This document shows, piece after piece, positions 1 to 64,000 of a stretch of DNA of 64,000 nt. Made by a program: the position numbers and the translations under genes. Position 1 is the first letter of the stretch, and the number at the start of each line of letters is the position of its first letter. The DNA lies in contig CALSUG010000008.1 of NCBI GenBank assembly GCA_943789475.1, positions 110,431 through 174,430 of the forward strand. Direction: 5' to 3'. The notes under the pieces are model-generated. The model was not told where the DNA came from. It ran no database searches and was given only the letters and a program-made list of their open reading frames with translations. This DNA comes from an uncultured Alphaproteobacteria bacterium. GTDB taxonomy: Bacteria; Pseudomonadota; Alphaproteobacteria; Micavibrionales; UBA1664.

Positions 1-389
1 GTTTGTTGGCTATCGCGTAATTTATCTTCAACACGGCGTTGACGCTTTTGATTGTCTTCTAGAATGTCTTGATTGTCATTGACGATTTTAAATTGATCTT
101 CAAATTTTTGACGGTCTTCATCAGATAATCCGTTATCTTCACGTTCCATTAAATCGATACGACGACTAATGTCAATTGAACTTCGCTCTAACTGTGTTTC
201 AAGGCGATCTTGTGCGTCTAAAGCCTCGTTCAGAAGACTACGCATTGTGTCTCGCTCGGTTTCAGATCGGACAAGCTTTGCGCCCAAAGTATCTAAGGCG
301 GATAAAATTTGATTTTGATGTGATGCACCATTACCGTTTGGTAATTGTCTTACATTATTGCGGTTTGATTTTTTGAAATCTTGCGCCAT
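1..389 (-). CDS. hypothetical coiled-coil protein, N-terminal part only (gene runs off the window start)
   Basis: Absent from the ORF track because it is open at the window edge. My reverse-complement reading from the ATG at 389-387 gives MAQDFKKSNRNNVRQLPNGNG...ETERDTMRSLLNEALDAQDRLETQLERS...QKRQRRVEDKLRDSQQ with no stop down to base 1. A GGAGAA RBS lies upstream. Confidence 0.45.
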   Translation of the reverse strand, partial: MAQDFKKSNRNNVRQLPNGNGASHQNQILSALDTLGAKLVRSETERDTMRSLLNEALDAQDRLETQLERSSIDISRRIDLMEREDNGLSDEDRQKFEDQFKIVNDNQDILEDNQKRQRRVEDKLRDSQQ

Positions 390-413
390 ATCTCTATTCT
401 CCATAATCTTTAT

Positions 414-431
414 GCAATTTCTAGAAATTGC
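414..431. promoter_or_regulatory. 18-bp perfect palindrome GCAATTTCTAGAAATTGC (operator-like) about 25 nt upstream of the coiled-coil gene start
   Basis: Read directly: gcaatttct / agaaattgc are exact reverse complements. No U-run follows on either strand, so it is not a canonical terminator. Confidence 0.3.
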
Positions 432-537
432 GTCGATGATTTTGGCCCCAACCCTCTAATCATCACCCTCATATCACAAAGACTATAGCAAGCTATCTTG
501 ATCATTTTCCAGATAAAATTAAATGTTTAAATATCCC

Positions 538-546
538 TGTGGATAA
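538..546 (-). promoter_or_regulatory. perfect DnaA-box 9-mer (TTATCCACA on the minus strand)
   Basis: The plus strand reads TGTGGATAA immediately next to the recR stop codon. Function is unknown. Confidence 0.3.
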
Positions 547-549
547 TAT

Positions 550-1149
550 CTAAAACGCGTTACGGCTTTTCATGGCCGTGGCCAAGGTTGAATCATCTAA
601 ATATTCAACTTCGCCACCGATAGGCACACCATAGGCTAGACGTGTGATTTTTATTTCAGGATTAATTTTTCGCACCTGTTCTGCGACATAATGGGCGGTT
701 GCTTGTCCATCTACTGTTGCGCCAAGGGCAATGATAATTTCCGTGACCCCTTCAAGGCGAGGTAATAGTGATGATATGCGTAATTTGTCGGGCGTAATAC
801 CATCTAATGCCGATAAAACACCACCAAGGACATGATAATGACCATCGTAAAATCCAGTGCGTTCCATTGTCCATATGTCACCCACGGATTGGACAAGGGC
901 GATTTTTGATTTGTCCTTATGTGCATGAGTGCAAATTGAACAGGGTGATCTAACATCTAAATTACCACATAAATCACACGGTTCAACGCGTTCTTTTGCG
1001 TATGATAATGCTTGTTCCAATGGGGCAAGATTCATATCTTTATCTGATAATAAATGAAGCGCGATACGACGTGCCGAACGAGATCCCACGCTTGGCATTT
1101 TTGACAAACGTTTAATTAAATTTTCAATGGCGTCGGGTGCTTTGTTCAT
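550..1149 (-). CDS. recR: recombination protein RecR
   Basis: 199 aa. N-terminal LSKMPSVGSRSARRIALHLL helix-hairpin-helix, a CDLCGN...CSIC zinc-finger block and a C-terminal Toprim-like region (IIALGATVDGQATAHY). Confidence 0.95.
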   Translation of the reverse strand: MNKAPDAIENLIKRLSKMPSVGSRSARRIALHLLSDKDMNLAPLEQALSYAKERVEPCDLCGNLDVRSPCSICTHAHKDKSKIALVQSVGDIWTMERTGFYDGHYHVLGGVLSALDGITPDKLRISSLLPRLEGVTEIIIALGATVDGQATAHYVAEQVRKINPEIKITRLAYGVPIGGEVEYLDDSTLATAMKSRNAF

Positions 1150-1212
1150 TTCTGAGGTGATACTAAACAGGTTGCATGTTATTGAAAAGATAATTACAAA
1201 ATAAATTGCATT

Positions 1213-1641
1213 ATGACATTAAAAAATATTTTCAGGAATCTTATTTTTGTAGGGGTTTTTCCATTATCTGGTGATATACCTCTGCCTATTGAACCTGAAT
1301 CATATTGTGAAATACCAGAACTTTATGATGGGCCGATATTTTATGATATTCGTGCAGGCGATACATTATGGTCAATAGCAAACGATTGTTATGGTGACAT
1401 GATCGCGATGGAGGAAACACGCATTGAAGAAGTCGATTTTATTCATGCCTTGATTGAAGTCACCGCCGGCCTAAACAACATTCCAATGGCGAATATTCAT
1501 CGAATTTACGCAGGAAAAACAATAGAAATACCGTATTTAACACCTGCGATGTGTGCAACGATGGAATCAGCAGAAGATTGGTATGCACTTGACGCGTTTA
1601 ATCGATCTTTAGGTGATATTCGTCCTCAACTGCGCCCGTGA
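1213..1641 (+). CDS. hypothetical protein with a LysM-like segment
   Basis: YDIRAGDTLWSIANDCYG ... IYAGKTIEIPY resembles a LysM motif with an insertion. The 3' end overlaps the converging tag gene by 16 nt. Confidence 0.5.
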   Translation: MTLKNIFRNLIFVGVFPLSGDIPLPIEPESYCEIPELYDGPIFYDIRAGDTLWSIANDCYGDMIAMEETRIEEVDFIHALIEVTAGLNNIPMANIHRIYAGKTIEIPYLTPAMCATMESAEDWYALDAFNRSLGDIRPQLRP

Positions 1642-2192
1642 TAACAGCAACACGATGTGATGTGATCATTCACCAAACCACAAGATTGCAAATACGCATA
1701 TATAATGGTTGATCCGACAAAGGACATTCCGCGCTTTTTTAAGTCTTTTGAAATTTTATCGCTTAGTGGTGTTGAGGCGGGAACCTGATCCATTCTCTCC
1801 CAGTGATTGATAATGGGTTTATGATCCACATAGGCCCAGATATAATCATTAAATGATCCAAATTCCTTTTGAATACCGATAAAAACAAGGGCGTTTTTGC
1901 GCGCCATGTTAATTTTTAATCGATTGCGAACGATATCAGGATTATTGCGCAAAGATTCTAGCTCTTCATCGCTCATGTTTGCGACTTTTTGAACGTCAAA
2001 GCTATAGAACGCTTTGCGGTATCCCTCGCGTTTATTGAGGATTGTTTCCCAGCTTAACCCAGCTTGACATCCTTCTAACACGATCATTTCAAACAACATT
2101 TGATCATCATGGGTTGGCACGCCCCACTCTGTATCGTGATATTCGACATAGAGTGGGTTGCTTTCCTTTGCCCATGAACAACGTTGTGTCAT
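1626..2192 (-). CDS. tag: DNA-3-methyladenine glycosylase I
   Basis: 188 aa. YHDTEWGVPTHDDQMLFEMIVLEGCQAGLSWETILNKREGYRKAF is typical of Tag. Confidence 0.9.
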   Translation of the reverse strand: MTQRCSWAKESNPLYVEYHDTEWGVPTHDDQMLFEMIVLEGCQAGLSWETILNKREGYRKAFYSFDVQKVANMSDEELESLRNNPDIVRNRLKINMARKNALVFIGIQKEFGSFNDYIWAYVDHKPIINHWERMDQVPASTPLSDKISKDLKKRGMSFVGSTIIYAYLQSCGLVNDHITSCCCYHGRS

Positions 2193-3767
2193 TTACGCGA
2201 ACTTCATTAGGCTAATTTGTTGTACCGAATCGAGTGCTTTAAGATCATTCATCACATCATTGGCGACTTCGCCATCAATGGCGACAATGGCAACGGCCTC
2301 GGATGTGCCTTCGATGCGCCCTAGACGGAAATCGGCGATATTTACACCAGCTTCCCCCAAAATTGTACCAACACCGCCAATCAGGCCAGGTTTATCATCA
2401 TTGCGGATGAACAACATGGATGGTGTTATGGCCACTTCGACAGGGACATTATCAATCGATACGACACGCGGAGTACCTCCAAACAATGTTCCTGTAACTT
2501 CCTTTTCGCGTTTTTCAGTTTTTATTTTGAGGCTGATTGAGGTTGGTAAGTCACCTTTTTCGTGCAGTGTTGTTGCAATGTCAATTCCGCGCTCACTTGC
2601 AATTGATGGTGCGGATACCATATTCACATCTTCCATCGTTGCCTTAAGAACACTTGCTACGATCATTGCTGTTAATGGTTTTGTGTTAATTTTTGAGACG
2701 GTGCCTGCATATTCAACCGTAATGGATGTGATTGCGTGATCGGTAATTTGCCCCATCATTGCACCCATGTCTTCAGCCAATTTCATATAAGGTTTTAGCT
2801 TTGGTGCATCTTCGGCAGAAATAGAAGGCATATTCAACGCATTTGTTACTGCTCCGTTGTTCAGGTAATCCGAAATTTGTTCTGCAACTTGGATCGCGAC
2901 ATTATCTTGAGCTTCGGTCGTGCTTGCACCAAGGTGCGGTGTGCATATGATGCGTTCATGTCCGAACAAGATGTTTTCTTTTGCAGGTTCTTGCTCAAAA
3001 ACATCTAATGCCGCACCCGCGACCTTTCCAGAATTAACGGCGTTTAATAAATCAGATTCATTGATTAAGCCTCCACGGGCAACATTCATAATGCGCACAC
3101 TGTCTTTCATTTTTGCAAAAGACTCTGCGTTAATCATATTTGCCGTTTTTTCAGTTTTTGGGACATGGAGTGTGATGAAATCGGCACGTGCGTATAATTC
3201 ATCCAACTCAACTTTTTCAATACCCATTTCAATTGCGCGCTCATCCGTTAAAAATGGATCAAAACCGATAACTTTCATTTTCATACCTAGGGCTCGATCA
3301 ATGACAATCGCACCGATATTTCCACACCCGATGACGCCGAGTGTTTTGTTGAATAACTCAACACCCATGAATTTTGATTTTTCCCATTTGCCTTGATGTG
3401 TTGATTCATTTGCTTGTGGAATTGAACGTGCCAATGCCATCATCATGGATATTGTGTGTTCGGCCGTTGTTACGCTATTCCCAAATGGGGTGTTCATAAC
3501 AATCACACCATTTTGTGTTGCGGCAGGTTTATCGATGTTATCCGTACCAATCCCCGCACGACCTATTACCTTTAGATTTTTTGCTGCGGATAAAATGTCA
3601 GGTGTAACGGTTGTGGAGGAACGAATAGCCAACCCATCATAGTCGCCGATAATGGATGCTAATTCATCGGGCGATAAACCCGTTTTAACATCAACATCGA
3701 TTCCATTTGATTTGAAAATTTCCGCCGCTTTTGGCGCCATTTTGTCGCTTATAAGTACTTTAGGCAT
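2193..3767 (-). CDS. serA: D-3-phosphoglycerate dehydrogenase (long form with C-terminal ACT domain)
   Basis: 524 aa. NAD-binding GVIGCGNIGAIV, catalytic region ICTPHLGAST and a C-terminal ACT-like tail (PGLIGGVGTILGEAGVNIADFRLGR). Confidence 0.92.
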   Translation of the reverse strand: MPKVLISDKMAPKAAEIFKSNGIDVDVKTGLSPDELASIIGDYDGLAIRSSTTVTPDILSAAKNLKVIGRAGIGTDNIDKPAATQNGVIVMNTPFGNSVTTAEHTISMMMALARSIPQANESTHQGKWEKSKFMGVELFNKTLGVIGCGNIGAIVIDRALGMKMKVIGFDPFLTDERAIEMGIEKVELDELYARADFITLHVPKTEKTANMINAESFAKMKDSVRIMNVARGGLINESDLLNAVNSGKVAGAALDVFEQEPAKENILFGHERIICTPHLGASTTEAQDNVAIQVAEQISDYLNNGAVTNALNMPSISAEDAPKLKPYMKLAEDMGAMMGQITDHAITSITVEYAGTVSKINTKPLTAMIVASVLKATMEDVNMVSAPSIASERGIDIATTLHEKGDLPTSISLKIKTEKREKEVTGTLFGGTPRVVSIDNVPVEVAITPSMLFIRNDDKPGLIGGVGTILGEAGVNIADFRLGRIEGTSEAVAIVAIDGEVANDVMNDLKALDSVQQISLMKFA

Positions 3768-3864
3768 GTCCAGCCCTCCTTGCTTTGTTTATGTCACTGA
3801 CAAGGATGGCGTAGTGCGATAATAAATAAAAGCGTTATAAAATTTTATCCCCTTGAATTGAATA

Positions 3865-4491
3865 TTATACGCAAAGATGTCTTGTTCTTGAATGATTATA
3901 CCTTGCCGGTGTTTTTGATCCCGAGTTAGCAGATCTGCATAAATCCATATTAGATTGAGGGTCGACACTCATTGTTTGTATGTTCTCTTTTGGATCTTCT
4001 GGCCTTAAAGGTTCAAAATTAAATGCACGCATATTTGATGTGATATCGCATAGATTGATTTGTTTCTCGCGAATTTCATCATATTGTTCGATAAGCCTTG
4101 TCGTGATACCTGAGGGTTTGCCGACTATGATAATTTTATCGGCGGAGCATGATTGAAGAGGATTAAAAATTTTGGAATAGCCATTAACGGGGGCGTTAAC
4201 CCATTGACCATAGTTTGAGGGCACTATATCTCGTGCACGTTGGCTTTCAAACGCAAAAGGAATCCCCTTGGAAAACCATCCTAACGCGGCATAACCATAA
4301 TTTTTTAAAAAATCTTCTGTAACAATTACGATTGGATTTTTGGCTGCTTTAATCTCGTCGTTTGCATCCAGGATTTTTATATCGTGTTTGTTGGATGGAA
4401 TAACACGCATTGGTGAATTTGCTGCGCTATATCTAAAGTCAACTTGAGGAGTTTTTTTATGTTGAGAGTGCATGTTTTTATCCTTATTCAT
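3865..4491 (-). CDS. hypothetical protein (no recognisable family)
   Basis: 208-aa ORF starting 3 nt after the stop of the 83-aa ORF upstream. No motif recognised. Confidence 0.45.
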   Translation of the reverse strand: MNKDKNMHSQHKKTPQVDFRYSAANSPMRVIPSNKHDIKILDANDEIKAAKNPIVIVTEDFLKNYGYAALGWFSKGIPFAFESQRARDIVPSNYGQWVNAPVNGYSKIFNPLQSCSADKIIIVGKPSGITTRLIEQYDEIREKQINLCDITSNMRAFNFEPLRPEDPKENIQTMSVDPQSNMDLCRSANSGSKTPARYNHSRTRHLCV

Positions 4492-4493
4492 TA

Positions 4494-4745
4494 TTAAATC
4501 ATTTTGGGTTGAGGGGTTGCTGATACTGGGATGCCAATTGGTGCACCATTATATGTACGTGTACCAGTTGCGATCATAAAATCGGCTTCCATATTTTGTA
4601 AACGTCGCGCAACATCACGAAAGCTTTGATGGATAATCCCTTTGAAATTAGAGGCAGATGTGACGCTTGTAATTGTGCCAAATCCTTCTTGTCCTCTCAA
4701 AGTTTTCTGTTTTATTTCACCGTCTTCTATTGTGTATGTTTTCAT
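4494..4745 (-). CDS. hypothetical small protein
   Basis: 83-aa ORF. It is the first gene of a two-gene orphan unit upstream of serA. No motif recognised. Confidence 0.4.
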   Translation of the reverse strand: MKTYTIEDGEIKQKTLRGQEGFGTITSVTSASNFKGIIHQSFRDVARRLQNMEADFMIATGTRTYNGAPIGIPVSATPQPKMI

Positions 4746-4780
4746 TTTATTTCTTCTTTTTCTTTCTTTTATTGCGCATT

Positions 4781-4814
4781 AAAAAACGCCTTAACTTTTT
4801 TACGAGTAAGGCGC
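4781..4814 (-). terminator. rho-independent terminator after the EVE gene and mini-ORF
   Basis: The minus strand reads CGCCTTA-(13 nt)-TAAGGCG, a 7-bp perfect stem, followed by TTTTTTAA. Confidence 0.55.
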
Positions 4815-4845
4815 TAAATCCGTTTATATTTTAACTTAAATTAGG

Positions 4846-4929
4846 TTAAACGACTTTAGCCCCCTTGCCGAGTAGAACGACGAGGAGGTTCAAAAGAACA
4901 ACAACATTTTGCATCATGTGTTTAACCAT
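4846..4929 (-). CDS. candidate 27-aa hydrophobic mini-protein (MVKHMMQNVVVLLNLLVVLLGKGAKVV)
   Basis: Found by my own translation of the 240-nt spacer; it is below the ORF-track size cutoff. It lies between the EVE gene stop and the terminator at 4781-4814. No clear Shine-Dalgarno sequence. Confidence 0.25.
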   Translation of the reverse strand: MVKHMMQNVVVLLNLLVVLLGKGAKVV

Positions 4930-4985
4930 GTATTTATAGAAACATATTTAACGAAATTATTGCAAGATATTTTTTATAAAAATAT

Positions 4986-5408
4986 TTATAAAGTTGTTTC
5001 ACTTAACTTCATAATATAATCCCATTCGCTTTTACGAACAGGACCAACTGATAAGCGCATTTGTTTTAATAACGACATTTCCGATAGATTTGGATCTGCC
5101 TTTATCTGCGCTAAATTGACAGGCTTGTTGACTGGCTTTACTGCCTTAAAATCAACCATTCCAAAACGCTCTTTAGGATCTGTATGATCGGGGTAATATC
5201 CGCTTACCACCTCAACAATACCCACAATCTCTTTGCCTTCGTTTGAATGATAGAAAAAGGCGAGGTCACCTATTTCCATCGCTTTCATATTGTTAGAAGC
5301 CTGATAATTACGCACACCATCCCAGTGTTCAACACCTTTGGCGACGTGATCATTCCAACTCCATTTATATGGTTCAGATTTTATGAGCCAGTATTGCATG
5401 AACCACAA
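4986..5408 (-). CDS. EVE (PUA-like) domain protein
   Basis: 140 aa. WLIKSEPYKWSWNDH...WDGVRNYQASNNMKAMEIGDLAFFYHS matches the EVE/DUF55 pattern. Confidence 0.8.
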   Translation of the reverse strand: MWFMQYWLIKSEPYKWSWNDHVAKGVEHWDGVRNYQASNNMKAMEIGDLAFFYHSNEGKEIVGIVEVVSGYYPDHTDPKERFGMVDFKAVKPVNKPVNLAQIKADPNLSEMSLLKQMRLSVGPVRKSEWDYIMKLSETTL

Positions 5409-5818
5409 TCTTCTTTTGCTTTACAGTAAATCAAAGAGAATATTATTCCCATGGCAATTGTGTACACAACGGTTGTGCTTAACCATGCTAGTGCCAATTC
5501 CATTGTAATTGGTGAATAGACGTACATAGATGCTTGTCCAATCCCTGTATAAAGACCTAAATATGCACCAAAACGAACACCTTCGCCTATTCCTTTACCT
5601 TCGTAATTACGTGTAAAGATAAATGCGAGCAATGCAACGATGGCAAGTCGTGCGCCCATTCCCATCCAACAAAGTGCTTCCATTTCTTCCGGCGTACGCC
5701 ATAAATTTGCGGTTTCTTCATACATAGATATTAATAAATGTTGATGAACACCGTATTCATATACAAATGTAAAAATGAATCCCGCAATCACCATTCCAAT
5801 AAAACGTTTACAACACAT
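5381..5818 (-). CDS. small integral membrane protein (possibly DUF1761-like)
   Basis: Start moved to MCCKRF at 5818, which is preceded by an AGGAGA RBS. Four predicted hydrophobic helices. The family call is tentative. Confidence 0.55.
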   Translation of the reverse strand: MCCKRFIGMVIAGFIFTFVYEYGVHQHLLISMYEETANLWRTPEEMEALCWMGMGARLAIVALLAFIFTRNYEGKGIGEGVRFGAYLGLYTGIGQASMYVYSPITMELALAWLSTTVVYTIAMGIIFSLIYCKAKEDCGSCNTGS

Positions 5819-5896
5819 TTCATATTCTCCTTTTATGTTATTCTTCCCGAACAGGATTATGCCACGGTTGCATGACAAGGGAAAGAGTAGGCTTTT

Positions 5897-6892
5897 TTAG
5901 CCTGCATTTTTGGCAAATGGACGATCCAATAATTGTTCCACCGCTTTATCAAGGGGCATATCTTCGCATAGGCATTGATAAACTGTTTCTGCAATGGGCA
6001 TATCCACGGCGTTATCATAGGCTAATTTTTTCAAAGCCTTTGCCGTATGAAACCCTTCGGTAACCGATTTACGTTCACCTAAAATATCTTGGATAGAGCG
6101 ACCTTCACCCATCATGGCACCTAATGAAAAATTACGTGATTGCATGGATGAGCATGTCAACATAACATCACCAAAACCACACATTCCCATTAGTGTTTGC
6201 TCCTTTGCGCCCATGGCCTTGGCCAAACGACCCATTTCGGCGATACCACGTGTGATCAATGCCGCCTTGGCATTTTCACCCATTTTCATCCCGTATAATG
6301 CACCACATGCAATGGCCAAAACATTTTTGACCGATGCGGCAATTTGGGCACCCAACAAATCATCCGTAATGTAAGGACGCAAATTACGACACCCTAAATC
6401 ATTTGCCAATTCTTTGGCCAGATCCTTATTCTCACACGCAATTGTGATTCCAGTTGGTAGGCCAAGTGCAACCTCACGTGCAAAACATGGTCCTGTCATC
6501 ACCGCAGGGATAGAATTTGGCAAAACATCTTTGACCACCTCGGATAACATCATACCCGTTTCAATTTCGATTCCTTTTGAACAAATCACAATGGGTTTAT
6601 TATCCAATGATTCATGGCGCAAACCTTCTAATGTCGCACGCATAAATTGCGCTGGCGTAACGATAAGAAGGATATCCATACCGTGAAGATCGCTTAAACT
6701 ATTCGTTACAGTGATATTTTCGTTTAATTTTACACCAGGAAGATATGTTGTATTTTCACCAGTTGTTTCAAAGTCACCTTTGACGTCTGTTTCACGTGCC
6801 CATAATGTGACCTGACGGCCAGCCTCAGCTTGTGCATGTGCAAGGGCTGTTCCCCATGCGCCGGCACCTACAACACCAATTTTTTTTGTCAT
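5897..6892 (-). CDS. gpsA: NAD(P)H-dependent glycerol-3-phosphate dehydrogenase
   Basis: 331 aa. IGVVGAGAWGTALA Rossmann motif and conserved KGIE, NVLAIACG and GLxxGxN-like blocks. Confidence 0.92.
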   Translation of the reverse strand: MTKKIGVVGAGAWGTALAHAQAEAGRQVTLWARETDVKGDFETTGENTTYLPGVKLNENITVTNSLSDLHGMDILLIVTPAQFMRATLEGLRHESLDNKPIVICSKGIEIETGMMLSEVVKDVLPNSIPAVMTGPCFAREVALGLPTGITIACENKDLAKELANDLGCRNLRPYITDDLLGAQIAASVKNVLAIACGALYGMKMGENAKAALITRGIAEMGRLAKAMGAKEQTLMGMCGFGDVMLTCSSMQSRNFSLGAMMGEGRSIQDILGERKSVTEGFHTAKALKKLAYDNAVDMPIAETVYQCLCEDMPLDKAVEQLLDRPFAKNAG

Positions 6893-7956
6893 TTAGCTTC
6901 CTTTTGTAATTCTTGTAATGGCCATCGCGGTCGAGCTTTTGCCGACATATCGTCTATTAATCCGCGCTTAAACCTTTCTACGCCTGCCCATGCGATCATT
7001 GCACCGTTATCCGTACATAGATGCGCAGGAGGTGCAGTAAAAATCATATTATAGGTGTCTGTCAAGTCCGTCAGGCGTTTCTTAATTGTTATATTAGCGG
7101 CTACGCCACCACCAGAGACAATGTGAGACTTGTTTTTATCCGGATAGCGATCTTTAAATATTTCTATCGCTTTTTTTACGCGATCAACCATAACATCGGC
7201 AACTGCATCTTCCATCGCTGCGGCAAGCATGATTTTATCATTCTTGTCCATATCATCCGTAATGTGCCGTAAAACGGCGGTTTTCAAACCGGAAAATGAA
7301 AAATCGCACCCTTTTCGCCCCTTTAATGGACGAGGAAGTTGGAATTTTTGTGCCGCGGCCTTGCGATCATTACATTGTGCCGCCAATTCCGCTACATATT
7401 TCCCACCTGGAAAAGGTAGCCCTAGCATACGGCCAACCTTATCAAAACATTCACCTACGGCATCATCCAATGTTGTGCCCAACAATTCATAATCACCTAA
7501 ATCATGTGCAATTAAGATTTGAGTATGAGCGCCCGAAACTAATAAAACGAGATAGGGAAACGCCATACCGTCAGATAGGCGAGGGGAAAGGACATGCCCT
7601 TCCAAATGATTAACCCCAATAAACGGTTTGTTTTTCATGGACGCAATCGTTTTCCCGGCCATCATGCCGACAATTACACCACCAATGAGCCCAGGCCCAC
7701 AGGTCGCCGCCACGCCGTCAATATCATCCAAGGCCATATCGGCATCTTTTAACGCCATATCAACGATAAGTTCGATTTGTTCCATATGGGCACGGGCCGC
7801 AATTTCGGGAACAACACCTCCAAAACGTTCGTGATCTTTAATTTGCGAAGACACAATATTAGATAATATTTCACGCTTACCAGTGACAATCGACGCCGCG
7901 GTTTCGTCACACGAGCTTTCTATTCCTAATATTTTTATGTCTGTTTGTTGTGTCAT
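6889..7956 (-). CDS. tsaD: tRNA N6-adenosine threonylcarbamoyltransferase TsaD
   Basis: Start set at MTQQTDIKILGIESSCDETAASIV (ATG at 7956). The upstream 130 codons of the track ORF are low-complexity and overlap pheS. HLEGH and GGGVAAN motifs are present. Confidence 0.92.
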   Translation of the reverse strand: MTQQTDIKILGIESSCDETAASIVTGKREILSNIVSSQIKDHERFGGVVPEIAARAHMEQIELIVDMALKDADMALDDIDGVAATCGPGLIGGVIVGMMAGKTIASMKNKPFIGVNHLEGHVLSPRLSDGMAFPYLVLLVSGAHTQILIAHDLGDYELLGTTLDDAVGECFDKVGRMLGLPFPGGKYVAELAAQCNDRKAAAQKFQLPRPLKGRKGCDFSFSGLKTAVLRHITDDMDKNDKIMLAAAMEDAVADVMVDRVKKAIEIFKDRYPDKNKSHIVSGGGVAANITIKKRLTDLTDTYNMIFTAPPAHLCTDNGAMIAWAGVERFKRGLIDDMSAKARPRWPLQELQKEAK

Positions 7957-8023
7957 CTTGAATTTTATATCAAGATTGATTAAACAAGGGAATAACAAAC
8001 AAATACCAACGAGGAAATAAGCA

Positions 8024-9103
8024 ATGAATGCAGCCGAATTAAAGGCCGAATTAACACAAAAAATTGAGGCCGCAAACGACCTGAATGCGTTGGAAGAGGT
8101 TCGTATTTCCGCCCTTGGGAAAAAAGGTGCGATTACCGACCTGATGAAAGGGTTGGGAAAAATGTCCCCTGAGGAACGCAAGGTCGAAGGGGTTGCATTA
8201 AATGTAATGAAGGATGACGTGGCCAACCTTCTTGAATCGCGCCAAAAGATTTTGAAAAAAATCGCGATGGATGCACGTTTGAAACATGAAAAAATAGATA
8301 TCACGTTGGATTCACGTCCTGAACGTAAGGGCTCTATCCACCCAATCACGCAAACAATGGATGAAATGATTACGATTTTTGCTGATATGGGATTTGATAT
8401 CCATGATGGTCCAGATATCGAAGATGATTTTCACAATTTTACGGCGTTGAATTTTCCACCAAAACATCCTGCGCGTGAAATGCATGATACGTTTTACCTT
8501 CCTGATGTTGAAGGTAAAGAAGGTGATGAAGCAAAACGGTTGCTTCGTACACATACATCAACTTGTCAAATTCGTGCAATGTTGGCGCACAAACCACCTC
8601 TTCGCAAAATCGTGATGGGACGTACATATCGTTCAGATTACGACATGACACATACGCCGATGTTCCATCAATTGGAAGGTATGGTCATTGATAAAGAAAC
8701 AAATATGGGACATTTAAAAGGTTGCCTCAAAACAATGTATGAGAAATTTTTTGGTGTTGAGGATTTGCCAGTACGTTTCCGCCCATCATTTTTCCCATTT
8801 ACGGAACCTTCCGCGGAAATTGACATTGGATGTTCAAAATCAAAATCCGAATTAAAAATCGGTGGTGGCGACAGTTGGCTTGAAATTGGTGGATGTGGAA
8901 TGGTGCATCCAAATGTCCTGAAGGCCGTTGGTATTGATCCCGATGTCTATCAAGGGTTTGCCTTTGGTATGGGAATTGAACGTATGGCGATGTTGAAATA
9001 CGGTATTCCGGATTTGCGTACATTCTTCGAAGGTGACACACGGTGGAATGCGCATTACGGGCATGATCCTTTGAATAAACCTAACCTTGCAACGGGATCA
9101 TAA
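8024..9103 (+). CDS. pheS: phenylalanine--tRNA ligase alpha subunit
   Basis: 359 aa. Class II motifs (HPARDMHDTFY-like [39 protein letters not shown]). Confidence 0.95.
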
Positions 9104-9108
9104 GCACC

Positions 9109-9876
9109 ATGTCCAATATGGACACGATTAAAACATTTGCCATTAATGTTCTGTCGAATGAATTTCGTCGTGAACGTATTTTGGATCAATCCGAAAAGGC
9201 CGGTGTTGATATTCAAATATTTGATGCGATAACACCTGATACTATGGCAGGTATTCTGCATACCTATAACCCAACAAAAACACGTCATTTTACAGGGCGT
9301 GAGTTGATGGAAACGGAAAAGGCGTGCGCGCTGTCTCATATCCAATTATGGCGTAAGTTGCAAAAGGACAGTGATGCAGATTATTATCTTATTTTAGAGG
9401 ATGATATTGATATACAACATAATATGGGGAATATCATTAATTCCTTGGATTTATCCAAAATTGACTTCCTTAAATTAAGCGGTCAACAAAACCGCCCGAT
9501 GAAAAAATTAGGTGATGTGAGTGATGAATTTTCTTTGTATCGCTATGCGTTTGGTCCATTGGACGCTGCCGCCTATATCGTATCAAAACAAGGTGCGCGA
9601 AAATTAGAGGCATATTGCCAAACACTTTTGTCCCCCATTGATATCCTGATGGATCGATCATACGATCATGGTGTTCCCATTTACGGTGTTTTACCTTATG
9701 CAGGTTCAACCCAATTTAATTTTGAAAGTGATGATCCGCTTTTTACCGATATCGGTGTGCGCGATCATAAATATGCTCCTGACATTACAAGGTGTGAAAA
9801 GCTAATCGTAAAATATCATAGATTAGCGGGAAGTTTAAAACGCCATCTTGCCACGCTTAGTTTGCATTTCTCTTGA
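9109..9876 (+). CDS. glycosyltransferase family 25 (LPS/LOS beta-1,4-galactosyltransferase-like)
   Basis: 255 aa. FAINVLSNEFRRERI..., EKACALSHIQLWRKL and YYLILEDDIDI match the GT25 (Lic2B/LgtB-type) pattern. It starts 5 nt after the pheS stop. Confidence 0.7.
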   Translation: MSNMDTIKTFAINVLSNEFRRERILDQSEKAGVDIQIFDAITPDTMAGILHTYNPTKTRHFTGRELMETEKACALSHIQLWRKLQKDSDADYYLILEDDIDIQHNMGNIINSLDLSKIDFLKLSGQQNRPMKKLGDVSDEFSLYRYAFGPLDAAAYIVSKQGARKLEAYCQTLLSPIDILMDRSYDHGVPIYGVLPYAGSTQFNFESDDPLFTDIGVRDHKYAPDITRCEKLIVKYHRLAGSLKRHLATLSLHFS

Positions 9877-9930
9877 TATTTTGATTTTCATAATGTATCT
9901 TTTGTTTCAAATTTAAGTGAGAGATATATT

Positions 9931-10245
9931 ATGTTCGATACGTTACCGCAGGATGATAGAAAAAGATTGCTCGCAAATATTGGGTTGGCACCACATGAAG
10001 GTACAACTCTTATGCTTACATTTGAAAATAGTGCAAAATTAGTTGACCGTGGAGAGATTATTTCAAGAGCGCTTGAAAGTTATCATCTGTGTTGTTCTAC
10101 TCCGTTAAATGGAGGTGAATTTTATAATACTCTTGCAATTGACTCTCTGACACCTAAACAAGCTGAAATGATACTCAAAACACCAACATTTCATGAAATG
10201 CGTCAACAGCATGGAATTAAAACCGCGAGAATACTTGCAGCTTAA
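9931..10245 (+). CDS. hypothetical small protein
   Basis: 104-aa ORF between the GT25 gene and pheT. No motif recognised. Confidence 0.35.
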   Translation: MFDTLPQDDRKRLLANIGLAPHEGTTLMLTFENSAKLVDRGEIISRALESYHLCCSTPLNGGEFYNTLAIDSLTPKQAEMILKTPTFHEMRQQHGIKTARILAA

Positions 10246-10322
10246 AACCGTAACTGTCGCCTTGCCTTTTCTTATGAGTATCTGGTAAAAAGGATGCAAT
10301 AAATAATGAAAGACATGAATAG

Positions 10323-12734
10323 ATGAAATTTACACTTAATTGGCTCAAAGAATATTTAGATACAAGTGCGCCAAGTCATACGACGACGGATGAAATTATT
10401 GAAAAATTGACAGACCTCGGTTTGGAGGTTGAAGAAGTTGAAAATAAGGCTGATGTATATGCACCATTTAAGGTCGCAAAGGTAAAGTCAGCGGAACAAC
10501 ACCCAGATGCGGATCGTTTGCGTGTATGTCAGGTTGAAACTGACCGTGGTATGGTACAAGTCGTATGTGGAGCGCCAAATGCAAAGACTGGCATGACTGC
10601 AATTTTTGCACCTGAGGGGGCATATATTCCTGGCCTTGATACGACATTACAAAAGGGTGTTATTCGCGGACAAGAATCATGTGGTATGTTGGTGTCTGAG
10701 CGTGAAATGTGTTTATCGGACGAGCATAACGGTATTATCGCATTAGATGGTGATTATGAAATTGGTACACCGATTGCTGATATTTTCGATGGCCTTGATG
10801 ATGTTATCGTTGAAATCGGATTAACGCCTGACCGTGCCGATTGTGCAGGAATATCAGGTATCGCACGTGATTTATCTGCGGCAGGGTGTGGAACATTCAA
10901 GATGCCTGAGCGTCCAGTATTTGATTCAAAATTTAAAAGCGCTGTTAATGTATTTACTGATACACTTGAGACATGCCCTCATTTCACAGGACGTCAAATT
11001 AAGGGTGTTAAAAATGGTGAAAGCCCTGCGTGGTTAAAGGCAAAATTGGAATCAATTGGCTTGCGACCAATTTCGATCTTAGTTGATATTACGAATTATT
11101 TTTGTATTGGTCTTAATCGCCCATTGCATGTTTATGATGTTAATCGTTTGAACGGTGATATTCGTGTTAAGCAAGCCAAAGGTGGCGAAACATTTGATGC
11201 CTTGAATGACAAATCATACACGCTTCACGGTGGTGAGACTGTTATCACGGATGATAATGGTGTTCTTGGGCTTGGTGGAATTGTTGGTGGCACATCAACA
11301 GGATGTGGAATGGATACAACGGATGTATTTCTTGAGTGTGCTTATTTTGATCCAACGCACACGGCGGTTACGGGACGTAAACACCAAGTGATAACAGATG
11401 CGCGATATCGTTTTGAACGTGGTGTTGATCCTGAATTTACGGCATATGGTATGGATTTGGCCACGCAAATGATCGTTGATCTTTGTGGTGGTGAAGTGAG
11501 TGATATGGTTGAGGCGGGTGCACCAATCAAAACTGACCGCACATACAATTTTGATCCACAAATGACGAAGCGTTTGACTGGTGTTGAGATAGAAGAAAAA
11601 GAACAGCTTTATATTTTAGGAACACTCGGTTTTGAAATTGATGGCGACAGTGCACCTTATACAGTGCAAGCACCATCATGGCGCCCTGATATTTTAGGAT
11701 CTGCCGATTTGGTGGAGGAAGTTATTCGCGTATATGGATATGATAAGATTGAAGCTGTGCCAGTTGTTCGGACAACGCAACTGACACAAAATGCATTGTC
11801 ACAAACACATACATTGCGTACATATGCGGGACGTACACTGGCCGATCGTGGCTTGCAAGAATGCATGACATGGTCATTTATGCCCTATGATATGGCCAAT
11901 GAATTTACCGATGGCGACGTAAAACCAGGATTACGCCTAACTAACGCTTTGTCTGTTGAAATGGACACGATGCGCCCATCAATTTTACCCAATTTGATGC
12001 AGGCCGTGGCTAAAAACGCAGATAAGGGATATCCAAACGCTTGCCTATTTGAAACAGGACCTGTGTTTCACGGCGTTGATCCAAATGATCAGATGACTGT
12101 GGCTACGGGCGTGCGTCAAGGTGTTCACGGTGACAAGCATTGGGCAGGTGCGGATGTATCACGCGCGGTTGATGCCTATGATGCAAAGGCCGATGCCTTG
12201 GCCGTTATTCAATCAATTAATCCAACATTAAAACCACAAATTTCGGATGATGCACCATCATATTATCATCCTGGTCGTTCCGGTACGTTGCGGTTGGGTA
12301 AAAATGTGCTGGCAACATTTGGTGAAATGCACCCATCAATTTGTGAAGAAATGAGCATCGAAGGTAATGTTGTTGGATTTGAAGTTATTCTTGAGAATAT
12401 TCCTACCGCAAAAAACAAAACATCGGCACGACCAATGTTAAAATCAAGCTCATTGCAACCTGTCTATCGAGACTTTGCCTTTTTAATGGATGAAAGTGTT
12501 TCTGCGGACACTCTTATTTCTGCAACAAAAAAGGGTGGTGGAAATTTGGTTTCAGATGTTCGTATTTTTGATGTTTATCAAGGTAAAGGTGTTCCAGAAG
12601 GGCAAAAATCAATGGCTGTTTCTGTGCAACTAATGCCAATGGAAAAAACATTGACGGATAAAGAAATTGAAGAGTTATCTCAATCTGTTATCAAACAAGT
12701 CAGTTCAAAAACGGGTGCAACATTGCGCGGTTAA
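10323..12734 (+). CDS. pheT: phenylalanine--tRNA ligase beta subunit
   Basis: 803 aa. MKFTLNWLKEYLD N-terminus, tRNA-binding OB domain (HPDADRLRVCQV), B3/4, B5 and C-terminal FDX-ACB region. Confidence 0.95.
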   Translation: MKFTLNWLKEYLDTSAPSHTTTDEIIEKLTDLGLEVEEVENKADVYAPFKVAKVKSAEQHPDADRLRVCQVETDRGMVQVVCGAPNAKTGMTAIFAPEGAYIPGLDTTLQKGVIRGQESCGMLVSEREMCLSDEHNGIIALDGDYEIGTPIADIFDGLDDVIVEIGLTPDRADCAGISGIARDLSAAGCGTFKMPERPVFDSKFKSAVNVFTDTLETCPHFTGRQIKGVKNGESPAWLKAKLESIGLRPISILVDITNYFCIGLNRPLHVYDVNRLNGDIRVKQAKGGETFDALNDKSYTLHGGETVITDDNGVLGLGGIVGGTSTGCGMDTTDVFLECAYFDPTHTAVTGRKHQVITDARYRFERGVDPEFTAYGMDLATQMIVDLCGGEVSDMVEAGAPIKTDRTYNFDPQMTKRLTGVEIEEKEQLYILGTLGFEIDGDSAPYTVQAPSWRPDILGSADLVEEVIRVYGYDKIEAVPVVRTTQLTQNALSQTHTLRTYAGRTLADRGLQECMTWSFMPYDMANEFTDGDVKPGLRLTNALSVEMDTMRPSILPNLMQAVAKNADKGYPNACLFETGPVFHGVDPNDQMTVATGVRQGVHGDKHWAGADVSRAVDAYDAKADALAVIQSINPTLKPQISDDAPSYYHPGRSGTLRLGKNVLATFGEMHPSICEEMSIEGNVVGFEVILENIPTAKNKTSARPMLKSSSLQPVYRDFAFLMDESVSADTLISATKKGGGNLVSDVRIFDVYQGKGVPEGQKSMAVSVQLMPMEKTLTDKEIEELSQSVIKQVSSKTGATLRG

Positions 12735-13403
12735 ATGAACGTTTTTATCCCCCTTCATCATGCATGTACGTCTTTGGAAAAAGAGACGTACATTCCTGTG
12801 GTTTTGGATGAGAATAAAGCTGATACGCAAGAAACATATTTATTTTTGCACGTTGATGAACACGCTGAATTTGACCTGAATATTGGTCAAGGCGGTGGAA
12901 AAATTTTGGCAAAACCTGCCCTTCACCATGCAAAACGTCTCAATCGTGAAGAATGTGACACAACGGACGCATCATTTTATACAAAACGTGGACAAGAAAT
13001 TGCACAATCCCTTCATTTTGGATCTGCGGTCGAATATTTGGCCGCATGGTTAAATGAAGATCGAAAACAGGCAAATTTTTGTAATGATATTCATGCGGTT
13101 TTATCATTAGATATTCTGGAAAAATGCTCTAAGTGGATGCGTTTGGATTTATTATCTATCTTGGAATCTGAGGCGATGAAGCAAATTTTTGCAGCGCGTT
13201 ACTTTGTTGAAGAAAAACGCGAAAATTTTAGAATACCATCCTCTATACGTACCATGATAAAAGATAGCGCTGATAATATAACAGACCCGTTACTGTCTCG
13301 ATTATTATCAGAGGTCATGCAAACACCGCCGAAAAATTCTGGTGTCGCACATAAATTTGACAAGAAGGCACAGACTCGCATTCAAATTTTTCAAAATTTA
13401 TAA
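12735..13403 (+). CDS. hypothetical protein
   Basis: 222-aa ORF starting immediately after the pheT stop (TAA then ATG). No motif recognised. Confidence 0.4.
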   Translation: MNVFIPLHHACTSLEKETYIPVVLDENKADTQETYLFLHVDEHAEFDLNIGQGGGKILAKPALHHAKRLNREECDTTDASFYTKRGQEIAQSLHFGSAVEYLAAWLNEDRKQANFCNDIHAVLSLDILEKCSKWMRLDLLSILESEAMKQIFAARYFVEEKRENFRIPSSIRTMIKDSADNITDPLLSRLLSEVMQTPPKNSGVAHKFDKKAQTRIQIFQNL

Positions 13404-13482
13404 ATTAAAACGACGTCTTGTTTTCTTTGTCTTTTAACCTTTTTAGGCTACACTATAATCAAATCATAAAGAGGCTATTTTC

Positions 13483-15804
13483 ATGCTTTCAAAAAAACTC
13501 GAAGTCACACTCCATAACGCATTAAATCTTGCCACGGAAAAGGGGCATGATTATGCAACGTTAGAACATCTTTTATTCGCATTAATTGATAATGATGATG
13601 CACGGGCGGTTATGCGTGCATGTGGTGTTGATCTTGATATTTTACGCGAGGAAATAACAACCTATTTGGATACAGAATTAGATGAATTAAAGGGTGATTC
13701 AAAACCGAAAGAATCCAAACCGACAACTGGATTTCAACGTGTTTTACAACGTGCGGCCATTCATGTGCAATCATCAGGACGTGAGGAGGTTACGGGTGCC
13801 AATGTTTTAATCGCATTATTTTCCGAACGTGAATCCCATGCCGTTTACTTCCTTGGTCAACAAGACATGACACGGTTTGACGCGGTAAATTATGTATCCC
13901 ATGGTATTGCAAAGGTTGAGGGGGCAGATGACTTTCACACAGCATCCGCAGATGAATCCGAGGTCGACGCAGAAAATGAAGATGTTCAATCCGGTAAAAA
14001 AGCACTGAACGCCTATTGCCAAAATCTAAACCAAAAGGCAAAAGACGGAAAAATTGACATCCTTATTGGACGTCAAAAAGAGGTTGATCGCACGGTTCAA
14101 ATTTTATGCCGTCGTTCAAAAAATAATCCACTTTATGTTGGTGACCCTGGCGTTGGTAAAACCGCCATTGCCGAAGGGTTGGCAAAACGTATTGTTGATG
14201 GTGATGTACCCGAAGTCTTAAAAAGTACAACTATTTTTTCATTGGATATGGGTGTTTTATTGGCGGGAACAAGATATCGCGGTGATTTTGAAGAACGGCT
14301 GAAGGCAGTTATTACCCAAATCGAAAAAATGCCAAATGCGGTTTTATTCATCGATGAAATTCATACGGTTATTGGTGCTGGATCGACAAGCGGTGGATCA
14401 ATGGATGCATCAAATTTGCTTAAACCTGCGCTTGGACGTGGAACAATAAAGTGCGTTGGATCAACAACATATAAAGAATACAGAAATCACTTTGAAAAAG
14501 ATCGTGCACTTGTACGTCGTTTCCAAAAAATTGATGTTAACGAACCATCGATTGATGATGCCATTAAAATTTTGATGGGATTGAAAAAATATTATGAGGA
14601 TCATCACAACGTTGAGTATTCGAATGAGGCAATCACAACTGCGGTTGAATTATCCGCAAAATACATCGGTGATCGTAAATTACCTGATAAAGCCATCGAC
14701 ATTATTGACGAGGTTGGCGCGGCGCAAAAATTAATTCCCGAAGAAAAGCGTAAAACAAAAATTGATGTTGAAGATATCGAAGCCGTGGTTGCCGTCATTG
14801 CACGTATTCCGGCCAAAACTGTGTCTAAAAACGACCGTGAATCGATTAAAAATTTAGAACGCGACTTAAAGACGATGGTGTTTGGTCAGGATAAGGCGAT
14901 ATTGGCGTTATGTGATGCCGTTAAAATGGCGCGCGCAGGGTTGCGTGATGCGGACAAACCAATTGGATGTTATATGTTTTCTGGACCAACGGGGGTTGGT
15001 AAAACCGAAGTCACAAAACAATTATCAAATACATTAGGGATTGATTTAAAACGATTTGATATGTCAGAATATATGGAACGCCACGCCGTTTCACGCCTTA
15101 TTGGCGCACCTCCCGGATATGTTGGATATGACCAAGGTGGATTATTAACCGATGCGGTCGATCAAAACCCGCATTGTGTTGTTTTGTTAGACGAAGTGGA
15201 AAAAGCACATCCTGATGTGTTTAACCTTCTTCTTCAAGTTATGGATTATGGGAAACTAACCGATAACAACGGTAAAACGGTTGATTTTCGTAATGTGATC
15301 CTCATCATGACAACGAATGCTGGTGCGGCGGACATGGCCAAGGCACCGATTGGATTTACACAAGATCACCGCGTTGATGATGACAAAGAAGCGATTAATC
15401 GTTTGTTTACACCAGAATTTAGAAATCGACTGGACGCAATTGTTCCATTTGCCAACCTCACACCCGAAATTATGCACCGTGTTGTTGATAAATTCATCAT
15501 TCAGTTAGAGGCGCAATTGGCAGACCGTAATGTTACAATTGAATTGAGCCAAGATGCACGCGCCTTGTTGGCCGAACTTGGGTATGATGTTGCCATGGGT
15601 GCACGCCCAATGGGACGTATTATTCAAGAAAAAATCAAAAAACCACTATCCGAAGAATTGTTGTTTGGTGAATTAATTGATGGTGGTGCCGTTCACATCA
15701 GCGTATCAGAAGGCGAATTTGTATTCAGCTACCCCCTTTCAGGACAGAAAACGATTGCTCAAACCGAAATAAAAAAGTTGCCAAAAACAACGGAAGATGC
15801 ATAA
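13483..15804 (+). CDS. clpA: ATP-dependent Clp protease ATP-binding subunit ClpA
   Basis: 773 aa. Clp_N repeats and two AAA+ modules (GDPGVGKTAIAEG and GPTGVGKTEVTKQL Walker A motifs). Confidence 0.95.
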   Translation: MLSKKLEVTLHNALNLATEKGHDYATLEHLLFALIDNDDARAVMRACGVDLDILREEITTYLDTELDELKGDSKPKESKPTTGFQRVLQRAAIHVQSSGREEVTGANVLIALFSERESHAVYFLGQQDMTRFDAVNYVSHGIAKVEGADDFHTASADESEVDAENEDVQSGKKALNAYCQNLNQKAKDGKIDILIGRQKEVDRTVQILCRRSKNNPLYVGDPGVGKTAIAEGLAKRIVDGDVPEVLKSTTIFSLDMGVLLAGTRYRGDFEERLKAVITQIEKMPNAVLFIDEIHTVIGAGSTSGGSMDASNLLKPALGRGTIKCVGSTTYKEYRNHFEKDRALVRRFQKIDVNEPSIDDAIKILMGLKKYYEDHHNVEYSNEAITTAVELSAKYIGDRKLPDKAIDIIDEVGAAQKLIPEEKRKTKIDVEDIEAVVAVIARIPAKTVSKNDRESIKNLERDLKTMVFGQDKAILALCDAVKMARAGLRDADKPIGCYMFSGPTGVGKTEVTKQLSNTLGIDLKRFDMSEYMERHAVSRLIGAPPGYVGYDQGGLLTDAVDQNPHCVVLLDEVEKAHPDVFNLLLQVMDYGKLTDNNGKTVDFRNVILIMTTNAGAADMAKAPIGFTQDHRVDDDKEAINRLFTPEFRNRLDAIVPFANLTPEIMHRVVDKFIIQLEAQLADRNVTIELSQDARALLAELGYDVAMGARPMGRIIQEKIKKPLSEELLFGELIDGGAVHISVSEGEFVFSYPLSGQKTIAQTEIKKLPKTTEDA

Positions 15805-15807
15805 AAA

Positions 15808-16959
15808 GTGGGATTAAAGACCAAATTAAATAACTGGGTTGAAGGCGATATGATCTCACAAGATCAATCCCATTCTATTTTACAATACGAACGATCAAAA
15901 TTACAAAATCGCCTTGCCCTTAGCATGAAATATTCCGCATTATTTGCCATTTTATTAGGGGTTGCCCTTGTCATTGCATCCAACTGGGATTTGCTTGGCA
16001 TGCATACCAAATTAATCGGACATATTGGTATAAACGGCCTATTGGCCTATCTCATTTGGCGATGGAAGGATGATACAGGTAAAAAAATATGGCATGATGT
16101 ATGTGTCTATGGACTGTTTGGATTAACACTGACGTTACTTGCACTTATCGGGCAAAGTTTTCAATTACAAGGAAGCCTCGGTGGGCTACTCGCCCTTTGG
16201 ATGTTTTTGGTAACGGGACTTGTCATGGTACGAGGGCGCAATCCAAAAATTCCAAATCTTTGGTGCTTTGGATTTATTGTAACAATTGGATGTAATTTAG
16301 AAGTCATAGAGACTATAGAACCTTCATATCTTCCATTCTTTATTGTTTTATCCTTGGTTACTTTTATACCTTTGTTGTTCACCGCCATGGGGAATGCAAA
16401 ATGGTTAATCAATATGAACGAACCGTTTGCAAACATGCTGTCACGATATAGCGCTTTTTTTACAATTTTATGCGCATTCGCATCGTCACTTATTTTTTAT
16501 GATGGCGTTGATGAAATCATCAAAAACACACGCCTTTTCACCAGCGACTTCAACCTAATCATCGGATTTTTTATCGTTATTGCGGCACTCGTGTCCCTTT
16601 TGATCATTCAATTTTCACCATCTAAAGATACATTTTTACGAACGGTAACAATAACCGCAATCGCATTCATCTTTGTCCCATTTATTCTTCCTATTGAAAG
16701 TGATGTAATGGCCGCAATTCATTTTATTGGTTTTTCATCCGCCTTAGCATGGATAGCAGTTAGACACGGTCATGATGCATTCCTTAGCCTATGCTTATTC
16801 ACCATCAGCGCGCGAGTGTTCATGATATTTATTGAATTATTCGGCAGTATGTTTGCCACAGGATTTGGCCTTATTATTGGCGGATTATTATTGTTAGGTA
16901 TATTAAAAATAACGCAAATGATTAGAAAAAATATTATAGGAGGCATGCATGAAAAATAA
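15808..16959 (+). CDS. polytopic membrane protein (DUF2157/DUF4401-like)
   Basis: 383 aa with a GTG start 3 nt after clpA and about 10 hydrophobic helices. It is paired with a GDYXXLXY-family gene, as is typical for this family. The family call comes from architecture only. Confidence 0.55.
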   Translation: MGLKTKLNNWVEGDMISQDQSHSILQYERSKLQNRLALSMKYSALFAILLGVALVIASNWDLLGMHTKLIGHIGINGLLAYLIWRWKDDTGKKIWHDVCVYGLFGLTLTLLALIGQSFQLQGSLGGLLALWMFLVTGLVMVRGRNPKIPNLWCFGFIVTIGCNLEVIETIEPSYLPFFIVLSLVTFIPLLFTAMGNAKWLINMNEPFANMLSRYSAFFTILCAFASSLIFYDGVDEIIKNTRLFTSDFNLIIGFFIVIAALVSLLIIQFSPSKDTFLRTVTITAIAFIFVPFILPIESDVMAAIHFIGFSSALAWIAVRHGHDAFLSLCLFTISARVFMIFIELFGSMFATGFGLIIGGLLLLGILKITQMIRKNIIGGMHEK

Positions 16960-17428
16960 ATTTTTACTATTTTGTCTTATCCTTCCTATTTTAATGCCTG
17001 TTTACCTGATTTTTTATCATGGTGCCTATACCAATCATGAATGGCGAATTAAAGTAAGAGGGTATGATCCTCGTGATATATTACGTGGTCGATATATTGA
17101 ATTTCGTTATGATTTTGGCGATACAATTACAACAAAAGAGATTGACGGAGATATATGTTTGAATGGTGATAAAGCAAACCCCAATATCGTTATCGTTAAT
17201 CCTCACTTTAATAAATGTCAGGATATCATTAAAAATTACAAACCTTACCTTGATGAAAGGCAGCGTTTTTATATTCCTGAAAGTTTAGCGAATAGAGCAG
17301 ATAAACTTGTTCGAGGAAACATAAAAGATATTAGTGCAGGCATTAACCTACGTGATGGTTCAATCGTGTTAAAAAACCTGTATTATAAGGATGATTCACT
17401 TATTCAATATTTAAAGGATAATCCATAA
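16949..17428 (+). CDS. GDYXXLXY domain protein
   Basis: 159 aa with an N-terminal TM helix. RGYDPRDILRGRYIEFRYDF matches the GxDPRDxxRGDYxxLxY signature. Confidence 0.7.
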   Translation: MKNKFLLFCLILPILMPVYLIFYHGAYTNHEWRIKVRGYDPRDILRGRYIEFRYDFGDTITTKEIDGDICLNGDKANPNIVIVNPHFNKCQDIIKNYKPYLDERQRFYIPESLANRADKLVRGNIKDISAGINLRDGSIVLKNLYYKDDSLIQYLKDNP

Positions 17429-17429
17429 A

Positions 17430-18764
17430 ATGTCATCGATACTTGTTCTTGGCTCTCATATTCAGGGATTAATTGCCGCGGCATTATCCGCACGACGTGG
17501 CATGAATGTCACTATTGTTGATTTCCCAGAAACGCAAAATGATCACCATACATTGCACGTGCCATTTGTATTACCACATCACGTTATTGATGAACTTGGC
17601 CTAGAATCGCATGGTTTAGAAATACCAAAAGAACAATTAAAAAACCCTTTCAAAAAATTACCGTTTTATGACGGTTTAAAAACGTTAGTCGACATGTTTC
17701 AAAGTTTGGAAGATACACGTCCTGATTACAAAGAAAAGGCGTGGCGAGACGCGTGGGGAACATTTGAAATCGGTCGCGTATTATCAGAATACGACACAGA
17801 TATTCAAAATCTATTTGCGCAAAGTTCAACCCTATCCCTTATCGATCTTGTTAATGCGTCTGAATTAGATGATGCGGAACAGGCCGAAATTATTGCGATA
17901 TGTACGTTAGGTTCCAAAACAGACCCAAGTGCTCAAGGTAGTGCCGCCGCTATTTTACCTGCCATTGCCATTTTTGAACAAAAGAATTGTTCTTATTTTT
18001 ATGGGTCTGGTTACAATCTTGTCACGGCGTTAAAACAAGCATCTTTAAGCAATAATGTGACGATTATAACTGAACAACATGTTGAATCCATTGAAGCAGA
18101 AGGCAAAATAATCACCAATGTTACACTGAACGGCGGCGATATGTTGAACGCAGATCATTATGTTCTTGATTATGATCCTGTTACATTATTCAAACAATAT
18201 CTGAACAATTATTCAATTTTACCCGCATTCAAAAACCGTATTATTCCAAAGCAAAATGTTAAAGAATGTATTCGAGCGCGGGTGTTTTTAAATAAAGCAC
18301 CTGTAACGACATCGCAAATTATCGCCGAAACAAATCAAACCATTTTATCGGCTCGAAATGACATGAAAAAAGATGGTGGCGCACAAAAACCTATCTTATC
18401 CGTCGTGAATACAGAAATGAATAGCTTGGATGTTATTGCACAATATTTTGACCCCGCCGTTGAATCATCAGATGAGGCAAAAAAACAGGCTGTTTTAAAC
18501 AGTTTAAAGGATCAAGATCCTGATATTGAAAAATCTGTTGATCGTATTGAAATAATTCCAATGGCAACACAATTTGGCCAGCCAACATTTGTGGGCACTA
18601 TGCCCCTCTTACAATTGTTTAAAATTTTCTTTGGTCATCATTCCTTGGCCTATGATGTTCCGATTCAGAATTTGCTGATATGTGGTTACGGTGATTTATG
18701 TTCATCTCACCACCATGTTCACCGTGGTGGTGAACGTGTCTCTTCTCTCTTACAATCTTTATAA
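17430..18764 (+). CDS. FAD/NAD(P)-oxidoreductase-like protein with a degenerate dinucleotide-binding motif
   Basis: 444 aa. The N-terminus ILVLGSHIQGLIAAALSARRGMNVTIVD resembles a Rossmann beta-alpha-beta, but GxGxxG is replaced by GSHIQG. Confidence 0.45.
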   Translation: MSSILVLGSHIQGLIAAALSARRGMNVTIVDFPETQNDHHTLHVPFVLPHHVIDELGLESHGLEIPKEQLKNPFKKLPFYDGLKTLVDMFQSLEDTRPDYKEKAWRDAWGTFEIGRVLSEYDTDIQNLFAQSSTLSLIDLVNASELDDAEQAEIIAICTLGSKTDPSAQGSAAAILPAIAIFEQKNCSYFYGSGYNLVTALKQASLSNNVTIITEQHVESIEAEGKIITNVTLNGGDMLNADHYVLDYDPVTLFKQYLNNYSILPAFKNRIIPKQNVKECIRARVFLNKAPVTTSQIIAETNQTILSARNDMKKDGGAQKPILSVVNTEMNSLDVIAQYFDPAVESSDEAKKQAVLNSLKDQDPDIEKSVDRIEIIPMATQFGQPTFVGTMPLLQLFKIFFGHHSLAYDVPIQNLLICGYGDLCSSHHHVHRGGERVSSLLQSL

Positions 18765-18785
18765 GAGGATGATATAAATAATTTC

Positions 18786-19187
18786 ATGAAACGTTTTTTA
18801 GATTATTTTTTAGGTGTTCAATCTCCATTAACTTTCCTCATTCGGCTTTTGCTTTGCGGAAACTATGTTGGTCAAGATCAATTCGGTAATAAATATTACC
18901 GTGCAAAAGCACGTAAAAACTATAATCATGAACGTCGTTGGGTAGATTATTCATCAGGAAATGTCGAGGCTTCAGAAGTGCCACCAGAATTTCATGGATG
19001 GTTGCATCATCAAACAAATGACTTTCCAAAAGAAAAAAGTGGATATAGAAAAGCTTGGCAAAAACCACACACAGCAAATTTAACCGGTACAACGCTGGCT
19101 TACAAACCAGATGGTCACCAATTGGCAAAGGGACAACGTAATCGCGCAACAGGTGATTATGAGGCATGGACGCCAGGAACAAAGTAA
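18786..19187 (+). CDS. NADH:ubiquinone oxidoreductase subunit NDUFA12-like protein
   Basis: 133 aa. GQDQFGNKYYRAK...RRWVDY...SEVPPEFHGWLHHQTN is the NDUFA12 pattern seen in Alphaproteobacteria. Confidence 0.8.
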   Translation: MKRFLDYFLGVQSPLTFLIRLLLCGNYVGQDQFGNKYYRAKARKNYNHERRWVDYSSGNVEASEVPPEFHGWLHHQTNDFPKEKSGYRKAWQKPHTANLTGTTLAYKPDGHQLAKGQRNRATGDYEAWTPGTK

Positions 19188-19203
19188 AAAGGTAATAAAT
19201 AAT

Positions 19204-19662
19204 ATGAAACAAAATGTTATAGAAACACTATTGGGTGCATTCGTTTTAATCGTCGCAATATCATTTTTTGTTTATGGTTCAGGTCAAGCTAATGTTGGTA
19301 ATAACACTGGTGGTTACAATATTAAGGCACAATTTACGGACATTGGGTCATTAGGTGTTGGTGATGATGTGAAAATTAGTGGTGTTGCTGTTGGTGTGGT
19401 TTCATCAATTGATTTAGATCCTGTTTTGTACAATGCAGATGTCACGTTATCGATGAGTAATGATGTGGAATTGCCTTATGATACGGCAGCTAGAATTTCT
19501 AGTGAAGGATTGTTGGGAGGTACATATTTGGCATTAGATGTCGGTGGTGATACGGAAATGTTGGAAGATGGAGATTTAATCGCGATTACACAATCGGCAC
19601 AAAATTTGGAACAATTATTAGGGCAATTTATATTTTCGCTTCAAGATGTAAAAGATGAATAA
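19204..19662 (+). CDS. mlaD: outer membrane lipid asymmetry maintenance protein MlaD (MCE domain)
   Basis: Start set at MKQNVIETLLGAFVLIV (ATG at 19204). The track ORF's first 31 codons overlap the NDUFA12-like gene. MCE block: GVGDDVKISGVAVGVVSSIDLD. Confidence 0.8.
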   Translation: MKQNVIETLLGAFVLIVAISFFVYGSGQANVGNNTGGYNIKAQFTDIGSLGVGDDVKISGVAVGVVSSIDLDPVLYNADVTLSMSNDVELPYDTAARISSEGLLGGTYLALDVGGDTEMLEDGDLIAITQSAQNLEQLLGQFIFSLQDVKDE

Positions 19663-20173
19663 TTTTTTTCTTTTTGTTGCCGTTATGGCTCTTGTTTTTT
19701 CAGGGGGATTGTATGCACAAGATGAGATACCACCATCACTGGGCAATATTATTCAACAGTTGAGTGTGGATGCACCCGAATTGTCACAAGAGAGTGAAAA
19801 TGATTTTATTGATCCAGATTTTTTAAAAGAAGATGGAAAATCATATGATGATTATTCAATTGCCAGCATTCGTATTTTAGACAAGATAACAGCGGAAAGC
19901 CGCACATTTGACTTGGAGGTCGGTAAAACCGTTGCTTATGGATCATTACGTATTCGTCCAATGACATGTAAAAAATCACCACCGATTGAGGAACCGGAAA
20001 GTGCAACCTTTCTTCAAATTTGGGAAAAGATGTTTGAAGGAACGGATGAATGGATCTTTAGTGGCTGGATGTTTGCATCATCACCAGCATTATCCGCGAT
20101 GGAGCATCCTGTTTACGACGCATGGATCGTTGATTGCAAGGGGCTTGATACAGGCGAAATAGAGGTGCAATAG
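19655..20173 (+). CDS. DUF2155-like secreted protein
   Basis: 172 aa with a signal peptide. ASIRILDKITAESRTFDLEVGKTVAYGSLRIRPMTC fits DUF2155, which from memory follows mlaD in Alphaproteobacteria. Confidence 0.6.
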   Translation: MNNFFLFVAVMALVFSGGLYAQDEIPPSLGNIIQQLSVDAPELSQESENDFIDPDFLKEDGKSYDDYSIASIRILDKITAESRTFDLEVGKTVAYGSLRIRPMTCKKSPPIEEPESATFLQIWEKMFEGTDEWIFSGWMFASSPALSAMEHPVYDAWIVDCKGLDTGEIEVQ

Positions 20174-20211
20174 CGCTTGGTTTGGATCAACTCTCATGTT
20201 AAAAATAGCGC

Positions 20212-21630
20212 ATGAGCACAAAAACAAAAAAACAAATTTATAAACCAAAACCAATTAGTGGATTTCCAGAATGGTTACCTGAACAACGACTTGTTGAACA
20301 GCAATGGTTAGATCGTATTCGTCGTGTTTTTGAATCATACGGATACTGTTCAATAGAGACACCTGCCGCGGAAGAAATAGATGTTTTAACGGCCAAAGGT
20401 GAAACAGACAAAGAAATTTATACTTTAACGCGCTTACAAGCGGATGAAGATGATAAAAAGGAGGCTCGTATTGGCCTTCATTTTGATCAAACGGTACCTT
20501 TTGCACGTTATACAGCAGCGCATTTTAACGAACTTGTTTTTCCGTTTAAACGTTATGCCATGCAAAAGGTATGGCGCGGTGAACGTCCACAATTGGGACG
20601 TATGCGTGAATTTTACCAATGTGATATTGATGTCATCCACGTTGATAATCTTCCCCTTCATTTTGACGCCGAAATGCCAAAGGTGATTTACGAAGCATTA
20701 GAAGGATTAGATATTGGCCGTATTCAATTACGTATTTCAAATCGCAAAATATTATTTGGATTCTTACAACAGTACGGAATAGATGATCAAAACAAAATAA
20801 TCTTAATAACGCGCGCTGTAGATAAATTAGAAAAAATAGGAAAAGAAGAGGTTATTATTGAGATATTAGATGCTTTAGAAAGATATGACACTAATGATAA
20901 TCTTATAGCCGATGACGGTACTCCAACTGCAAACGTTTTGAATGGCTATGGTGAACAAAATAACAATATTATAGAATTCGCTCGCTCTTTTATTGATATA
21001 GCTGAACAAGAGTATAGATCTTCTGATGATTTAAAGGAAAAATTAACTAATAATGAAAATATAGATACAAGCTCTCCAATGATACAAGAGGGTATAGAAG
21101 AACTCTCTTTTGTGTTAGATGAATTATCTCACCTGCCTGATCATGCTGTTAAAGCCGACTTATCTATTGTACGTGGTCTGGATTACTACACAGGTACAGT
21201 GTATGAAACACAATTGCTTGATATTCCTGAATTTAAATCATCTGTATGTTCTGGCGGTCGGTATGATGATTTAGCGGGTTCGTATATCAATAAACATTTA
21301 CCCGGTGTTGGTATATCTATTGGATTTACACGATTGTTCGATGTTTTACGTCATAATGGGTATATAAAAAATACAAAAAAATGCCCAACGGATGTGTTGG
21401 TTGTTTTACCATCAGAAGATATGCGTGCAATCGCCAATGAAACAGCGCGTGCATTACGATCAAACGGACATAATGTTGAGGTGTATCATGCACCGCAAAA
21501 AATATCGAAACAAATCGGTTTTGCAGAAAAGAAAGGGATAAATTATGTATGGTTCCCTGATCTTAACGAGGTTAAAAACCTTCAAACAGGTGAACAATTA
21601 AAGACAGATCCTAAGATGTGGGAAAAATAA
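20212..21630 (+). CDS. hisS: histidine--tRNA ligase (long alphaproteobacterial type)
   Basis: 472 aa. GFPEWLPEQ N-terminus, class II motifs (KRYAMQKVWRGERPQLGRMREFYQCD, GGRYDDL, GVGISIGFTRL) and a C-terminal anticodon-binding domain. Confidence 0.9.
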   Translation: MSTKTKKQIYKPKPISGFPEWLPEQRLVEQQWLDRIRRVFESYGYCSIETPAAEEIDVLTAKGETDKEIYTLTRLQADEDDKKEARIGLHFDQTVPFARYTAAHFNELVFPFKRYAMQKVWRGERPQLGRMREFYQCDIDVIHVDNLPLHFDAEMPKVIYEALEGLDIGRIQLRISNRKILFGFLQQYGIDDQNKIILITRAVDKLEKIGKEEVIIEILDALERYDTNDNLIADDGTPTANVLNGYGEQNNNIIEFARSFIDIAEQEYRSSDDLKEKLTNNENIDTSSPMIQEGIEELSFVLDELSHLPDHAVKADLSIVRGLDYYTGTVYETQLLDIPEFKSSVCSGGRYDDLAGSYINKHLPGVGISIGFTRLFDVLRHNGYIKNTKKCPTDVLVVLPSEDMRAIANETARALRSNGHNVEVYHAPQKISKQIGFAEKKGINYVWFPDLNEVKNLQTGEQLKTDPKMWEK

Positions 21631-22517
21631 TGAGTCAAAAAAATACGAACATCCCAACGCAAGATGATTTAAATCGCAAAAAAATTAAATTGGCTCAAAG
21701 TGTATCGCCAACGTTATCTCATGTTCAGATCTCGATGTTATCTCTTGATCTCACTAGTTTGACAGGAAGTGAAACAGAGGCGGATATTACTGAATTGTGT
21801 GGCAAGGCAAGAAAAGGAAGTGTTGCTGCGGTTTGTGTGTATCCACAATATGTTGCACAGGCCGCAAAATTATTGCAAGGTTCGGAAATTGAAATTGCTA
21901 CGGTCATTAATTTTCCACATGGTGATATGACGAATGATGGTGAGGTTGCTACACCTGAAAATACAGAAAAATCAGTTGTAAATGCGATTGCCAATGGCGC
22001 AACAGAAATAGATATTGTCATTGATTATAAAAATTACATGAGAGAAGAGCACGCACGTTCATTGCTTCGCGCATGTAAAAAGGCATGTGGTGAGAATGCT
22101 AAGATGAAAGTTATTCTTGAAACTGGAACATTTGAATTTGAAGGGGATATTGAATGTCTTTCATCGATTGCAATTGAAGAGGGGGCCGATTTTATTAAAA
22201 CATCTACAGGTAAATATAGTGATCCCGAGTTTCCAGAAGTGGGTGGAGCAACATTTGAAGCTGTTTTAACGATGCTTGATGTTATTAAAAAATATCAAAA
22301 TAAACGTCCAGTAGGATTAAAAATATCAGGCGGTGTGAATGAACTTAATTTTGTGGGCTTTTTAGAGATAGCAAGGACAGAAATGAGTGATGCGTTTCTA
22401 TCACTAGACACATTCCGTATTGGTGCAAGTGGCCTATATGATTATTTAGATTCATCAATTAGAACAAAAGAGCCTGCCACAGACCATGTTAAAAAACATG
22501 GAATACTAAGTTATTAG
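21618..22517 (+). CDS. deoC: deoxyribose-phosphate aldolase
   Basis: ATVINFPHGD, EIDIVIDY, KVILETG and FIKTSTGK (Schiff-base Lys) are present. An alternative start at 30 forms a TAATG overlap with the hisS stop. Confidence 0.85.
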   Translation: MGKIMSQKNTNIPTQDDLNRKKIKLAQSVSPTLSHVQISMLSLDLTSLTGSETEADITELCGKARKGSVAAVCVYPQYVAQAAKLLQGSEIEIATVINFPHGDMTNDGEVATPENTEKSVVNAIANGATEIDIVIDYKNYMREEHARSLLRACKKACGENAKMKVILETGTFEFEGDIECLSSIAIEEGADFIKTSTGKYSDPEFPEVGGATFEAVLTMLDVIKKYQNKRPVGLKISGGVNELNFVGFLEIARTEMSDAFLSLDTFRIGASGLYDYLDSSIRTKEPATDHVKKHGILSY

Positions 22518-23236
22518 GCCGCCTTTAAATCGGAATAACGTGATACCCAATCGTTTGGTGTCATGGATGCAAATGGACCATCCTTTGATCGCCAATAAGC
22601 CAGAATTTGTGGGAATTGATTGAATGAATAATCACCCTCGGTCACCGCACGACGATCTAATGGAAATAGGCGTATGCCATCTAATTTTTCATGACGTTTT
22701 TTGTATTGATCGTTTGTAAGATAATCACGTAAAACCAATGATAACACCTTTGGATCATCCGTTTTTAGACGTTGAATGGCTTCTTCACGACGTTTCATAA
22801 TCATTTCTAGTGTAGAGCGTGCAACCTCGGCCATCGGTCCTTGCGTAATACGTGCAACGTAAATGGATCGTGCTAAATGATGAACTTGTGCTTGTGCCAT
22901 TTCCGGCATCCAAATAAGGGTTCCTGATTTCATATCTGCGACTTTATCAATATGGAAGCATTGGTGACAGAATATGCATGATGTTACTAAATTATCATCA
23001 GATGTATTTTTTTTGTTCCCATCACGTGCATGAACGAGGTGAAATTTTTGACTTTCGAATCCACAATATTGGCAAGCGTGTTGGTCACGCTCAAAAATTT
23101 TTTTTCGTGTATCTTCATCCGCGTTTGGATCAAACGAAGATGGGGCAGAAACCATACCGTCACTGCCCTGTCTTTTCGTGTTCTGTAATGCATCCACCGA
23201 TAGAGATAACTCTATCGGTAGTAAGTTATTTGACAT
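22514..23236 (-). CDS. icmJ: IcmJ/DotN-like protein (type IVB secretion system, zinc-binding)
   Basis: 240 aa. The blocks KIFERDQHACQYCGFES, NLVTSCIFCHQCFH, SGTLIWMPEMAQAQVHHL and IRLFPLDRR parallel what I remember of Legionella IcmJ (KIFQRDRYTCQFCGFQ, NLVTACCFCAQCFF, GTLIYLPELTQAELNSL, IRLLPSR). The start overlaps the upstream stop (TAATG). Confidence 0.78.
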   Translation of the reverse strand: MSNNLLPIELSLSVDALQNTKRQGSDGMVSAPSSFDPNADEDTRKKIFERDQHACQYCGFESQKFHLVHARDGNKKNTSDDNLVTSCIFCHQCFHIDKVADMKSGTLIWMPEMAQAQVHHLARSIYVARITQGPMAEVARSTLEMIMKRREEAIQRLKTDDPKVLSLVLRDYLTNDQYKKRHEKLDGIRLFPLDRRAVTEGDYSFNQFPQILAYWRSKDGPFASMTPNDWVSRYSDLKAA

Positions 23237-23619
23237 TAGAATGTTGGAGCCGTAATTTGACCAGTACCTAAAGTCCCTCCAGTACCTGCAGTGTCTTGAA
23301 TCATCTCCATAACAGGGCCTAAGGCCATTAAAATTCCACCAAATCCAAGTTTGGCCAATCCATTTTTCATTGCTGTTTGACCTGGATTTTCAACATGTTG
23401 TTTTAAGTTCACAACACCAAGTGCAGCCAAAGCAACTCCACCAAGAAGACTTACGTTTGTTACAGTGTTAATCCATCCGCCTGCAACGTTGTTGGACAAA
23501 TCTTTTGTGTATGTGTTAAATGCTGATGTTGCCAATGCATCAGACGAAAATCCAGTCATTGCACCAGTCATAATTGCGGCTGACATCAATTGTGTTTGTT
23601 TGTTTAAAAGTTTAAGCAT
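23236..23619 (-). CDS. icmD: IcmD/DotP-like small inner-membrane protein
   Basis: Start set at MLKLLNKQ (ATG at 23619), preceded by AAGGAGG. 127 aa. Two hydrophobic helices flank NLKQHVENPGQ. Size and position (between the icmC-like gene and icmJ) match Legionella IcmD. Confidence 0.55.
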   Translation of the reverse strand: MLKLLNKQTQLMSAAIMTGAMTGFSSDALATSAFNTYTKDLSNNVAGGWINTVTNVSLLGGVALAALGVVNLKQHVENPGQTAMKNGLAKLGFGGILMALGPVMEMIQDTAGTGGTLGTGQITAPTF

Positions 23620-23657
23620 AGTTTCCTCCTTGAATAAAATATGATCCATGCAAATCG

Positions 23658-24611
23658 TTAGTTAAATAGTACCCCAAAGCCAGAAATTCCCAAAGTATTT
23701 TGTATAATATTTGCGAATTGTCCGAAATTCACAAGAATTGCACCTGCAATTACATGTGATACCCCACCCATCATCGTCATTTGCTGATTTCCTTCTGCGA
23801 CGCCGCGAAGGACAAAGAAACCACGAATGATAGACAAAATTCCTACAATAATTAAAAAGGCTAAAACAGATACAACGACATTTTCGGCGTGTGCAGAGCC
23901 TGTGGCACCCATGGTGGCGCTTAATGCTAAAAAACTTACCTCTGTCATAGAGTCACGTCCGCCAAATAATGTTTCTGTTAATGTTCCTACAGATGGTGCG
24001 ACAGAGAATAAAACACCAGCTAATACGAATGTAGCAATTGTTCCTAAACCTGTTGGACCACGAGGCCCTTCTTGAGCTGTTTTTGTAAAGCGATGAACCG
24101 CAATGAGCATAAGTGCGGCACCTGCAACATAACAAAAGAACACCATCAATGTTGTAATTGGCCCATAAATATTGGACATGAAATTCATTAACATGCCATC
24201 TAAAGAACCTGTGGCAGATGCGCCTGTTGCGGCTGTCCACCCAATGTCTTGTGCGGCGTTGTGTTCTCCAAAAGTTTCCCAGACCACCGTTGACACGGTT
24301 GGTAATGTCATCATTAGTCCGCCAGTGAACAATAATTTTAAAGGGTCCGCTAGTGGAGTATTCTGTGGGCCAAACTCAGCATGATTTTTCAATTTGTATA
24401 CACCTAAGGCAACAAATAAAACACCAATTAAAACAGAAATGAATGCTATGAAATCAGGTAAATTTGCGGTTCCTGACATGAGTCTGTTAATCATGTCGCC
24501 AAGAGTGCCGCTGGCACTCATTGTTGCAGCAGGTGTTGCGCTAGCAAAAGCTGGTGAGGACAAGAGTATAGCCGTTAAAATTAGGCCAGTATTGATTATT
24601 TTTTTACTCAT
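23658..24611 (-). CDS. icmC: IcmC/DotE-like inner-membrane protein, expanded to three repeats
   Basis: 317 aa. A signal peptide (SSPAFASA) is followed by three copies of a TM - basic/polar loop - TM unit about 90 aa long. That unit is also the whole of the adjacent IcmD-like protein. Confidence 0.5.
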   Translation of the reverse strand: MSKKIINTGLILTAILLSSPAFASATPAATMSASGTLGDMINRLMSGTANLPDFIAFISVLIGVLFVALGVYKLKNHAEFGPQNTPLADPLKLLFTGGLMMTLPTVSTVVWETFGEHNAAQDIGWTAATGASATGSLDGMLMNFMSNIYGPITTLMVFFCYVAGAALMLIAVHRFTKTAQEGPRGPTGLGTIATFVLAGVLFSVAPSVGTLTETLFGGRDSMTEVSFLALSATMGATGSAHAENVVVSVLAFLIIVGILSIIRGFFVLRGVAEGNQQMTMMGGVSHVIAGAILVNFGQFANIIQNTLGISGFGVLFN

Positions 24612-24772
24612 TTAGTTACAAAAATCCTATTGTGTCTCTTTGGTTATTAAAACATAACATTGTCATACTATACAACAAAAACATCTTCGTTAATATGACA
24701 TAATATTGATTTAGTATGGTTTATCATATTTAAAAATTAGTTAAAATTCGAAATATTTATGAAAATTAATGG

Positions 24773-26929
24773 TTATTTCTTCTTGTTAGTGTGCATTTGA
24801 TATAAATACGCCAAATCGTTGCCTTTTAAATCAACAATGTCGTTCATATTTGATTTGTTTAAAATGATAGCAATGTCGTTATATTTCATGTCAGTAAATT
24901 GTTTTAGTGTGTTGGAAACAACATCGCGGCGTGTTTTTTGGCATTCTACAACGTATAAAGTTTTATCAGATAGTTTTGCAAGAACACGAGAGTCTGAAAA
25001 CACCATAGAGGTTGGTGCATCAATAATGATTAAATCGTACATATCTCTTAAACGGCGTATCATATTATCCATACGTTCACTGTTTAATAACGTTAACGCA
25101 TGCGTTGGAACGGCCTTTGATGTCATGATATGTGCGCCAGATCCATGTTTTTTATAAATGGCTTCATCCAATGGCAGTCGATCACTGAGATAATCCACCA
25201 AACCTTTTGCGTTACCTATGTTGAAAGATTTGTGCAGGGAAGGTCTGCGCATATCACCATCAATAATAAGTACTTTTTCACCGCTTTGGGCGGCCGTTGT
25301 GGCTAACCATGTTGCGTTTGTTGTCTTCCCTTCGTCAGAGATTGTCGAAGTCATCGTGATAACGCGTCCACCACTTTTATGATGAGGATCGCGTAATTGT
25401 ACGGACATATATAAGGAGCGAACTAATTCTGCGATGCCGGATGCCGGGTTATTTAATATGTATTGTGCGGGGTTTTCCTTTTTTATATTTTTTAAGGCAG
25501 GTAAAACACCATAAACAGGAAGCCCAGTGTATTGCTCTATTTGTTTTGGGGTTTGAAATACATTTTGAATGCGTTCAATGACTAAAGCTAAAAATATCCC
25601 CATAAACAATCCTGTGATACCACTTAAGAGAATAATGAGTGATTTTTTAGGGAATGTTGGACTAAGAGGGGGGGAGGCGTGCGTAATAACACGAACAGGA
25701 TTTTTATCAATATTTAAACGTTGTTGTGATTCCAGATAAGAAGCCATAAAACTGTTCAAAAGTGTACGCGCTGATTCTGCACGTGTTGAAAGTTCTCTTA
25801 TAATTCTTCGACCTTCTGCATCATCTTGGTATGATCTTCTGTATTCGGCCATGTTTTCTTTCAATTCATCGATTGATTTTTTATCAATGGATGCTTGATT
25901 TTCGAGTGTTAAAACAGCTTTATTTATTTCTTGATGTATCTTTTCTTCTAAAGCAGATATTTCGTTTTTTAGTGCAACCATTTCGGGGTGATTTGGACCA
26001 TAGCGAAGAGCTAATGAAGCTCTTTTTCTTAATAATCCTGATTGTTGAACTTTCATGTTTTCAAGAAATCGATTGGATGAAATATCAGATAGAATATCCA
26101 ACTGTTGATTCGACGTTTCTAAATCTTTTATCTTAGAAATCTTCGCTTGAGTTGCTGCATAAACAGCTTCGGATCTTGCTAATTGTTGTGTTAATAGTTC
26201 GATTTGGATCAAGCGTGAATCTTGTGATCCAGATAAAAACGTATTGAGGGTATTTTTTTGATCTTCAAGCGCTGTTTCTGCTTCATGAACTTCTGTTTTT
26301 AAATCTTTGAGTCTTTCCGCTAACCATTGAGAGACAGTATGAGCTTGCTCTGCGACTTCTGCTTTTTCATTGTCTCCGTAAATAACAGCAATCGTATTTG
26401 CAACACTTGCAGCTTTGTGTGGGTCCGCAGATGTGTATTTTATATTAACTAAAGATGTTCCTAGTACGGGTTGTACATCTAATCGAGCGGAAACAGAGCG
26501 AACCATTCTATTTTTCAGGTGAGACGATAGTTGATCAAAATCTATAAAGTTTTGATTTCCACCATTTTCAGGCATGCGAAAAAGTTCTTCTTGAACGATT
26601 AAGGCTTTGATTGTGTCAGGTGACTTGATGATTTCTATTTGAGAGAGAAGGTCGGCGCTGTTTAAATTTCCTGAACTAAGGAGGGCCTGCACAATATTTG
26701 ATTGTCGTGTGTTCTGAGAATCCGTAATCATGATTTGTGTTTCGGCGGTATATTGTGATTGCACACTTGATACGTAGAAAAAAGCAATGCCTGCCGCGAT
26801 GATGCAACAGGATAGAATAATTTTATATCGATCCGTTAATATATTAATGATCGCGGCAATATCATTGTCCGCTGCCTCAATGGAGTAGCGGGAGTAAGGG
26901 TCAGATGCTTGTTGGGGAAGAAGTGACAT
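24773..26929 (-). CDS. polysaccharide co-polymerase / tyrosine autokinase (Wzc/ExoP/GumC family)
   Basis: 718 aa. N-terminal Wzz-type TM, a long coiled-coil periplasmic region, a second TM and a C-terminal P-loop domain (TSTISDEGKTTNATWLA...VLIIDGDMRRPSLH). Confidence 0.85.
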   Translation of the reverse strand: MSLLPQQASDPYSRYSIEAADNDIAAIINILTDRYKIILSCCIIAAGIAFFYVSSVQSQYTAETQIMITDSQNTRQSNIVQALLSSGNLNSADLLSQIEIIKSPDTIKALIVQEELFRMPENGGNQNFIDFDQLSSHLKNRMVRSVSARLDVQPVLGTSLVNIKYTSADPHKAASVANTIAVIYGDNEKAEVAEQAHTVSQWLAERLKDLKTEVHEAETALEDQKNTLNTFLSGSQDSRLIQIELLTQQLARSEAVYAATQAKISKIKDLETSNQQLDILSDISSNRFLENMKVQQSGLLRKRASLALRYGPNHPEMVALKNEISALEEKIHQEINKAVLTLENQASIDKKSIDELKENMAEYRRSYQDDAEGRRIIRELSTRAESARTLLNSFMASYLESQQRLNIDKNPVRVITHASPPLSPTFPKKSLIILLSGITGLFMGIFLALVIERIQNVFQTPKQIEQYTGLPVYGVLPALKNIKKENPAQYILNNPASGIAELVRSLYMSVQLRDPHHKSGGRVITMTSTISDEGKTTNATWLATTAAQSGEKVLIIDGDMRRPSLHKSFNIGNAKGLVDYLSDRLPLDEAIYKKHGSGAHIMTSKAVPTHALTLLNSERMDNMIRRLRDMYDLIIIDAPTSMVFSDSRVLAKLSDKTLYVVECQKTRRDVVSNTLKQFTDMKYNDIAIILNKSNMNDIVDLKGNDLAYLYQMHTNKKK

Positions 26930-27516
26930 TAAAAATATCGCTCTCTAACTCTTATTGTGTCATTAGGTAAAAGATGCGTGGCGATATCACCACTTAAGAG
27001 TTCTTCAGACCCATCGGCACGTTGTCGTATGATATCAAATTTATTTTGATTCGCCCGATAACTAAACCCTCTTGCTTTTGCAACTAAATCTAAAATACTC
27101 ATGCCTGAACGATAATGAAATTCGCCAGATTCTAAGACTTCGCCCAAGATGTAAATTTTGTGATCTTGAACGAAAGAAATTGTTACCTTTGGATTAATGA
27201 AATAGCCTTGCTTTTTTAATGATGAGACAATTTTTTCTTCAGCTAATTTTGCTGTTTTTCCTGCAACAGATAAAGAGCCAATTAAAGGTAGGTTAATGGT
27301 ACCGCTTGGTGATACTTGATAGCTATCTGAAATTTTATCTTCATCAAAAACGGACACAGCAAGGATATCACCTGGTCGGATAGTAAGTTCTTTATTTTTT
27401 TGAACAGCAGAAGATGTCGGATAATTTGTCCAATCACCACTGCATGCCGTAATACCGATAACGGAAAATATGAATATTAAAACCTTAAGCATTGCAATAC
27501 GATTGAATGTTTCCAA
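26929..27516 (-). CDS. polysaccharide export protein (Wza-like, Poly_export + SLBB), lipoprotein
   Basis: 195 aa. Lipobox GITAC; IRPGDILAVSVFDE...SGTINLPLIGSLSVAGKT...IYILGEV. The stop overlaps the start of the Wzc-like gene. Confidence 0.8.
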   Translation of the reverse strand: METFNRIAMLKVLIFIFSVIGITACSGDWTNYPTSSAVQKNKELTIRPGDILAVSVFDEDKISDSYQVSPSGTINLPLIGSLSVAGKTAKLAEEKIVSSLKKQGYFINPKVTISFVQDHKIYILGEVLESGEFHYRSGMSILDLVAKARGFSYRANQNKFDIIRQRADGSEELLSGDIATHLLPNDTIRVRERYF

Positions 27517-27540
27517 AATTAAATTTATACAAACTTAATT

Positions 27541-27560
27541 GTATCCACATTTTATCCACA
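27541..27560 (+). promoter_or_regulatory. two same-orientation DnaA-box-like 9-mers 11 bp apart (GTATCCACA, TTATCCACA)
   Basis: Read directly in the 64-nt spacer between the beta-barrel gene and the wza-like gene. The second copy is a perfect consensus. Confidence 0.3.
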
Positions 27561-27580
27561 GGCCAACCCCTTAAAACGAA

Positions 27581-28864
27581 CTAAAAGTTAGTCTTTAGTC
27601 TAATCATTGCTCGTGTTTCGTCGTAATCACCGTTTGCACGATCAGATTCACGATCAATATAACGAATATCACCGCCAATCGCGAACGTCTTATTCATGCG
27701 ATAATCAAATCCAATGTTTCCTGATAAGGAAGTATCCGTTAAATCGTTTGAAAATTTCGTGTGTATATAATCTAACCCTGCGTTCAATACCCATTGGCGT
27801 GTTAGTTCATGTACAATTTTTCCACTTAATTGTGTTTCAAGTGCCATAGAGCTGGCTCCATTATTGCCAGCGAAGAAACGATTAATGTTAAATGTAAAAT
27901 TTGTTAAAGGAGAGTACAAATATGATAGGTCGATATTAACAACCATATCATCTTGTGTTTCAAGGCGATCATCATCAGGGCGATCAGATCCATAACCGAT
28001 ACTTGCGACCCCTCTTAGTTTTCCAGTGGGTTTAATATCAATACCGGCAATGACGTTATAATTAACACTGTCTTTTTTTGTGCCAGTATAATCACCTGTC
28101 CCGGTATCAAATCCATTTCGTTCATAAGATGACTTTGCAATGTTCAATCCTAAAAAAGGTACAAGACGTTGTTTGTATTTATCACCAAATCGTTCATAGG
28201 ATACCTTCACACCACCGGAATAAACGGAATGATCTCGATCATCTTGAACAGAGATAGCATTCGTTGAAACTAACTTCGTGTTGCGATAACTAATATCATT
28301 GTATCCTGCAGTGAATGCCCATTGTGTGTGTGCGGGACGTAAAATAAGTGTTGTTAAAAATCCATGTTCGTCAACTTGAATGGGTTCAAAAACATCTTGT
28401 TCCACGGGGTTTTCAAATCGTGTTTCATGGATTCGATCTTTTGTTAGTTGAAATTTTAAAGACGATGTGGATGACAAATCATAATCAAGATTTATCTCAC
28501 CGCGAAAATTTGTTCGATCTAAATCAGAAATGTCTTGATATTTAATTTGTTCGACGTTTCCATCAATAGAAATATTACTACGTCCGAAATTAGCAGATGC
28601 TGTCATACCAGCCACAGCAGTTAGTATTTTGTCGCTTTGTTCGTTGCTGGATGCTTGTAGGGCATTTGACGTGTACGATATAGATGTGTCCAGTGATGGT
28701 TGTACGTGAAACAGGCCCAATCGAAATCCGGTGGGCGAAAAATCAGAAAAACGACGATCTAATACTGGAATATTTCCCATGGGATCGCTCGCTATTAAGT
28801 TTTTAACCTCATAGCAGGTGACGAGTCCGAAAACTCCGAATATGCCCCATAATAATTTTTTCAT
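27581..28864 (-). CDS. outer-membrane beta-barrel protein (OmpL/BBP2-like, polysaccharide-cluster associated)
   Basis: 427 aa with a signal peptide. It shows an alternating beta-strand pattern with many aromatic-x-aromatic ends and a C-terminal ...IRLKTNF (terminal Phe). Confidence 0.6.
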   Translation of the reverse strand: MKKLLWGIFGVFGLVTCYEVKNLIASDPMGNIPVLDRRFSDFSPTGFRLGLFHVQPSLDTSISYTSNALQASSNEQSDKILTAVAGMTASANFGRSNISIDGNVEQIKYQDISDLDRTNFRGEINLDYDLSSTSSLKFQLTKDRIHETRFENPVEQDVFEPIQVDEHGFLTTLILRPAHTQWAFTAGYNDISYRNTKLVSTNAISVQDDRDHSVYSGGVKVSYERFGDKYKQRLVPFLGLNIAKSSYERNGFDTGTGDYTGTKKDSVNYNVIAGIDIKPTGKLRGVASIGYGSDRPDDDRLETQDDMVVNIDLSYLYSPLTNFTFNINRFFAGNNGASSMALETQLSGKIVHELTRQWVLNAGLDYIHTKFSNDLTDTSLSGNIGFDYRMNKTFAIGGDIRYIDRESDRANGDYDETRAMIRLKTNF

Positions 28865-28937
28865 GCACTAAATACCGTGGGCGGAAGTGCCCTGATAGAT
28901 AAGAGCATAAACGATTCACTAAAAAATAAGGAAGTGA

Positions 28938-29753
28938 TTATTCAAATTCTTGAGAAAACGTAATTTCTCCAGTTGGAATCGCCATCATTTGAACTTGAAT
29001 CACGGCTTTTACATCACTTGTTGAAATGAGCTCTGCATATTCGGCCATTGAATCCGCAAACCGTTTAATAGCCATTTTCGGTTCTTCAGCGTTGGCAGGA
29101 CGCATAAGCATAAGGCAAATTTCGTGCTGGGCAGTACGCCCAGCAATATCACTTAGGCGACGAATTCTCATTGTGTATTTTTTGAGGTTGTCGCAAATTT
29201 CTGTGGCTTTATTTTCGCCGTGAGTATTACGAATATCATCAATATTTTTAATTGATGCAAAGGTTAAATATGTTTCCTCACCATAGCGATCTGCACGATC
29301 AAGAGATGAAATGAAAATTTGGTTGAATGCAGATTTAGAAATCAACCCCTCACGACTTGGAAAATCTTCATTTTCATCGGATAAACGTTTGTTTAAATCA
29401 GATAGGCGTTTTAAATTTCCAAGTCTGTCTTGGAAAGTTTCAGGATCAAAAGGTTTCTTTAATCCGTCGTTTGCCCCCATGGAAAGAATATCTTCTTTAG
29501 GCATAAGGTGAGACATAACGGTTAAGGGGGTGTAGTGAGGATTACCACGCCGTACACCGATCATGAAGGCACGAAGTTCGTTATTTTGAGGTGCCGGATC
29601 AAATAGAACGGCGTCATAGGGGGTGGATCTTAATATTTCTAACGCTGTATTTTTAATGGGCTCTATAACCAATTCTACATCGTCAATTTCGCGACAAAGT
29701 GTTTCTATTTGTTCAACACATTCTCTATCGCGATCAATTACCATTACCTTCAT
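28938..29753 (-). CDS. response regulator with receiver domain and a degenerate GGDEF-like output domain
   Basis: 271 aa. The receiver is VMVIDRD...DAVLFDPAP...GLKKPF. The C-terminal half aligns to GGDEF topology, but the active-site GGDEF is replaced (IAGRTAQHEICLML) and the metal-binding DxD is absent (FASIKNID). Confidence 0.6.
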   Translation of the reverse strand: MKVMVIDRDRECVEQIETLCREIDDVELVIEPIKNTALEILRSTPYDAVLFDPAPQNNELRAFMIGVRRGNPHYTPLTVMSHLMPKEDILSMGANDGLKKPFDPETFQDRLGNLKRLSDLNKRLSDENEDFPSREGLISKSAFNQIFISSLDRADRYGEETYLTFASIKNIDDIRNTHGENKATEICDNLKKYTMRIRRLSDIAGRTAQHEICLMLMRPANAEEPKMAIKRFADSMAEYAELISTSDVKAVIQVQMMAIPTGEITFSQEFE

Positions 29754-29854
29754 AGTATAACTTTCTCTATATTCACTCTCAAGAATACAAGAGCCATCGC
29801 CTCATGACAATAATGAATAGTGACAAAAACACTAAGGTCATATAACTTACCACC

Positions 29855-30472
29855 ATGACGATATATTTACACAAACATGACCTTCCCGATAACATTAACT
29901 TTGATGATACCGTTGCCGTTGATACCGAAACACAAGGGTTAAACCCTCACCGTGATCGATTATGTGTGGTTCAGTTATCTTCTGGTGACGGTAATGCCCA
30001 TTTGGTGCAGTTAACCGCAAATGATTATGATGGTGCTACGAATCTTAAAGCGTTGATGACAAATCCTGATGTAACAAAAATTTTCCATTTTGCGCGATTT
30101 GATGTTGCTATTATGAAGAAATATTTGGGGATAGACATTACACCTATTTTTTGTACGAAGATTGCTTCAAAACTAGTGCGTACATACACAGACCGCCACG
30201 GATTGAAAGACCTTACACGTGAACTTTTGAATATTGATATGGATAAACGCCAACAATCATCTGATTGGGCTGCGGTTGAACTGTCACAGGCACAACAAGA
30301 ATATGCCGCAAGTGATGTTTATAATTTACATGCGATGAAGGATAGATTAACAGAAATGTTAATACGTGAGGATCGTATGGATGTTGCACAACGATGCTTT
30401 GATTTCCTTCCCACGCGCGCTGATTTAGATTTGATGGGGTGGAGTGATAACGATATTTTCGCTCATAAATAA
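29855..30472 (+). CDS. rnd: 3'-5' exonuclease, short RNase D-like protein
   Basis: 205 aa with the DEDD exonuclease motifs VAVDTETQGL, HFARFDV and YAASDVYNL. Confidence 0.8.
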   Translation: MTIYLHKHDLPDNINFDDTVAVDTETQGLNPHRDRLCVVQLSSGDGNAHLVQLTANDYDGATNLKALMTNPDVTKIFHFARFDVAIMKKYLGIDITPIFCTKIASKLVRTYTDRHGLKDLTRELLNIDMDKRQQSSDWAAVELSQAQQEYAASDVYNLHAMKDRLTEMLIREDRMDVAQRCFDFLPTRADLDLMGWSDNDIFAHK

Positions 30473-30487
30473 AAATAGAGATTAAAA

Positions 30488-31471
30488 ATGACACAAGTAA
30501 ACGATATCAAAGTTGCCCAAGACACGCTGAAGGTTGAAATCGATGGTCTGACACAAATGATTGATACAATCGATAGCTCCTTTGAAGAGGCTGTAAAAAT
30601 TATTCAGGCGATGAAAGATGATGGGAAAGGTCGTTTGATTATTACGGGTATGGGAAAATCAGGCCACATTGGTCAAAAAATGGCGGCAACGTTTGCGTCA
30701 ACGGGCACACCGTCTTATTTTGTACACCCAGGTGAGGCTAGCCATGGTGATTTAGGAATGATCACAAATAACGATGTCGTTATTGCGATTTCGAATTCAG
30801 GCGGCGCGCCAGAATTGTCAGACATCGTTTCCTATACAAGGCGTTTTTCAATTCCTTTGATTGCGATTACATCCAAGGCAGATTCCGCGTTGGGTAAACA
30901 TGCTGATATTAATTTACTTTTGCCACAGGCAAAGGAGGCTTGCCCAAATGGTCTTGCTCCAACAACGTCAACAACAATGACTATTGCGATGGGTGATTGT
31001 TTGGCTATGGCATTATTGGCACGGATGGGTTTGACGTCGGATGATTTCAAAAAATGGCATCCTGGTGGAAAGTTAGGACAAAAACTATTACCCATTTCGG
31101 AATTGATGGACAAACATAATGAAATTCCATTCGTTCAACCAGCAGATACAATGGACCAGGTCATTATTGCATTAACCGAGAAAAATTTAGGATGTGTTGT
31201 TGTGTCGAATGACAAAAAAACGGCTTCTGGTTTAATTACGGATGGTGATTTGAAACGTCATATGGGAGCCGATTTTCTGACACGTGAGGCGCAAATTGTT
31301 ATGACGCAAAATCCAAAGACAATTCATCAGGACACATTGGCAGGTGTTGCCATTGATATTATGTTGCATAAATACAAATCACCAATTACATCCTTGTTAG
31401 TCGTCGATGATGCAGATCAGTTGGTCGGTATGTTACGTTTGCAAACTTTACTGACAGCTGGGGTTGCATAA
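30488..31471 (+). CDS. kdsD: arabinose-5-phosphate isomerase (KdsD/KpsF; SIS + tandem CBS)
   Basis: 327 aa. GRLIITGMGKSGHIGQKMAATFASTG, VIAISNSG, then two CBS repeats. Confidence 0.9.
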   Translation: MTQVNDIKVAQDTLKVEIDGLTQMIDTIDSSFEEAVKIIQAMKDDGKGRLIITGMGKSGHIGQKMAATFASTGTPSYFVHPGEASHGDLGMITNNDVVIAISNSGGAPELSDIVSYTRRFSIPLIAITSKADSALGKHADINLLLPQAKEACPNGLAPTTSTTMTIAMGDCLAMALLARMGLTSDDFKKWHPGGKLGQKLLPISELMDKHNEIPFVQPADTMDQVIIALTEKNLGCVVVSNDKKTASGLITDGDLKRHMGADFLTREAQIVMTQNPKTIHQDTLAGVAIDIMLHKYKSPITSLLVVDDADQLVGMLRLQTLLTAGVA

Positions 31472-32105
31472 AACGATGTCTAGCAATCGCCTGCAAGATA
31501 TTGAAAACACATCCGTTGTAAACAATGTGCAACCGTATTCTAACTTTGTACGTGGTGTACGTCTGATTTTTCCCATTGGTATCCTGAGTATTATAGGCGT
31601 TCTTATTTTGTGGCCGACCTTGCAGAAAATTCATACAGAACCGTTAACAAAACAAGATTTAACGGCGTTACGCCAAGCGGAAACGCAAAATAGATTGTTG
31701 CAACCTACATTTAATACACAAGATTCAAAAGGGCGTTTGGTCAAGATTCAGGCAAAAGAGGCTATCCAAAACAAGACATCAGGGCATTTGGTACATCTAA
31801 AAACATTGAACGCGCAAATGGATGAAGGTAAAGACGCAGTTCAATTTGAAGCTAACGAAGGTATTTACGATCAAGATAAAAAAATAATAACGCTACAAGA
31901 CAACGTTGTTATTCATGGTGTGGATGACACAATTTTGACAACGCAAGAGTTGACTGCCAATATCCATACAGGTGTTGCGACAAGCACATCACCTGCAACA
32001 TTGGAAACACAACAAGGCACGATACAGGGGCAATCGGTTACAATCGATCAAAATGCACAAACAACAACCTTTCAAGGACCAGCGAAAGCTGTTATTAATC
32101 CATAA
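31464..32105 (+). CDS. lptC: LPS export system protein LptC
   Basis: 213 aa with a single N-terminal TM followed by a beta-jellyroll-like region. It sits between kdsD and lptA as in the canonical operon. Confidence 0.7.
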   Translation: MHKTMSSNRLQDIENTSVVNNVQPYSNFVRGVRLIFPIGILSIIGVLILWPTLQKIHTEPLTKQDLTALRQAETQNRLLQPTFNTQDSKGRLVKIQAKEAIQNKTSGHLVHLKTLNAQMDEGKDAVQFEANEGIYDQDKKIITLQDNVVIHGVDDTILTTQELTANIHTGVATSTSPATLETQQGTIQGQSVTIDQNAQTTTFQGPAKAVINP

Positions 32106-32112
32106 ATACGTT

Positions 32113-32688
32113 ATGAATTTTATTTTTTGTCTTATTATTTGTCTTTTTACGCCTTTCATTGGAATGGCGAATGATACCCCGATTGAGGTAAGCGCCGATA
32201 ATGAACTGATTTGGAATCGTTCTAACAACACATTTGTTGCAAAAGGAAATGCAGTTATTTTACAAGGTGAAGATACGATAAAAGCAGATGTTATCACTGC
32301 CAATTATAAAGATGATAATGGTAAAACTGTTATTGAGTCGATTGTTGCGACACCGGATGCAACCCTGTCTCAACAAGGTCAAATCTTAACAGCAAAACAA
32401 ATAAATGCGACTTTCAATAAAGGTGTTTTGGATGCGGTTACTGCGAAAAGTGACGTGGTCTTAACAACAAAAAATGAAACGTTAAAGGGTGACAAGGCCA
32501 TTTATAATGCCGTTGAAAAAACAATTATTCTGACCGGTGATGTGCGCATTGAGCAAGGTAAAAATATTCTTACTGGTTCTCGTGCTGAATTTGATTTGAA
32601 AACGAACATAAGTACATTAACGGCATCACCATCCCAAAATGGTGAACGTGTTAAAGCAACATTTTTTGCAAGTGGCGGTACGGAATGA
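32113..32688 (+). CDS. lptA: LPS transport periplasmic protein LptA (OstA_N)
   Basis: Start set at MNFIFCLIICLF (ATG at 32113), since the upstream part of the track ORF overlaps lptC. Signal peptide present, and PIEVSADNELIWNRSNNTFVAKGNAVI is typical. Confidence 0.8.
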   Translation: MNFIFCLIICLFTPFIGMANDTPIEVSADNELIWNRSNNTFVAKGNAVILQGEDTIKADVITANYKDDNGKTVIESIVATPDATLSQQGQILTAKQINATFNKGVLDAVTAKSDVVLTTKNETLKGDKAIYNAVEKTIILTGDVRIEQGKNILTGSRAEFDLKTNISTLTASPSQNGERVKATFFASGGTE

Positions 32689-33440
32689 CAAAAAAACAAA
32701 ACCATTTGGAAGCAGTGAAATCAGGATTACACGCAACACATATCGCAAAATCGTACAAGAAAAAACCCGTTTTACGTGATGTCAGTATTCATGTGGAACA
32801 GGGGGAATCTGTTGCCTTGCTTGGACCAAATGGAGCAGGTAAAACAAGTTTGTTTTATATTATTACGGGCCTTGTTGAATCGAACGAAGGGCGCATTACG
32901 CTAGATGGACAAGATATCACACCATTGCCGATGTATCGTCGTGCACGCCTTGGTTTAGGGTATTTACCACAGGAGGCATCTATTTTTCGCGGGTTAAATG
33001 TCGAGGATAATATTCGTGCAATTTTACAAACCAGTGATATGGACAAAAGTCGTCAAGAATCCTTGTTAGATGAATTATTGGCTGAATTTTCAATTTCGCA
33101 CTTACGCCGTACACCATCTGTTGCATTATCAGGTGGAGAACGTCGTCGTTTAGAAATTGCACGGGCGCTGGCATCTCGTCCCAAGTTTATTTTGTTGGAC
33201 GAACCCTTGGCCGGAATTGATCCAATCGCTGTGAATGATATTCGCGATTTAATTGCACATCTTAAGGATCGTGGTATCGGTGTTTTAATAACTGATCATA
33301 ATGTTCGTGATACGTTAGAAATTGTGGATCGTGCCTATATCTTGCATGAAGGACACATCCTTACTCAAGGAACCCCTGATGAAATTGTCACTAACGAAGA
33401 TGTAAAACGTGTGTACCTTGGTAAGAATTTTAAGGTTTAA
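32685..33440 (+). CDS. lptB: LPS export ABC transporter ATP-binding protein LptB
   Basis: 251 aa. Walker A GPNGAGKTS, signature LSGGERRRLEIARAL, Walker B FILLDEP. Confidence 0.93.
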   Translation: MTKKQNHLEAVKSGLHATHIAKSYKKKPVLRDVSIHVEQGESVALLGPNGAGKTSLFYIITGLVESNEGRITLDGQDITPLPMYRRARLGLGYLPQEASIFRGLNVEDNIRAILQTSDMDKSRQESLLDELLAEFSISHLRRTPSVALSGGERRRLEIARALASRPKFILLDEPLAGIDPIAVNDIRDLIAHLKDRGIGVLITDHNVRDTLEIVDRAYILHEGHILTQGTPDEIVTNEDVKRVYLGKNFKV

Positions 33441-33469
33441 GCCGTTCAGAGTTGTGATATCCTGTTTTC

Positions 33470-34873
33470 ATGTCGTATGAAATCAAACTTGATCTAAAGC
33501 AATCCCAACAGTTGGTTATGACGCCGCAATTGCGCGATGCCATATCAATGTTACAGATGAATAATTTAGATCTGGCTGAATATCTTGATAAAGAAATGGA
33601 GCATAATCCGTTCTTAGAAAAGGATGAAATACCACAGTCAGAAAACGATGGGTCGGCTGAGAGTGAGAGTAGTGAACTAAGCGAAACGTTTGATGCAGGT
33701 ACATCCGCGGCATCCATTGGATCGGGTGGTGGTTCTGCATTTGATGATCCAGAATATGCTTTGGAAAACCGTGTCGCGGAACAAAAAGATTTACGCGCTC
33801 ACCTGATGGATCAATTGAATGTCACGATTACACAGCCACGGGATAAAATGATTGCGGCACTTTTGATTGATCGTTTGGATGAAAGTGGTTATTTGCGTGA
33901 AACAGTTGAAGAAAGCGCAAAATCGTTGGCATGTTCACCAGATCGTGTTGAGCGATTATTGGTGGATTTACGGCAATTTGATCCCACAGGTATATTTGCC
34001 TATGATTTGCCTGATTGCTTAGGGTTGCAATTGATCGAAAAAAATCGTTTTGACCCCGCGATGCAGGCATTGTTGGACAATCTTGATCTATTAGCCAAAG
34101 GTGAATTAAAAAAATTAGAAAAAATATGTGGTGTCGATGATGAAGATATTCACGATATGATTGGTGAAATTCGTGCACTTAATCCCAAGCCGACATCGGG
34201 ATTTGATTATACAATTGCACAAACAGCGATTGCGGACGCGTTGATGGAACGTCTTCCCAAACATGAAGGTGGGGGGTGGAAAGTGAAATTAAATCACGAA
34301 ACGTTACCTCGTGTTTTAATTAATCAAGAATACGTTGCCATGATTGATGGCCAATCTGGAGCAAAAAAAGATAAAAAATTCTTGGTCGACAAATTACATT
34401 CCGCCAATTGGTTGGTACAGGCGATGGATCAACGTGCGCAAACGATTTTAAAAGTGGCAAGTGAAATTATTGACGCACAAGAGGGATTTTTTTTGTTCGG
34501 GGTTGAATTTTTAAAACCGCTTACTCTTCGTGAAATTGCGGAAGAGGTCGGAGTGCATGAATCAACGGTCAGCCGTATCACTATTGATAAATATATTGGT
34601 ACACCACGTGGATTATTTCCATTGAAATATTTTTTCGGTAGTGGTGTGGGTAGTGGTGATGGCGGAGCTGATATTGCGGCTGAAGCTATTAAGGCTAAAA
34701 TTAAAACATTAATTGATAATGAACCTCTTGAAAAACCATTATCTGATGATGCACTGACGCAAAAATTACAAGAAGATGGTGTTGATATTGCACGCCGTAC
34801 AGTTGCAAAATACCGTGAAGCAATGAAGATTTTATCATCATCAAAACGCAAACGTCAAAATGCGATTAAGTAA
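33470..34873 (+). CDS. rpoN: RNA polymerase sigma-54 factor
   Basis: 467 aa. Region I LKQSQQLVMTPQL, an acidic region II, and the C-terminal HTH with the RpoN box (ARRTVAKYREAM). Confidence 0.93.
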   Translation: MSYEIKLDLKQSQQLVMTPQLRDAISMLQMNNLDLAEYLDKEMEHNPFLEKDEIPQSENDGSAESESSELSETFDAGTSAASIGSGGGSAFDDPEYALENRVAEQKDLRAHLMDQLNVTITQPRDKMIAALLIDRLDESGYLRETVEESAKSLACSPDRVERLLVDLRQFDPTGIFAYDLPDCLGLQLIEKNRFDPAMQALLDNLDLLAKGELKKLEKICGVDDEDIHDMIGEIRALNPKPTSGFDYTIAQTAIADALMERLPKHEGGGWKVKLNHETLPRVLINQEYVAMIDGQSGAKKDKKFLVDKLHSANWLVQAMDQRAQTILKVASEIIDAQEGFFLFGVEFLKPLTLREIAEEVGVHESTVSRITIDKYIGTPRGLFPLKYFFGSGVGSGDGGADIAAEAIKAKIKTLIDNEPLEKPLSDDALTQKLQEDGVDIARRTVAKYREAMKILSSSKRKRQNAIK

Positions 34874-34879
34874 AAATAT

Positions 34880-35536
34880 CTAAAATAAATCTAACATCTG
34901 TTTTGCAATTTCTTCGGTGGTTGGAAGTGTTGCTTGGTCTTCACCAGGGAACGCTTGTGCACGCATCTTTGTTGCGGTTCGACCTGGATTGAAAATTGAA
35001 ACATCTATATTCGTGTTTTCCACCTCATGCGCGTAGGTGTTGGCAATGTTTTCGAGTGCAGATTTTGATGCTGCGTATGCTCCCCAATATGCAGTTGGGT
35101 TTTGTGCCACAGATGATGTTAAAAATACACAACGTGCATTACTTGATTTATTTAATAATGGATGCAATGTACGGATAAGGTGCACGTTGGCAGTGACGTT
35201 AATGGCGAATACCCGATTCCATTCGGTTGGATCGCATTGTGATAATGGTGTTAAATTGCCGAGCATTCCTGCATTGGCAATGAAATTATCTAATCGTCCA
35301 AATTTATCAAACAGCATAGGGCCAAGGACTTCTAATGCTTTTCCATCGGTTAGATCTTGTGGGATGAGGGTGATGTTGTTATTACCGACTTCGTCGGCTA
35401 ATGCTTCTAATCCACCAATGGTTCGCGCCAAGGCGACAACATGATGGCCTGCCTTTACCAATTGAACACATAAGGCATATCCAATTCCACGTGAGGCACC
35501 GGTGACAAGTGTGACAGGTTTATTCATTTGGAACAC
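34880..35536 (-). CDS. short-chain dehydrogenase/reductase (SDR) family oxidoreductase
   Basis: 218 aa with VTGASRGIG and YAASKSAL (YxxxK). Confidence 0.85.
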   Translation of the reverse strand: MFQMNKPVTLVTGASRGIGYALCVQLVKAGHHVVALARTIGGLEALADEVGNNNITLIPQDLTDGKALEVLGPMLFDKFGRLDNFIANAGMLGNLTPLSQCDPTEWNRVFAINVTANVHLIRTLHPLLNKSSNARCVFLTSSVAQNPTAYWGAYAASKSALENIANTYAHEVENTNIDVSIFNPGRTATKMRAQAFPGEDQATLPTTEEIAKQMLDLF

Positions 35537-36275
35537 CTTGGATTAAATCTTTGATTTTATCTTGATTTTGGATAAGAACATCAATGGCCTGACGTTCTAT
35601 ATCGTCGTATCCTGTGCTGGTTTCTTTTTCTGCTTTTTCTTCGTCGGAGCCAGATTGTTCTTCACTTTTATTGTCTTCACCAGTTAAATTTTTTAATGGA
35701 TCTAAGGATTCTTTATCGCCTTCTTCGGCTTCTTTTTCATTCCAAGATTTGGGTAAAAACGTCATTAAAAATTCAGACGTATATTCAACATAGGAAAATG
35801 TATTTGATGATCCAAACCAATCATCTTTGTCTTTATCTTGCATCAAAATGTGGAACGGCATGTAGAGTAAGCCGATTAAAATAAGACCGCGAACGATGCC
35901 AAATACAACACCTAGTGATCGGTCAACAGGGCCCAAACCAACGGCGTGAACAGATTTTGCAATCCAGTGTGAAATTAAAGATAGAGCAACGAGTGTTACA
36001 ACAAATAATCCTGCGTATGAAAGAAAACCTGCGGCGATATCGTATGGAATCATATCCCACATTTTTGCATCTTCGGCGTCTTTTCCAAGATCAGATGTTA
36101 GCCAATTTTCTAAACCAGGGGCAAGTTTTGGTCCTGCGGTCAAGGCGGTAGTGCTGGCGCCAGCGAGACCAACAATAGTGAGCACTTCGCGGACAAATCC
36201 ACGCAAAAAGGCAACAACTGATGAAATGAGTAAGATAACAACGACAACAACGTCTAGTATTAGTGCAAAATCCAT
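35520..36275 (-). CDS. cvpA: CvpA-family membrane protein with an acidic C-terminal tail
   Basis: 251 aa. MDFALILDVVVVVILLISSVVAFLRGFVREV is a CvpA-type N-terminus. Four TM helices and an E/D/K-rich tail. Confidence 0.72.
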   Translation of the reverse strand: MDFALILDVVVVVILLISSVVAFLRGFVREVLTIVGLAGASTTALTAGPKLAPGLENWLTSDLGKDAEDAKMWDMIPYDIAAGFLSYAGLFVVTLVALSLISHWIAKSVHAVGLGPVDRSLGVVFGIVRGLILIGLLYMPFHILMQDKDKDDWFGSSNTFSYVEYTSEFLMTFLPKSWNEKEAEEGDKESLDPLKNLTGEDNKSEEQSGSDEEKAEKETSTGYDDIERQAIDVLIQNQDKIKDLIQGVPNE

Positions 36276-36343
36276 AAGAACTATTGATAATCTATCGTTT
36301 TAAAAAGAACAAGGATGAAATGAAAAGTCGTTTTGTTCAAATG

Positions 36344-37027
36344 TTATGATAGGCACTCTACAAGAAAAAACATACCCGAATCTATACCTTGAAAATCAAT
36401 AGAATGATCTAAACCTTTGGTTTTGTATCCTGTAACAGGGTAATTTAACTTTTTTAACAAAGAGGTCGCTTCATTCCATTCTGCAGAAGGAACAACGACG
36501 TCCCCTGTTCCATGAATAAGATGGATTGGAGTATGTTTATTAACAGATGTTCGGGCGGCATCTTGATCAAGAAGCATTCCCGAATATCCTAATACACCTG
36601 CAAATGGTTCAGGAGATGTTAATGCGATATGTAATGCCATCATACAACCTTGTGAAAAACCACTTAGAACAAGACGGTCACGTTTTACATTATATTCTTG
36701 TGTTACAGCATTGATAAAACCATCGGTCATATCCGTTGTTTCTTGTATTCCCCGTGTCATTGCCTCTTTTGTGTATTCACTTAAAGAAAACCACTGCTTA
36801 CCAAAAGGAGATTCTTCACATTGTATCGGTGAATCTGGAGCAACAAAAACAACATTATTGAGGCGTTCTGTCCACATATCTGCAATAGAGATCAAATCAC
36901 GTCCATCGGCCCCATACCCATGGAATAGAATGATAACGTTATTTGGAGTCACATCGGCATCAGGCTCGATGACATAACAATTTAACTCTCCTATCTTCTT
37001 TTGCTGCATGGCCTTACGGTAACTCAA
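36344..37027 (-). CDS. phospholipase/carboxylesterase-family alpha/beta hydrolase
   Basis: 227 aa. HGYGADG, nucleophile elbow GFSQG, and HGTGDVVVP near the C-terminus. Confidence 0.8.
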   Translation of the reverse strand: MSYRKAMQQKKIGELNCYVIEPDADVTPNNVIILFHGYGADGRDLISIADMWTERLNNVVFVAPDSPIQCEESPFGKQWFSLSEYTKEAMTRGIQETTDMTDGFINAVTQEYNVKRDRLVLSGFSQGCMMALHIALTSPEPFAGVLGYSGMLLDQDAARTSVNKHTPIHLIHGTGDVVVPSAEWNEATSLLKKLNYPVTGYKTKGLDHSIDFQGIDSGMFFLVECLS

Positions 37028-37066
37028 GGCTTTTCACCTGTCAATTCAAAGGGTATAAAGGCATCA

Positions 37067-38143
37067 ATGTATTCAACAGCTGTTTATATCCATTGGCCAT
37101 ATTGCCTAAAAAAATGTCCGTATTGTGATTTTAATTCCCATGTAAAAGAACAAATTAATCATAATGATTGGCGATTGGCTTATGATCGTGAAATTGAACA
37201 TTATGCGAATATTCTTGGTAATCGATTAGTTACATCTGTATTTTTTGGTGGTGGAACACCAAGTTTGATGGAACCAGAAACGGTACAATATATTTTAGAA
37301 AAAATTCATGCGTGTTGGTCTATTGCAAATGACTGTGAGATTACATTAGAGGCGAATCCGACATCAATTGAAATACAAAAATTTAAAGAATTTTATGATG
37401 TCGGTGTTAACCGTGTATCGGTTGGTGTGCAATCATTGCGTGATGATCAATTAAGATTTTTGGGACGAGAGCATTCAGTATCCGAGGCTTTGAATGCATT
37501 GAAAATCGCGAATGATATTTTTGATCGTGTGTCATTTGATTTGATTTATGCACGGCCCGACCAAAACGATGGATGAATGGCGATGTGAATTAATGGAGGC
37601 ATTATCCTATGCCAAGGGACATATGTCATTGTATCAATTAACAATAGAAGATGGAACACAGTTTAAAACATTACGTGATAGTGGGACGATTGAAGGAGCT
37701 CAATTATGATATCGCGGGTGACATGTATTTAATGACGCAAGAAATGATGATCAAGGCCGGTATGCCGTCGTATGAAATTTCAAATTATGCAAGGATGGGG
37801 ACAAGAAAGTCAGCATAACCTGACTTATTGGCGATACAAAGATTATGTTGGCATCGGTCCTGGGGCACATGGTCGGTTAACACTAACTAATGGAGATAAA
37901 GTTGCAACGCGTACGCATAAGGCACCCGATGTATGGATGAATAACGTATTTGAAAATGGTCATGGCGCCAAACCATTTGAGGTGTTAAATACTCAAGATC
38001 AATTGGAAGAAGGGTTGATGATGGGGTTGAGGTTGCGTGAAGGGGTTGAGATGTCGGCATTACCGATAAACAAACTAAGCACATTGTTCGATAACGATTT
38101 TTTACGGTGTGAAAATGATCGTATTTTTTGTACCGCAAGATAA
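37067..38143 (+). pseudogene. hemW: radical SAM heme chaperone HemW (HemN-like), disrupted by three +1 frameshifts
   Basis: The N-terminal part has IHWPYCLKKCPYCDFNS (CxxxCxxC) and the C-terminal part has QESQHNLTYWRYKDYVGIGPGAHGR. Between about 37563 and 37801 the homologous reading (TMDEWRCELMEALSYAKGHMSLYQLTIEDGTQF..., then YDIAGDMYLMTQEMMIKAGMPSYEISNYAR) runs in the other two frames. In-frame stops lie at 37574, 37707 and 37816. Confidence 0.75.
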
Positions 38144-38267
38144 ATGGCCTGTTTTGGATTCTATTCTAGCAAAAATTTTAACAACTCTTTAAAGAGTTCC
38201 CTTGCATACAGGTGTTTTGCGTCGTAAAAAGACAATTGAGAAATGAAGTATAATGCATAGGCATTAA

Positions 38268-39371
38268 TTGGAAAGAAATAAGAGTATGGTTGATTGGGCA
38301 AATATAGGTATTGATACAGGACGTTTTACCTTGCACGAAGATGGTCAAATAACATGGCAGGAAAACAAAACGAATCCTTTGCCAGGCGATGCGGTGGCCT
38401 TAATTGTTAAGGGAGATGACATTTTATCACCGCAGGTGACATTGATTGAAACACACGGTTTGGATGATAATCAACAAAAACACGCAATGAGTATGATTGG
38501 TGATTGGTTACAAGGTCATCTAAAAACAGTTTTGGCGCCGTTATATAATTTGTTGGATAACAGTGAATATGCACTTGAGGGCGTGGCGAAGGATATTGGT
38601 GAATGCCTTTATAACAATTTGGGTGTTGTTCACCGCAGTGAAATTGAAAAGTTCGTACCTGAATTGACGCCAGAATTACGCGTGGGTATCCGCAAAAAAC
38701 GTATTAAAATGGGGCCAATTTTGGTGTTTATGCCTGAATTGGTAAAGCCAGCGGCTATTAATTTACGTGCACTCCTCTCTGGTCTATGGAATGGTGAGAA
38801 ATTACCGATGCAACGTCCTGCCGATGGTCGTGTGTCGATTACGATTGATCCAGATGCTGTGCATCGTAATTATTATCGTTCAATTGGGTATCCAATTTTT
38901 GGTAACATGGCTATTCGTATCGATATGTTGGATCGAGTTATTACGGATATCTATGATTCATCAAAAGATTTTAAATTTCAGGCACAACATAAACATATGG
39001 AATGGTTAGGGTGTGGTGAGGAAGATCTGTACGCCATATTAGGATCGATGGGATTCAAAAAACAACATGTTGAAGAGACTGCCCCTACGGAGGAAGTTGT
39101 GATCGCTGTACCAGAAGAGAAAACGGTAACAGATGGACCTTCTGCAACAGAAGAAGCAAAGGTGAAGGTTGAGCTTGCAACATTTTTCCTGAAAAAAGGA
39201 AAAATATCAGATCGGCCAAAACCAAAAATGGCACCGAAACGTGATACAAAACATGTAAAAAAATCACATACGAAAAAAACGCCACGTGCGAATAATTTCA
39301 GCGCGAAGCCAAAAAAGAACGAAATTGATGAAGATTCTCCATTCGCAATTTTGAAACAATTAAAGACATAA
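38268..39371 (+). CDS. hypothetical protein with a lysine-rich tail, possibly a stand-alone relic of the C-terminal region of an alphaproteobacterial Suv3-like helicase
   Basis: 367 aa. GIRKKRIKMGPILVFMPELVKPAAINLRALLSGLWNG and the tail KPKKNEIDEDSPFAILKQLK resemble, from memory, the non-catalytic C-terminal part of large helicase-related proteins. No helicase core lies upstream. Confidence 0.45.
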   Translation: MERNKSMVDWANIGIDTGRFTLHEDGQITWQENKTNPLPGDAVALIVKGDDILSPQVTLIETHGLDDNQQKHAMSMIGDWLQGHLKTVLAPLYNLLDNSEYALEGVAKDIGECLYNNLGVVHRSEIEKFVPELTPELRVGIRKKRIKMGPILVFMPELVKPAAINLRALLSGLWNGEKLPMQRPADGRVSITIDPDAVHRNYYRSIGYPIFGNMAIRIDMLDRVITDIYDSSKDFKFQAQHKHMEWLGCGEEDLYAILGSMGFKKQHVEETAPTEEVVIAVPEEKTVTDGPSATEEAKVKVELATFFLKKGKISDRPKPKMAPKRDTKHVKKSHTKKTPRANNFSAKPKKNEIDEDSPFAILKQLKT

Positions 39372-39501
39372 AAATATTTTCAATTTTAAATAAAATTCCC
39401 CTAGTACTGTTGTTTCGAATTAGAGTGAATTTTCAGACTGTCTTTAAGTTTTAAGGGGATACTGAATAGGAAGGTAAGGGATTTTATATCTTATCTTTGT
39501 T

Positions 39502-39570
39502 GAGGGATCTCGCGGATTGTTTTCACGTCTGGGTAAAAACAGGAACGCCGTGGGGTCTCTCACTTTTTTA
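39502..39570 (+). terminator. long plus-strand-specific hairpin followed by a T-run (terminator or 3' end of an sRNA/long 3' UTR)
   Basis: GAGGGATCTCGCGG pairs with CCGTGGGGTCTCTC over 14 bp, including 4 G-U pairs that become C-A mismatches on the other strand. An inner TGTTTT/AAAACA helix is present, followed by ACTTTTTTA. Confidence 0.45.
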
Positions 39571-39577
39571 TTTACTA

Positions 39578-40888
39578 TTATTTTGGTGTAAACATTTGTT
39601 TCAGACTGGGCGATTGAAAAGAAAAAGAAGTTTTTCGGCCTTGAACAATCTGGCCAAGTAGTGTCTTCCTTAAGTTCGGTTCCTTTGTTTGAATATCAAG
39701 AGTATCTACCCCATTAATATTTGGTAATGAAGTTTTTGAAATAACCCTTATTAAACCAAATGAAGCGTTAGAGGGTTGAACTGCACGGAAGTCATGATGG
39801 TACATTATTACTTGCCTGTTGGTGTATCGTTGTAATAGATCAGCCTTCGCTTTTGCCCATACTTCTAAGGCTGTTATTTGTTTTTCAATATTTTTTTGTA
39901 ATCGCGTATTGTCTGCAATTGCTAGTAATGCATCATCGTATCGTCTTAATGCAATCACGTGTCTTTTATGAGCCTGCTTCCAATTCATATGTCGTTTTCC
40001 TTGAACAATGATTGATCCATGCTCTGGCCATGTATCAAGCCCTAAAACAGAAGGGCTATTTTCGTATGATTTATAGAATTGTTCCTTTTTCTTCATTACT
40101 TTTTTCGCAGTTAAAAGGCGGGTATGTGTTTCCACCCACTTATCTCTGTATAAACGTTGCCCAAGGTGATTGTATAGAGCATGTGCTTCTTCTTTTTTTC
40201 TTGTTAAATCTTTTTCCTTTTCTGTATCTAATGCGACAGTACTACTCCGTGCTTCATCAAGAAAATTTTCTAACAAATTGTGATGATCATCAATATATCC
40301 AGTGTGAAGTGAACCGTCATGTTTTAATAAAAAATCAACGAATGCAATGGTAAGACCATATAATTCTTGATCTTTAAAGCGATCACGAATTCTTTTTAAC
40401 TTTATTGTAGATTGTGTGGGTAAAGCTTCGTCCATAAGCAGAAGAAATAATGTTTCTTTTGTATGCTCACATGAGGTGGAAAGAAGAGATGGACCATTGT
40501 AAACGTCCAACATAGCATCGCGCATAACCCCTGATGCCGCACCAGCATCATGTGGAATAAGATCATAAGGTTGAATGTTGAAATTTTGACAAAATTTAAG
40601 AACATCTTCAACCTTGAGATCTAGTTCACCACTTTCCATCAAATTATATTCTTCTTCAGAGCAATCTAGAATTTTAGCAACATTGTATGTTGTTTCACCT
40701 ACGTCTTCACGATAGGCTTTGAAAGGATGTAAGCCAGCATTGATTGCATCATGTGGGTGATTAAACGTTTTTTCAATCTCTTTTACGAAATCGGAATGTG
40801 GGGTATCTGTAGTGTTCTCTGGCTGTATTGTGGTAACGAGGGCAAACGCTCTGTTGTTATACACGGCAGGTAAGTTTTTATCGGACAT
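39578..40888 (-). CDS. hypothetical protein with an N-terminal XRE-type helix-turn-helix
   Basis: 436 aa. TTYNVAKILDCSEEEYNLMESGELDLKVEDVLKFCQNFNIQPYDLI resembles an HTH_3/XRE domain. The remaining roughly 320 aa are unrecognised. Confidence 0.5.
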   Translation of the reverse strand: MSDKNLPAVYNNRAFALVTTIQPENTTDTPHSDFVKEIEKTFNHPHDAINAGLHPFKAYREDVGETTYNVAKILDCSEEEYNLMESGELDLKVEDVLKFCQNFNIQPYDLIPHDAGAASGVMRDAMLDVYNGPSLLSTSCEHTKETLFLLLMDEALPTQSTIKLKRIRDRFKDQELYGLTIAFVDFLLKHDGSLHTGYIDDHHNLLENFLDEARSSTVALDTEKEKDLTRKKEEAHALYNHLGQRLYRDKWVETHTRLLTAKKVMKKKEQFYKSYENSPSVLGLDTWPEHGSIIVQGKRHMNWKQAHKRHVIALRRYDDALLAIADNTRLQKNIEKQITALEVWAKAKADLLQRYTNRQVIMYHHDFRAVQPSNASFGLIRVISKTSLPNINGVDTLDIQTKEPNLRKTLLGQIVQGRKTSFSFQSPSLKQMFTPK

Positions 40889-41396
40889 TTAAAATACTTT
40901 GTGGTTGTGTTTGTCGTGATTGTCTTATTTTTTGGTTTCGTAATTTTCCATACACTGTTTTAAATTGTTGGTATTCTGTGTTTTGTGTCCATGCATGAAA
41001 AGTATCTGTTTGAGCGTCTATAAGGTCTATGGCCTCGTTACACGTTTTAATAATGGCATTGCTTGTTTCAACTTCTGCGAGTGCATCGTATAATGGTTCT
41101 AAACGCTTTCTTGTCTTTATTTCGCCCAAATAACCACTAATTTGAGTAAAATTTATAGAGCAACGTTTTTGCGAACTGTTTTGCATTATGATTTTTGCTG
41201 CTGCAGGCTCTAAATCACACTTCAGGCGTAAATCTTCATAAAATCGTTGGTCATCTCGCTGTGTTCGATCTCTTTTGTATCGTTTTCCCAATCCTTCGAT
41301 TATTCGCCAAGAAGGAGCTTCTTTTGGTTGTTGGCATGCTTTTTTAAGTGCCTCTTGAATAATTATTACACCAGTTTTATTTGTCATTTTTCCCAT
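40878..41396 (-). CDS. hypothetical protein
   Basis: The track ORF is 186 aa. I prefer the MGKMTNKTG start at 41396 because the preceding codons (MRPFCFYCYGKNKK) lie in a poly-A/T stretch. The 3' end overlaps the next gene by 11 nt. Confidence 0.4.
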   Translation of the reverse strand: MGKMTNKTGVIIIQEALKKACQQPKEAPSWRIIEGLGKRYKRDRTQRDDQRFYEDLRLKCDLEPAAAKIIMQNSSQKRCSINFTQISGYLGEIKTRKRLEPLYDALAEVETSNAIIKTCNEAIDLIDAQTDTFHAWTQNTEYQQFKTVYGKLRNQKIRQSRQTQPQSILNVR

Positions 41397-41496
41397 TTTT
41401 TTATTTTTACCATAACAATAAAAACAAAAAGGACGCAATGAAAAAAGAATAGTTGTTCAAAAAAAGTAATAATGTTTCGCGGTGTGTTTGGTTTGG

Positions 41497-42777
41497 TTAT
41501 TCGTTAAAGAAGTCGATTTGCCATTTAAGATCGCTATCAGCTATAGGAAATTCATCACCATTTTTCGGGTAAATGAGTTCTCGCGGTTGAATTTTTGCGA
41601 TTGTTTTTTGAATTTCCAATGCTGTTCTCATTGACAGGTTTGCTTTCCACACCACAGCCGTCGATGCCTTTGGAGATTGTGTTTCAATCATTTTTTTGAC
41701 GACGTTTAATGGCAGATCGCTTTTAAGAGATAATGCATGATAAACAAAATCATATTCACGAAGGGCAAGTGCATCCCGAATGGAATCATCATCTAATGCA
41801 TCTCTCTTTTGAAGTGATGTTGCTTTTTCTTCTGGTGTAATTCTATTGCCTTTATCGTCAACCAAAAAATTGACTCGTCGTGATACCGTATCCATTAATT
41901 CATTACGCATGTCTTTCGCCATATCCGTACGTTCAAAAATTAATTTTTGGATCGAACTGTCAACAAATGTGATAATTTCGCGCATCACCCGTGCAGGAAG
42001 ATGTGTTTGAAGGGCAAGTGGTTTATGCCATTCGGGTTTTTCGGGTGCTTGGCGTAGAATTTTATCGATGTCTTCATCTGAAATTTTTGCAGTTTTGTTT
42101 TCAATCAAAATTTTTCCTGCTTTTGTTTGATTGGTTTCAACGACGGCGCCGGCAACGTCCATATGGATGTCTTGGCGGCTTGCGATAGCCTCAACAACCC
42201 AGCTTTCAGGATGTTGGATAAGGATGTCGACTAATGTTTCTGTGGAGACTGCAGTGCAAAACTTTAATATAGGTTCGGATACTTGGCGTTCTAAATCACG
42301 CGCCAATTGTGATGCGACCTCAGGTGGGGCATATAATTCGTCTTTTAATGCGGATGAAAGTGCTAAACGAACTTTTAAAACTTCATCCAAGGCCAAAATA
42401 CCAAGAGCTTGTGCAGCAAAAGCATAAAGATGGGTGTATTGATCTTGTGATAAATCGGGTAACAATGCTGTTAAACGTTTTATAAGGGCGATTTTAACAT
42501 CGACCTCGTCATCTTGTGCAAGGACTTCACTAACATGTATAGGTGTTGATGGATTTGATGCGACGGCTTTACGAACGCTCTTATCCTGATCTTCGGCAAG
42601 ATAATATAAAATTTCTAAATGAGTTTTTGGATTTTTGGCAATTTTCAAACGATCACGTGCAGATTTTGATTTTGCTTTTTCTCGTTCTACTTCGTATCGT
42701 TTGGGTTCATGAACCTGCTTTGTTAGGCCGATTGCTTTGTCTTTTGCACCCTTAAATAGTTTGTCAAATAATCCCAT
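41497..42777 (-). CDS. DUF2336-like HEAT/ARM-repeat protein
   Basis: 426 aa. Repeats such as AKNPKTHLEILYYLAEDQDKSVRKAVASNPSTP and VDVKIALIKRL fit my recollection of alphaproteobacterial DUF2336. Confidence 0.55.
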   Translation of the reverse strand: MGLFDKLFKGAKDKAIGLTKQVHEPKRYEVEREKAKSKSARDRLKIAKNPKTHLEILYYLAEDQDKSVRKAVASNPSTPIHVSEVLAQDDEVDVKIALIKRLTALLPDLSQDQYTHLYAFAAQALGILALDEVLKVRLALSSALKDELYAPPEVASQLARDLERQVSEPILKFCTAVSTETLVDILIQHPESWVVEAIASRQDIHMDVAGAVVETNQTKAGKILIENKTAKISDEDIDKILRQAPEKPEWHKPLALQTHLPARVMREIITFVDSSIQKLIFERTDMAKDMRNELMDTVSRRVNFLVDDKGNRITPEEKATSLQKRDALDDDSIRDALALREYDFVYHALSLKSDLPLNVVKKMIETQSPKASTAVVWKANLSMRTALEIQKTIAKIQPRELIYPKNGDEFPIADSDLKWQIDFFNE

Positions 42778-42826
42778 AGGGAATAATTTAAATGATTATC
42801 ACGTATTAGAGAAACAAAAATTAAAA

Positions 42827-43564
42827 TTATTTCAAAGAATAGAGGGCAACCGCCGCGGCGTTAGATACATTTAATGTTGGTACAGGTCCATCCGTTGGTA
42901 GGCGTAGCAAGGATGTGCAGGTTTCTTTTACTTTTTGGCGTAATCCTGGCCCTTCGGCGCCCATAACAAGGCATGTTTTTCCTGATTTTTCTATATCGTT
43001 GATGTATTGGCCTTCTTCGTCCAAACCAATGACATTGAAAAAATTATCCTGTAATTGCTCTATCGCGCGTGACAAATTTGTTTCACGCATGATGGGGATG
43101 TGTTCAACCGCGCCACAGGCTGATTTTGCCAATGTGCCTGTGATTTCTGGTGCGTGGCGTGATTGGACAATAATGGCGGATGCGCCAAATGCGGCGGCGG
43201 AACGTAATATCGCGCCAACATTATGTGGGTCTGTGACCTGATCCAACATGACCAGTGTTATATTATCATTTGTTTTTGATTTTATAATAATGTCGGATAG
43301 GAATGTTTCTTCTAATGGTGAACATTGCACTGCAATTCCTTGGTGGACAACATCTCTGGGTAGGCGTTTGCTCATTGTTGCGCGGTCAACCATATCTGGT
43401 TTTGGGCGTTTTAAACCACTTGGTAACTCGCATTCATTGATGATTTTTTCTGTTTTTTCTGTCACGAGCAGTGAGTGAATAACACGATTAGGGTTTTGCC
43501 ATGCGTGTATAACCGCATGTGTACCCCATAACCATTCTGTATTTTTGATTTGTCCTTTTTGCAT
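42827..43564 (-). CDS. rlmB: 23S rRNA (guanosine-2'-O-)-methyltransferase RlmB (SpoU/TrmH family)
   Basis: Start set at MQKGQIKN (ATG at 43564). LDQVTDPHNVGAILRSAAAFG, LVMGAEGPGLR and LNVSNAAAVALY are SpoU motifs. Confidence 0.85.
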   Translation of the reverse strand: MQKGQIKNTEWLWGTHAVIHAWQNPNRVIHSLLVTEKTEKIINECELPSGLKRPKPDMVDRATMSKRLPRDVVHQGIAVQCSPLEETFLSDIIIKSKTNDNITLVMLDQVTDPHNVGAILRSAAAFGASAIIVQSRHAPEITGTLAKSACGAVEHIPIMRETNLSRAIEQLQDNFFNVIGLDEEGQYINDIEKSGKTCLVMGAEGPGLRQKVKETCTSLLRLPTDGPVPTLNVSNAAAVALYSLK

Positions 43565-43647
43565 GTAGATACCTTTACCGTAGAAAAGGCATAGCGTCAC
43601 GCATTATTATATTGACATATACACCTTGTTTAATGTAAATATCTCAA

Positions 43648-44577
43648 ATGTATTCTCAATTTGGGCGCTATTTACATGACTTGATAAGCGGTGACGATGT
43701 TTCGCTTGTGTGTGATGCATTAGGCATTGAACATTTTTGGAATGCTCTCTTTCAAATGCCCTCTACGGAAAAATACGACTTAATCCATGAAATATTAACG
43801 GTTATGCCTGTGGGAGTAGATGATAAATCAAATGAGGCCAAACCATATGTTGAACCGGTTGTCTTTTTGATGATGTCGATTCCATACGAACAATCATTTG
43901 AGCATGAACAAAAAATGGCTGTTGATGCTGTAGATAAATCATGGAGAAATTATTCGAAGAATAGATCTACTAATATGGATTTATTGCGACGCTTGGTAAG
44001 TGATCTTCAATTTAAAATGGGTATTCAGGATGGTGTCAATGTTGGTTTGCGATATGCTAATAATAATACACCGATTGATATTCGTAAAAAATTTAATGGA
44101 AATGCAGCTATTTATAGCCCTATTCCTTTATCTATATTGAAAGAGGAGTTCACTATTGAATGCGCAGATGTACATCCTACAAGTATTTTGTTGAATGGAG
44201 AAGAGGTCGTAAATCATTCTGTCGATGATTTGGCATTATGGACAGCTCATGAGATGATCCATCATCACCAACGTTTTACAAAATTTTCAGAAATAAGAGA
44301 GCAACAATCTAGTGCAATTGCAAAACGAATTAACCGCACTATGCCACGGACAGCGTATTTCACATTAATGGAGGAGCGTCAAGCGTTCGCGTTTGAAGGG
44401 TGGATGTTTGATACGATGAATGGCGATGCATTACGTACAGAGAAACAAATAACATGTGATAATTTGTGGTTTAAAGGAAAGTTATCAGGTGAATTGATTG
44501 ATAAAATACATGATTATCAAATGTTTGTTAATGAACAAGAGCAAAAGAAAACAGCGAAATTAGCTGTGGCATTTTAA
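43648..44577 (+). CDS. hypothetical protein with an HExxHxxQ zincin-like motif
   Basis: 309 aa. WTAHEMIHHHQRF, followed about 30 aa later by MEERQAFAFE (a possible third ligand). No other similarity recognised. Confidence 0.45.
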   Translation: MYSQFGRYLHDLISGDDVSLVCDALGIEHFWNALFQMPSTEKYDLIHEILTVMPVGVDDKSNEAKPYVEPVVFLMMSIPYEQSFEHEQKMAVDAVDKSWRNYSKNRSTNMDLLRRLVSDLQFKMGIQDGVNVGLRYANNNTPIDIRKKFNGNAAIYSPIPLSILKEEFTIECADVHPTSILLNGEEVVNHSVDDLALWTAHEMIHHHQRFTKFSEIREQQSSAIAKRINRTMPRTAYFTLMEERQAFAFEGWMFDTMNGDALRTEKQITCDNLWFKGKLSGELIDKIHDYQMFVNEQEQKKTAKLAVAF

Positions 44578-45176
44578 TGAATATGACATTCCATAATACC
44601 GAACATTTTTTAGATAGAGATCAGTTCATTAGATTTTTCTTTAATATGGCATCTGATTTGCGCGATAATTTGTCAAATACCCGTGATCAAACACCGATAT
44701 TCATAGCATTAAATGGTCAGGGACAGAGTGGTAAAGAGCTTATCGCTCTAGTTTTTGATATGGCTTTTCATCCAGAAAAATATCCTAGATCTATTATTGA
44801 CCGTAATACGAAGGCTGATTTTTTGTTGCATAGCTCGCGCGCGAGTTACATCCATTTTCTGAATGCGCAAGGGCTAGTTTGTGAAACAAGTGATGATGTT
44901 GATATGTTTTTGCAAAAAATTGCCAATCAAGCGCCACAGTCACAAATTCATTTTGTTTCAAATCTAAGACATGTTTTTGCAAGGAATAGTGATGATAAAA
45001 CAATTTTGAATTCGCAACTGTTAGATATAGCCGTAATTGTTACAAAAGACGACGATCTTGCGCGAAAAGAATCGGGGTTGGACGCAAACACCCTTCAAAA
45101 GATGTTGTTTGGATTTCGTAGGACATGCAGTTTGAGTGTTCGTTCTACATCTCCATTGGCGGCGCATTTAAAATAA
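44577..45176 (+). CDS. hypothetical protein with a degenerate P-loop
   Basis: 199 aa. The start overlaps the upstream stop (TAATG). IFIALNGQGQSGKELIA resembles Walker A GxxxxGK[ST] but has Glu in the S/T position. Confidence 0.4.
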   Translation: MNMTFHNTEHFLDRDQFIRFFFNMASDLRDNLSNTRDQTPIFIALNGQGQSGKELIALVFDMAFHPEKYPRSIIDRNTKADFLLHSSRASYIHFLNAQGLVCETSDDVDMFLQKIANQAPQSQIHFVSNLRHVFARNSDDKTILNSQLLDIAVIVTKDDDLARKESGLDANTLQKMLFGFRRTCSLSVRSTSPLAAHLK

Positions 45177-45177
45177 T

Positions 45178-46029
45178 TTATACTGCAAAGGCATATTTAA
45201 TTGGTTCGTGGAATTCGTATCCTTCGACACTAAAATCATCTGTTGTGACCCACGTTTCCAAATCTTCCAGTGATTTGATATCTGGATTGATGTGGAATGT
45301 TGGGGCTTCGAACGGTTCACGGGTTAGTTGGATGTCACGCATGGGCTCTAGCTGATCTTCATAAATATGCGCATTGATAATTTTATGATATGCCATGCCA
45401 GGTTTATGTCCTGTAATTTGTGCCATAATCGCAAGGAAGAAATAAACCTGTACCATATTAAAATTCAATCCCAATGGCACATCGCATGATCGTTGATAGC
45501 TGGTCAAATGAAGGGTGTCACCAATTAATGAAAATGTATGTGTGTGCATACATGGACGCAAACATCCCATGTGAAATTCACCTGGGTTATAAAAGGACAA
45601 AATTTCACCACGGTCATCGGTTCCATTGGTTAAATTGTCGACAATTTTTCGCAATTGATCGACATGACCACCATCTGGCTTTGTCCATGAGCGTCCCTGC
45701 ACACCATAAACACGACCCATGTCATCTTCACCCTTGCGGTGTTCATTATTAAGCCATACATCATTTTGATTGGCGTTGGCGTCCCACGTTTTACACCCGA
45801 TGTTACGAAATTGCTCGGCGTTATCATATCCACGGATATAGCCTAAAAATTCGGCTATGGCTGCCTTCCAATATGATTTACGTGTTGTGACCAATGGAAA
45901 TTCACCTGCACCAACATTATACTGTAAATCCGCATTGATAACGGTTAGGCAACGTTTTCCCGTACGTTTGTTTTCAATCCAATGACCATTATCAACGATA
46001 TTGCGACATAAATTTTCGTATTGGGACAT
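45178..46029 (-). CDS. thyA: thymidylate synthase (ThyA)
   Basis: Start set at [12 protein letters not shown] (ATG at 46029). The catalytic region is [11 protein letters not shown], and the C-terminal half has the typical ThyA block NAHIYEDQ. Confidence 0.9.
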
Positions 46030-46116
46030 TAGCGATGATTCCTTTTTATTTTTTATAAGCGTAAGAATGTTTGAAAAAATATACAAGAAAATGAGTCTTA
46101 ATATCCGCAACAATTA

Positions 46117-46145
46117 TTGTGTATGTACTTATGTTGCGTTATACT
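46117..46145 (+). promoter_or_regulatory. sigma-70-type promoter for the tmRNA gene (TTGTGT-17 nt-TATACT)
   Basis: Read directly: -35 at 46117-46122, a 17-nt spacer, -10 at 46140-46145. Confidence 0.5.
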
Positions 46146-46154
46146 GTGGTTACC

Positions 46155-46495
46155 AAGCAATTGGTTATGACGCTAAACGTTGTTGCGGAATAGGCGTCGT
46201 GGACCCGGGGGCAGTACCCGGCGACTCCACCAAAAGCACATATAATTTGTGTGTTTTTATGGGGTCGAAACAGGATCGACACGCGTAATAAAGGTAATTT
46301 TCGGCGTTCGGGCAGATACCCCCGTATACAGGATCATTTTTTATAGATGCAAACGATAACTTTGCTCCTATGACTGCTGCTAACGACAATGGCACTATTG
46401 CTGCTGTTGCCGCTTAAGCGAGTCGCATAAATTCCTAGGGGTTTGAGTCTCTAGGTGGGGTTGGGGAGAGACCTCGCAACAGAACTCCCCATTTT
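46155..46495 (+). ncRNA. ssrA: two-piece (circularly permuted) tmRNA: acceptor piece to CCA at 46232, intervening segment, coding piece from GGGGTCG at 46261
   Basis: GGGGUCG (46261-46267) pairs with CGACUCC (46222-46228), including the G3-U alanine identity pair, and is followed by ACCA. The T-arm is CCGGG-GGCAGUA-CCCGG. The tag frame 46349-46417 encodes ANDNFAPMTAANDNGTIAAVAA plus a stop. A 3' hairpin GGGGAG...CTCCCC is followed by ATTTTCCTTTT. The 5' and 3' ends are approximate. Confidence 0.8.
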
Positions 46496-46526
46496 CCTTT
46501 TGTATAAATCGGGTACACTGTTTTTC

Positions 46527-48314
46527 ATGATGTTATCACATACATGGATTACCACGTTATTATGCGCCGCGCTGGGGTTGTTTTTGGTACAATTGCCCGA
46601 TTGGTCGTATATGGCTCATGGTGCAGGGTTTATTGTGTTATGGGTTATTTGTCTTTGTGGTGTATCACACAGTAAACATAATTTTTCTATCAATGAGTAT
46701 ACAGTTTTTGCATTCCTTTTCATCGGGATGTGCGTGTTATCGGTTGCGATGTCGAGCATAGCACATAGCAGCATATCTATATTGTCAACTTACCTCATTT
46801 TGCCAATAGTGATGATTTCTCTGAACGGAAGTATAAATCGTCGGTTTTTCTATAATACATTGCTAGCTTTAAGCGCTGGTTTAGGGGGGTATGCCCTGTA
46901 CCAATTCTACACGCAAACAGGACATTATAAAATTATAGCGAACGGTTCTTTTGCTAATCCAAACAGTTTGGCTGTCTTTTTGGGAGTAGGTTTCCTGATT
47001 GCATGGAATTTATTTTTAACGACTAAAAATAAAATTCAATTGTCATTATATGGTGTAATTACTATGCTGGTATGGGCAGGAATTGTTACAACATCTGCAC
47101 GTGGAGTGATGTTGGGATTGCCGATCGTGATCGCATTCGTATCGTTGATGTATATAAATTATATGCCAAAAAAAGAAATTTTACTAAAAGTAATGCTTCT
47201 TTCGATGGGGGGTGTGGCTATATTTTTATCCGTGAAAATGTTTGTATCAGCAGAAATGTTTTCTCAAACATTGAATATACATTCAGGATCCGCTGGACCA
47301 CGGTTTAATATTTGGCGCGGTGTTGTTGATGCAATTCAGTCTACCAATCCTGTTTTTGGTAATGGTATAGGAACGTTTAAGGACGTTTACACGCACTACC
47401 GCTTGCCAACGGATCCTGCTTCAGGATTACATGGTCACAATGATATTCTCCATTTGATACTGGAAATGGGATTGCTTGTCCTTATACCGTTCACCATTTT
47501 AGCATTTACCGTGGTAAAGAGTTTTGTCGTGGCAAGAGAAGAGAATAAATCACGATTATTATTGCCGCTCTCGTTGTTTGTTTTTATAGCGGGGTGCGCG
47601 ATGTTCACCACGGTTATTTTATTACCGTCATTATGGCTGATAACGGGCATCATATTGATCGATTATATGAAACATGATGGTGAAAATGCGGTGGTGAAAA
47701 AAACATATATGAACAAAATAGCGATAGTTTGTTTGATTGTTTTAATAGCGTTACAAGCGCAAAAAATTGTTGAAACGCGCACGATGATTGATTTGAAAAA
47801 TGCATCTAATCAATCGGATTTGAATGATTTTCGGGCGCAAATAAATAAGATGGATATGGTGTCGATGGGGTCGCATCCTGTCGTTCCTATATTTCAAGCG
47901 TCACTTTTGATGAGTTTATGGGATGCAAAAATGATTACCGCACCTCAATCGGATGTAGTGAGCGAATTGAATGGGTATTTAGATCAATCAAAATCCCTCA
48001 ATCCATGGAATGTTGAAACGTTATATTATCGCGGTCATGTTTTAAAACGCGAGGGTGATATTGCAGGGGCAACATCAGCATGGGAAAATGTTTTAAAAAT
48101 TGATCCATCATATGTGTCCGCACGCATTGATTTGGTAAATTACATGACACGTACAGAAGACGCGTACATTATTTTAAAATCGGGTTTGTATCTCAAATAC
48201 TGGAAACAAAATCCACAGAAATTATTTGGCATGATTATGGTCGAAGCTAAAAAACAAGGCGATACAGAAACATATGAGGATGCGGAAGAGCGTTTGAAAG
48301 AGCTCCTCCGTTAA
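46527..48314 (+). CDS. O-antigen ligase (Wzy_C) family membrane protein with a C-terminal TPR-like domain
   Basis: Start set at MMLSHTWITT (46527), because the upstream part of the track ORF overlaps the tmRNA. About 12 TM helices; the periplasmic loop has GIGTFKDVY...GLHGHNDILHLILEMGL. The soluble tail has TPR-like repeats. Confidence 0.72.
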   Translation: MMLSHTWITTLLCAALGLFLVQLPDWSYMAHGAGFIVLWVICLCGVSHSKHNFSINEYTVFAFLFIGMCVLSVAMSSIAHSSISILSTYLILPIVMISLNGSINRRFFYNTLLALSAGLGGYALYQFYTQTGHYKIIANGSFANPNSLAVFLGVGFLIAWNLFLTTKNKIQLSLYGVITMLVWAGIVTTSARGVMLGLPIVIAFVSLMYINYMPKKEILLKVMLLSMGGVAIFLSVKMFVSAEMFSQTLNIHSGSAGPRFNIWRGVVDAIQSTNPVFGNGIGTFKDVYTHYRLPTDPASGLHGHNDILHLILEMGLLVLIPFTILAFTVVKSFVVAREENKSRLLLPLSLFVFIAGCAMFTTVILLPSLWLITGIILIDYMKHDGENAVVKKTYMNKIAIVCLIVLIALQAQKIVETRTMIDLKNASNQSDLNDFRAQINKMDMVSMGSHPVVPIFQASLLMSLWDAKMITAPQSDVVSELNGYLDQSKSLNPWNVETLYYRGHVLKREGDIAGATSAWENVLKIDPSYVSARIDLVNYMTRTEDAYIILKSGLYLKYWKQNPQKLFGMIMVEAKKQGDTETYEDAEERLKELLR

Positions 48315-48318
48315 GAAA

Positions 48319-50799
<2,481 letters not shown>

Positions 50800-50809
50800 T
50801 CACTATATC

Positions 50810-50837
50810 AAAAAGCCAGATATTCCCTAGCTTTTTT
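50810..50837 (-). terminator. rho-independent terminator between recF and gyrB
   Basis: The minus strand reads AAAAAGCUAG-GGAAUAU-CUGGCUUUUU, a 10-bp stem with one G-U pair that is a mismatch on the plus strand, ending in a U-run. Confidence 0.5.
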
Positions 50838-50853
50838 GTGATTTTTTTAATGT

Positions 50854-51990
50854 TTATTCACAATGGGAAAGAAGGTTGTCCTGAATCGTAATTCTTTGCT
50901 TATTTTGAATGGATGAAAATGCCGTTTCATCTTGTCCCGTGAGCCATATTTGACCACCGAAATCATTGAGAATTTCAAATAGAGAATCACGTTTTGTAGC
51001 GTCAAAATGCGCACATACCTCGTCAAATAATAGTACAGGCGGTACTCCGTAACGTTTTTCTACCATTTGCGCGTGCGCCAAGATGATCGTTGTTAAGAGC
51101 GCTTTTTGTTCACCGGTTGAACATTGCGCAGCATTGACGTTTTTTTCGGTATAGGTTGCAACCATATCGGTGCGTGTGATGCCAAAATGGGTTCGGCCAA
51201 TTTGGCCATCAACATCGCGCATATTTTCAAATTTTTCACGGGCGTAATCTTCGGCCTCTAAGGCTGATTTATTTGTAATGGCGGTCTCTAAATCACCGTG
51301 TAAGTTCAGCTGTGCAATTGGAAAATTTTTGAAAAAATCATTGTCGATGATGTGTTGTAATTTTTGGATTGTTTCCGATCTTGCAATGGATATGGCGATG
51401 GATGTTTCGGCCATGATGTTTTCTAGCCCACTCAGCCATGTAGCATTCGCGATCATGTTTTTTTCGTGCGCTTGTTTTAGGATGCTTAATCTTTCACGTG
51501 TGGCCTTTTCCATGCGCGTCATGCGTCCAACGTGTGCAGGATCAAATGTGGCGACCAAGCGATCTAAAAACCGCCTACGTTCGGATGATGATTGTAAAAA
51601 CAATCCATCCATTTGTGGTGTTAACCACATGGTGCGTAGAATATCACCAAGGTCAGATTGATTTTTAATCGTATCGCCATCGGCGCGGATAATTTTTTTT
51701 GATGGGTTGTCTGGATTACGTCCAACGCCTAAATGCGTTTTATCGTCATCATGATCCGTAATTTTCCCTGATACGGCCCACGGTGTTGGGCATGTTTGTG
51801 ATTGGCAATCATTAACGCTTGCTCCACGTAATCCACGACCGGGAGATAGAAGGCTTATTCCTTCCAAACAGTTGGTTTTACCTGCGCCATTATCACCGAT
51901 GAGGACAATAAATTGGTTGTTTAAACCGTTTATGGACGTGGAATTATAATTCCGAAAACCAGTGAGAGATAATGAAGATAAATACGCCAT
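50854..51990 (-). CDS. recF: DNA replication and repair protein RecF
   Basis: 378 aa. GDNGAGKTNCLEGISLL Walker A, the SMC-like signature STGEQKALL, and Walker B LLFDEV. Confidence 0.92.
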   Translation of the reverse strand: MAYLSSLSLTGFRNYNSTSINGLNNQFIVLIGDNGAGKTNCLEGISLLSPGRGLRGASVNDCQSQTCPTPWAVSGKITDHDDDKTHLGVGRNPDNPSKKIIRADGDTIKNQSDLGDILRTMWLTPQMDGLFLQSSSERRRFLDRLVATFDPAHVGRMTRMEKATRERLSILKQAHEKNMIANATWLSGLENIMAETSIAISIARSETIQKLQHIIDNDFFKNFPIAQLNLHGDLETAITNKSALEAEDYAREKFENMRDVDGQIGRTHFGITRTDMVATYTEKNVNAAQCSTGEQKALLTTIILAHAQMVEKRYGVPPVLLFDEVCAHFDATKRDSLFEILNDFGGQIWLTGQDETAFSSIQNKQRITIQDNLLSHCE

Positions 51991-52035
51991 GTGTTGGGTA
52001 TTTTAGAGAGTTAAATATTGAATGGATAGTAGCAA

Positions 52036-52473
52036 TTATAAAGAGGCCACAAGAGCTTTTGGTAATGTGTGTTCTGGTCGCAAGTTTGTTGCGATAAAAT
52101 TTTCGACGAAACGAATAACACGACCAAAATTTCCAGATGATTTACTAAGCGGTGTCTCCATGACGAATATATTTTGGTTTTCCTGATTTTGATATTTTGT
52201 GATTGTAATTTCAAAAAATTCACCAAATTTTTCTCTATATTCGGGGTCTGCGACATCGATTTCGAGTGTTATGCGATTATTTTTTTGTTCTTTATCAGGA
52301 TATGCTGAAAATTTAGGTGTTGGATTTTTTGTAAATCCTATATCCATTAGGTGGGTGCGAATATCGCCAATGGTACGTATTTCATGCTGTCTAAAGGCTG
52401 TTTGAATATTATTATCAGGGCGTGCTGATGTCGTAGATTTTTTAAACGCATTTAATACAACAACATCACCCAT
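52036..52473 (-). CDS. hypothetical protein
   Basis: 145-aa ORF occupying the position where dnaN is often found upstream of recF. No motif recognised. Confidence 0.4.
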   Translation of the reverse strand: MGDVVVLNAFKKSTTSARPDNNIQTAFRQHEIRTIGDIRTHLMDIGFTKNPTPKFSAYPDKEQKNNRITLEIDVADPEYREKFGEFFEITITKYQNQENQNIFVMETPLSKSSGNFGRVIRFVENFIATNLRPEHTLPKALVASL

Positions 52474-52523
52474 AATTTATTTTTAGTCCTTTTATTTTTA
52501 TTAGATTAGAAAAATAATTAAAT

Positions 52524-52919
52524 TTAACACGTAAGAATAGGTAACGCAGATGCTCTGCGACCAAGAATGCGGCCGCAAATCTGTTGTACTTGTCCAATTA
52601 CTTTATCTCTTTTTGCTTCTTTTTCTAATGTTTTGGCTTCTTCGAAGGCTGCTTGAGCTTTTCTGTAGTTCTCATTTTTTTGAGAAGCTGCTTTGCGTTT
52701 TTCTCTGATAATTTGTGCTCGAGGTTTTCCTAAATAAGTGTCACTAACATTTAAGGCGTTTTGTGCGTCTTGTTTTAGGGTGCCATGAGCGTTAGACAGC
52801 CTGTAAGATATACGCCCTTTTTCTTGTAAGGCTTGTGCAAAATCTGTTTTAATAGATGCGTTTTCTAATCGACTTGCCCCTGGAGTGCCTTCGATTAATC
52901 CGATACTGTTTAGTGCCAT
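52524..52919 (-). CDS. hypothetical protein (K/E/A-rich, probably helical)
   Basis: The track ORF starts at a GTG at 52931. I prefer the ATG at 52919 (MALNSIG), which is preceded by GGTGGA. No motif recognised. Confidence 0.4.
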   Translation of the reverse strand: MALNSIGLIEGTPGASRLENASIKTDFAQALQEKGRISYRLSNAHGTLKQDAQNALNVSDTYLGKPRAQIIREKRKAASQKNENYRKAQAAFEEAKTLEKEAKRDKVIGQVQQICGRILGRRASALPILTC

Positions 52920-52979
52920 AATTTTTTCCACCGTTTTTATTTTATAAAAGCAGATGAAATTATGTCATGTCAATTAAAT

Positions 52980-53345
52980 TTACTTAATAACTTTTAACTT
53001 GCCTGACTTTTTTGTGCCGATTTTACCAATTTCACGGAAAATATTGATGGTTTCGAGGAAGTTTTCAGATCGAAATATCTGTTTTTGACCATCAAACACG
53101 CGATAAAAGTCTTTGTTTTTGGATTTTGTGCGGGAAATAGAATAAATAACTGCCATGGCTGTCCCATTCCCACGCTCAACAACGCAAAATGTTGTTTGAT
53201 TTTTGTCGGATGTTATGGCGTAATCTTTCCACCCTTTATTCAATACACCTTCGGCATAGGCGGCCAAGACCTGCCTTAATTGCCCATGGGTAAACACGCA
53301 TGAATGAACACCACTTAATCCTGTTGACGGAAATTTTTCTGTCAT
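52980..53345 (-). CDS. DUF2794-like protein
   Basis: Start set at MTEKFPSTG (ATG at 53345). FTHGQLRQVLAAYAEGVLNKGWKDYAI...FCVVERGNG...IYSISR fits my recollection of alphaproteobacterial DUF2794. Confidence 0.6.
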   Translation of the reverse strand: MTEKFPSTGLSGVHSCVFTHGQLRQVLAAYAEGVLNKGWKDYAITSDKNQTTFCVVERGNGTAMAVIYSISRTKSKNKDFYRVFDGQKQIFRSENFLETINIFREIGKIGTKKSGKLKVIK

Positions 53346-53386
53346 TACACTCAGTCTAACAAAAAATAGATGAAAAAGCGACAAAA

Positions 53387-54106
53387 ATGACTGATAAGAA
53401 TAAGAGTACTCCTGAAGAAGATTTGGCAGCTGAACTTCTTTTGAAAGAAGCAGATGACACATTACGCCAAGAAGAGTTGCAAAAATTGTGGGAAGAATGG
53501 GGCGCAACGATCATCGGGGTTGCTCTTATGGTTGTTTTTGGAACGATGATTGGTGTCGGTTGGAAAAGTTGGCGTACATCTGTTTATGAAAGCCAAACAC
53601 AGGCGTTAATTACAATGCAACAAAAGGGGCCTGCATCCTTGGCAACGCAAGGTGATGAATTGTCAGGATCATATGATGCGATTGCAAAAATGATTGCGGC
53701 GGGTCAATTGGTCAATACGGATGGCGCGTCGTCTAAAATTACATCATCGACAATTCATAATTTAATGGTCGATGCCAGCGATGGTGGATTGCCAAAATAT
53801 TATGATGTCATGGCCGAGTGGACAAAATTGAGAACACGATTCGATGCAACAAAAAATGACGATAGGCATGAAATTGTTGAAGAGATGTTGGATGTAGCGG
53901 ACAGTCGAAATAATCCATTTTTCCTGATTATGACGGTTGAAGGCGCGATGATGTACGCATCGATGGAATCATATGATAAGGCGTTGGATATTTTAAATGA
54001 TTTGGAAGGCGAGCAGTTAGATACAGTTCCATCATTAAAATCTGAAGTGGATAGTTATCGTCAAATTTATCAGGCGAAATTAAATAAAGGCGAGGATAAA
54101 TCATAA
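53387..54106 (+). CDS. YfgM-like membrane-anchored TPR-like protein
   Basis: 239 aa with one TM (IIGVALMVVFGTMIGVGW) and a helical periplasmic domain. It lies immediately upstream of bamB, as is usual for this family. Confidence 0.55.
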   Translation: MTDKNKSTPEEDLAAELLLKEADDTLRQEELQKLWEEWGATIIGVALMVVFGTMIGVGWKSWRTSVYESQTQALITMQQKGPASLATQGDELSGSYDAIAKMIAAGQLVNTDGASSKITSSTIHNLMVDASDGGLPKYYDVMAEWTKLRTRFDATKNDDRHEIVEEMLDVADSRNNPFFLIMTVEGAMMYASMESYDKALDILNDLEGEQLDTVPSLKSEVDSYRQIYQAKLNKGEDKS

Positions 54107-55500
54107 TGAAATTAAAAGCGTTTTTATTAGCATCTGTTTTAATGATATCGGCATGTGGCACGATTGATAGCTTGCTTGGACCAGAAGTCGAAAAATCAAC
54201 ATTAGAAGGTGACCGTTTGTCCCTTTATGATTTTGAAAAAACATTACAGCAAGATCCGAATACTCAATTTGGTCTTGATGGCAGTGAAAATAAAAATGTG
54301 GTGTCGTTACCACAATCTTTACAAGGTGGAGAAGACACGGATATTAATCTTGTTTCCTCATGGGAAAATGAATTTTGGCCACAGGTCGGTGGGTATCCTA
54401 ATCATGCTATGAAACATTTGACGTTCACAAAGGACGAACCCAAACGTCAATGGTCAACATCTATCGGTGCAGGTGGTGATGATCGTCTGCCATTGGTATC
54501 TGCGCCAATTATGGCAGATGGTAAAGTATTTGTGTTGAATAATGGTGCCGAGGTCGTCGCGCTGGACGCAAGCACGGGTGCAAAATTATGGGATGCTAAT
54601 GTCATTAAATTTGGTGAAGACGAAACGGTTATCGGTGGTGGAATCGCATTTTCGGGTGGTATGATTTTTGTCACCAACGGGTTTAATGAGGTTATTGCGC
54701 TGAACCCTGATAATGGATCTGTATTATGGCGTACAGAAACAAAAACGCCTATTCGCGCGGCACCGTCGGCTATTCCTGGTCGTGTGTTTGTTGTAACAAT
54801 GGATAATCAAACACTGGCGCTAAACAGTAAAAACGGTGAAGTGTTGTGGAAACACCGTGGGTTAGACAGTGATGCTGGTGTATTGGGCGCATCAACACCT
54901 GCAATCTCACGTGATGCGATTATCACGGCCTATGGATCGGGTGAAATTTACGCACTTCAAATTGATACTGGTGTTGAATTGTGGAGTGAAAATTTATCTC
55001 CGCTTGCACGTGTTGCGGGGCGCACTGCCTTGTCTGATATCCGAGCATTGCCAGTTATTGACGGTGGTGTTGTGTATGCGGTGTCATATACAAATCGTAT
55101 GAATGCAATTGATGCACGTACGGGAAAAATTATATGGCAGGCCCCAATCGGCAGTGCATCAACGCCATGGGTATCAGGAAACCGTATTTATGTCGTTGAA
55201 TCGCAAGGCACATTAGTGTCGTTGGATCGTAAGGATGGCCACGTCATGTGGCAAATCGCGCTACCACGTTATGAAGATGTGAGTGATCGTGAAGGAATTA
55301 TCCATTGGAACGGACCAATGCTTGCCGGTGGAAATCTGATTGTTTTTGGTTCTCATGGTGAGGCACATATGTATAGCCCAATTGATGGATCATTGTTGAA
55401 TGAGTGGGATATTGATTCTGATGTATTCGTAATGCCAGCCTTGGCAAAAGGCGGTCTATATACTTTGGGTAATGAAGGGCGCGTTAAGGCGTGGAGATAG
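54106..55500 (+). CDS. bamB: outer membrane protein assembly factor BamB (PQQ-like beta-propeller lipoprotein)
   Basis: 464 aa. Lipobox MISAC, and repeated xxG(x)lxAlDaxtGxxlW blades (ALDASTGAKLW, ALNPDNGSVLW, ALNSKNGEVLW, AIDARTGKIIW, SLDRKDGHVMW). Confidence 0.85.
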   Translation: MKLKAFLLASVLMISACGTIDSLLGPEVEKSTLEGDRLSLYDFEKTLQQDPNTQFGLDGSENKNVVSLPQSLQGGEDTDINLVSSWENEFWPQVGGYPNHAMKHLTFTKDEPKRQWSTSIGAGGDDRLPLVSAPIMADGKVFVLNNGAEVVALDASTGAKLWDANVIKFGEDETVIGGGIAFSGGMIFVTNGFNEVIALNPDNGSVLWRTETKTPIRAAPSAIPGRVFVVTMDNQTLALNSKNGEVLWKHRGLDSDAGVLGASTPAISRDAIITAYGSGEIYALQIDTGVELWSENLSPLARVAGRTALSDIRALPVIDGGVVYAVSYTNRMNAIDARTGKIIWQAPIGSASTPWVSGNRIYVVESQGTLVSLDRKDGHVMWQIALPRYEDVSDREGIIHWNGPMLAGGNLIVFGSHGEAHMYSPIDGSLLNEWDIDSDVFVMPALAKGGLYTLGNEGRVKAWR

Positions 55501-55513
55501 GAAATCAGTATCG

Positions 55514-56824
55514 ATGATTCAAAATGTTCCTGAATTTTCCGTTTCTGATATTTCTCGTGCGTTAAAACAAACGGTTGAAACATCGTTTTCTCATGTACGT
55601 GTTCGTGGTGAATTGTCCCGTGTGACATTGGCAAAGTCAGGTCATTTCTATAGTGATCTTAAGGATGAATCGTCCGTTTTGAATATTGTGTGTTGGCGTG
55701 GCTCTGTTCAAAAATTGTCGATAAAGCCAGAAGAAGGCATGGAGGTTATATGCATTGGGCGTATGACAACATTCCCGGGATCATCACGATATCAATTGGT
55801 TGTTGAATCAATGGAATTGGCGGGCGAAGGTGCCTTACTTAAATTACTAGAGGATCGTAAGAAAAAATTAGCCGCCGAAGGCTTATTCGATGAAGATCGC
55901 AAAATACCACTTCCATTTTTACCAAAAACAATCGGGGTTGTGACATCACCAACGGGTGCGGTTATCCGTGATATTATTCACCGCGTATCCGATCGCTTTC
56001 CATGCCGCGTGATGGTATGGCCGGTACAGGTGCAAGGCGTTGGAGCTGATGTACAAATTACACGGGGGATAGAAGGGTTTAATAAAGCGAGCGATCGCAA
56101 TCGCCCTGATCTTATTATTGTGGCACGTGGTGGTGGAAGCATTGAAGATCTCATGGCGTTTAACGAGGAAAATGTTGTTCGTGCGGTCGCTGCATCAACC
56201 ATTCCTGTTATATCCGCGGTTGGACATGAAACGGATACAACGCTAATTGATTATGTGTCTGACCGTCGTGCACCTACGCCCACGGGAGCGGCGGAAATGG
56301 CAGTACCTGTTATCGATAATATTTGGGCGACGATGGATGACTATCGAGCTCGTTTGAGGCAGTCTTTAAAACGTTTAATTGAAAATTTATCACAAAATTT
56401 GCATGTTTCATCACGCGTATTGGATCATCCGCATCGTCAGATCGAACCGTTGGAACAAAGATATGATGCGCTTTCACACAAACTTGATAATGCATTTATG
56501 CGTAATGTTGATGTTCAGGATAAAAAATTACTATCGCTTGGTGGACGGTTAAAAACACCACAAGCCGTTTTGGATCAAGGACAATTGTCTTTGGATAACT
56601 TATTCGAACGAATGAAACAGGCCGGTACGCGTATTATTCCTGAACGCGCGGATAAAGTCAGTGGACTTGATCGTATGTTGGAAACATTATCTTATAAAAG
56701 CATTCTTAATCGCGGATATGCGGTTTTACATGACGAGGGTGGGCAATTGTTAGATGGTGTAGACGCGGTTCAATCCGCGGAAAAAATAAAAATAACCGTC
56801 AAGGATGGATCGGCAACACGTTAA
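55514..56824 (+). CDS. xseA: exodeoxyribonuclease VII large subunit
   Basis: Start set at MIQNVPEFSVSDIS (ATG at 55514). OB-fold VRVRGELSRV...GHFYSDLKDE; the catalytic region is IGVVTSPTGAVIRDI...ARGGGSIEDLMAFN...GHETDTTL. Confidence 0.9.
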   Translation: MIQNVPEFSVSDISRALKQTVETSFSHVRVRGELSRVTLAKSGHFYSDLKDESSVLNIVCWRGSVQKLSIKPEEGMEVICIGRMTTFPGSSRYQLVVESMELAGEGALLKLLEDRKKKLAAEGLFDEDRKIPLPFLPKTIGVVTSPTGAVIRDIIHRVSDRFPCRVMVWPVQVQGVGADVQITRGIEGFNKASDRNRPDLIIVARGGGSIEDLMAFNEENVVRAVAASTIPVISAVGHETDTTLIDYVSDRRAPTPTGAAEMAVPVIDNIWATMDDYRARLRQSLKRLIENLSQNLHVSSRVLDHPHRQIEPLEQRYDALSHKLDNAFMRNVDVQDKKLLSLGGRLKTPQAVLDQGQLSLDNLFERMKQAGTRIIPERADKVSGLDRMLETLSYKSILNRGYAVLHDEGGQLLDGVDAVQSAEKIKITVKDGSATR

Positions 56825-56867
56825 TTATCAATTGTTTCACGTTCATAAATCACTTATATATGCGAAG

Positions 56868-57668
56868 ATGATAAATAAAATGCAAATTGCAACACAGGCG
56901 CAAAATTTTTGCCAAATTATCGGACAAATGGTCATTGGTGTTTGTTCAATGGTTGGAAAAATATCATTCTTTATGTTTGATACGGTTCGTCATGCGTTGA
57001 CACCGCCATGGTATGGATCACAAATATTAAAGCAATTTTTATCAATTGGTTTTTTCTCTTTGGCTGTGGTCGGAATGACGGCGTTATTTTCGGGAATGGT
57101 GATTGCGTTGCAATCATATACAGGTTTTGCACGATTTAATGCCGAGGGTGCGGTGGCGAATGTTGTTGTTTTAACAATTACACGTGAGTTAGCTCCTGTT
57201 CTTGCTGGGTTAATGTTGGCGGCGCGCGTTGGTGCATCAATCGCAGCGGAAATTGGTACAATGCGTGTTACAGAACAAATTGATGCATTGCGCACATTGA
57301 ATGTTAATCCGATGAAATATTTGGTTGTTCCACGTGTCATGGCGGGTGTGGTGATGTTACCTGCGTTGGTCTTTATTGCCGATATTATTGGTGTGATGGG
57401 GGGATGGCTTGTTGGGGTGTATGTGTTGGATTTTTCATCAGCATCTTACCTCAATCAAACAATTGATTTTGTGCAATTTAATGACGTTTTTTCAGGTCTT
57501 GTAAAGGCGTGTATGTTTGGTTTAATCGTAACCGTTATGGGATGTTACCACGGTTATAATTCTGGTCGTGGTGCGCAGGGTGTTGGTTTGGCCACGACAA
57601 ACGCGGTTGTTTCATCCGCGATTTTGATTTTGATATTTAACTATGTTCTAACGCAGGCTTTATTTTAA
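56868..57668 (+). CDS. mlaE: phospholipid ABC transporter permease MlaE
   Basis: Start set at MINKMQ (56868), after the xseA stop. ITRELAPVLAGLMLAARVGASIAAEIGTMRVTEQIDAL is the MlaE signature region. Confidence 0.85.
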   Translation: MINKMQIATQAQNFCQIIGQMVIGVCSMVGKISFFMFDTVRHALTPPWYGSQILKQFLSIGFFSLAVVGMTALFSGMVIALQSYTGFARFNAEGAVANVVVLTITRELAPVLAGLMLAARVGASIAAEIGTMRVTEQIDALRTLNVNPMKYLVVPRVMAGVVMLPALVFIADIIGVMGGWLVGVYVLDFSSASYLNQTIDFVQFNDVFSGLVKACMFGLIVTVMGCYHGYNSGRGAQGVGLATTNAVVSSAILILIFNYVLTQALF

Positions 57669-58444
57669 TGACTGATTATAAAATTCAAATGAAGGGTGTT
57701 TGTAAATCGTTTGGGGATAAACATATCCTGCGCGGTGTCGATTTGAATATCGAAAAAGGAACATCGATGGTCATTATTGGTGGATCAGGAACAGGAAAAT
57801 CAGTCACATTAAAATGTGTTTTGGGGTTGCTTACACCTGACAGTGGATCAATCCTGATTGATGGTAAAGAAACGGTTGGCATGGGTGAACAAGACCGTGA
57901 CACCATGATGAAAAAATTTGGTATGTTGTTCCAAGGTGGGGCCTTGTTTGATTCACTGCCAGTTTGGGAAAATGTTGCCTTTGGTCTTATTCATGCAGAA
58001 AATATGAGTAAGGATGAAGCCCGCCCGATCGCGATTGAAAAATTACAAGCCGTGGGTTTAGGATCAAAGGTTGCTGATTTATTTCCGGCTGAATTATCAG
58101 GAGGAATGCAAAAACGTGTTTCATTGGCACGTGCGATTGCAACAAATCCGGAAATTATCTTTTTTGATGAACCAACAACGGGGCTTGACCCTATTATGGC
58201 GGATGTCATTAATGATTTGATTGTTCAATGTGTAAAGGATTTAGGTGCAACGGCCTTAACCATTACACATGATATGGCATCGGCACGTAAAATCGCAGAT
58301 CATGTATCAATGATTTATGAAGGTGAGATGATTTGGAGCGATCATATCAAAAAACTGGATAAATCAGGCAATGATTACGTTGATCAATTTATTCATGGGC
58401 GTGCGGATGGACCAATCTCTAAACATTCTGCATTGGCCGATTAA
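57668..58444 (+). CDS. mlaF: phospholipid ABC transporter ATP-binding protein MlaF
   Basis: 258 aa with GGSGTGKSV, LSGGMQKRVSLARA and IIFFDEPTTGLDP. Confidence 0.9.
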   Translation: MTDYKIQMKGVCKSFGDKHILRGVDLNIEKGTSMVIIGGSGTGKSVTLKCVLGLLTPDSGSILIDGKETVGMGEQDRDTMMKKFGMLFQGGALFDSLPVWENVAFGLIHAENMSKDEARPIAIEKLQAVGLGSKVADLFPAELSGGMQKRVSLARAIATNPEIIFFDEPTTGLDPIMADVINDLIVQCVKDLGATALTITHDMASARKIADHVSMIYEGEMIWSDHIKKLDKSGNDYVDQFIHGRADGPISKHSALAD

Positions 58445-58486
58445 CAGGTCTTTCTTTTGCCATACGATTTCATTAACCTTTAAGGC

Positions 58487-60946
58487 ATGAAATTCATAAG
58501 CTATGGCTTTTTAACATTAATGTCCTTGGGAATATTGGGTGCGATCATCGGAATTGGTGGTTTTGCATGGGTTATTAACCATTATGGACAAGATTTGCCG
58601 GATTATGAATCTCTCAAAACATATGAACCAGATGTTGTGACACGTGTCTATACGGGCAATGGTCGTTTGATGGCCGAATTTTCGACGGAAAAACGTATTT
58701 TTGTCCCGATTGAGGTTATTCCAGATCTTGTTAAACAAGCATTTATTTCCGCGGAAGATAAAAATTTCTATAAACACAAAGGTTTGGATTACGTTGGTAT
58801 CGCGCGGGCGATGATTAACAATTTGAAAAACCCAAATAATTTACAAGGTGCGTCGACAATTACGCAGCAAGTTGCCAAAAATTTCTTGCTTACCAATGAA
58901 CGCTCGTATGAACGTAAAATTAAAGAGGCAATTTTGGCCATTCGAATGGAACGTGCCTTGGAAAAAGATCGTTTGTTAGAACTTTATTTGAATGAAATCT
59001 ATCTTGGTATTGGGACGTATGGTGTTGCATCGGCGTCGCAAAATTATTTTAACAAATCATTGGATGATTTAACGATTGAGGAGGCCGCATATTTAGCCGC
59101 CTTGCCAAAGGCACCAAATAATTATCATCCCACACGTAAAAAACAACGTGCAACGGATCGCCGTAATTGGGTTATTGGCAGGTTATTGAAAGATGGCTTT
59201 ATTAGTGATGATGATGCGGAAAAAGCCAAAGCGGTGGAATTAGTCACGGTCGATCTTTCAACGCTTGAGGGTAATGTACGCGCGCCGTATTTTGCGGAAG
59301 AAATTCGCCGTAAGTTACAAAAAGAATTTGGAAATGATGGTTTGTACAAACAGGGTATGATTGTTAAATCATCGATTGATCCTGAATTGCAAAAAATTGC
59401 GGAGGAGGCTTTGCGTAATGGTCTGGTTGCCTATGATATTCGTCATGGATATCGCGGCCCTGTTAAAATGATTGATAATTTTAATGATTGGAAAACAAAA
59501 CTTGCGGCCGTCAAAATTCAACAAGGAATGTTACCTGATTGGAAATTGGCACTTTATTTTGGTGATCGTGAAATTCGTTTTGCGGAGGGAGATAAAGGAA
59601 AATTAAGCCAAGGCGGTGTGTCATGGGCGGGCGTTAATTTAAAAAAAGGTGCTGTGATTATGGTGACAAAGGATGATGAAAATGAATCATTGTATCGCAT
59701 TCGTCAGGTGCCAAAAATACAAGGTGCTATATCAATTATGGATCCGCATACGGGACGTGTTTTGGCCATTCAAGGTGGATGGGATTATGAGCGATCTGAA
59801 TTTAACCGTGCAACACAGGCGCAGCGCCAACCGGGGTCATCGTTTAAACCATTTATTTATTTAACAGCCTTGGAAAGTGGTATGACACCTGCGACAATTG
59901 TAATGGATGCACCTGTAGCATTTGAACAAGGGCCAGGGTTACCATTATGGCGTCCACAAAATTATTCGGATAAATTTTATGGCCCAACAACATTGCGTGT
60001 TGGTATTGAGAAATCACGTAATGTAATGACAGTACGTTTGGCAGATAAAATTGGTATGGATGTAATTGCCGAAACGGCAAAAAAATTCGGTATCTACGAT
60101 AACATGCAGAAAAATTTGGCATCCTCACTTGGGTCAAATGAAACGACGCTTATGAGAATGGTCAGTGCATATGGAATGTTGGTTAATGGTGGTAAAAAAA
60201 TTGAACCAAGCTTTATTGATCGTATTCAAAATCGATATGGGAAAACGGTTTATAAAAATGATAATCGGCAATGTTTAACTTGTGGTCCAAAAATTAGATG
60301 GATGGACAATATGGCTGTTCCCCATGTTAATGACACACGTGAAAAAGTGACGGAACCGCAACGTGCATATCAAATGGTGTCTATTTTAGAAGGCGGCGTA
60401 CAACGTGGAACGGGTGTACGTTTGCGGAATATTGGTTTTCCTGTGGCGGGTAAGACAGGCACAACAAACAATTCTAAGGACGCATGGTTTTTGGGCGTCA
60501 CGCCTGATCTTGTTTTTGGAGCATACGTTGGATTTGATCAACCAAAATCATTAGGACGCAAGGAAACTGGTTCATCCGTTGCTCTTCCTATTATTAAAGA
60601 ATTTTTAGAAAAGGCATCTGCTAAAAATCTAATTGAACCACTGCCATTTCGTGCACCATCAGGGGTGAGTATGATTCAAGTAAATGCAAAAACAGGTCGT
60701 CGCGCTTACCCAGGGGACACAAATGTAATTTGGGAATCTTTTATGAGTGGTGAAACTCCAGATAATCAACAAACGGTTTATGGTGGTGAAACGGTTGTGT
60801 TTGATGAGCCAGATATGAACTATATGGATTTGTTTAATCAAATCCCGACAAATAATAATGGTGAATTTCAGTATCCTGAGAGAAATGTTCAACCACAACC
60901 CCAAAATGAAAATCCCACCTTGCAGGGCACAGGCGGGATTTACTAA
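58487..60946 (+). CDS. mrcA: penicillin-binding protein 1A (bifunctional transglycosylase/transpeptidase)
   Basis: 819 aa. GT51 motifs EDKNFYKHKGLD, GASTITQQ and RKIKEA. Transpeptidase motifs GSSFKPF (SxxK) and KTGTTN. Confidence 0.92.
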   Translation: MKFISYGFLTLMSLGILGAIIGIGGFAWVINHYGQDLPDYESLKTYEPDVVTRVYTGNGRLMAEFSTEKRIFVPIEVIPDLVKQAFISAEDKNFYKHKGLDYVGIARAMINNLKNPNNLQGASTITQQVAKNFLLTNERSYERKIKEAILAIRMERALEKDRLLELYLNEIYLGIGTYGVASASQNYFNKSLDDLTIEEAAYLAALPKAPNNYHPTRKKQRATDRRNWVIGRLLKDGFISDDDAEKAKAVELVTVDLSTLEGNVRAPYFAEEIRRKLQKEFGNDGLYKQGMIVKSSIDPELQKIAEEALRNGLVAYDIRHGYRGPVKMIDNFNDWKTKLAAVKIQQGMLPDWKLALYFGDREIRFAEGDKGKLSQGGVSWAGVNLKKGAVIMVTKDDENESLYRIRQVPKIQGAISIMDPHTGRVLAIQGGWDYERSEFNRATQAQRQPGSSFKPFIYLTALESGMTPATIVMDAPVAFEQGPGLPLWRPQNYSDKFYGPTTLRVGIEKSRNVMTVRLADKIGMDVIAETAKKFGIYDNMQKNLASSLGSNETTLMRMVSAYGMLVNGGKKIEPSFIDRIQNRYGKTVYKNDNRQCLTCGPKIRWMDNMAVPHVNDTREKVTEPQRAYQMVSILEGGVQRGTGVRLRNIGFPVAGKTGTTNNSKDAWFLGVTPDLVFGAYVGFDQPKSLGRKETGSSVALPIIKEFLEKASAKNLIEPLPFRAPSGVSMIQVNAKTGRRAYPGDTNVIWESFMSGETPDNQQTVYGGETVVFDEPDMNYMDLFNQIPTNNNGEFQYPERNVQPQPQNENPTLQGTGGIY

Positions 60947-60970
60947 ACACCTTTATTTAAAAGGGAAGTA

Positions 60971-62410
60971 TTATCCTTTTAGTTTACGTGTCAGTGTTTT
61001 GACCTCATCAGCAAATGAAATGTCACCATCGATCAGTTCATCAACCTTGCGAACAGCATGCATTACCGTTGTGTGGTCACGGCCACCAAATTTACGACCA
61101 ATTTCTGGTAGTGATCTAGGTGTTAATTTTTTGCACAGATACATTGCGATTTGGCGTGGACGTGCAACATTACGGCTACGACGTGCAGAATGCATATCCG
61201 ATAGACGAAGCGTGTAATATTCCGCTACTTGGCGTTGAATTTCATCAATTGTAATACGACGTTCATATGAACGTAAAACATCTGACAAGATGTCGGTTGC
61301 TGCATCTAATGTGATCGCTTTACCTGACATATCTGCTTGAACCGCTAGGCGGTTTAAGGCGCCTTCTAATTCACGGATATTTGATGTGATTTTGTTTGCT
61401 AGAAATACAGCAACGTCTTCTGGCAATGTTAAATTCATTAAACCAGCCTTGTGTTTAACAATGTTTAATCGCAATTCTAGTGTCGATGGACGAATGTCTG
61501 CAACTAATCCCCAACCCATGCGTGAACGTAGGCGTTCGTCCAGACCATCAAGATCCATTGGCGCGCGATCACCCGCAATAATAATTAATTTTCCATTATC
61601 GACCAAGGCGTTAAATGTGTGGAAAAATTCCTCTTGTGTCGATTCTTTGCCTGCAATGAACTGAATATCATCAATCATTAAGACATCAACATTACGTAAT
61701 TTATCTTTAAACGCCATAGAATCGTTTGCACGTAAAGCTTTAACGAATTGGTACATGAATTTTTCAGCAGAAAGATAGACAACTTCACCTTTTCCTTTTT
61801 CACGAAGGGCGTGGGCCATTGCGTGCATAAGGTGTGTTTTACCAAGACCAACAGAACCATAAATATATAGAGGGTTAAATGGTGTTCCATCAGCATCAAT
61901 GACACGACGACATGCAGCGTGTGCAAATGCATTAGGTTCACCAACGACGAATGTATCAAATGTAAAACGAGGATCTAAAGGTGCGGATAAATCTTCCTGT
62001 TCATCATTTTTCGTAGAATTTGAAATGTTTTTGTTTGCTTGTGGAGAGGCAAGGGCGGCTTTTGCACTTTCTTCAACTTGGATTTGATTTTGAACTGCGA
62101 CAACAAATTGAAGGCGAGTTACATCGTTATTTTGTACAGAACATAGTTGTAAAATTTGTTCAGAATAATGGCTCTGAATCCAGTCACGCATAAAACGTGT
62201 AGGGACAGATATTTCCATTGTACCTTCATAGTAGGCTTGTAGTTCCATTGGCTTTAACCAACTACGAAATACACCTTCACCAAATTCATCACGCATGGCC
62301 TTATATACATTTTTCCATGTATTCAAAATCTCTGTTGTTGGCTCTGCCGAAAAATTTGTCATTGCAACAACATTTGATGATGTCATATCGCCTACCCCTT
62401 TTGTGTTCAT
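60971..62410 (-). CDS. dnaA: chromosomal replication initiator protein DnaA
   Basis: 479 aa. AAA+ GSVGLGKTHLMHA, LMIDDIQF, and the C-terminal DNA-binding domain (RPRQIAMYLCKKLT...SLPEIGRKFGGRDHTTVMHA). Confidence 0.95.
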   Translation of the reverse strand: MNTKGVGDMTSSNVVAMTNFSAEPTTEILNTWKNVYKAMRDEFGEGVFRSWLKPMELQAYYEGTMEISVPTRFMRDWIQSHYSEQILQLCSVQNNDVTRLQFVVAVQNQIQVEESAKAALASPQANKNISNSTKNDEQEDLSAPLDPRFTFDTFVVGEPNAFAHAACRRVIDADGTPFNPLYIYGSVGLGKTHLMHAMAHALREKGKGEVVYLSAEKFMYQFVKALRANDSMAFKDKLRNVDVLMIDDIQFIAGKESTQEEFFHTFNALVDNGKLIIIAGDRAPMDLDGLDERLRSRMGWGLVADIRPSTLELRLNIVKHKAGLMNLTLPEDVAVFLANKITSNIRELEGALNRLAVQADMSGKAITLDAATDILSDVLRSYERRITIDEIQRQVAEYYTLRLSDMHSARRSRNVARPRQIAMYLCKKLTPRSLPEIGRKFGGRDHTTVMHAVRKVDELIDGDISFADEVKTLTRKLKG

Positions 62411-62606
62411 TCGTTTTTCCTTCCCAAACTATAAAAAATTAATGTGTTTATTTTCTCCTAAAATAAACACAACAAAACAGTCATCAAAATACACGTATTT
62501 TGACGGCCAAAGGTTTAAGCCTTTGGTGTTATAGCTGACATTTTCTAAAGTTTTACGTCTTTAGTCTTTGTTTTTTATCGTCAGCAATTTGACTGGATAT
62601 ATTTTG

Positions 62607-62635
62607 ACCATAAAAAGTCTTGTGGATAATTTCAA
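62607..62635 (-). promoter_or_regulatory. candidate dnaA promoter (TTGAAA-17 nt-TATGGT) with a perfect DnaA box TTATCCACA filling the first 9 nt of the spacer
   Basis: The minus strand reads TTGAAA TTATCCACA AGACTTTT TATGGT. The box is at 62621-62629. Confidence 0.45.
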
Positions 62636-62757
62636 GGGATAAAATGATTCTTTTTTTAAAAAGAAATTATATTATCTAACCTATTGATACGGATGCATTT
62701 TAAGCGTTAAAAAGTTTCCTTCTTAACGCTCAATAATAATGAGGGGTATTTATATTT

Positions 62758-63030
62758 TTAAGCGGCTGTTTTTAACGTTTTAATGCGTGCCGAAAGGCGT
62801 GACATTTTGCGTGAAACAGTCTTCTTCTTCAAGACGCCTTTTGAAACGCCTCTATACAATTCAGGTTGTGCTGCACGTAATGCATCATCCGCGGCCTTAG
62901 CATCACCTGAATCAATTGCCGTCATAACATTTTTAAGAAATGTACGGATGCGTGACATACGATTACCGTTAATAACGGCGCGTCGTGCGTTACGACGAAT
63001 TCTTGTTTTTGCGGACTTGTGATTAGCCAT
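62758..63030 (-). CDS. rpsT: 30S ribosomal protein S20
   Basis: 90 aa. [17 protein letters not shown]... is the typical S20 N-terminus. Confidence 0.93.
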
Positions 63031-63071
63031 GGTGTTTATTCTCTTTTCAAATCAATTTATTTAACTGCACG

Positions 63072-63100
63072 GTTTTATCGCTCGAGGCACTGGATGTCAA
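63072..63100 (-). promoter_or_regulatory. candidate rpsT promoter (TTGACA-17 nt-TAAAAC)
   Basis: The minus strand reads TTGACA tccagtgcctcgagcga TAAAAC, about 40 nt upstream of the rpsT ATG. Confidence 0.45.
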
Positions 63101-63143
63101 GAAAAACTGTGGAAAAAAATAAAAGTATTTTTTCCTAAATAAG

Positions 63144-63506
63144 CTAACCCTTTGAACGGAAAGTTATTATTAATGAAGGATCGTTTTTTGAAGATTGTTG
63201 TAATTCCATATAAATATGTTTTCCATTTTTATGAAATCCCATTGTATCATCGGCAAACCATCCTAAATTTTGAAAAATTTTACGATACTGAGCATAGATT
63301 TTATGGGGATTAGCGCAACTGTCCTCACACCACAGGGACACCTCTATAAATTGGCCTTCTGGTTTGTCAAAAACCAAAATATCATCATTCATCACCGTTA
63401 ATCCATCAAGAACAGGTATATTATCAAAATAGGGAATTGCATTTTGTGCAAAGGCTGGTGAAGCGGTCAAGTATAATAAAAACAATAAGAATCTCATGGA
63501 GATCAT
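63144..63506 (-). CDS. hypothetical secreted protein
   Basis: 120 aa with the signal peptide MISMRFLLFLLYLTASPAFAQ. No family recognised. Confidence 0.5.
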   Translation of the reverse strand: MISMRFLLFLLYLTASPAFAQNAIPYFDNIPVLDGLTVMNDDILVFDKPEGQFIEVSLWCEDSCANPHKIYAQYRKIFQNLGWFADDTMGFHKNGKHIYMELQQSSKNDPSLIITFRSKG

Positions 63507-63507
63507 A

Positions 63508-64000
63508 TTACATTTGTTTTTCAGGGCAGTAAAATGTTGATCGTCCCGATTGTGTTATGCGTATGATTTTGTCACCTGTAATCTTGCATGTTTGACCTTC
63601 GCGATCATAGACATCAAATGTGTGTTGGAAATAACCAAGAGTGCCGTCAGCTTGCCTATGGTCACGTAGGGATGATCCCCCAGATATGATAGCCTCGTTT
63701 AAAATATCTCGGATATAGATTATTAATTCTGTTGCCTCTTCTTCCGTGATATCATTTGATGGCCTTAAAGGGCTTATATTGGCGCGATAGAGGGCTTCGC
63801 ATGCATAAATGTTACCAATCCCTGCAACAATTGATTGATCAAGAAGAGCTGTCTTTATAGGTGATTTTTTGTTTATTAATTTTTGTATCAAGTAAATGGC
63901 ATTTAAATCATTACTTAATGGTTCGGGGCCCATATTTAAAAAGGCCTTATGATTGTGTTCTTTGCCTGTCTCAACAAAAAACATCATGCCAAATCGCCGT
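63508..64000 (-). CDS. mutM: formamidopyrimidine-DNA glycosylase (C-terminal part; N-terminus lies beyond the window end)
   Basis: The reading frame stays open past the track's internal Met to base 64000 (..RRFGMMFFVE..). H2TH GIGNIYACEALYRANISP, and the C-terminal zinc finger CKITGDKI...FYCPEKQ. Confidence 0.88.
   Translation of the reverse strand, partial: RRFGMMFFVETGKEHNHKAFLNMGPEPLSNDLNAIYLIQKLINKKSPIKTALLDQSIVAGIGNIYACEALYRANISPLRPSNDITEEEATELIIYIRDILNEAIISGGSSLRDHRQADGTLGYFQHTFDVYDREGQTCKITGDKIIRITQSGRSTFYCPEKQM

Follow-up and report, generated by a model that had tools for sequence, protein, structure and literature searches.

An icmC-icmD-icmJ block without adjacent icmB in a Micavibrio-like alphaproteobacterium: a likely part of a dispersed Dot/Icm-type secretion system

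The window, which here means the whole 64-kb stretch of DNA that was analysed, contained three ORFs between 22514 and 24611 on the minus strand (Table 1). A sequence-only reading had described them as coupled genes for proteins of 317, 127 and 240 aa, and they were present as described. A strong Shine-Dalgarno sequence (AAGGAGG, 23631-23625) was located ahead of Met11 of icmD (ATG 23619), and the alignment of icmD homologs began at residue 11 of the 137-aa ORF. Met11 is therefore the better icmD start, which bears out the 127-aa length of the middle protein. The icmD stop overlapped the icmJ start in TAATG at 23236. At the other end, the convergent ORFs of icmJ (end 22514) and deoC (end 22517) shared the 4-nt overlap that had been noted earlier. 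The region between the Wzc-like gene and icmC is predicted to be the likely promoter region of the three-gene unit. A weak sigma-70-like match was observed there at 24727-24700. As it is a consensus match only, and promoter-like sites were fewer than in shuffled sequence, it is no evidence of function.

Table 1. Features of the icmC-icmD-icmJ block in window coordinates.
Feature	Position	Strand	Basis or remark
icmC/dotE/traQ-like gene	23658..24611	-	ORF, 317 aa
icmD/dotP/traR-like gene	23236..23619	-	127 aa from Met11; full ORF 23236-23649, 137 aa
icmJ/dotN/traT-like gene	22514..23236	-	ORF, 240 aa
Rearrangement breakpoint	22514..22517	.	convergent icmJ and deoC stops adjoin and overlap
AT-rich intergenic region, Wzc-like gene to icmC	24612..24772	-	161 nt; likely promoter region of the three-gene unit

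The surrounding DNA belonged to the core chromosome and carried dnaA, recF, gyrB and a permuted tmRNA. The alpha_tmRNA model matched with 237 bits, and family profile scans detected NDUFA12, DUF2155, MlaD and DUF2794 genes; the alphaproteobacterial backbone proposed from the letters alone was thus recovered. GC was uniform along the window and the icmCDJ block showed no compositional anomaly. A tblastn search of the 64 kb, queried with every ORF of 100 aa or more in three related loci (L002, L005, L008), matched only icmC, icmD, icmJ and housekeeping genes. Pfam and NCBIfam scans of the remaining window ORFs found no other T4BSS gene either, in agreement with the earlier statement that the window holds no further core gene of such a system. 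The 64 kb likewise yielded no relaxase, integrase or plasmid gene. The earlier suggestion that nearby orphan genes encode translocated effectors gained no support.

IcmJ matched the NCBIfam equivalog NF038221 (IcmJ_DotN_IVB) with 98.6 bits (E 3.4e-28) over profile positions 32-185 of 205. This was 1.4 bits short of the curated cut-off of 100 bits, which is an annotation threshold, and on sequence grounds the homology to the family is not in doubt. In a phmmer search of PDB chains, aa 43-193 of IcmJ aligned with residues 28-181 of the L. pneumophila DotN structures 5x1h, 5x42, 6sz9 and 7ovb (E 2e-20). The profile and structure matches uphold the assignment of the 240-aa protein to IcmJ/DotN, and the peptide blocks that had been quoted for it (KIFERDQHACQYCGFES, NLVTSCIFCHQCFH, GTLIWMPEMAQAQVHHL and IRLFPLDRR) all occurred in its translation. 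Among 26 sequences, C55, C58 and C90 were invariant, C87 and C93 were at least 90% conserved, and N82 was nearly invariant. All five Cys aligned with Cys of Legionella DotN, and the cluster (C-x2-C ... C-x2-C-x2-C) is presumably the zinc-binding core of the DotN structure. IcmJ was 53-92% identical to a Micavibrio-type chromosomal family and at most 34% identical to any plasmid TraT. Its homologs gave 1,422 matches (clusters), many of them from Micavibrio-like MAGs; they are spread lineage-wide in Micavibrio-like Alphaproteobacteria, so the rarity implied by the sequence-only reading was overstated. IcmJ as an HNH nuclease was considered and rejected: weak HNH/IscB matches stem from the zinc-finger scaffold, and the His positions of catalytic type are variable among family members.

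An IcmD-family HMM resolved IcmC into three DUF6750-type, putatively VirB2-like hairpin modules (aa 1-122, 128-222 and 245-309), giving an architecture in which an IcmD-like module is joined to a TraQ-like core of two modules. The NCBIfam TraQ model NF033883 matched aa 140-309 on profile positions 5-174 of 175 with E 8.6e-11 and 42 bits, against a cut-off of 80. The same model matched the IcmC orthologs of L002 (E 5e-15) and L008 (E 6e-6). Pfam DUF6750 covered aa 28-114 (E 7.6e-8), and the Kyte-Doolittle profile predicted five hydrophobic segments. A search against PDB sequences gave no match for IcmC. The gene lies directly upstream of icmD, and the TraQ gene holds the equivalent position in the MPF_I comparison plasmid (Serratia NZ_MT039180); the correspondence of TraQ with DotE is known from earlier work (PMC6112013).

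The icmD gene, with a product of about 130 aa, lies between the icmC/traQ and icmJ/traT positions, and 222 homologs were present in the representative library. The window IcmD itself gave no direct match in Pfam or NCBIfam, and its 137-aa ORF had no tblastn match in plasmids and no PDB sequence match. DUF6750, which is the family of the TraR-position protein in the MPF_I plasmid, was matched by 22 of 59 stand-alone IcmD homologs (best E 1.4e-8), and 4 of the 59 weakly matched PF04956, which bears on a relation to the VirB2/TrbC pilin superfamily (best E 5.7e-4). The IcmD-family HMM also matched the TraR-position protein directly (E 3.5e-5), and an hhalign comparison gave E 8e-4 at 24% probability. 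IcmD was paralogous to the N-terminus of IcmC (32% identity, E 5e-8). These results, together with the TraQ match of IcmC, support the identities given earlier to the two membrane proteins. The AF2 model of IcmD (pLDDT 74) showed a leader and then a hairpin of helix-loop-helix type, the helices spanning 3-32, 44-87 and 94-121, and a conserved K-x-H-V-E-N-P motif in the hairpin loop. Foldseek of this model against the PDB gave nothing below E 0.6 and no pilin in the top 50, a hairpin of two helices being too generic a fold. TraQ and TraR are homologous to each other and distantly related to VirB2 through an indirect profile-profile link (Guglielmini 2014, PMC4027160).

Compared with Dot/Icm region II of Legionella pneumophila, the window showed the same order icmC(dotE)-icmD(dotP)-icmJ(dotN), but the following icmB(dotO) has probably moved to another locus. 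Relatives hold the full icmL-K-E-G-C-D-J-B order. As in Legionella, both IcmC and IcmD are small, hydrophobic proteins of the inner membrane, and the structured core of DotN aligned with the window IcmJ and shared its Cys cluster. Further differences concern the host, which is alphaproteobacterial here, and the protein ends. Legionella IcmC has about 190 aa, and the window IcmC with 317 aa is longer because of the extra IcmD-like module fused at its N-terminus. IcmJ is extended at its C-terminus by about 45 residues, which include a conserved FNQFPQILAYWRSKDGPF motif, and it often has His at the HNH positions, where Legionella DotN has N/A.

The loci of relatives formed a series. A scan of metagenome contigs with a DotI alignment gave 80 loci, most of them canonical in order. 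Relatives carried DotI, DotH and DotG, and the distant relatives L002, L005 and L019 showed the canonical dotI-dotH-dotG-X-icmC-icmD-icmJ-icmB. In the clade of the window, L017, L018 and L021 had the order Wzc-icmCDJ-icmB-165aa-AKR, and L014, on a cut contig, had icmJ-icmB-165-AKR. Thus icmB was directly downstream of icmJ in L002, L005, L014, L017, L018, L019 and L021, and in the clade relatives a spacer of 60-170 nt followed by icmB occupied the breakpoint position. L008 and L020 showed an independent inversion. The window retained Wzc-icmCDJ, with convergent deoC in place of icmB. These loci and the ORFs confirm the earlier statement that the order equals traQ-traR-traT and that the ATPase gene is missing downstream. 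At least 17 contigs of the sister species (IcmJ 92% identical) carried the identical split locus. The literature search found no publication describing the broken icmJ-icmB junction of these two species. The genome scan with the chimeric IcmJ+IcmB query covered species representatives, a set to which the window's own genome does not belong.

An intact icmB was found in the same ENA sample as the window (ERZ10646672). Locus L012 on contig_22790 carried icmB (1002 aa), the 165-aa gene and AKR, and its IcmB was 88% identical to that of L014. A matching HIT-icmB-165-AKR locus of the sister lineage showed 85.7% nucleotide identity to L012. The window and icmB lie on separate NCBI contigs (379,666 and 292,723 bp, respectively). 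Tetranucleotide correlation with the window was 0.981 for L012, compared with 0.990 for the window's own locus, 0.985 for the sister species, 0.967 for L008 and 0.924 for L014; GC was 0.381 in L012 against 0.395 in the window. From the shared sample, the composition and the complementary synteny, we infer that this icmB and the window icmCDJ belong to one genome. The identity of IcmB was taken from JGI/NCBI names and from matches to the plasmid TraU family, as NCBIfam, Pfam and PDB sequence searches offered no usable DotO/IcmB model and gave only faint VirB4/TraC matches.

The rest of the machine is also expected in the genome of the window. A DotH query of the metagenome contigs had no match among those belonging to the window's MAG or to its IcmB clade. 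Two candidate core loci were rejected: L059, of the split type and low-GC in appearance, had a tetranucleotide correlation with the window of only 0.81, and P0433 belonged to another assembly, whose cluster is canonical. A PDB sequence search did not identify the product of a 448-aa gene upstream of dotI in L002 as DotM.

The arrangement suggests a simple history. The ancestral order would have been dotI-dotH-dotG-X-icmC-icmD-icmJ-icmB, and in the clade of the window the icmC-D-J-B-165aa unit would already have been detached from dotIHG. In the ancestor shared by the window species and its sister, a rearrangement may then have cut the icmJ-icmB spacer. Its outcome would have been Wzc-icmCDJ next to deoC and, on another contig, icmB-165aa-AKR following a HIT-family gene.

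The three ORFs were full length in both species and evolved under purifying selection, with dN/dS of 0.064 for icmC, 0.099 for icmD and 0.057 for icmJ, compared with 0.03-0.19 for the flanking genes, at dS of 0.3-0.8. As icmB survives intact elsewhere, the finding points to an ordinary dispersed secretion system, neither relic nor oddity. We therefore consider it likely that icmCDJ of this Micavibrio-like alphaproteobacterium, which is marine and low in GC, is a functional sub-operon of a dispersed chromosomal Dot/Icm-type T4BSS of the protein-secreting pT4SSi class. Of the three options offered by the sequence-only reading, the dispersed functional system is the one that gained support.

Another of these options, a repurposed module in which IcmC, IcmD and IcmJ work without a secretion machine after separation from icmB, is improbable. 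The trio is tightly translationally coupled with its own upstream intergenic region, it stands isolated in two species and, independently, in L008, and no further T4BSS gene lies within 64 kb. However, an intact icmB with its 165-aa partner is retained both in the sample of the window and in the sister lineage, and in all other relatives the trio is embedded in a T4BSS cluster. Legionella DotN forms part of the DotL-DotM complex, and operon splitting alone implies no functional change.

It is still less probable that the block is a piece of a conjugative element of MPF_I (IncI-like) type that has integrated. The order and families agreed with traQ-traR-(traS)-traT-traU of IncI/MPF_I plasmids (R64; NZ_MT039180), in which a DUF6750 protein takes the TraR position and the TraU ATPase comes last. 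The proteins also matched TraQ, TraR and TraT, and the mutual homology of TraQ and TraR (PMC4027160) parallels the IcmC-IcmD paralogy. IcmB-family proteins were found on many plasmids, including alphaproteobacterial megaplasmids. Against this, the window locus is chromosomal, lies without relaxase context in core-chromosome DNA of uniform GC, has no integrase or plasmid genes within the 64 kb, and is only about 26-35% identical to the plasmid system. It is vertically conserved across the clade with housekeeping flanks, its IcmJ sides with the chromosomal family rather than with plasmid TraT, and Micavibrionales systems were classed as relaxase-less pT4SSi (Needham et al., PMC9418006). The locus probably serves protein secretion, not conjugation. 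In R64, traQ, traR and traT are indispensable for transfer (PMC6112013). MPF_I/T4BSS genes as such occur on alphaproteobacterial megaplasmids; the surroundings of an IcmB homolog on a Bosea plasmid gave no useful information.

The remaining option, a decaying remnant of a T4BSS lost after the rearrangement, would fit a block that ends exactly before the ATPase gene in a window without other T4BSS genes, but it is very hard to maintain and already largely refuted, because dN/dS equals that of the housekeeping neighbours and the split arrangement with full-length ORFs is kept in the sister species, and icmB is intact.

Within the dispersed secretion system, the molecular roles of the three proteins would be those transferred from Legionella and IncI work. 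IcmC and IcmD may be inner-membrane proteins built of VirB2-pilin-related helical hairpin modules, and IcmJ/DotN may be the zinc-finger subunit, which in Legionella docks on the C-terminal tail of the coupling ATPase DotL next to DotM. Within the T4CC, the partners that DotN touches are DotL, DotM and DotZ, and intracellular growth was abolished by M1, a mutant of the DotM-DotN interface (PMC7280309).

Discussions of Dot/Icm-type systems usually treat them as a hallmark of intracellular Gammaproteobacteria of the Legionellales type, and Micavibrio-like Alphaproteobacteria are relatives of epibiotic predators of bacteria. The machinery is nevertheless abundant in environmental members of the latter group. 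A pT4SSi was described in seven marine Micavibrionales (Needham 2022, PMC9418006), and JGI and NCBI already name the proteins IcmJ/DotN; the novelty of the locus is therefore low. By MacSyFinder, a pT4SSi requires IcmB plus at least six accessory genes and no relaxase, and here it is IcmC, IcmD and IcmJ that were seen, with IcmB probably in the same genome. The published systems share protein families and lineage with the window, whose IcmJ is 53-92% identical, and clade relatives are recorded as 'uncultured Micavibrio sp.' or 'Micavibrio sp. UBA1664'. The difference is the icmJ-icmB junction, which is broken in the window species and its sister, with the halves on different contigs. According to its genome paper, the cultured M. 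aeruginosavorus ARL-13 showed no sign of a T4SS (PMC3189940), and the system is therefore not shared by every 'Micavibrio'.

The apparently orphaned icmCDJ block is thus most likely just a component of a secretion system whose genes are dispersed. The breakage of one operon junction is documented precisely, with both halves still under selection, and this is a useful caution for secretion-system callers that rely on gene co-localisation. Knowledge of the substrates and target cells of the Micavibrio-like systems would inform both the origin of T4BSS and their ecological range. As a tentative idea, to which we give a low but not negligible probability, a vertically inherited T4BSS under purifying selection throughout the Micavibrio-like radiation could inject effectors into bacterial prey or protist hosts rather than act in the role known from intracellular pathogens, and the IcmC proteins, as unusual tandem fusions with 3-12 modules resembling VirB2 pilin, might build a conduit specific to the lineage.

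The trio encodes components of a type IVB (Dot/Icm) secretion system (T4BSS), and its three co-oriented minus-strand ORFs were found exactly where the sequence-only reading had placed them; the 4-nt convergent overlap of the icmJ and deoC ORFs was also seen in the DNA. The icmD/icmJ overlap is TAATG, an AT-rich intergenic region of 161 nt lies upstream of icmC, and the trio is probably expressed jointly from a single transcript. Block GC (0.385–0.392) agrees with the window mean of 0.395. The true icmD start is most likely Met11, which is preceded by AAGGAGG and at which the homologs' alignment begins; both points support the length proposed earlier for the middle protein.

Coordinates of the three block genes in the window
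Gene	Position	Strand	ORF
icmC-like	23658–24611	−	317 aa
icmD-like	23236–23649	−	longest ORF 137 aa; likely start Met11 (ATG 23619), giving 127 aa
icmJ/dotN	22514–23236	−	240 aa

The 240-aa protein matched the NCBIfam profile IcmJ_DotN_IVB (E 3.4e-28, 98.6 bits, cut-off 100), and its residues 43–193 directly matched the L. pneumophila DotN chains 5x1h, 5x42, 6sz9, and 7ovb (E 2e-20), bearing out the suggested IcmJ/DotN identity. In an alignment of 26 sequences C55, C58, and C90 were invariant, and C87, C93, and N82 were almost invariant. Weak HNH and IscB matches reflect an HNH-like zinc-finger scaffold. A nuclease role was rejected because the would-be catalytic His 69 and His 91 differ among family members: Legionella DotN has N/A at these positions, whereas many alphaproteobacterial IcmJ proteins, including that of the window, retain His. 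At its C-terminus, alphaproteobacterial IcmJ also extends past the DotN-alignable region (window 22514–22660, aa 193–240), and this extension, LFPLDRR...FNQFPQILAYWRSKDGPF, is strongly conserved.

In the 317-aa protein, the C-terminal region (aa 140–309) matched IncI1-plasmid TraQ (E 8.6e-11), and the N-terminal region (aa 28–114) matched Pfam DUF6750 (E 7.6e-8). An annotated plasmid of the IncI-like conjugation type (MPF_I) has the order DotI/IcmL, DotH/IcmK, TraO, hypothetical, TraQ, 'DUF6750 family protein', TraT, TraU region, TraW, TraX, DotA/TraY; as the DUF6750 protein sits between TraQ and TraT, DUF6750 is the TraR/IcmD-position family. The 127-aa protein had no direct match in Pfam or NCBIfam; it shared 32% identity (E 5e-8) with the N-terminal module of the IcmC-like protein, and 22 of 59 stand-alone IcmD homologs matched DUF6750. 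An HMM from these stand-alone homologs recognised both TraQ (E 2.4e-5) and the protein at the TraR position of the plasmid (E 3.5e-5); together with the TraQ and DUF6750 matches, this links the two membrane proteins to the IcmC/TraQ and IcmD/TraR families named in the sequence-only reading. The same HMM detected three modules per IcmC in the window and in locus L008, and four to six in loci L021, L002, and L005. This kinship agrees with the published homology of MPF_I TraQ and TraR, which are indirectly related to VirB2 pilin (Guglielmini et al. 2014, PMC4027160). The AlphaFold model of IcmD showed a leader helix and then a helical hairpin (pLDDT 74), and a Foldseek search with it gave no significant match. 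Tandem repetition of the VirB2-related IcmD/DUF6750 hairpin module within single polypeptides was observed in Micavibrio-type IcmC, with 3–6 copies (L002 7783–9522, L005 7301–9490, L021 8359–9570), and P0276, a 1414-aa homolog from the IcmD search, has up to 12 matching stretches. Such 'poly-pilin-like' proteins are not known to have been described before.

IcmJ homologs fell into 1,422 clusters (E ≤1e-3); many of them carry the name IcmJ/DotN at JGI or NCBI and stem from MAGs of 'Micavibrio sp.', Rhodospirillales, or unclassified Alphaproteobacteria, in some cases on ~2-Mb contigs. Distant relatives (~50–55% identity) have the order dotI-dotH-dotG-X-icmC-icmD-icmJ-icmB-(165–223 aa)-aldo/keto reductase (AKR), which also occurs in most of 80 DotI loci from metagenomes. 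The ~1000-aa gene downstream of icmJ is named IcmB/DotO by JGI and NCBI, and 3,784 plasmids have a matching TraU-family region. In the window's clade (IcmJ 69–79%; NCBI titles 'uncultured Micavibrio sp.' and 'Micavibrio sp. UBA1664') the order is Wzc-icmC-icmD-icmJ-icmB-165aa-AKR, dotIHG is absent within 10 kb of icmC-icmD-icmJ-icmB, and icmB-165aa was inverted independently in L008 and L020. The gene of 165–223 aa has no family match, always follows icmB, and moved with it in every rearrangement (L012 13021–13518, L008 2880–3377(−), L002 13860–14531); it is a candidate for a T4BSS component that has so far escaped recognition. In Micavibrio-type loci, dotI is immediately preceded by two to five divergently transcribed tandem paralogs of ~360–500 aa (L002 22–2505(−), L059 4052–9757(−), L112 3261–9018(−)). 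They had no Pfam match, the L002 copies no NCBIfam match, and the 448-aa L002 copy no PDB match either; they are possible lineage-specific components or substrates of the T4BSS.

The window keeps Wzc-icmC-icmD-icmJ and continues with deoC, and an intact icmB (1002 aa, 88% identical to that of L014) was found on contig_22790 (locus L012) of the same ENA sample, ERZ10646672; the earlier observation that the block ends before the ATPase gene holds. There, icmB follows a HIT-family gene and precedes the 165-aa gene and AKR. As the two halves hold complementary ancestral flanks, the breakpoint lies in the 60–170-nt icmJ-icmB spacer. L012 has a GC of 0.381, and its tetranucleotide correlation with the window was 0.981 (window's own locus 0.990, sister species 0.985, L008 0.967, L014 0.924). 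The NCBI contigs of the trio and icmB differ (379,666 and 292,723 bp, respectively). In L012 (7605–14583) icmB lies 48 nt behind same-strand acetyltransferase, M29 peptidase, and HIT genes, and after the split it may be co-transcribed with housekeeping genes.

The sister species (IcmJ 92% identical), represented by at least 17 contigs in several metagenomes, one labelled marine metagenome, has the identical arrangement, Wzc-icmC(316)-icmD(138)-icmJ(240)|deoC. Another sample contains a HIT-icmB-165-AKR locus that shares 85.7% identity with L012. Nei-Gojobori dN/dS between window and sister species (dS 0.34–0.84) was 0.064, 0.099, and 0.057 for icmC, icmD, and icmJ, respectively, and 0.03–0.19 for flanking genes. 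Measured against the divergence of the two species, the split is therefore old, and strong constraint still acts on both halves. This constraint and the age of the split rule out a decaying relic, an option that the sequence-only reading had offered. The deoC gene (window 21618–22517), which abuts the breakpoint, encodes a protein 65% identical to the sister copy (dN/dS 0.19; neighbours 85–95%), which suggests relaxed constraint or replacement.

The icmGCDJBF genes were reportedly found by Purcell and Shuman in 1998 to be needed for macrophage killing. Legionella DotN binds the DotL C-terminal tail, forming the second-largest DotL interface, and contacts DotM, DotZ, and DotY, all within the effector-recruiting coupling complex; intracellular growth was abolished by M1, a mutant of the DotM-DotN interface, and DotZ-DotN interface mutations lowered growth as much as dotZ deletion (PMC7280309). 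In R64 conjugation traQ, traR, and traT are indispensable (PMC6112013). By these homologs, IcmJ would serve the DotL-DotM coupling complex as its zinc-finger adaptor, and IcmC and IcmD would belong to the translocation apparatus as VirB2-related hairpin proteins in the inner membrane. The trio probably acts in trans with IcmB and a core complex encoded elsewhere. Metagenome-contig searches for core-complex genes (80 DotI loci; DotH query) found none for the window's organism, and we infer the presence of DotG/H/I, DotC/D, DotL/M, and DotA/B from relatives only. Reviews treat T4BSS as characteristic of intracellular, deep-branching Gammaproteobacteria (PMC11338181, PMC8896642), and no T4SS was found in the genome paper of cultured M. 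aeruginosavorus ARL-13 (PMC3189940). The protein-secreting, relaxase-less kind (pT4SSi) is already known in Micavibrionales, from seven marine members (Needham et al. 2022, PMC9418006), and public annotations name these proteins; the exact icmJ|icmB split kept in two species is a small new detail.

The window is alphaproteobacterial core chromosome. The backbone markers recognized earlier were all found: alpha_tmRNA (237 bits), NDUFA12, DUF2155, and DUF2794, with MlaD. Further genes are dnaA, recF, gyrB, rpoN, lptA/B/C, clpB, pheST, and a PBP1A gene; 12 ORFs had no family match. Family scans of the window ORFs detected no relaxase, integrase, or further T4BSS family, and tblastn against the window with all ORFs ≥100 aa of L002, L005, and L008 returned only the three block genes and housekeeping genes, in line with the earlier statement that the 64 kb hold no other T4BSS gene. 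The further idea of the sequence-only reading, that orphan genes close to the block could encode translocated effectors, gained no support. The minus strand carries gyrB, recF, and dnaA as neighbours (48319–62410), a grouping usually found near the chromosomal replication origin. The longest Wzy_C/O-antigen-ligase-like ORF (46455–48314) begins inside the permuted alpha-tmRNA (46113–46493), so the real start of this gene must be further downstream. Tandem radical-SAM (37001–37576) and HemN_C (37772–38143) domain ORFs, ~200 nt apart, look like a split HemN/HemW-type gene (frameshift, pseudogene, or assembly indel). A HisS-like gene, 432 aa in the sister species, is a single 472-aa ORF in the window (20212–21630) and is split into 356 + 112 aa in L001 (2445–3864), an ENA contig 99.99% identical; one of these two assemblies would therefore contain an indel error.

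What the first reader, a model, noticed from the sequence alone, without database searches (positions are those of the whole stretch)
46117..46500. Two-piece tmRNA whose tag template looks like a tandem duplication (ANDNFAPMTA + ANDNGTIAAVAA)
The gene is circularly permuted, as in Alphaproteobacteria. The acceptor piece ends in ...CGACUCCACCA (46222-46232). A 28-nt intervening segment follows, then a coding piece starting GGGGUCG (46261) that restores the acceptor stem with the G-U alanine determinant. The tag ORF (46349-46417) encodes 22 residues, clearly longer than the roughly 12-14 residue ANDNFAEEFAVAA-type tags I know from this class. It contains the ANDN start twice, as if the template had been duplicated and the first copy had lost its hydrophobic AA end. 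The T-loop (GGCAGUA) is also atypical. A longer tag could alter recognition by ClpXP/ClpAP/SspB-like adaptors.
Basis: partly seen in the sequence, partly recalled or inferred. Interest (0 to 1): 0.6.

Follow-up and report, generated by a model that had tools for sequence, protein, structure and literature searches.

The report
Two-piece tmRNA with doubled tag motif
This is a normal alphaproteobacterial two-piece ribosome-rescue RNA (tmRNA) whose 22-residue "destroy-me" tag carries the ANDN motif twice, and the doubling is an old, conserved trait of much of its Micavibrio-like order, not a quirk of this genome.

Summary
Window 46113-46493 (+) is a circularly permuted alpha-type tmRNA (Rfam RF01849, 237 bits).

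The tag frame 46349-46417 reads ANDNFAPMTAANDNGTIAAVAA. The covariance model, the conserved A-U-A-R-N-U context and the fixed GCA codon place the resume codon at the first ANDN. ARAGORN's shorter tag for this window is a heuristic tie.

TRF finds no nucleotide tandem repeat, so this is not a recent duplication, and it is not special to this genome:
- All six tmRNAs of the genus share the doubled tag, and their module-1 differences are all synonymous.
- At least 127 of 320 species of the order have a doubled NDN tag. It is almost universal in the largest family.
- The second motif is in frame in every case.
- A GyrB tree suggests the genus inherited the trait and its sister genera lost it.
- Outside the order it is rare: 0 of 398 evenly sampled class genomes. 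A second group of uncultured alphaproteobacteria also has it.

The second module has the length of a canonical tag. SspB-alpha, SmpB and ClpX are present. A second SspB-alpha docking site is the likeliest function, but this is untested. Interest is modest.

The parts
46113..46493 (+). Whole permuted ssrA (tmRNA) gene as matched by the alpha_tmRNA model. The first ~25-40 nt are probably promoter or leader rather than mature RNA.
   Evidence: RF01849, 237.3 bits, model 1-355. ARAGORN tmRNA* at 46137-46508.
46152..46232 (+). Acceptor piece (3' half of the tRNA-like domain). It holds a small hairpin at 46152-46165, the long-range helix strand, the T arm CCGGG/GGCAGUA/CCCGG at 46205-46221, the acceptor 3' strand CGACUCC at 46222-46228 and the encoded ACCA at 46229-46232. 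The 5' end is inferred, not mapped.
   Evidence: Structure line of the cmscan alignment; sequence.
46233..46260 (+). 28-nt intervening segment, presumed to be removed when the precursor is cut into two pieces.
   Evidence: It lies in the loop of the acceptor-stem pairing in the model. Its length varies among relatives, for example about 90 nt in G006. Removal is inferred by analogy with Caulobacter.
46261..46493 (+). Coding piece. It holds the 5' acceptor strand GGGGUCG (46261-46267, G3·U with U46226), a PK1-like region, the tag frame, downstream helices, and a terminal stem GGGGAG (46463-46468) / CUCCCC (46485-46490) followed by AUUUUCCUUUU.
   Evidence: The centroid fold shows the terminal stem. 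The simple terminator scan did not call it because the loop is too long.
46343..46348 (+). Resume-codon context AUAGAU, matching the A-U-A-R-N-U consensus at positions -6 to -1.
   Evidence: in 133 unique relatives' genes, -6 is A in 108, -5 is U in 122, -4 is A in 131, -3 is R in 131 and -1 is U in 128. This context is absent before the second ANDN. PMC3985003: positions -6 to +1 set the resume codon.
46349..46417 (+). Tag reading frame of 22 codons plus TAA: ANDNFAPMTAANDNGTIAAVAA.
   Evidence: ARAGORN reports the same long frame for the near-identical genes of G001-G004.
46349..46378 (+). Module 1, ANDNFAPMTA, with the first (distal) NDN motif at 46352-46360.
   Evidence: Within the genus, all differences in these 10 codons are synonymous: AAC/AAT twice and GCT/GCA/GCC.
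46379..46414 (+). Module 2, ANDNGTIAAVAA. It has the length of a full canonical tag, with the second (proximal) NDN at 46382-46390 and the C-terminal AVAA degron end.
   Evidence: There are 7-12 residues after the second NDN in 112 doubled tags. Most of the 21 single tags have a comparable 8-13 residues after their NDN (range 6-17).

Best explanation
**What it is.** The locus is a functional, circularly permuted two-piece tmRNA (ssrA) of a Micavibrio-like alphaproteobacterium.

**How it works.**
1. The precursor is cut at the encoded CCA (46232) and before GGGGUCG (46261). This step is inferred by homology.
2. The two pieces pair into an alanine-accepting tRNA-like domain with G3·U.
3. Together with SmpB it enters stalled ribosomes.
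4. Translation resumes at GCA 46349 and appends (A)ANDNFAPMTAANDNGTIAAVAA.
5. The C-terminal AVAA is the ClpX/ClpA-type degron end.

**The doubled motif.** The tag holds the alphaproteobacterial NDN motif twice. I recall this motif as the SspB-alpha adaptor determinant, but the source paper was not available here.
- The proximal copy sits at the canonical distance from the C-terminus.
- The distal copy is a 10-residue N-terminal module under purifying selection at the peptide level.

**Where it came from.** The doubling is not a recent event in this genome. It is an inherited trait of the clade that joins this genus with the two families where the doubled tag is the rule, and the sister genera have since lost it.

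**Likeliest function (least certain, about 0.35).** The distal module gives a second docking site or register for SspB-alpha, or for another tag reader. That would improve capture of tagged proteins before hand-off to ClpXP.
For: **Gene identity.**
- RF01849 at 237 bits and RF04321 at 141 bits; ARAGORN permuted tmRNA.
- SmpB at 190 bits and ClpX with its zinc N-domain.
- SspB at 152 bits. It is SspB-alpha type, closest to the PDB entries 2nys (an uncharacterised 'AGR_C_3712p' chain) and 2qas/2qaz (SspB protein), which I recall as Agrobacterium and Caulobacter. It carries a C-terminal VVSLDQFRKK tail.

**Resume codon at the first motif.**
- The covariance-model alignment places it there.
- The A-U-A-R-N-U context is conserved only upstream of the first motif.
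- The first Ala codon is GCA in 74 of 75 genes, while the second-site Ala is mostly GCT or GCC.
- ARAGORN itself picks the first site in four near-identical genus genes.

**Module 1 is translated.**
- The second AAYGAYAAY is in frame in all 103 order hits, although the gap was free to be any of 6-24 nt.
- It is in frame in 83 of 83 public tmRNA hits and in 112 of 112 unique frames.
- V8 and A9 are invariant in 75 genes, with 0.85 and 1.43 bits of variation at the third codon position.
- Genus-level changes in module 1 are all synonymous.

**Clade trait.**
- 102 of 320 species and 37 of 86 genera match the strict pattern.
- 25 of 29 further genomes of the largest family are doubled although they missed that pattern.
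- On the GyrB tree the doubled state is found in f5, f6 and this genus. The single-tag genera g2, g3 and f2 group as sister to this genus with moderate support (SH-aLRT 92-93). At least 4 changes are needed.

**Canonical geometry of module 2.** There are 7-12 residues after the second NDN, and most single tags have a comparable 8-13. In E. coli, SspB and ClpX contact one tag at the same time (PMC9963277).
Against: - No RNA or protein data.
- ARAGORN picks the second site for this window and for G006.
- SspB is equally present and equally conserved in single-tag and doubled-tag lineages. No alignment column tracks tag type, so nothing ties the adaptor specifically to the doubling.
- The spacing between the two NDN motifs varies from 7 to 12 residues. 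That argues against a rigid bivalent fit to an SspB dimer.
- The role of NDN as the SspB-alpha determinant is recalled from Lessner 2007 and Chien 2007, which were not available here.
- The GyrB tree is a single gene with midpoint rooting.
Confidence: 0.8

Rival explanations
1. Translation resumes at the second site (GCT 46376 or 46379) and gives a normal 12-13 residue tag, (A)ANDNGTIAAVAA. The first ANDN block would then be untranslated RNA upstream of the true frame.
For: ARAGORN reports AANDNGTIAAVAA for this window and the equivalent for G006. The second module alone is a perfect canonical tag.
Against: - The covariance model aligns the first site to the consensus resume site.
- The -6 to -1 context is conserved only before the first site.
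- An untranslated spacer would not keep its length a multiple of 3 in 103 of 103 hits and 83 of 83 hits.
- It would not stay free of stop codons, nor show variation confined to third codon positions around invariant V8 and A9.
- ARAGORN flips to the first site in four near-identical genes.
Confidence: 0.07
2. This is a recent tandem duplication of the tag template, peculiar to this genome or genus. It is neutral or mildly harmful, and the first copy is decaying.
For: The peptide looks like two tag heads in a row. A faint 12-nt echo, CTATGACTGCTG / CTATTGCTGCTG, lies 27 nt apart.
Against: - TRF finds no tandem repeat.
- The two ANDN blocks differ at synonymous sites.
- The same architecture occurs in all six genus tmRNAs and in at least 127 species of the order.
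- Module 1 is more conserved than the core of module 2 within the genus.
- The GyrB tree points to inheritance.
Confidence: 0.03
3. The doubled tag is real and translated, but the distal module is only a spacer. It would lengthen the tag, for example so that the degron clears the ribosome tunnel or folded stubs, or so that it reaches another protease such as Lon, ClpA or FtsH. Its NDN would be kept for RNA-level reasons at the resume site rather than for adaptor binding.
For: - The resume-site Ala codon is fixed as GCA and the first Asn codon is AAC in 64 of 75 genes, which suggests RNA-level constraint on the first codons.
- Spacing between the motifs is flexible, 7-12 residues.
- SspB shows no co-variation with tag type.
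Against: - The D3 and N4 codons of the first motif vary freely at synonymous sites (GAT 41 / GAC 34; AAC 52 / AAT 23) while the residues are invariant.
- V8 and A9 are invariant at the peptide level. A pure spacer would not need a fixed sequence.
Confidence: 0.25

Closest known systems
Caulobacter crescentus two-piece tmRNA (permuted ssrA; Rfam RF01849; Keiler, Shapiro and Williams 2000, as cited in PMC3985003) and its tag (A)ANDNFAEEFAVAA (tag sequence from memory)
   Same: The gene is permuted in the same way, with the CCA-ending acceptor piece first and the coding piece beginning GGGG.CG. It shares the G3·U pair, the GGCrGUA T-loop, a GCA AAC GAY AAY resume region and a hydrophobic-AA tag end. 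The whole covariance model matches at 237 bits.
   Different: The tag is 22 rather than about 13 residues. It contains a second in-frame ANDN, which appears as a 30-nt insertion relative to the model.
SspB-alpha / ClpXP delivery of ssrA-tagged proteins (Lessner 2007 and Chien 2007, cited in PMC8138137 and PMC9963277; PDB 2qas/2qaz)
   Same: The genome encodes an SspB-alpha ortholog (E = 9e-31 to 2qas) with an XB-like tail, plus ClpX with its zinc N-domain. The proximal NDN-to-C-terminus distance equals that of single tags.
   Different: There are two candidate adaptor motifs per tag. No experiment on such a tag was found in the searchable literature.
Doubled-ANDN tags noted by earlier agents of this scan in other uncultured alphaproteobacteria (e1-2228615, e1-2164639, e1-5243156)
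   Same: The architecture is the same: ANDN twice, in frame, conserved across a lineage. I independently saw such tags outside the order, for example ANDNVALVAANDNNVVAARLAA and ANDNFAVAANDNFAVEYAAAA.
   Different: Those are other lineages. On a GyrB tree the non-order genomes group outside this order, with weak deep support. The period there is often 7-9 residues, against 10 here.

Membership tests
Alphaproteobacterial two-piece tmRNA (Rfam RF01849 alpha_tmRNA) | Covariance-model score above the curated gathering threshold over the full model | tested here: met
   237.3 bits against 50, model positions 1-355, E = 1.4e-67.
Alphaproteobacterial two-piece tmRNA (Rfam RF01849 alpha_tmRNA) | Circular permutation: T arm, acceptor 3' strand and CCA lie upstream of the acceptor 5' strand and the tag frame | tested here: met
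   CGACUCC-ACCA at 46222-46232 lies upstream of GGGGUCG at 46261-46267. ARAGORN flags the gene as permuted. RF04321 tmRNA_permuted scores 140.7 bits.
Alphaproteobacterial two-piece tmRNA (Rfam RF01849 alpha_tmRNA) | Seven-pair acceptor stem with the G3·U alanine identity pair | tested here: met
   GGGGUCG pairs with CGACUCC. The third pair is G46263·U46226 (structure line).
Alphaproteobacterial two-piece tmRNA (Rfam RF01849 alpha_tmRNA) | Tag frame starting at a conserved resume context and ending in hydrophobic-Ala-Ala plus a stop codon | tested here: met
   AUAGAU|GCA AAC GAU AAC ... GUU GCC GCU UAA.
Alphaproteobacterial two-piece tmRNA (Rfam RF01849 alpha_tmRNA) | SmpB partner encoded in the same genome | tested here: met
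   PF01668 at 190.3 bits, G000:C3:68434-68865.
Alphaproteobacterial two-piece tmRNA (Rfam RF01849 alpha_tmRNA) | Precursor actually processed into two RNA pieces; tagging activity | not testable with these tools
No expression data were available.
SspB-alpha-assisted ssrA degron (Caulobacter type) | NDN motif near the tag N-terminus plus a C-terminal xAA | tested here: met
   NDN occurs twice (residues 2-4 and 12-14) and the tag ends in AVAA. That NDN is the SspB-alpha determinant is recalled from the literature and was not verified here.
SspB-alpha-assisted ssrA degron (Caulobacter type) | SspB-alpha adaptor, and ClpX with an N-terminal zinc domain, encoded in the genome | tested here: met
   PF04386 at 151.8 bits. 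Closest structures are 2nys and 2qas/2qaz. PF06689 at 76.3 bits in a 435-aa frame.
SspB-alpha-assisted ssrA degron (Caulobacter type) | Physical binding of SspB-alpha to the tag and stimulated ClpXP degradation | not testable with these tools
   This needs biochemistry.

The most novel reading that the evidence does not exclude
The doubled NDN tag is a selected two-site adaptor degron. The proximal NDN would hand the tag to ClpX at the canonical distance. The distal NDN, 7-12 residues upstream, would bind a second SspB-alpha subunit or dimer, or hold the adaptor while ClpX engages. That would change the capture affinity or the protease choice for rescued proteins. The design has been kept for family-level time spans in Micavibrio-like bacteria, and it arose or persisted separately in at least one other group of uncultured alphaproteobacteria.
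Probability: 0.3. Interest if true: 0.55.

Novelty: new variant of a known kind. Interest (0 to 1): 0.33.

Why it matters
The gene itself is ordinary, and the practical lesson is about annotation. ARAGORN flips between a 13-residue and a 22-residue tag on near-identical genes. Tag predictions for this clade should therefore be anchored on the conserved resume context.

The biological point is modest but testable. Nature has kept two copies of the presumed adaptor-binding motif on one degradation tag across more than a hundred species. How the distance and the number of adaptor sites on a degron affect delivery to AAA+ proteases has been studied with engineered tags. This clade offers a natural, conserved two-site version together with its own SspB-alpha and ClpX. 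I found no description of it in the searchable literature. The public tmRNA database probably already holds such sequences; I did not check it.

Tried and rejected
- **Lessner 2007.** PMC1797230 is not held and Chien 2007 is not in the library. The NDN-to-SspB-alpha link therefore rests on memory plus citing reviews.
- **Fold of the coding piece.** z = 0.31, no better than shuffles, and no special structure in the inserted 30 nt.
- **Promoter and terminator scan.** Nothing was called at the gene's ends.
- **Nucleotide-level duplication.** TRF returned 0 rows. The repeat finder found only a 12-nt, 83% echo.
- **SspB alignment of 29 relatives.** I inspected it by eye for columns tracking single versus doubled tags and found none. 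Differences follow phylogeny.
- **Class-wide pattern hit.** The only hit outside the order (G671, L151) proved to be an acidic protein-coding stretch, not a tmRNA.
- **First literature search on 'ANDN'.** It returned only noise.
- **Kinship of the non-order doubled-tag genomes.** The tool does not report it. A GyrB tree places them outside the order, but with weak deep support and two junk rows. Independent origin is therefore left open.

Full report
**1. The observation**

- T arm CCGGG / GGCAGUA / CCCGG at 46205-46221.
- Acceptor 3' strand CGACUCC plus ACCA at 46222-46232.
- A 28-nt intervening segment at 46233-46260.
- The 5' acceptor strand GGGGUCG at 46261-46267. It pairs with CGACUCC over seven pairs, and the third pair is G·U.
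- A frame from GCA 46349 to TAA 46415-46417 that reads ANDNFAPMTAANDNGTIAAVAA.

Rfam's alpha_tmRNA model matches 46113-46493 over its full length at 237.3 bits (gathering score 50). The merged tmRNA_permuted model gives 140.7 bits. ARAGORN calls a permuted tmRNA at 46137-46508.

The genome also encodes the partner proteins:
- SmpB, 190 bits.
- ClpX with its zinc-binding N-domain.
- An SspB of the alpha type. Its closest solved structures are 2nys and 2qas/2qaz, and it ends in VVSLDQFRKK.

**2. Which codon is the resume codon**

The two detectors disagree. The covariance model aligns the first GCAAACGAUAAC (46349) to the consensus GCaAACGAcAAc and treats 46369-46399 as an insertion. ARAGORN reports AANDNGTIAAVAA, which starts at 46376. 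Four lines of evidence favour the first site.

1. *Upstream context.* In 133 unique tmRNA genes of relatives, the six bases before the first motif are A-U-A-R-N-U. A is at -6 in 108, U at -5 in 122, A at -4 in 131, R at -3 in 131 and U at -1 in 128. The bases before the second motif are simply the codons of ...V-A and lack this signature. Positions -6 to +1 are what set the resume codon through SmpB (PMC3985003).
2. *Codon choice.* The first Ala codon is GCA in 74 of 75 genes of the main length class. The Ala before the second NDN is mostly GCT or GCC.
3. *Tool behaviour.* On four near-identical genes of the same genus, ARAGORN itself reports the long tag ANDNFAPMTAANDNG.... Its choice in this window is a heuristic tie.
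4. *Coding behaviour of the spacer.* The stretch between the two motifs behaves as coding sequence (section 3).

**3. Is module 1 translated and constrained**

I scanned with GCAAACGAYAAY-N{6,24}-GCNNNNAAYGAYAAY, which leaves the gap free to take any length.
- All 103 hits in the order are a multiple of three long: 33, 36, 39, 42, 45 or 48 nt. The reversed control pattern has no hit.
- In the public genome collection, 83 of the hits lie in a tmRNA context, and all 83 are in frame and free of stop codons.
- Over 133 unique frames, 112 carry a second NDN, and all 112 are in frame.

In the commonest class (75 genes, ANDNxxΦVAxNDN), V8 and A9 are invariant. Their third codon positions carry 0.85 and 1.43 bits of variation. 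D3 is split GAT 41 / GAC 34.

Within this genus, the 10 codons of module 1 differ only synonymously: AAC/AAT twice, and GCT/GCA/GCC. The core of module 2 changes residues: T/D, I/V and A/F/I. Module 1 is therefore read in this frame and is under purifying selection on the peptide.

**4. Not a recent duplication**

At the nucleotide level there is no tandem repeat. TRF returns nothing, and the repeat finder returns one 12-nt, 83% echo at 27-nt spacing. The two ANDN blocks share 9 of 12 bases.

Read as A-[NDNFAPMTAA]-[NDNGTIAAVAA], both units end in xAA.

**5. How common it is**

Records of the same genus are labelled Micavibrio sp. (L046, L047, L064).

*Within the order:*
- All six tmRNAs found in the genus carry the doubled tag.
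- Of 37 relatives with a tmRNA, 14 have a doubled tag and 16 have tags of 20 or more residues.
- Across all 320 species-level genomes of the order, 102 (37 of 86 genera) match the strict pattern.
- That figure is a large underestimate. I took 30 genomes of the largest family, one per genus, that had missed the pattern. 25 of them have a doubled NDN anyway, for example ANDNFVVANDNSRLVAIAA and ANDNSQFVAANDNFVGDVRIAA.
  - 3 have a degenerate second motif (NDD, NEN, NDS).
  - 1 has a single tag.
  - 1 was only a gene fragment.

*Outside the order:* 401 genomes drawn evenly across the class gave only one hit outside the order, under both a strict and a loose pattern. That hit is a protein-coding acidic stretch, not a tmRNA. 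The count is therefore 0 of 398.

*A second assemblage:* the public scan also found doubled tags in uncultured alphaproteobacteria labelled Rickettsiales or Azospirillum MAGs, such as ANDNVALVAANDNNVVAARLAA and ANDNFAVAANDNFAVEYAAAA. On a GyrB tree these fall outside the order, but deep support is weak. Whether they represent an independent origin stays open. Earlier agents of this scan reported similar doubled tags in other lineages. I treat those notes as leads only.

**6. History within the order**

The GyrB tree comes in two versions: 36 genomes, and 63 genomes with class outgroups.
- The order is recovered as one clade (SH-aLRT 98).
- Inside it, a clade with support 99 joins families f5, f6, f1 and f2.
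- The doubled state is found in f5, f6 and this genus (f1 g1).
- In the 36-genome tree, the single-tag genera g2, g3 and f2 group as sister to this genus with moderate support (SH-aLRT 92-93).
- The minimum is four changes.

The simplest reading is that this genus inherited the doubled tag and its nearest genera collapsed it. Their tags (ANDNFAPATALAA, ANDNYAPVALAA, ANDNFATPVAMAA) resemble module 1 plus an AA end. Forms such as ANDNIAPMAVAANDNF... and ANDNFAPVAVAANDN... occur in f5. This rests on a single-gene tree with midpoint rooting.

**7. What the doubled motif may do**

*Shown:*
- Module 2 has the length of a complete canonical tag. There are 7-12 residues after the second NDN, and most single tags have a comparable 8-13 (range 6-17).
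- Module 1 adds 7-12 residues (10 here) that carry a second NDN followed by a conserved hydrophobic-V-A-A.
- SspB-alpha, ClpX and SmpB are present.

*Inferred:*
- In E. coli, SspB and ClpX touch the same tag at once (PMC9963277), so distance to the C-terminus matters.
- The proximal NDN is at the canonical distance and is the likely hand-off site.
- The distal NDN is then an extra docking site or register for SspB-alpha, or for another reader.

*Against a rigid bivalent fit:*
- The spacing between motifs varies.
- SspB is present and equally conserved in single-tag lineages, with no column tracking tag type.

A plain spacer role is the main rival, but it does not explain why the sequence of module 1 is fixed. 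I put the two-site adaptor reading at about 0.3-0.35.

**8. Comparison and novelty**

The gene is a full member of the alpha two-piece tmRNA family. All sequence-level defining features are met. Processing and activity were not testable.

The tag differs from the Caulobacter type by one extra in-frame module. I found no mention of a doubled NDN tag in the searchable literature, including the tmRNA database papers. The 2025 database paper gives 10 residues as the commonest tag length (PMC11915505).

It is best filed as a new, clade-wide variant of a known kind, of modest interest. The finding as written, an oddity of this one gene, is explained as the norm of its clade.

**9. Limits**

- The role of NDN as the SspB-alpha determinant is recalled from papers that could not be opened.

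Noticed in passing
window 46137-46508; loci L010, L012, L013, L025, L028, L029: ARAGORN gives the 13-residue tag AANDNG... for this window and for G006. It gives the 22-residue tag for four near-identical genes of the same genus. Automated tag calls in this clade are unstable.
   Followed up: yes
relatives G016-G039; own genome G000:C3:201797-202234 versus window: In families f2-f8 of the order, sspB lies on the same strand within about 0.1-3.5 kb downstream of ssrA. Examples: G022 tmRNA 263184-263609 with sspB 263748-264215; G027, G021, G033, G016, G025, G031, G028, G037, G023. In this family (f1), including this genome, the two genes sit on different contigs or far apart.
   Followed up: partly
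L028 (G006), L027 (G015), L196, L204, L210, L211: The intervening segment between the CCA end and the GGGG start varies greatly among relatives. It is 28 nt here and about 90 nt in G006. In some genomes the whole gene is 500 nt or more. The cause of the extra length in those genes was not examined.
   Followed up: no
window 46455-48314 (+): The mechanical ORF for the downstream 619-aa membrane protein starts at a GTG inside the tmRNA 3' end. The real start is probably the ATG pair near 46527-46532 (MMLSHTW...). The protein's function was not examined.
   Followed up: no
G013 (C172 and C57), G234 (C69 and C160): Two assemblies of the order each hold two different tmRNA genes. G013 has ANDNEMALAA and ANDNYAPVALAA. 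G234 has ANDNFANTVVAGNDN... and ANDNEATVAANDN.... This probably reflects mixed bins rather than true paralogs.
   Followed up: no
loci L036, L045, L050, L051, L067, L075, L076, L081, L087, L091, L097, L099, L100, L106, L117, L120, L148, L149: A second assemblage of uncultured alphaproteobacteria, with records labelled Rickettsiales or Azospirillum MAGs, has doubled tags of its own types: ANDNVALVAANDN[NT]VVAARLAA and ANDNFAVAANDNFAV.... In a GyrB tree they fall outside this order. 16 of the 19 genomes searched with the SspB model also encode SspB. That set comprised 16 genomes from this assemblage, two in-order controls and G671.
   Followed up: partly
window 45178-46113 (-): The upstream divergent gene looks like thymidylate synthase by its sequence, but this was not tested. 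Its mechanical TTG start (MLRILRLIF...) reaches into the tmRNA promoter region. The true start is probably the internal ATG (MSQYENL...).
   Followed up: no
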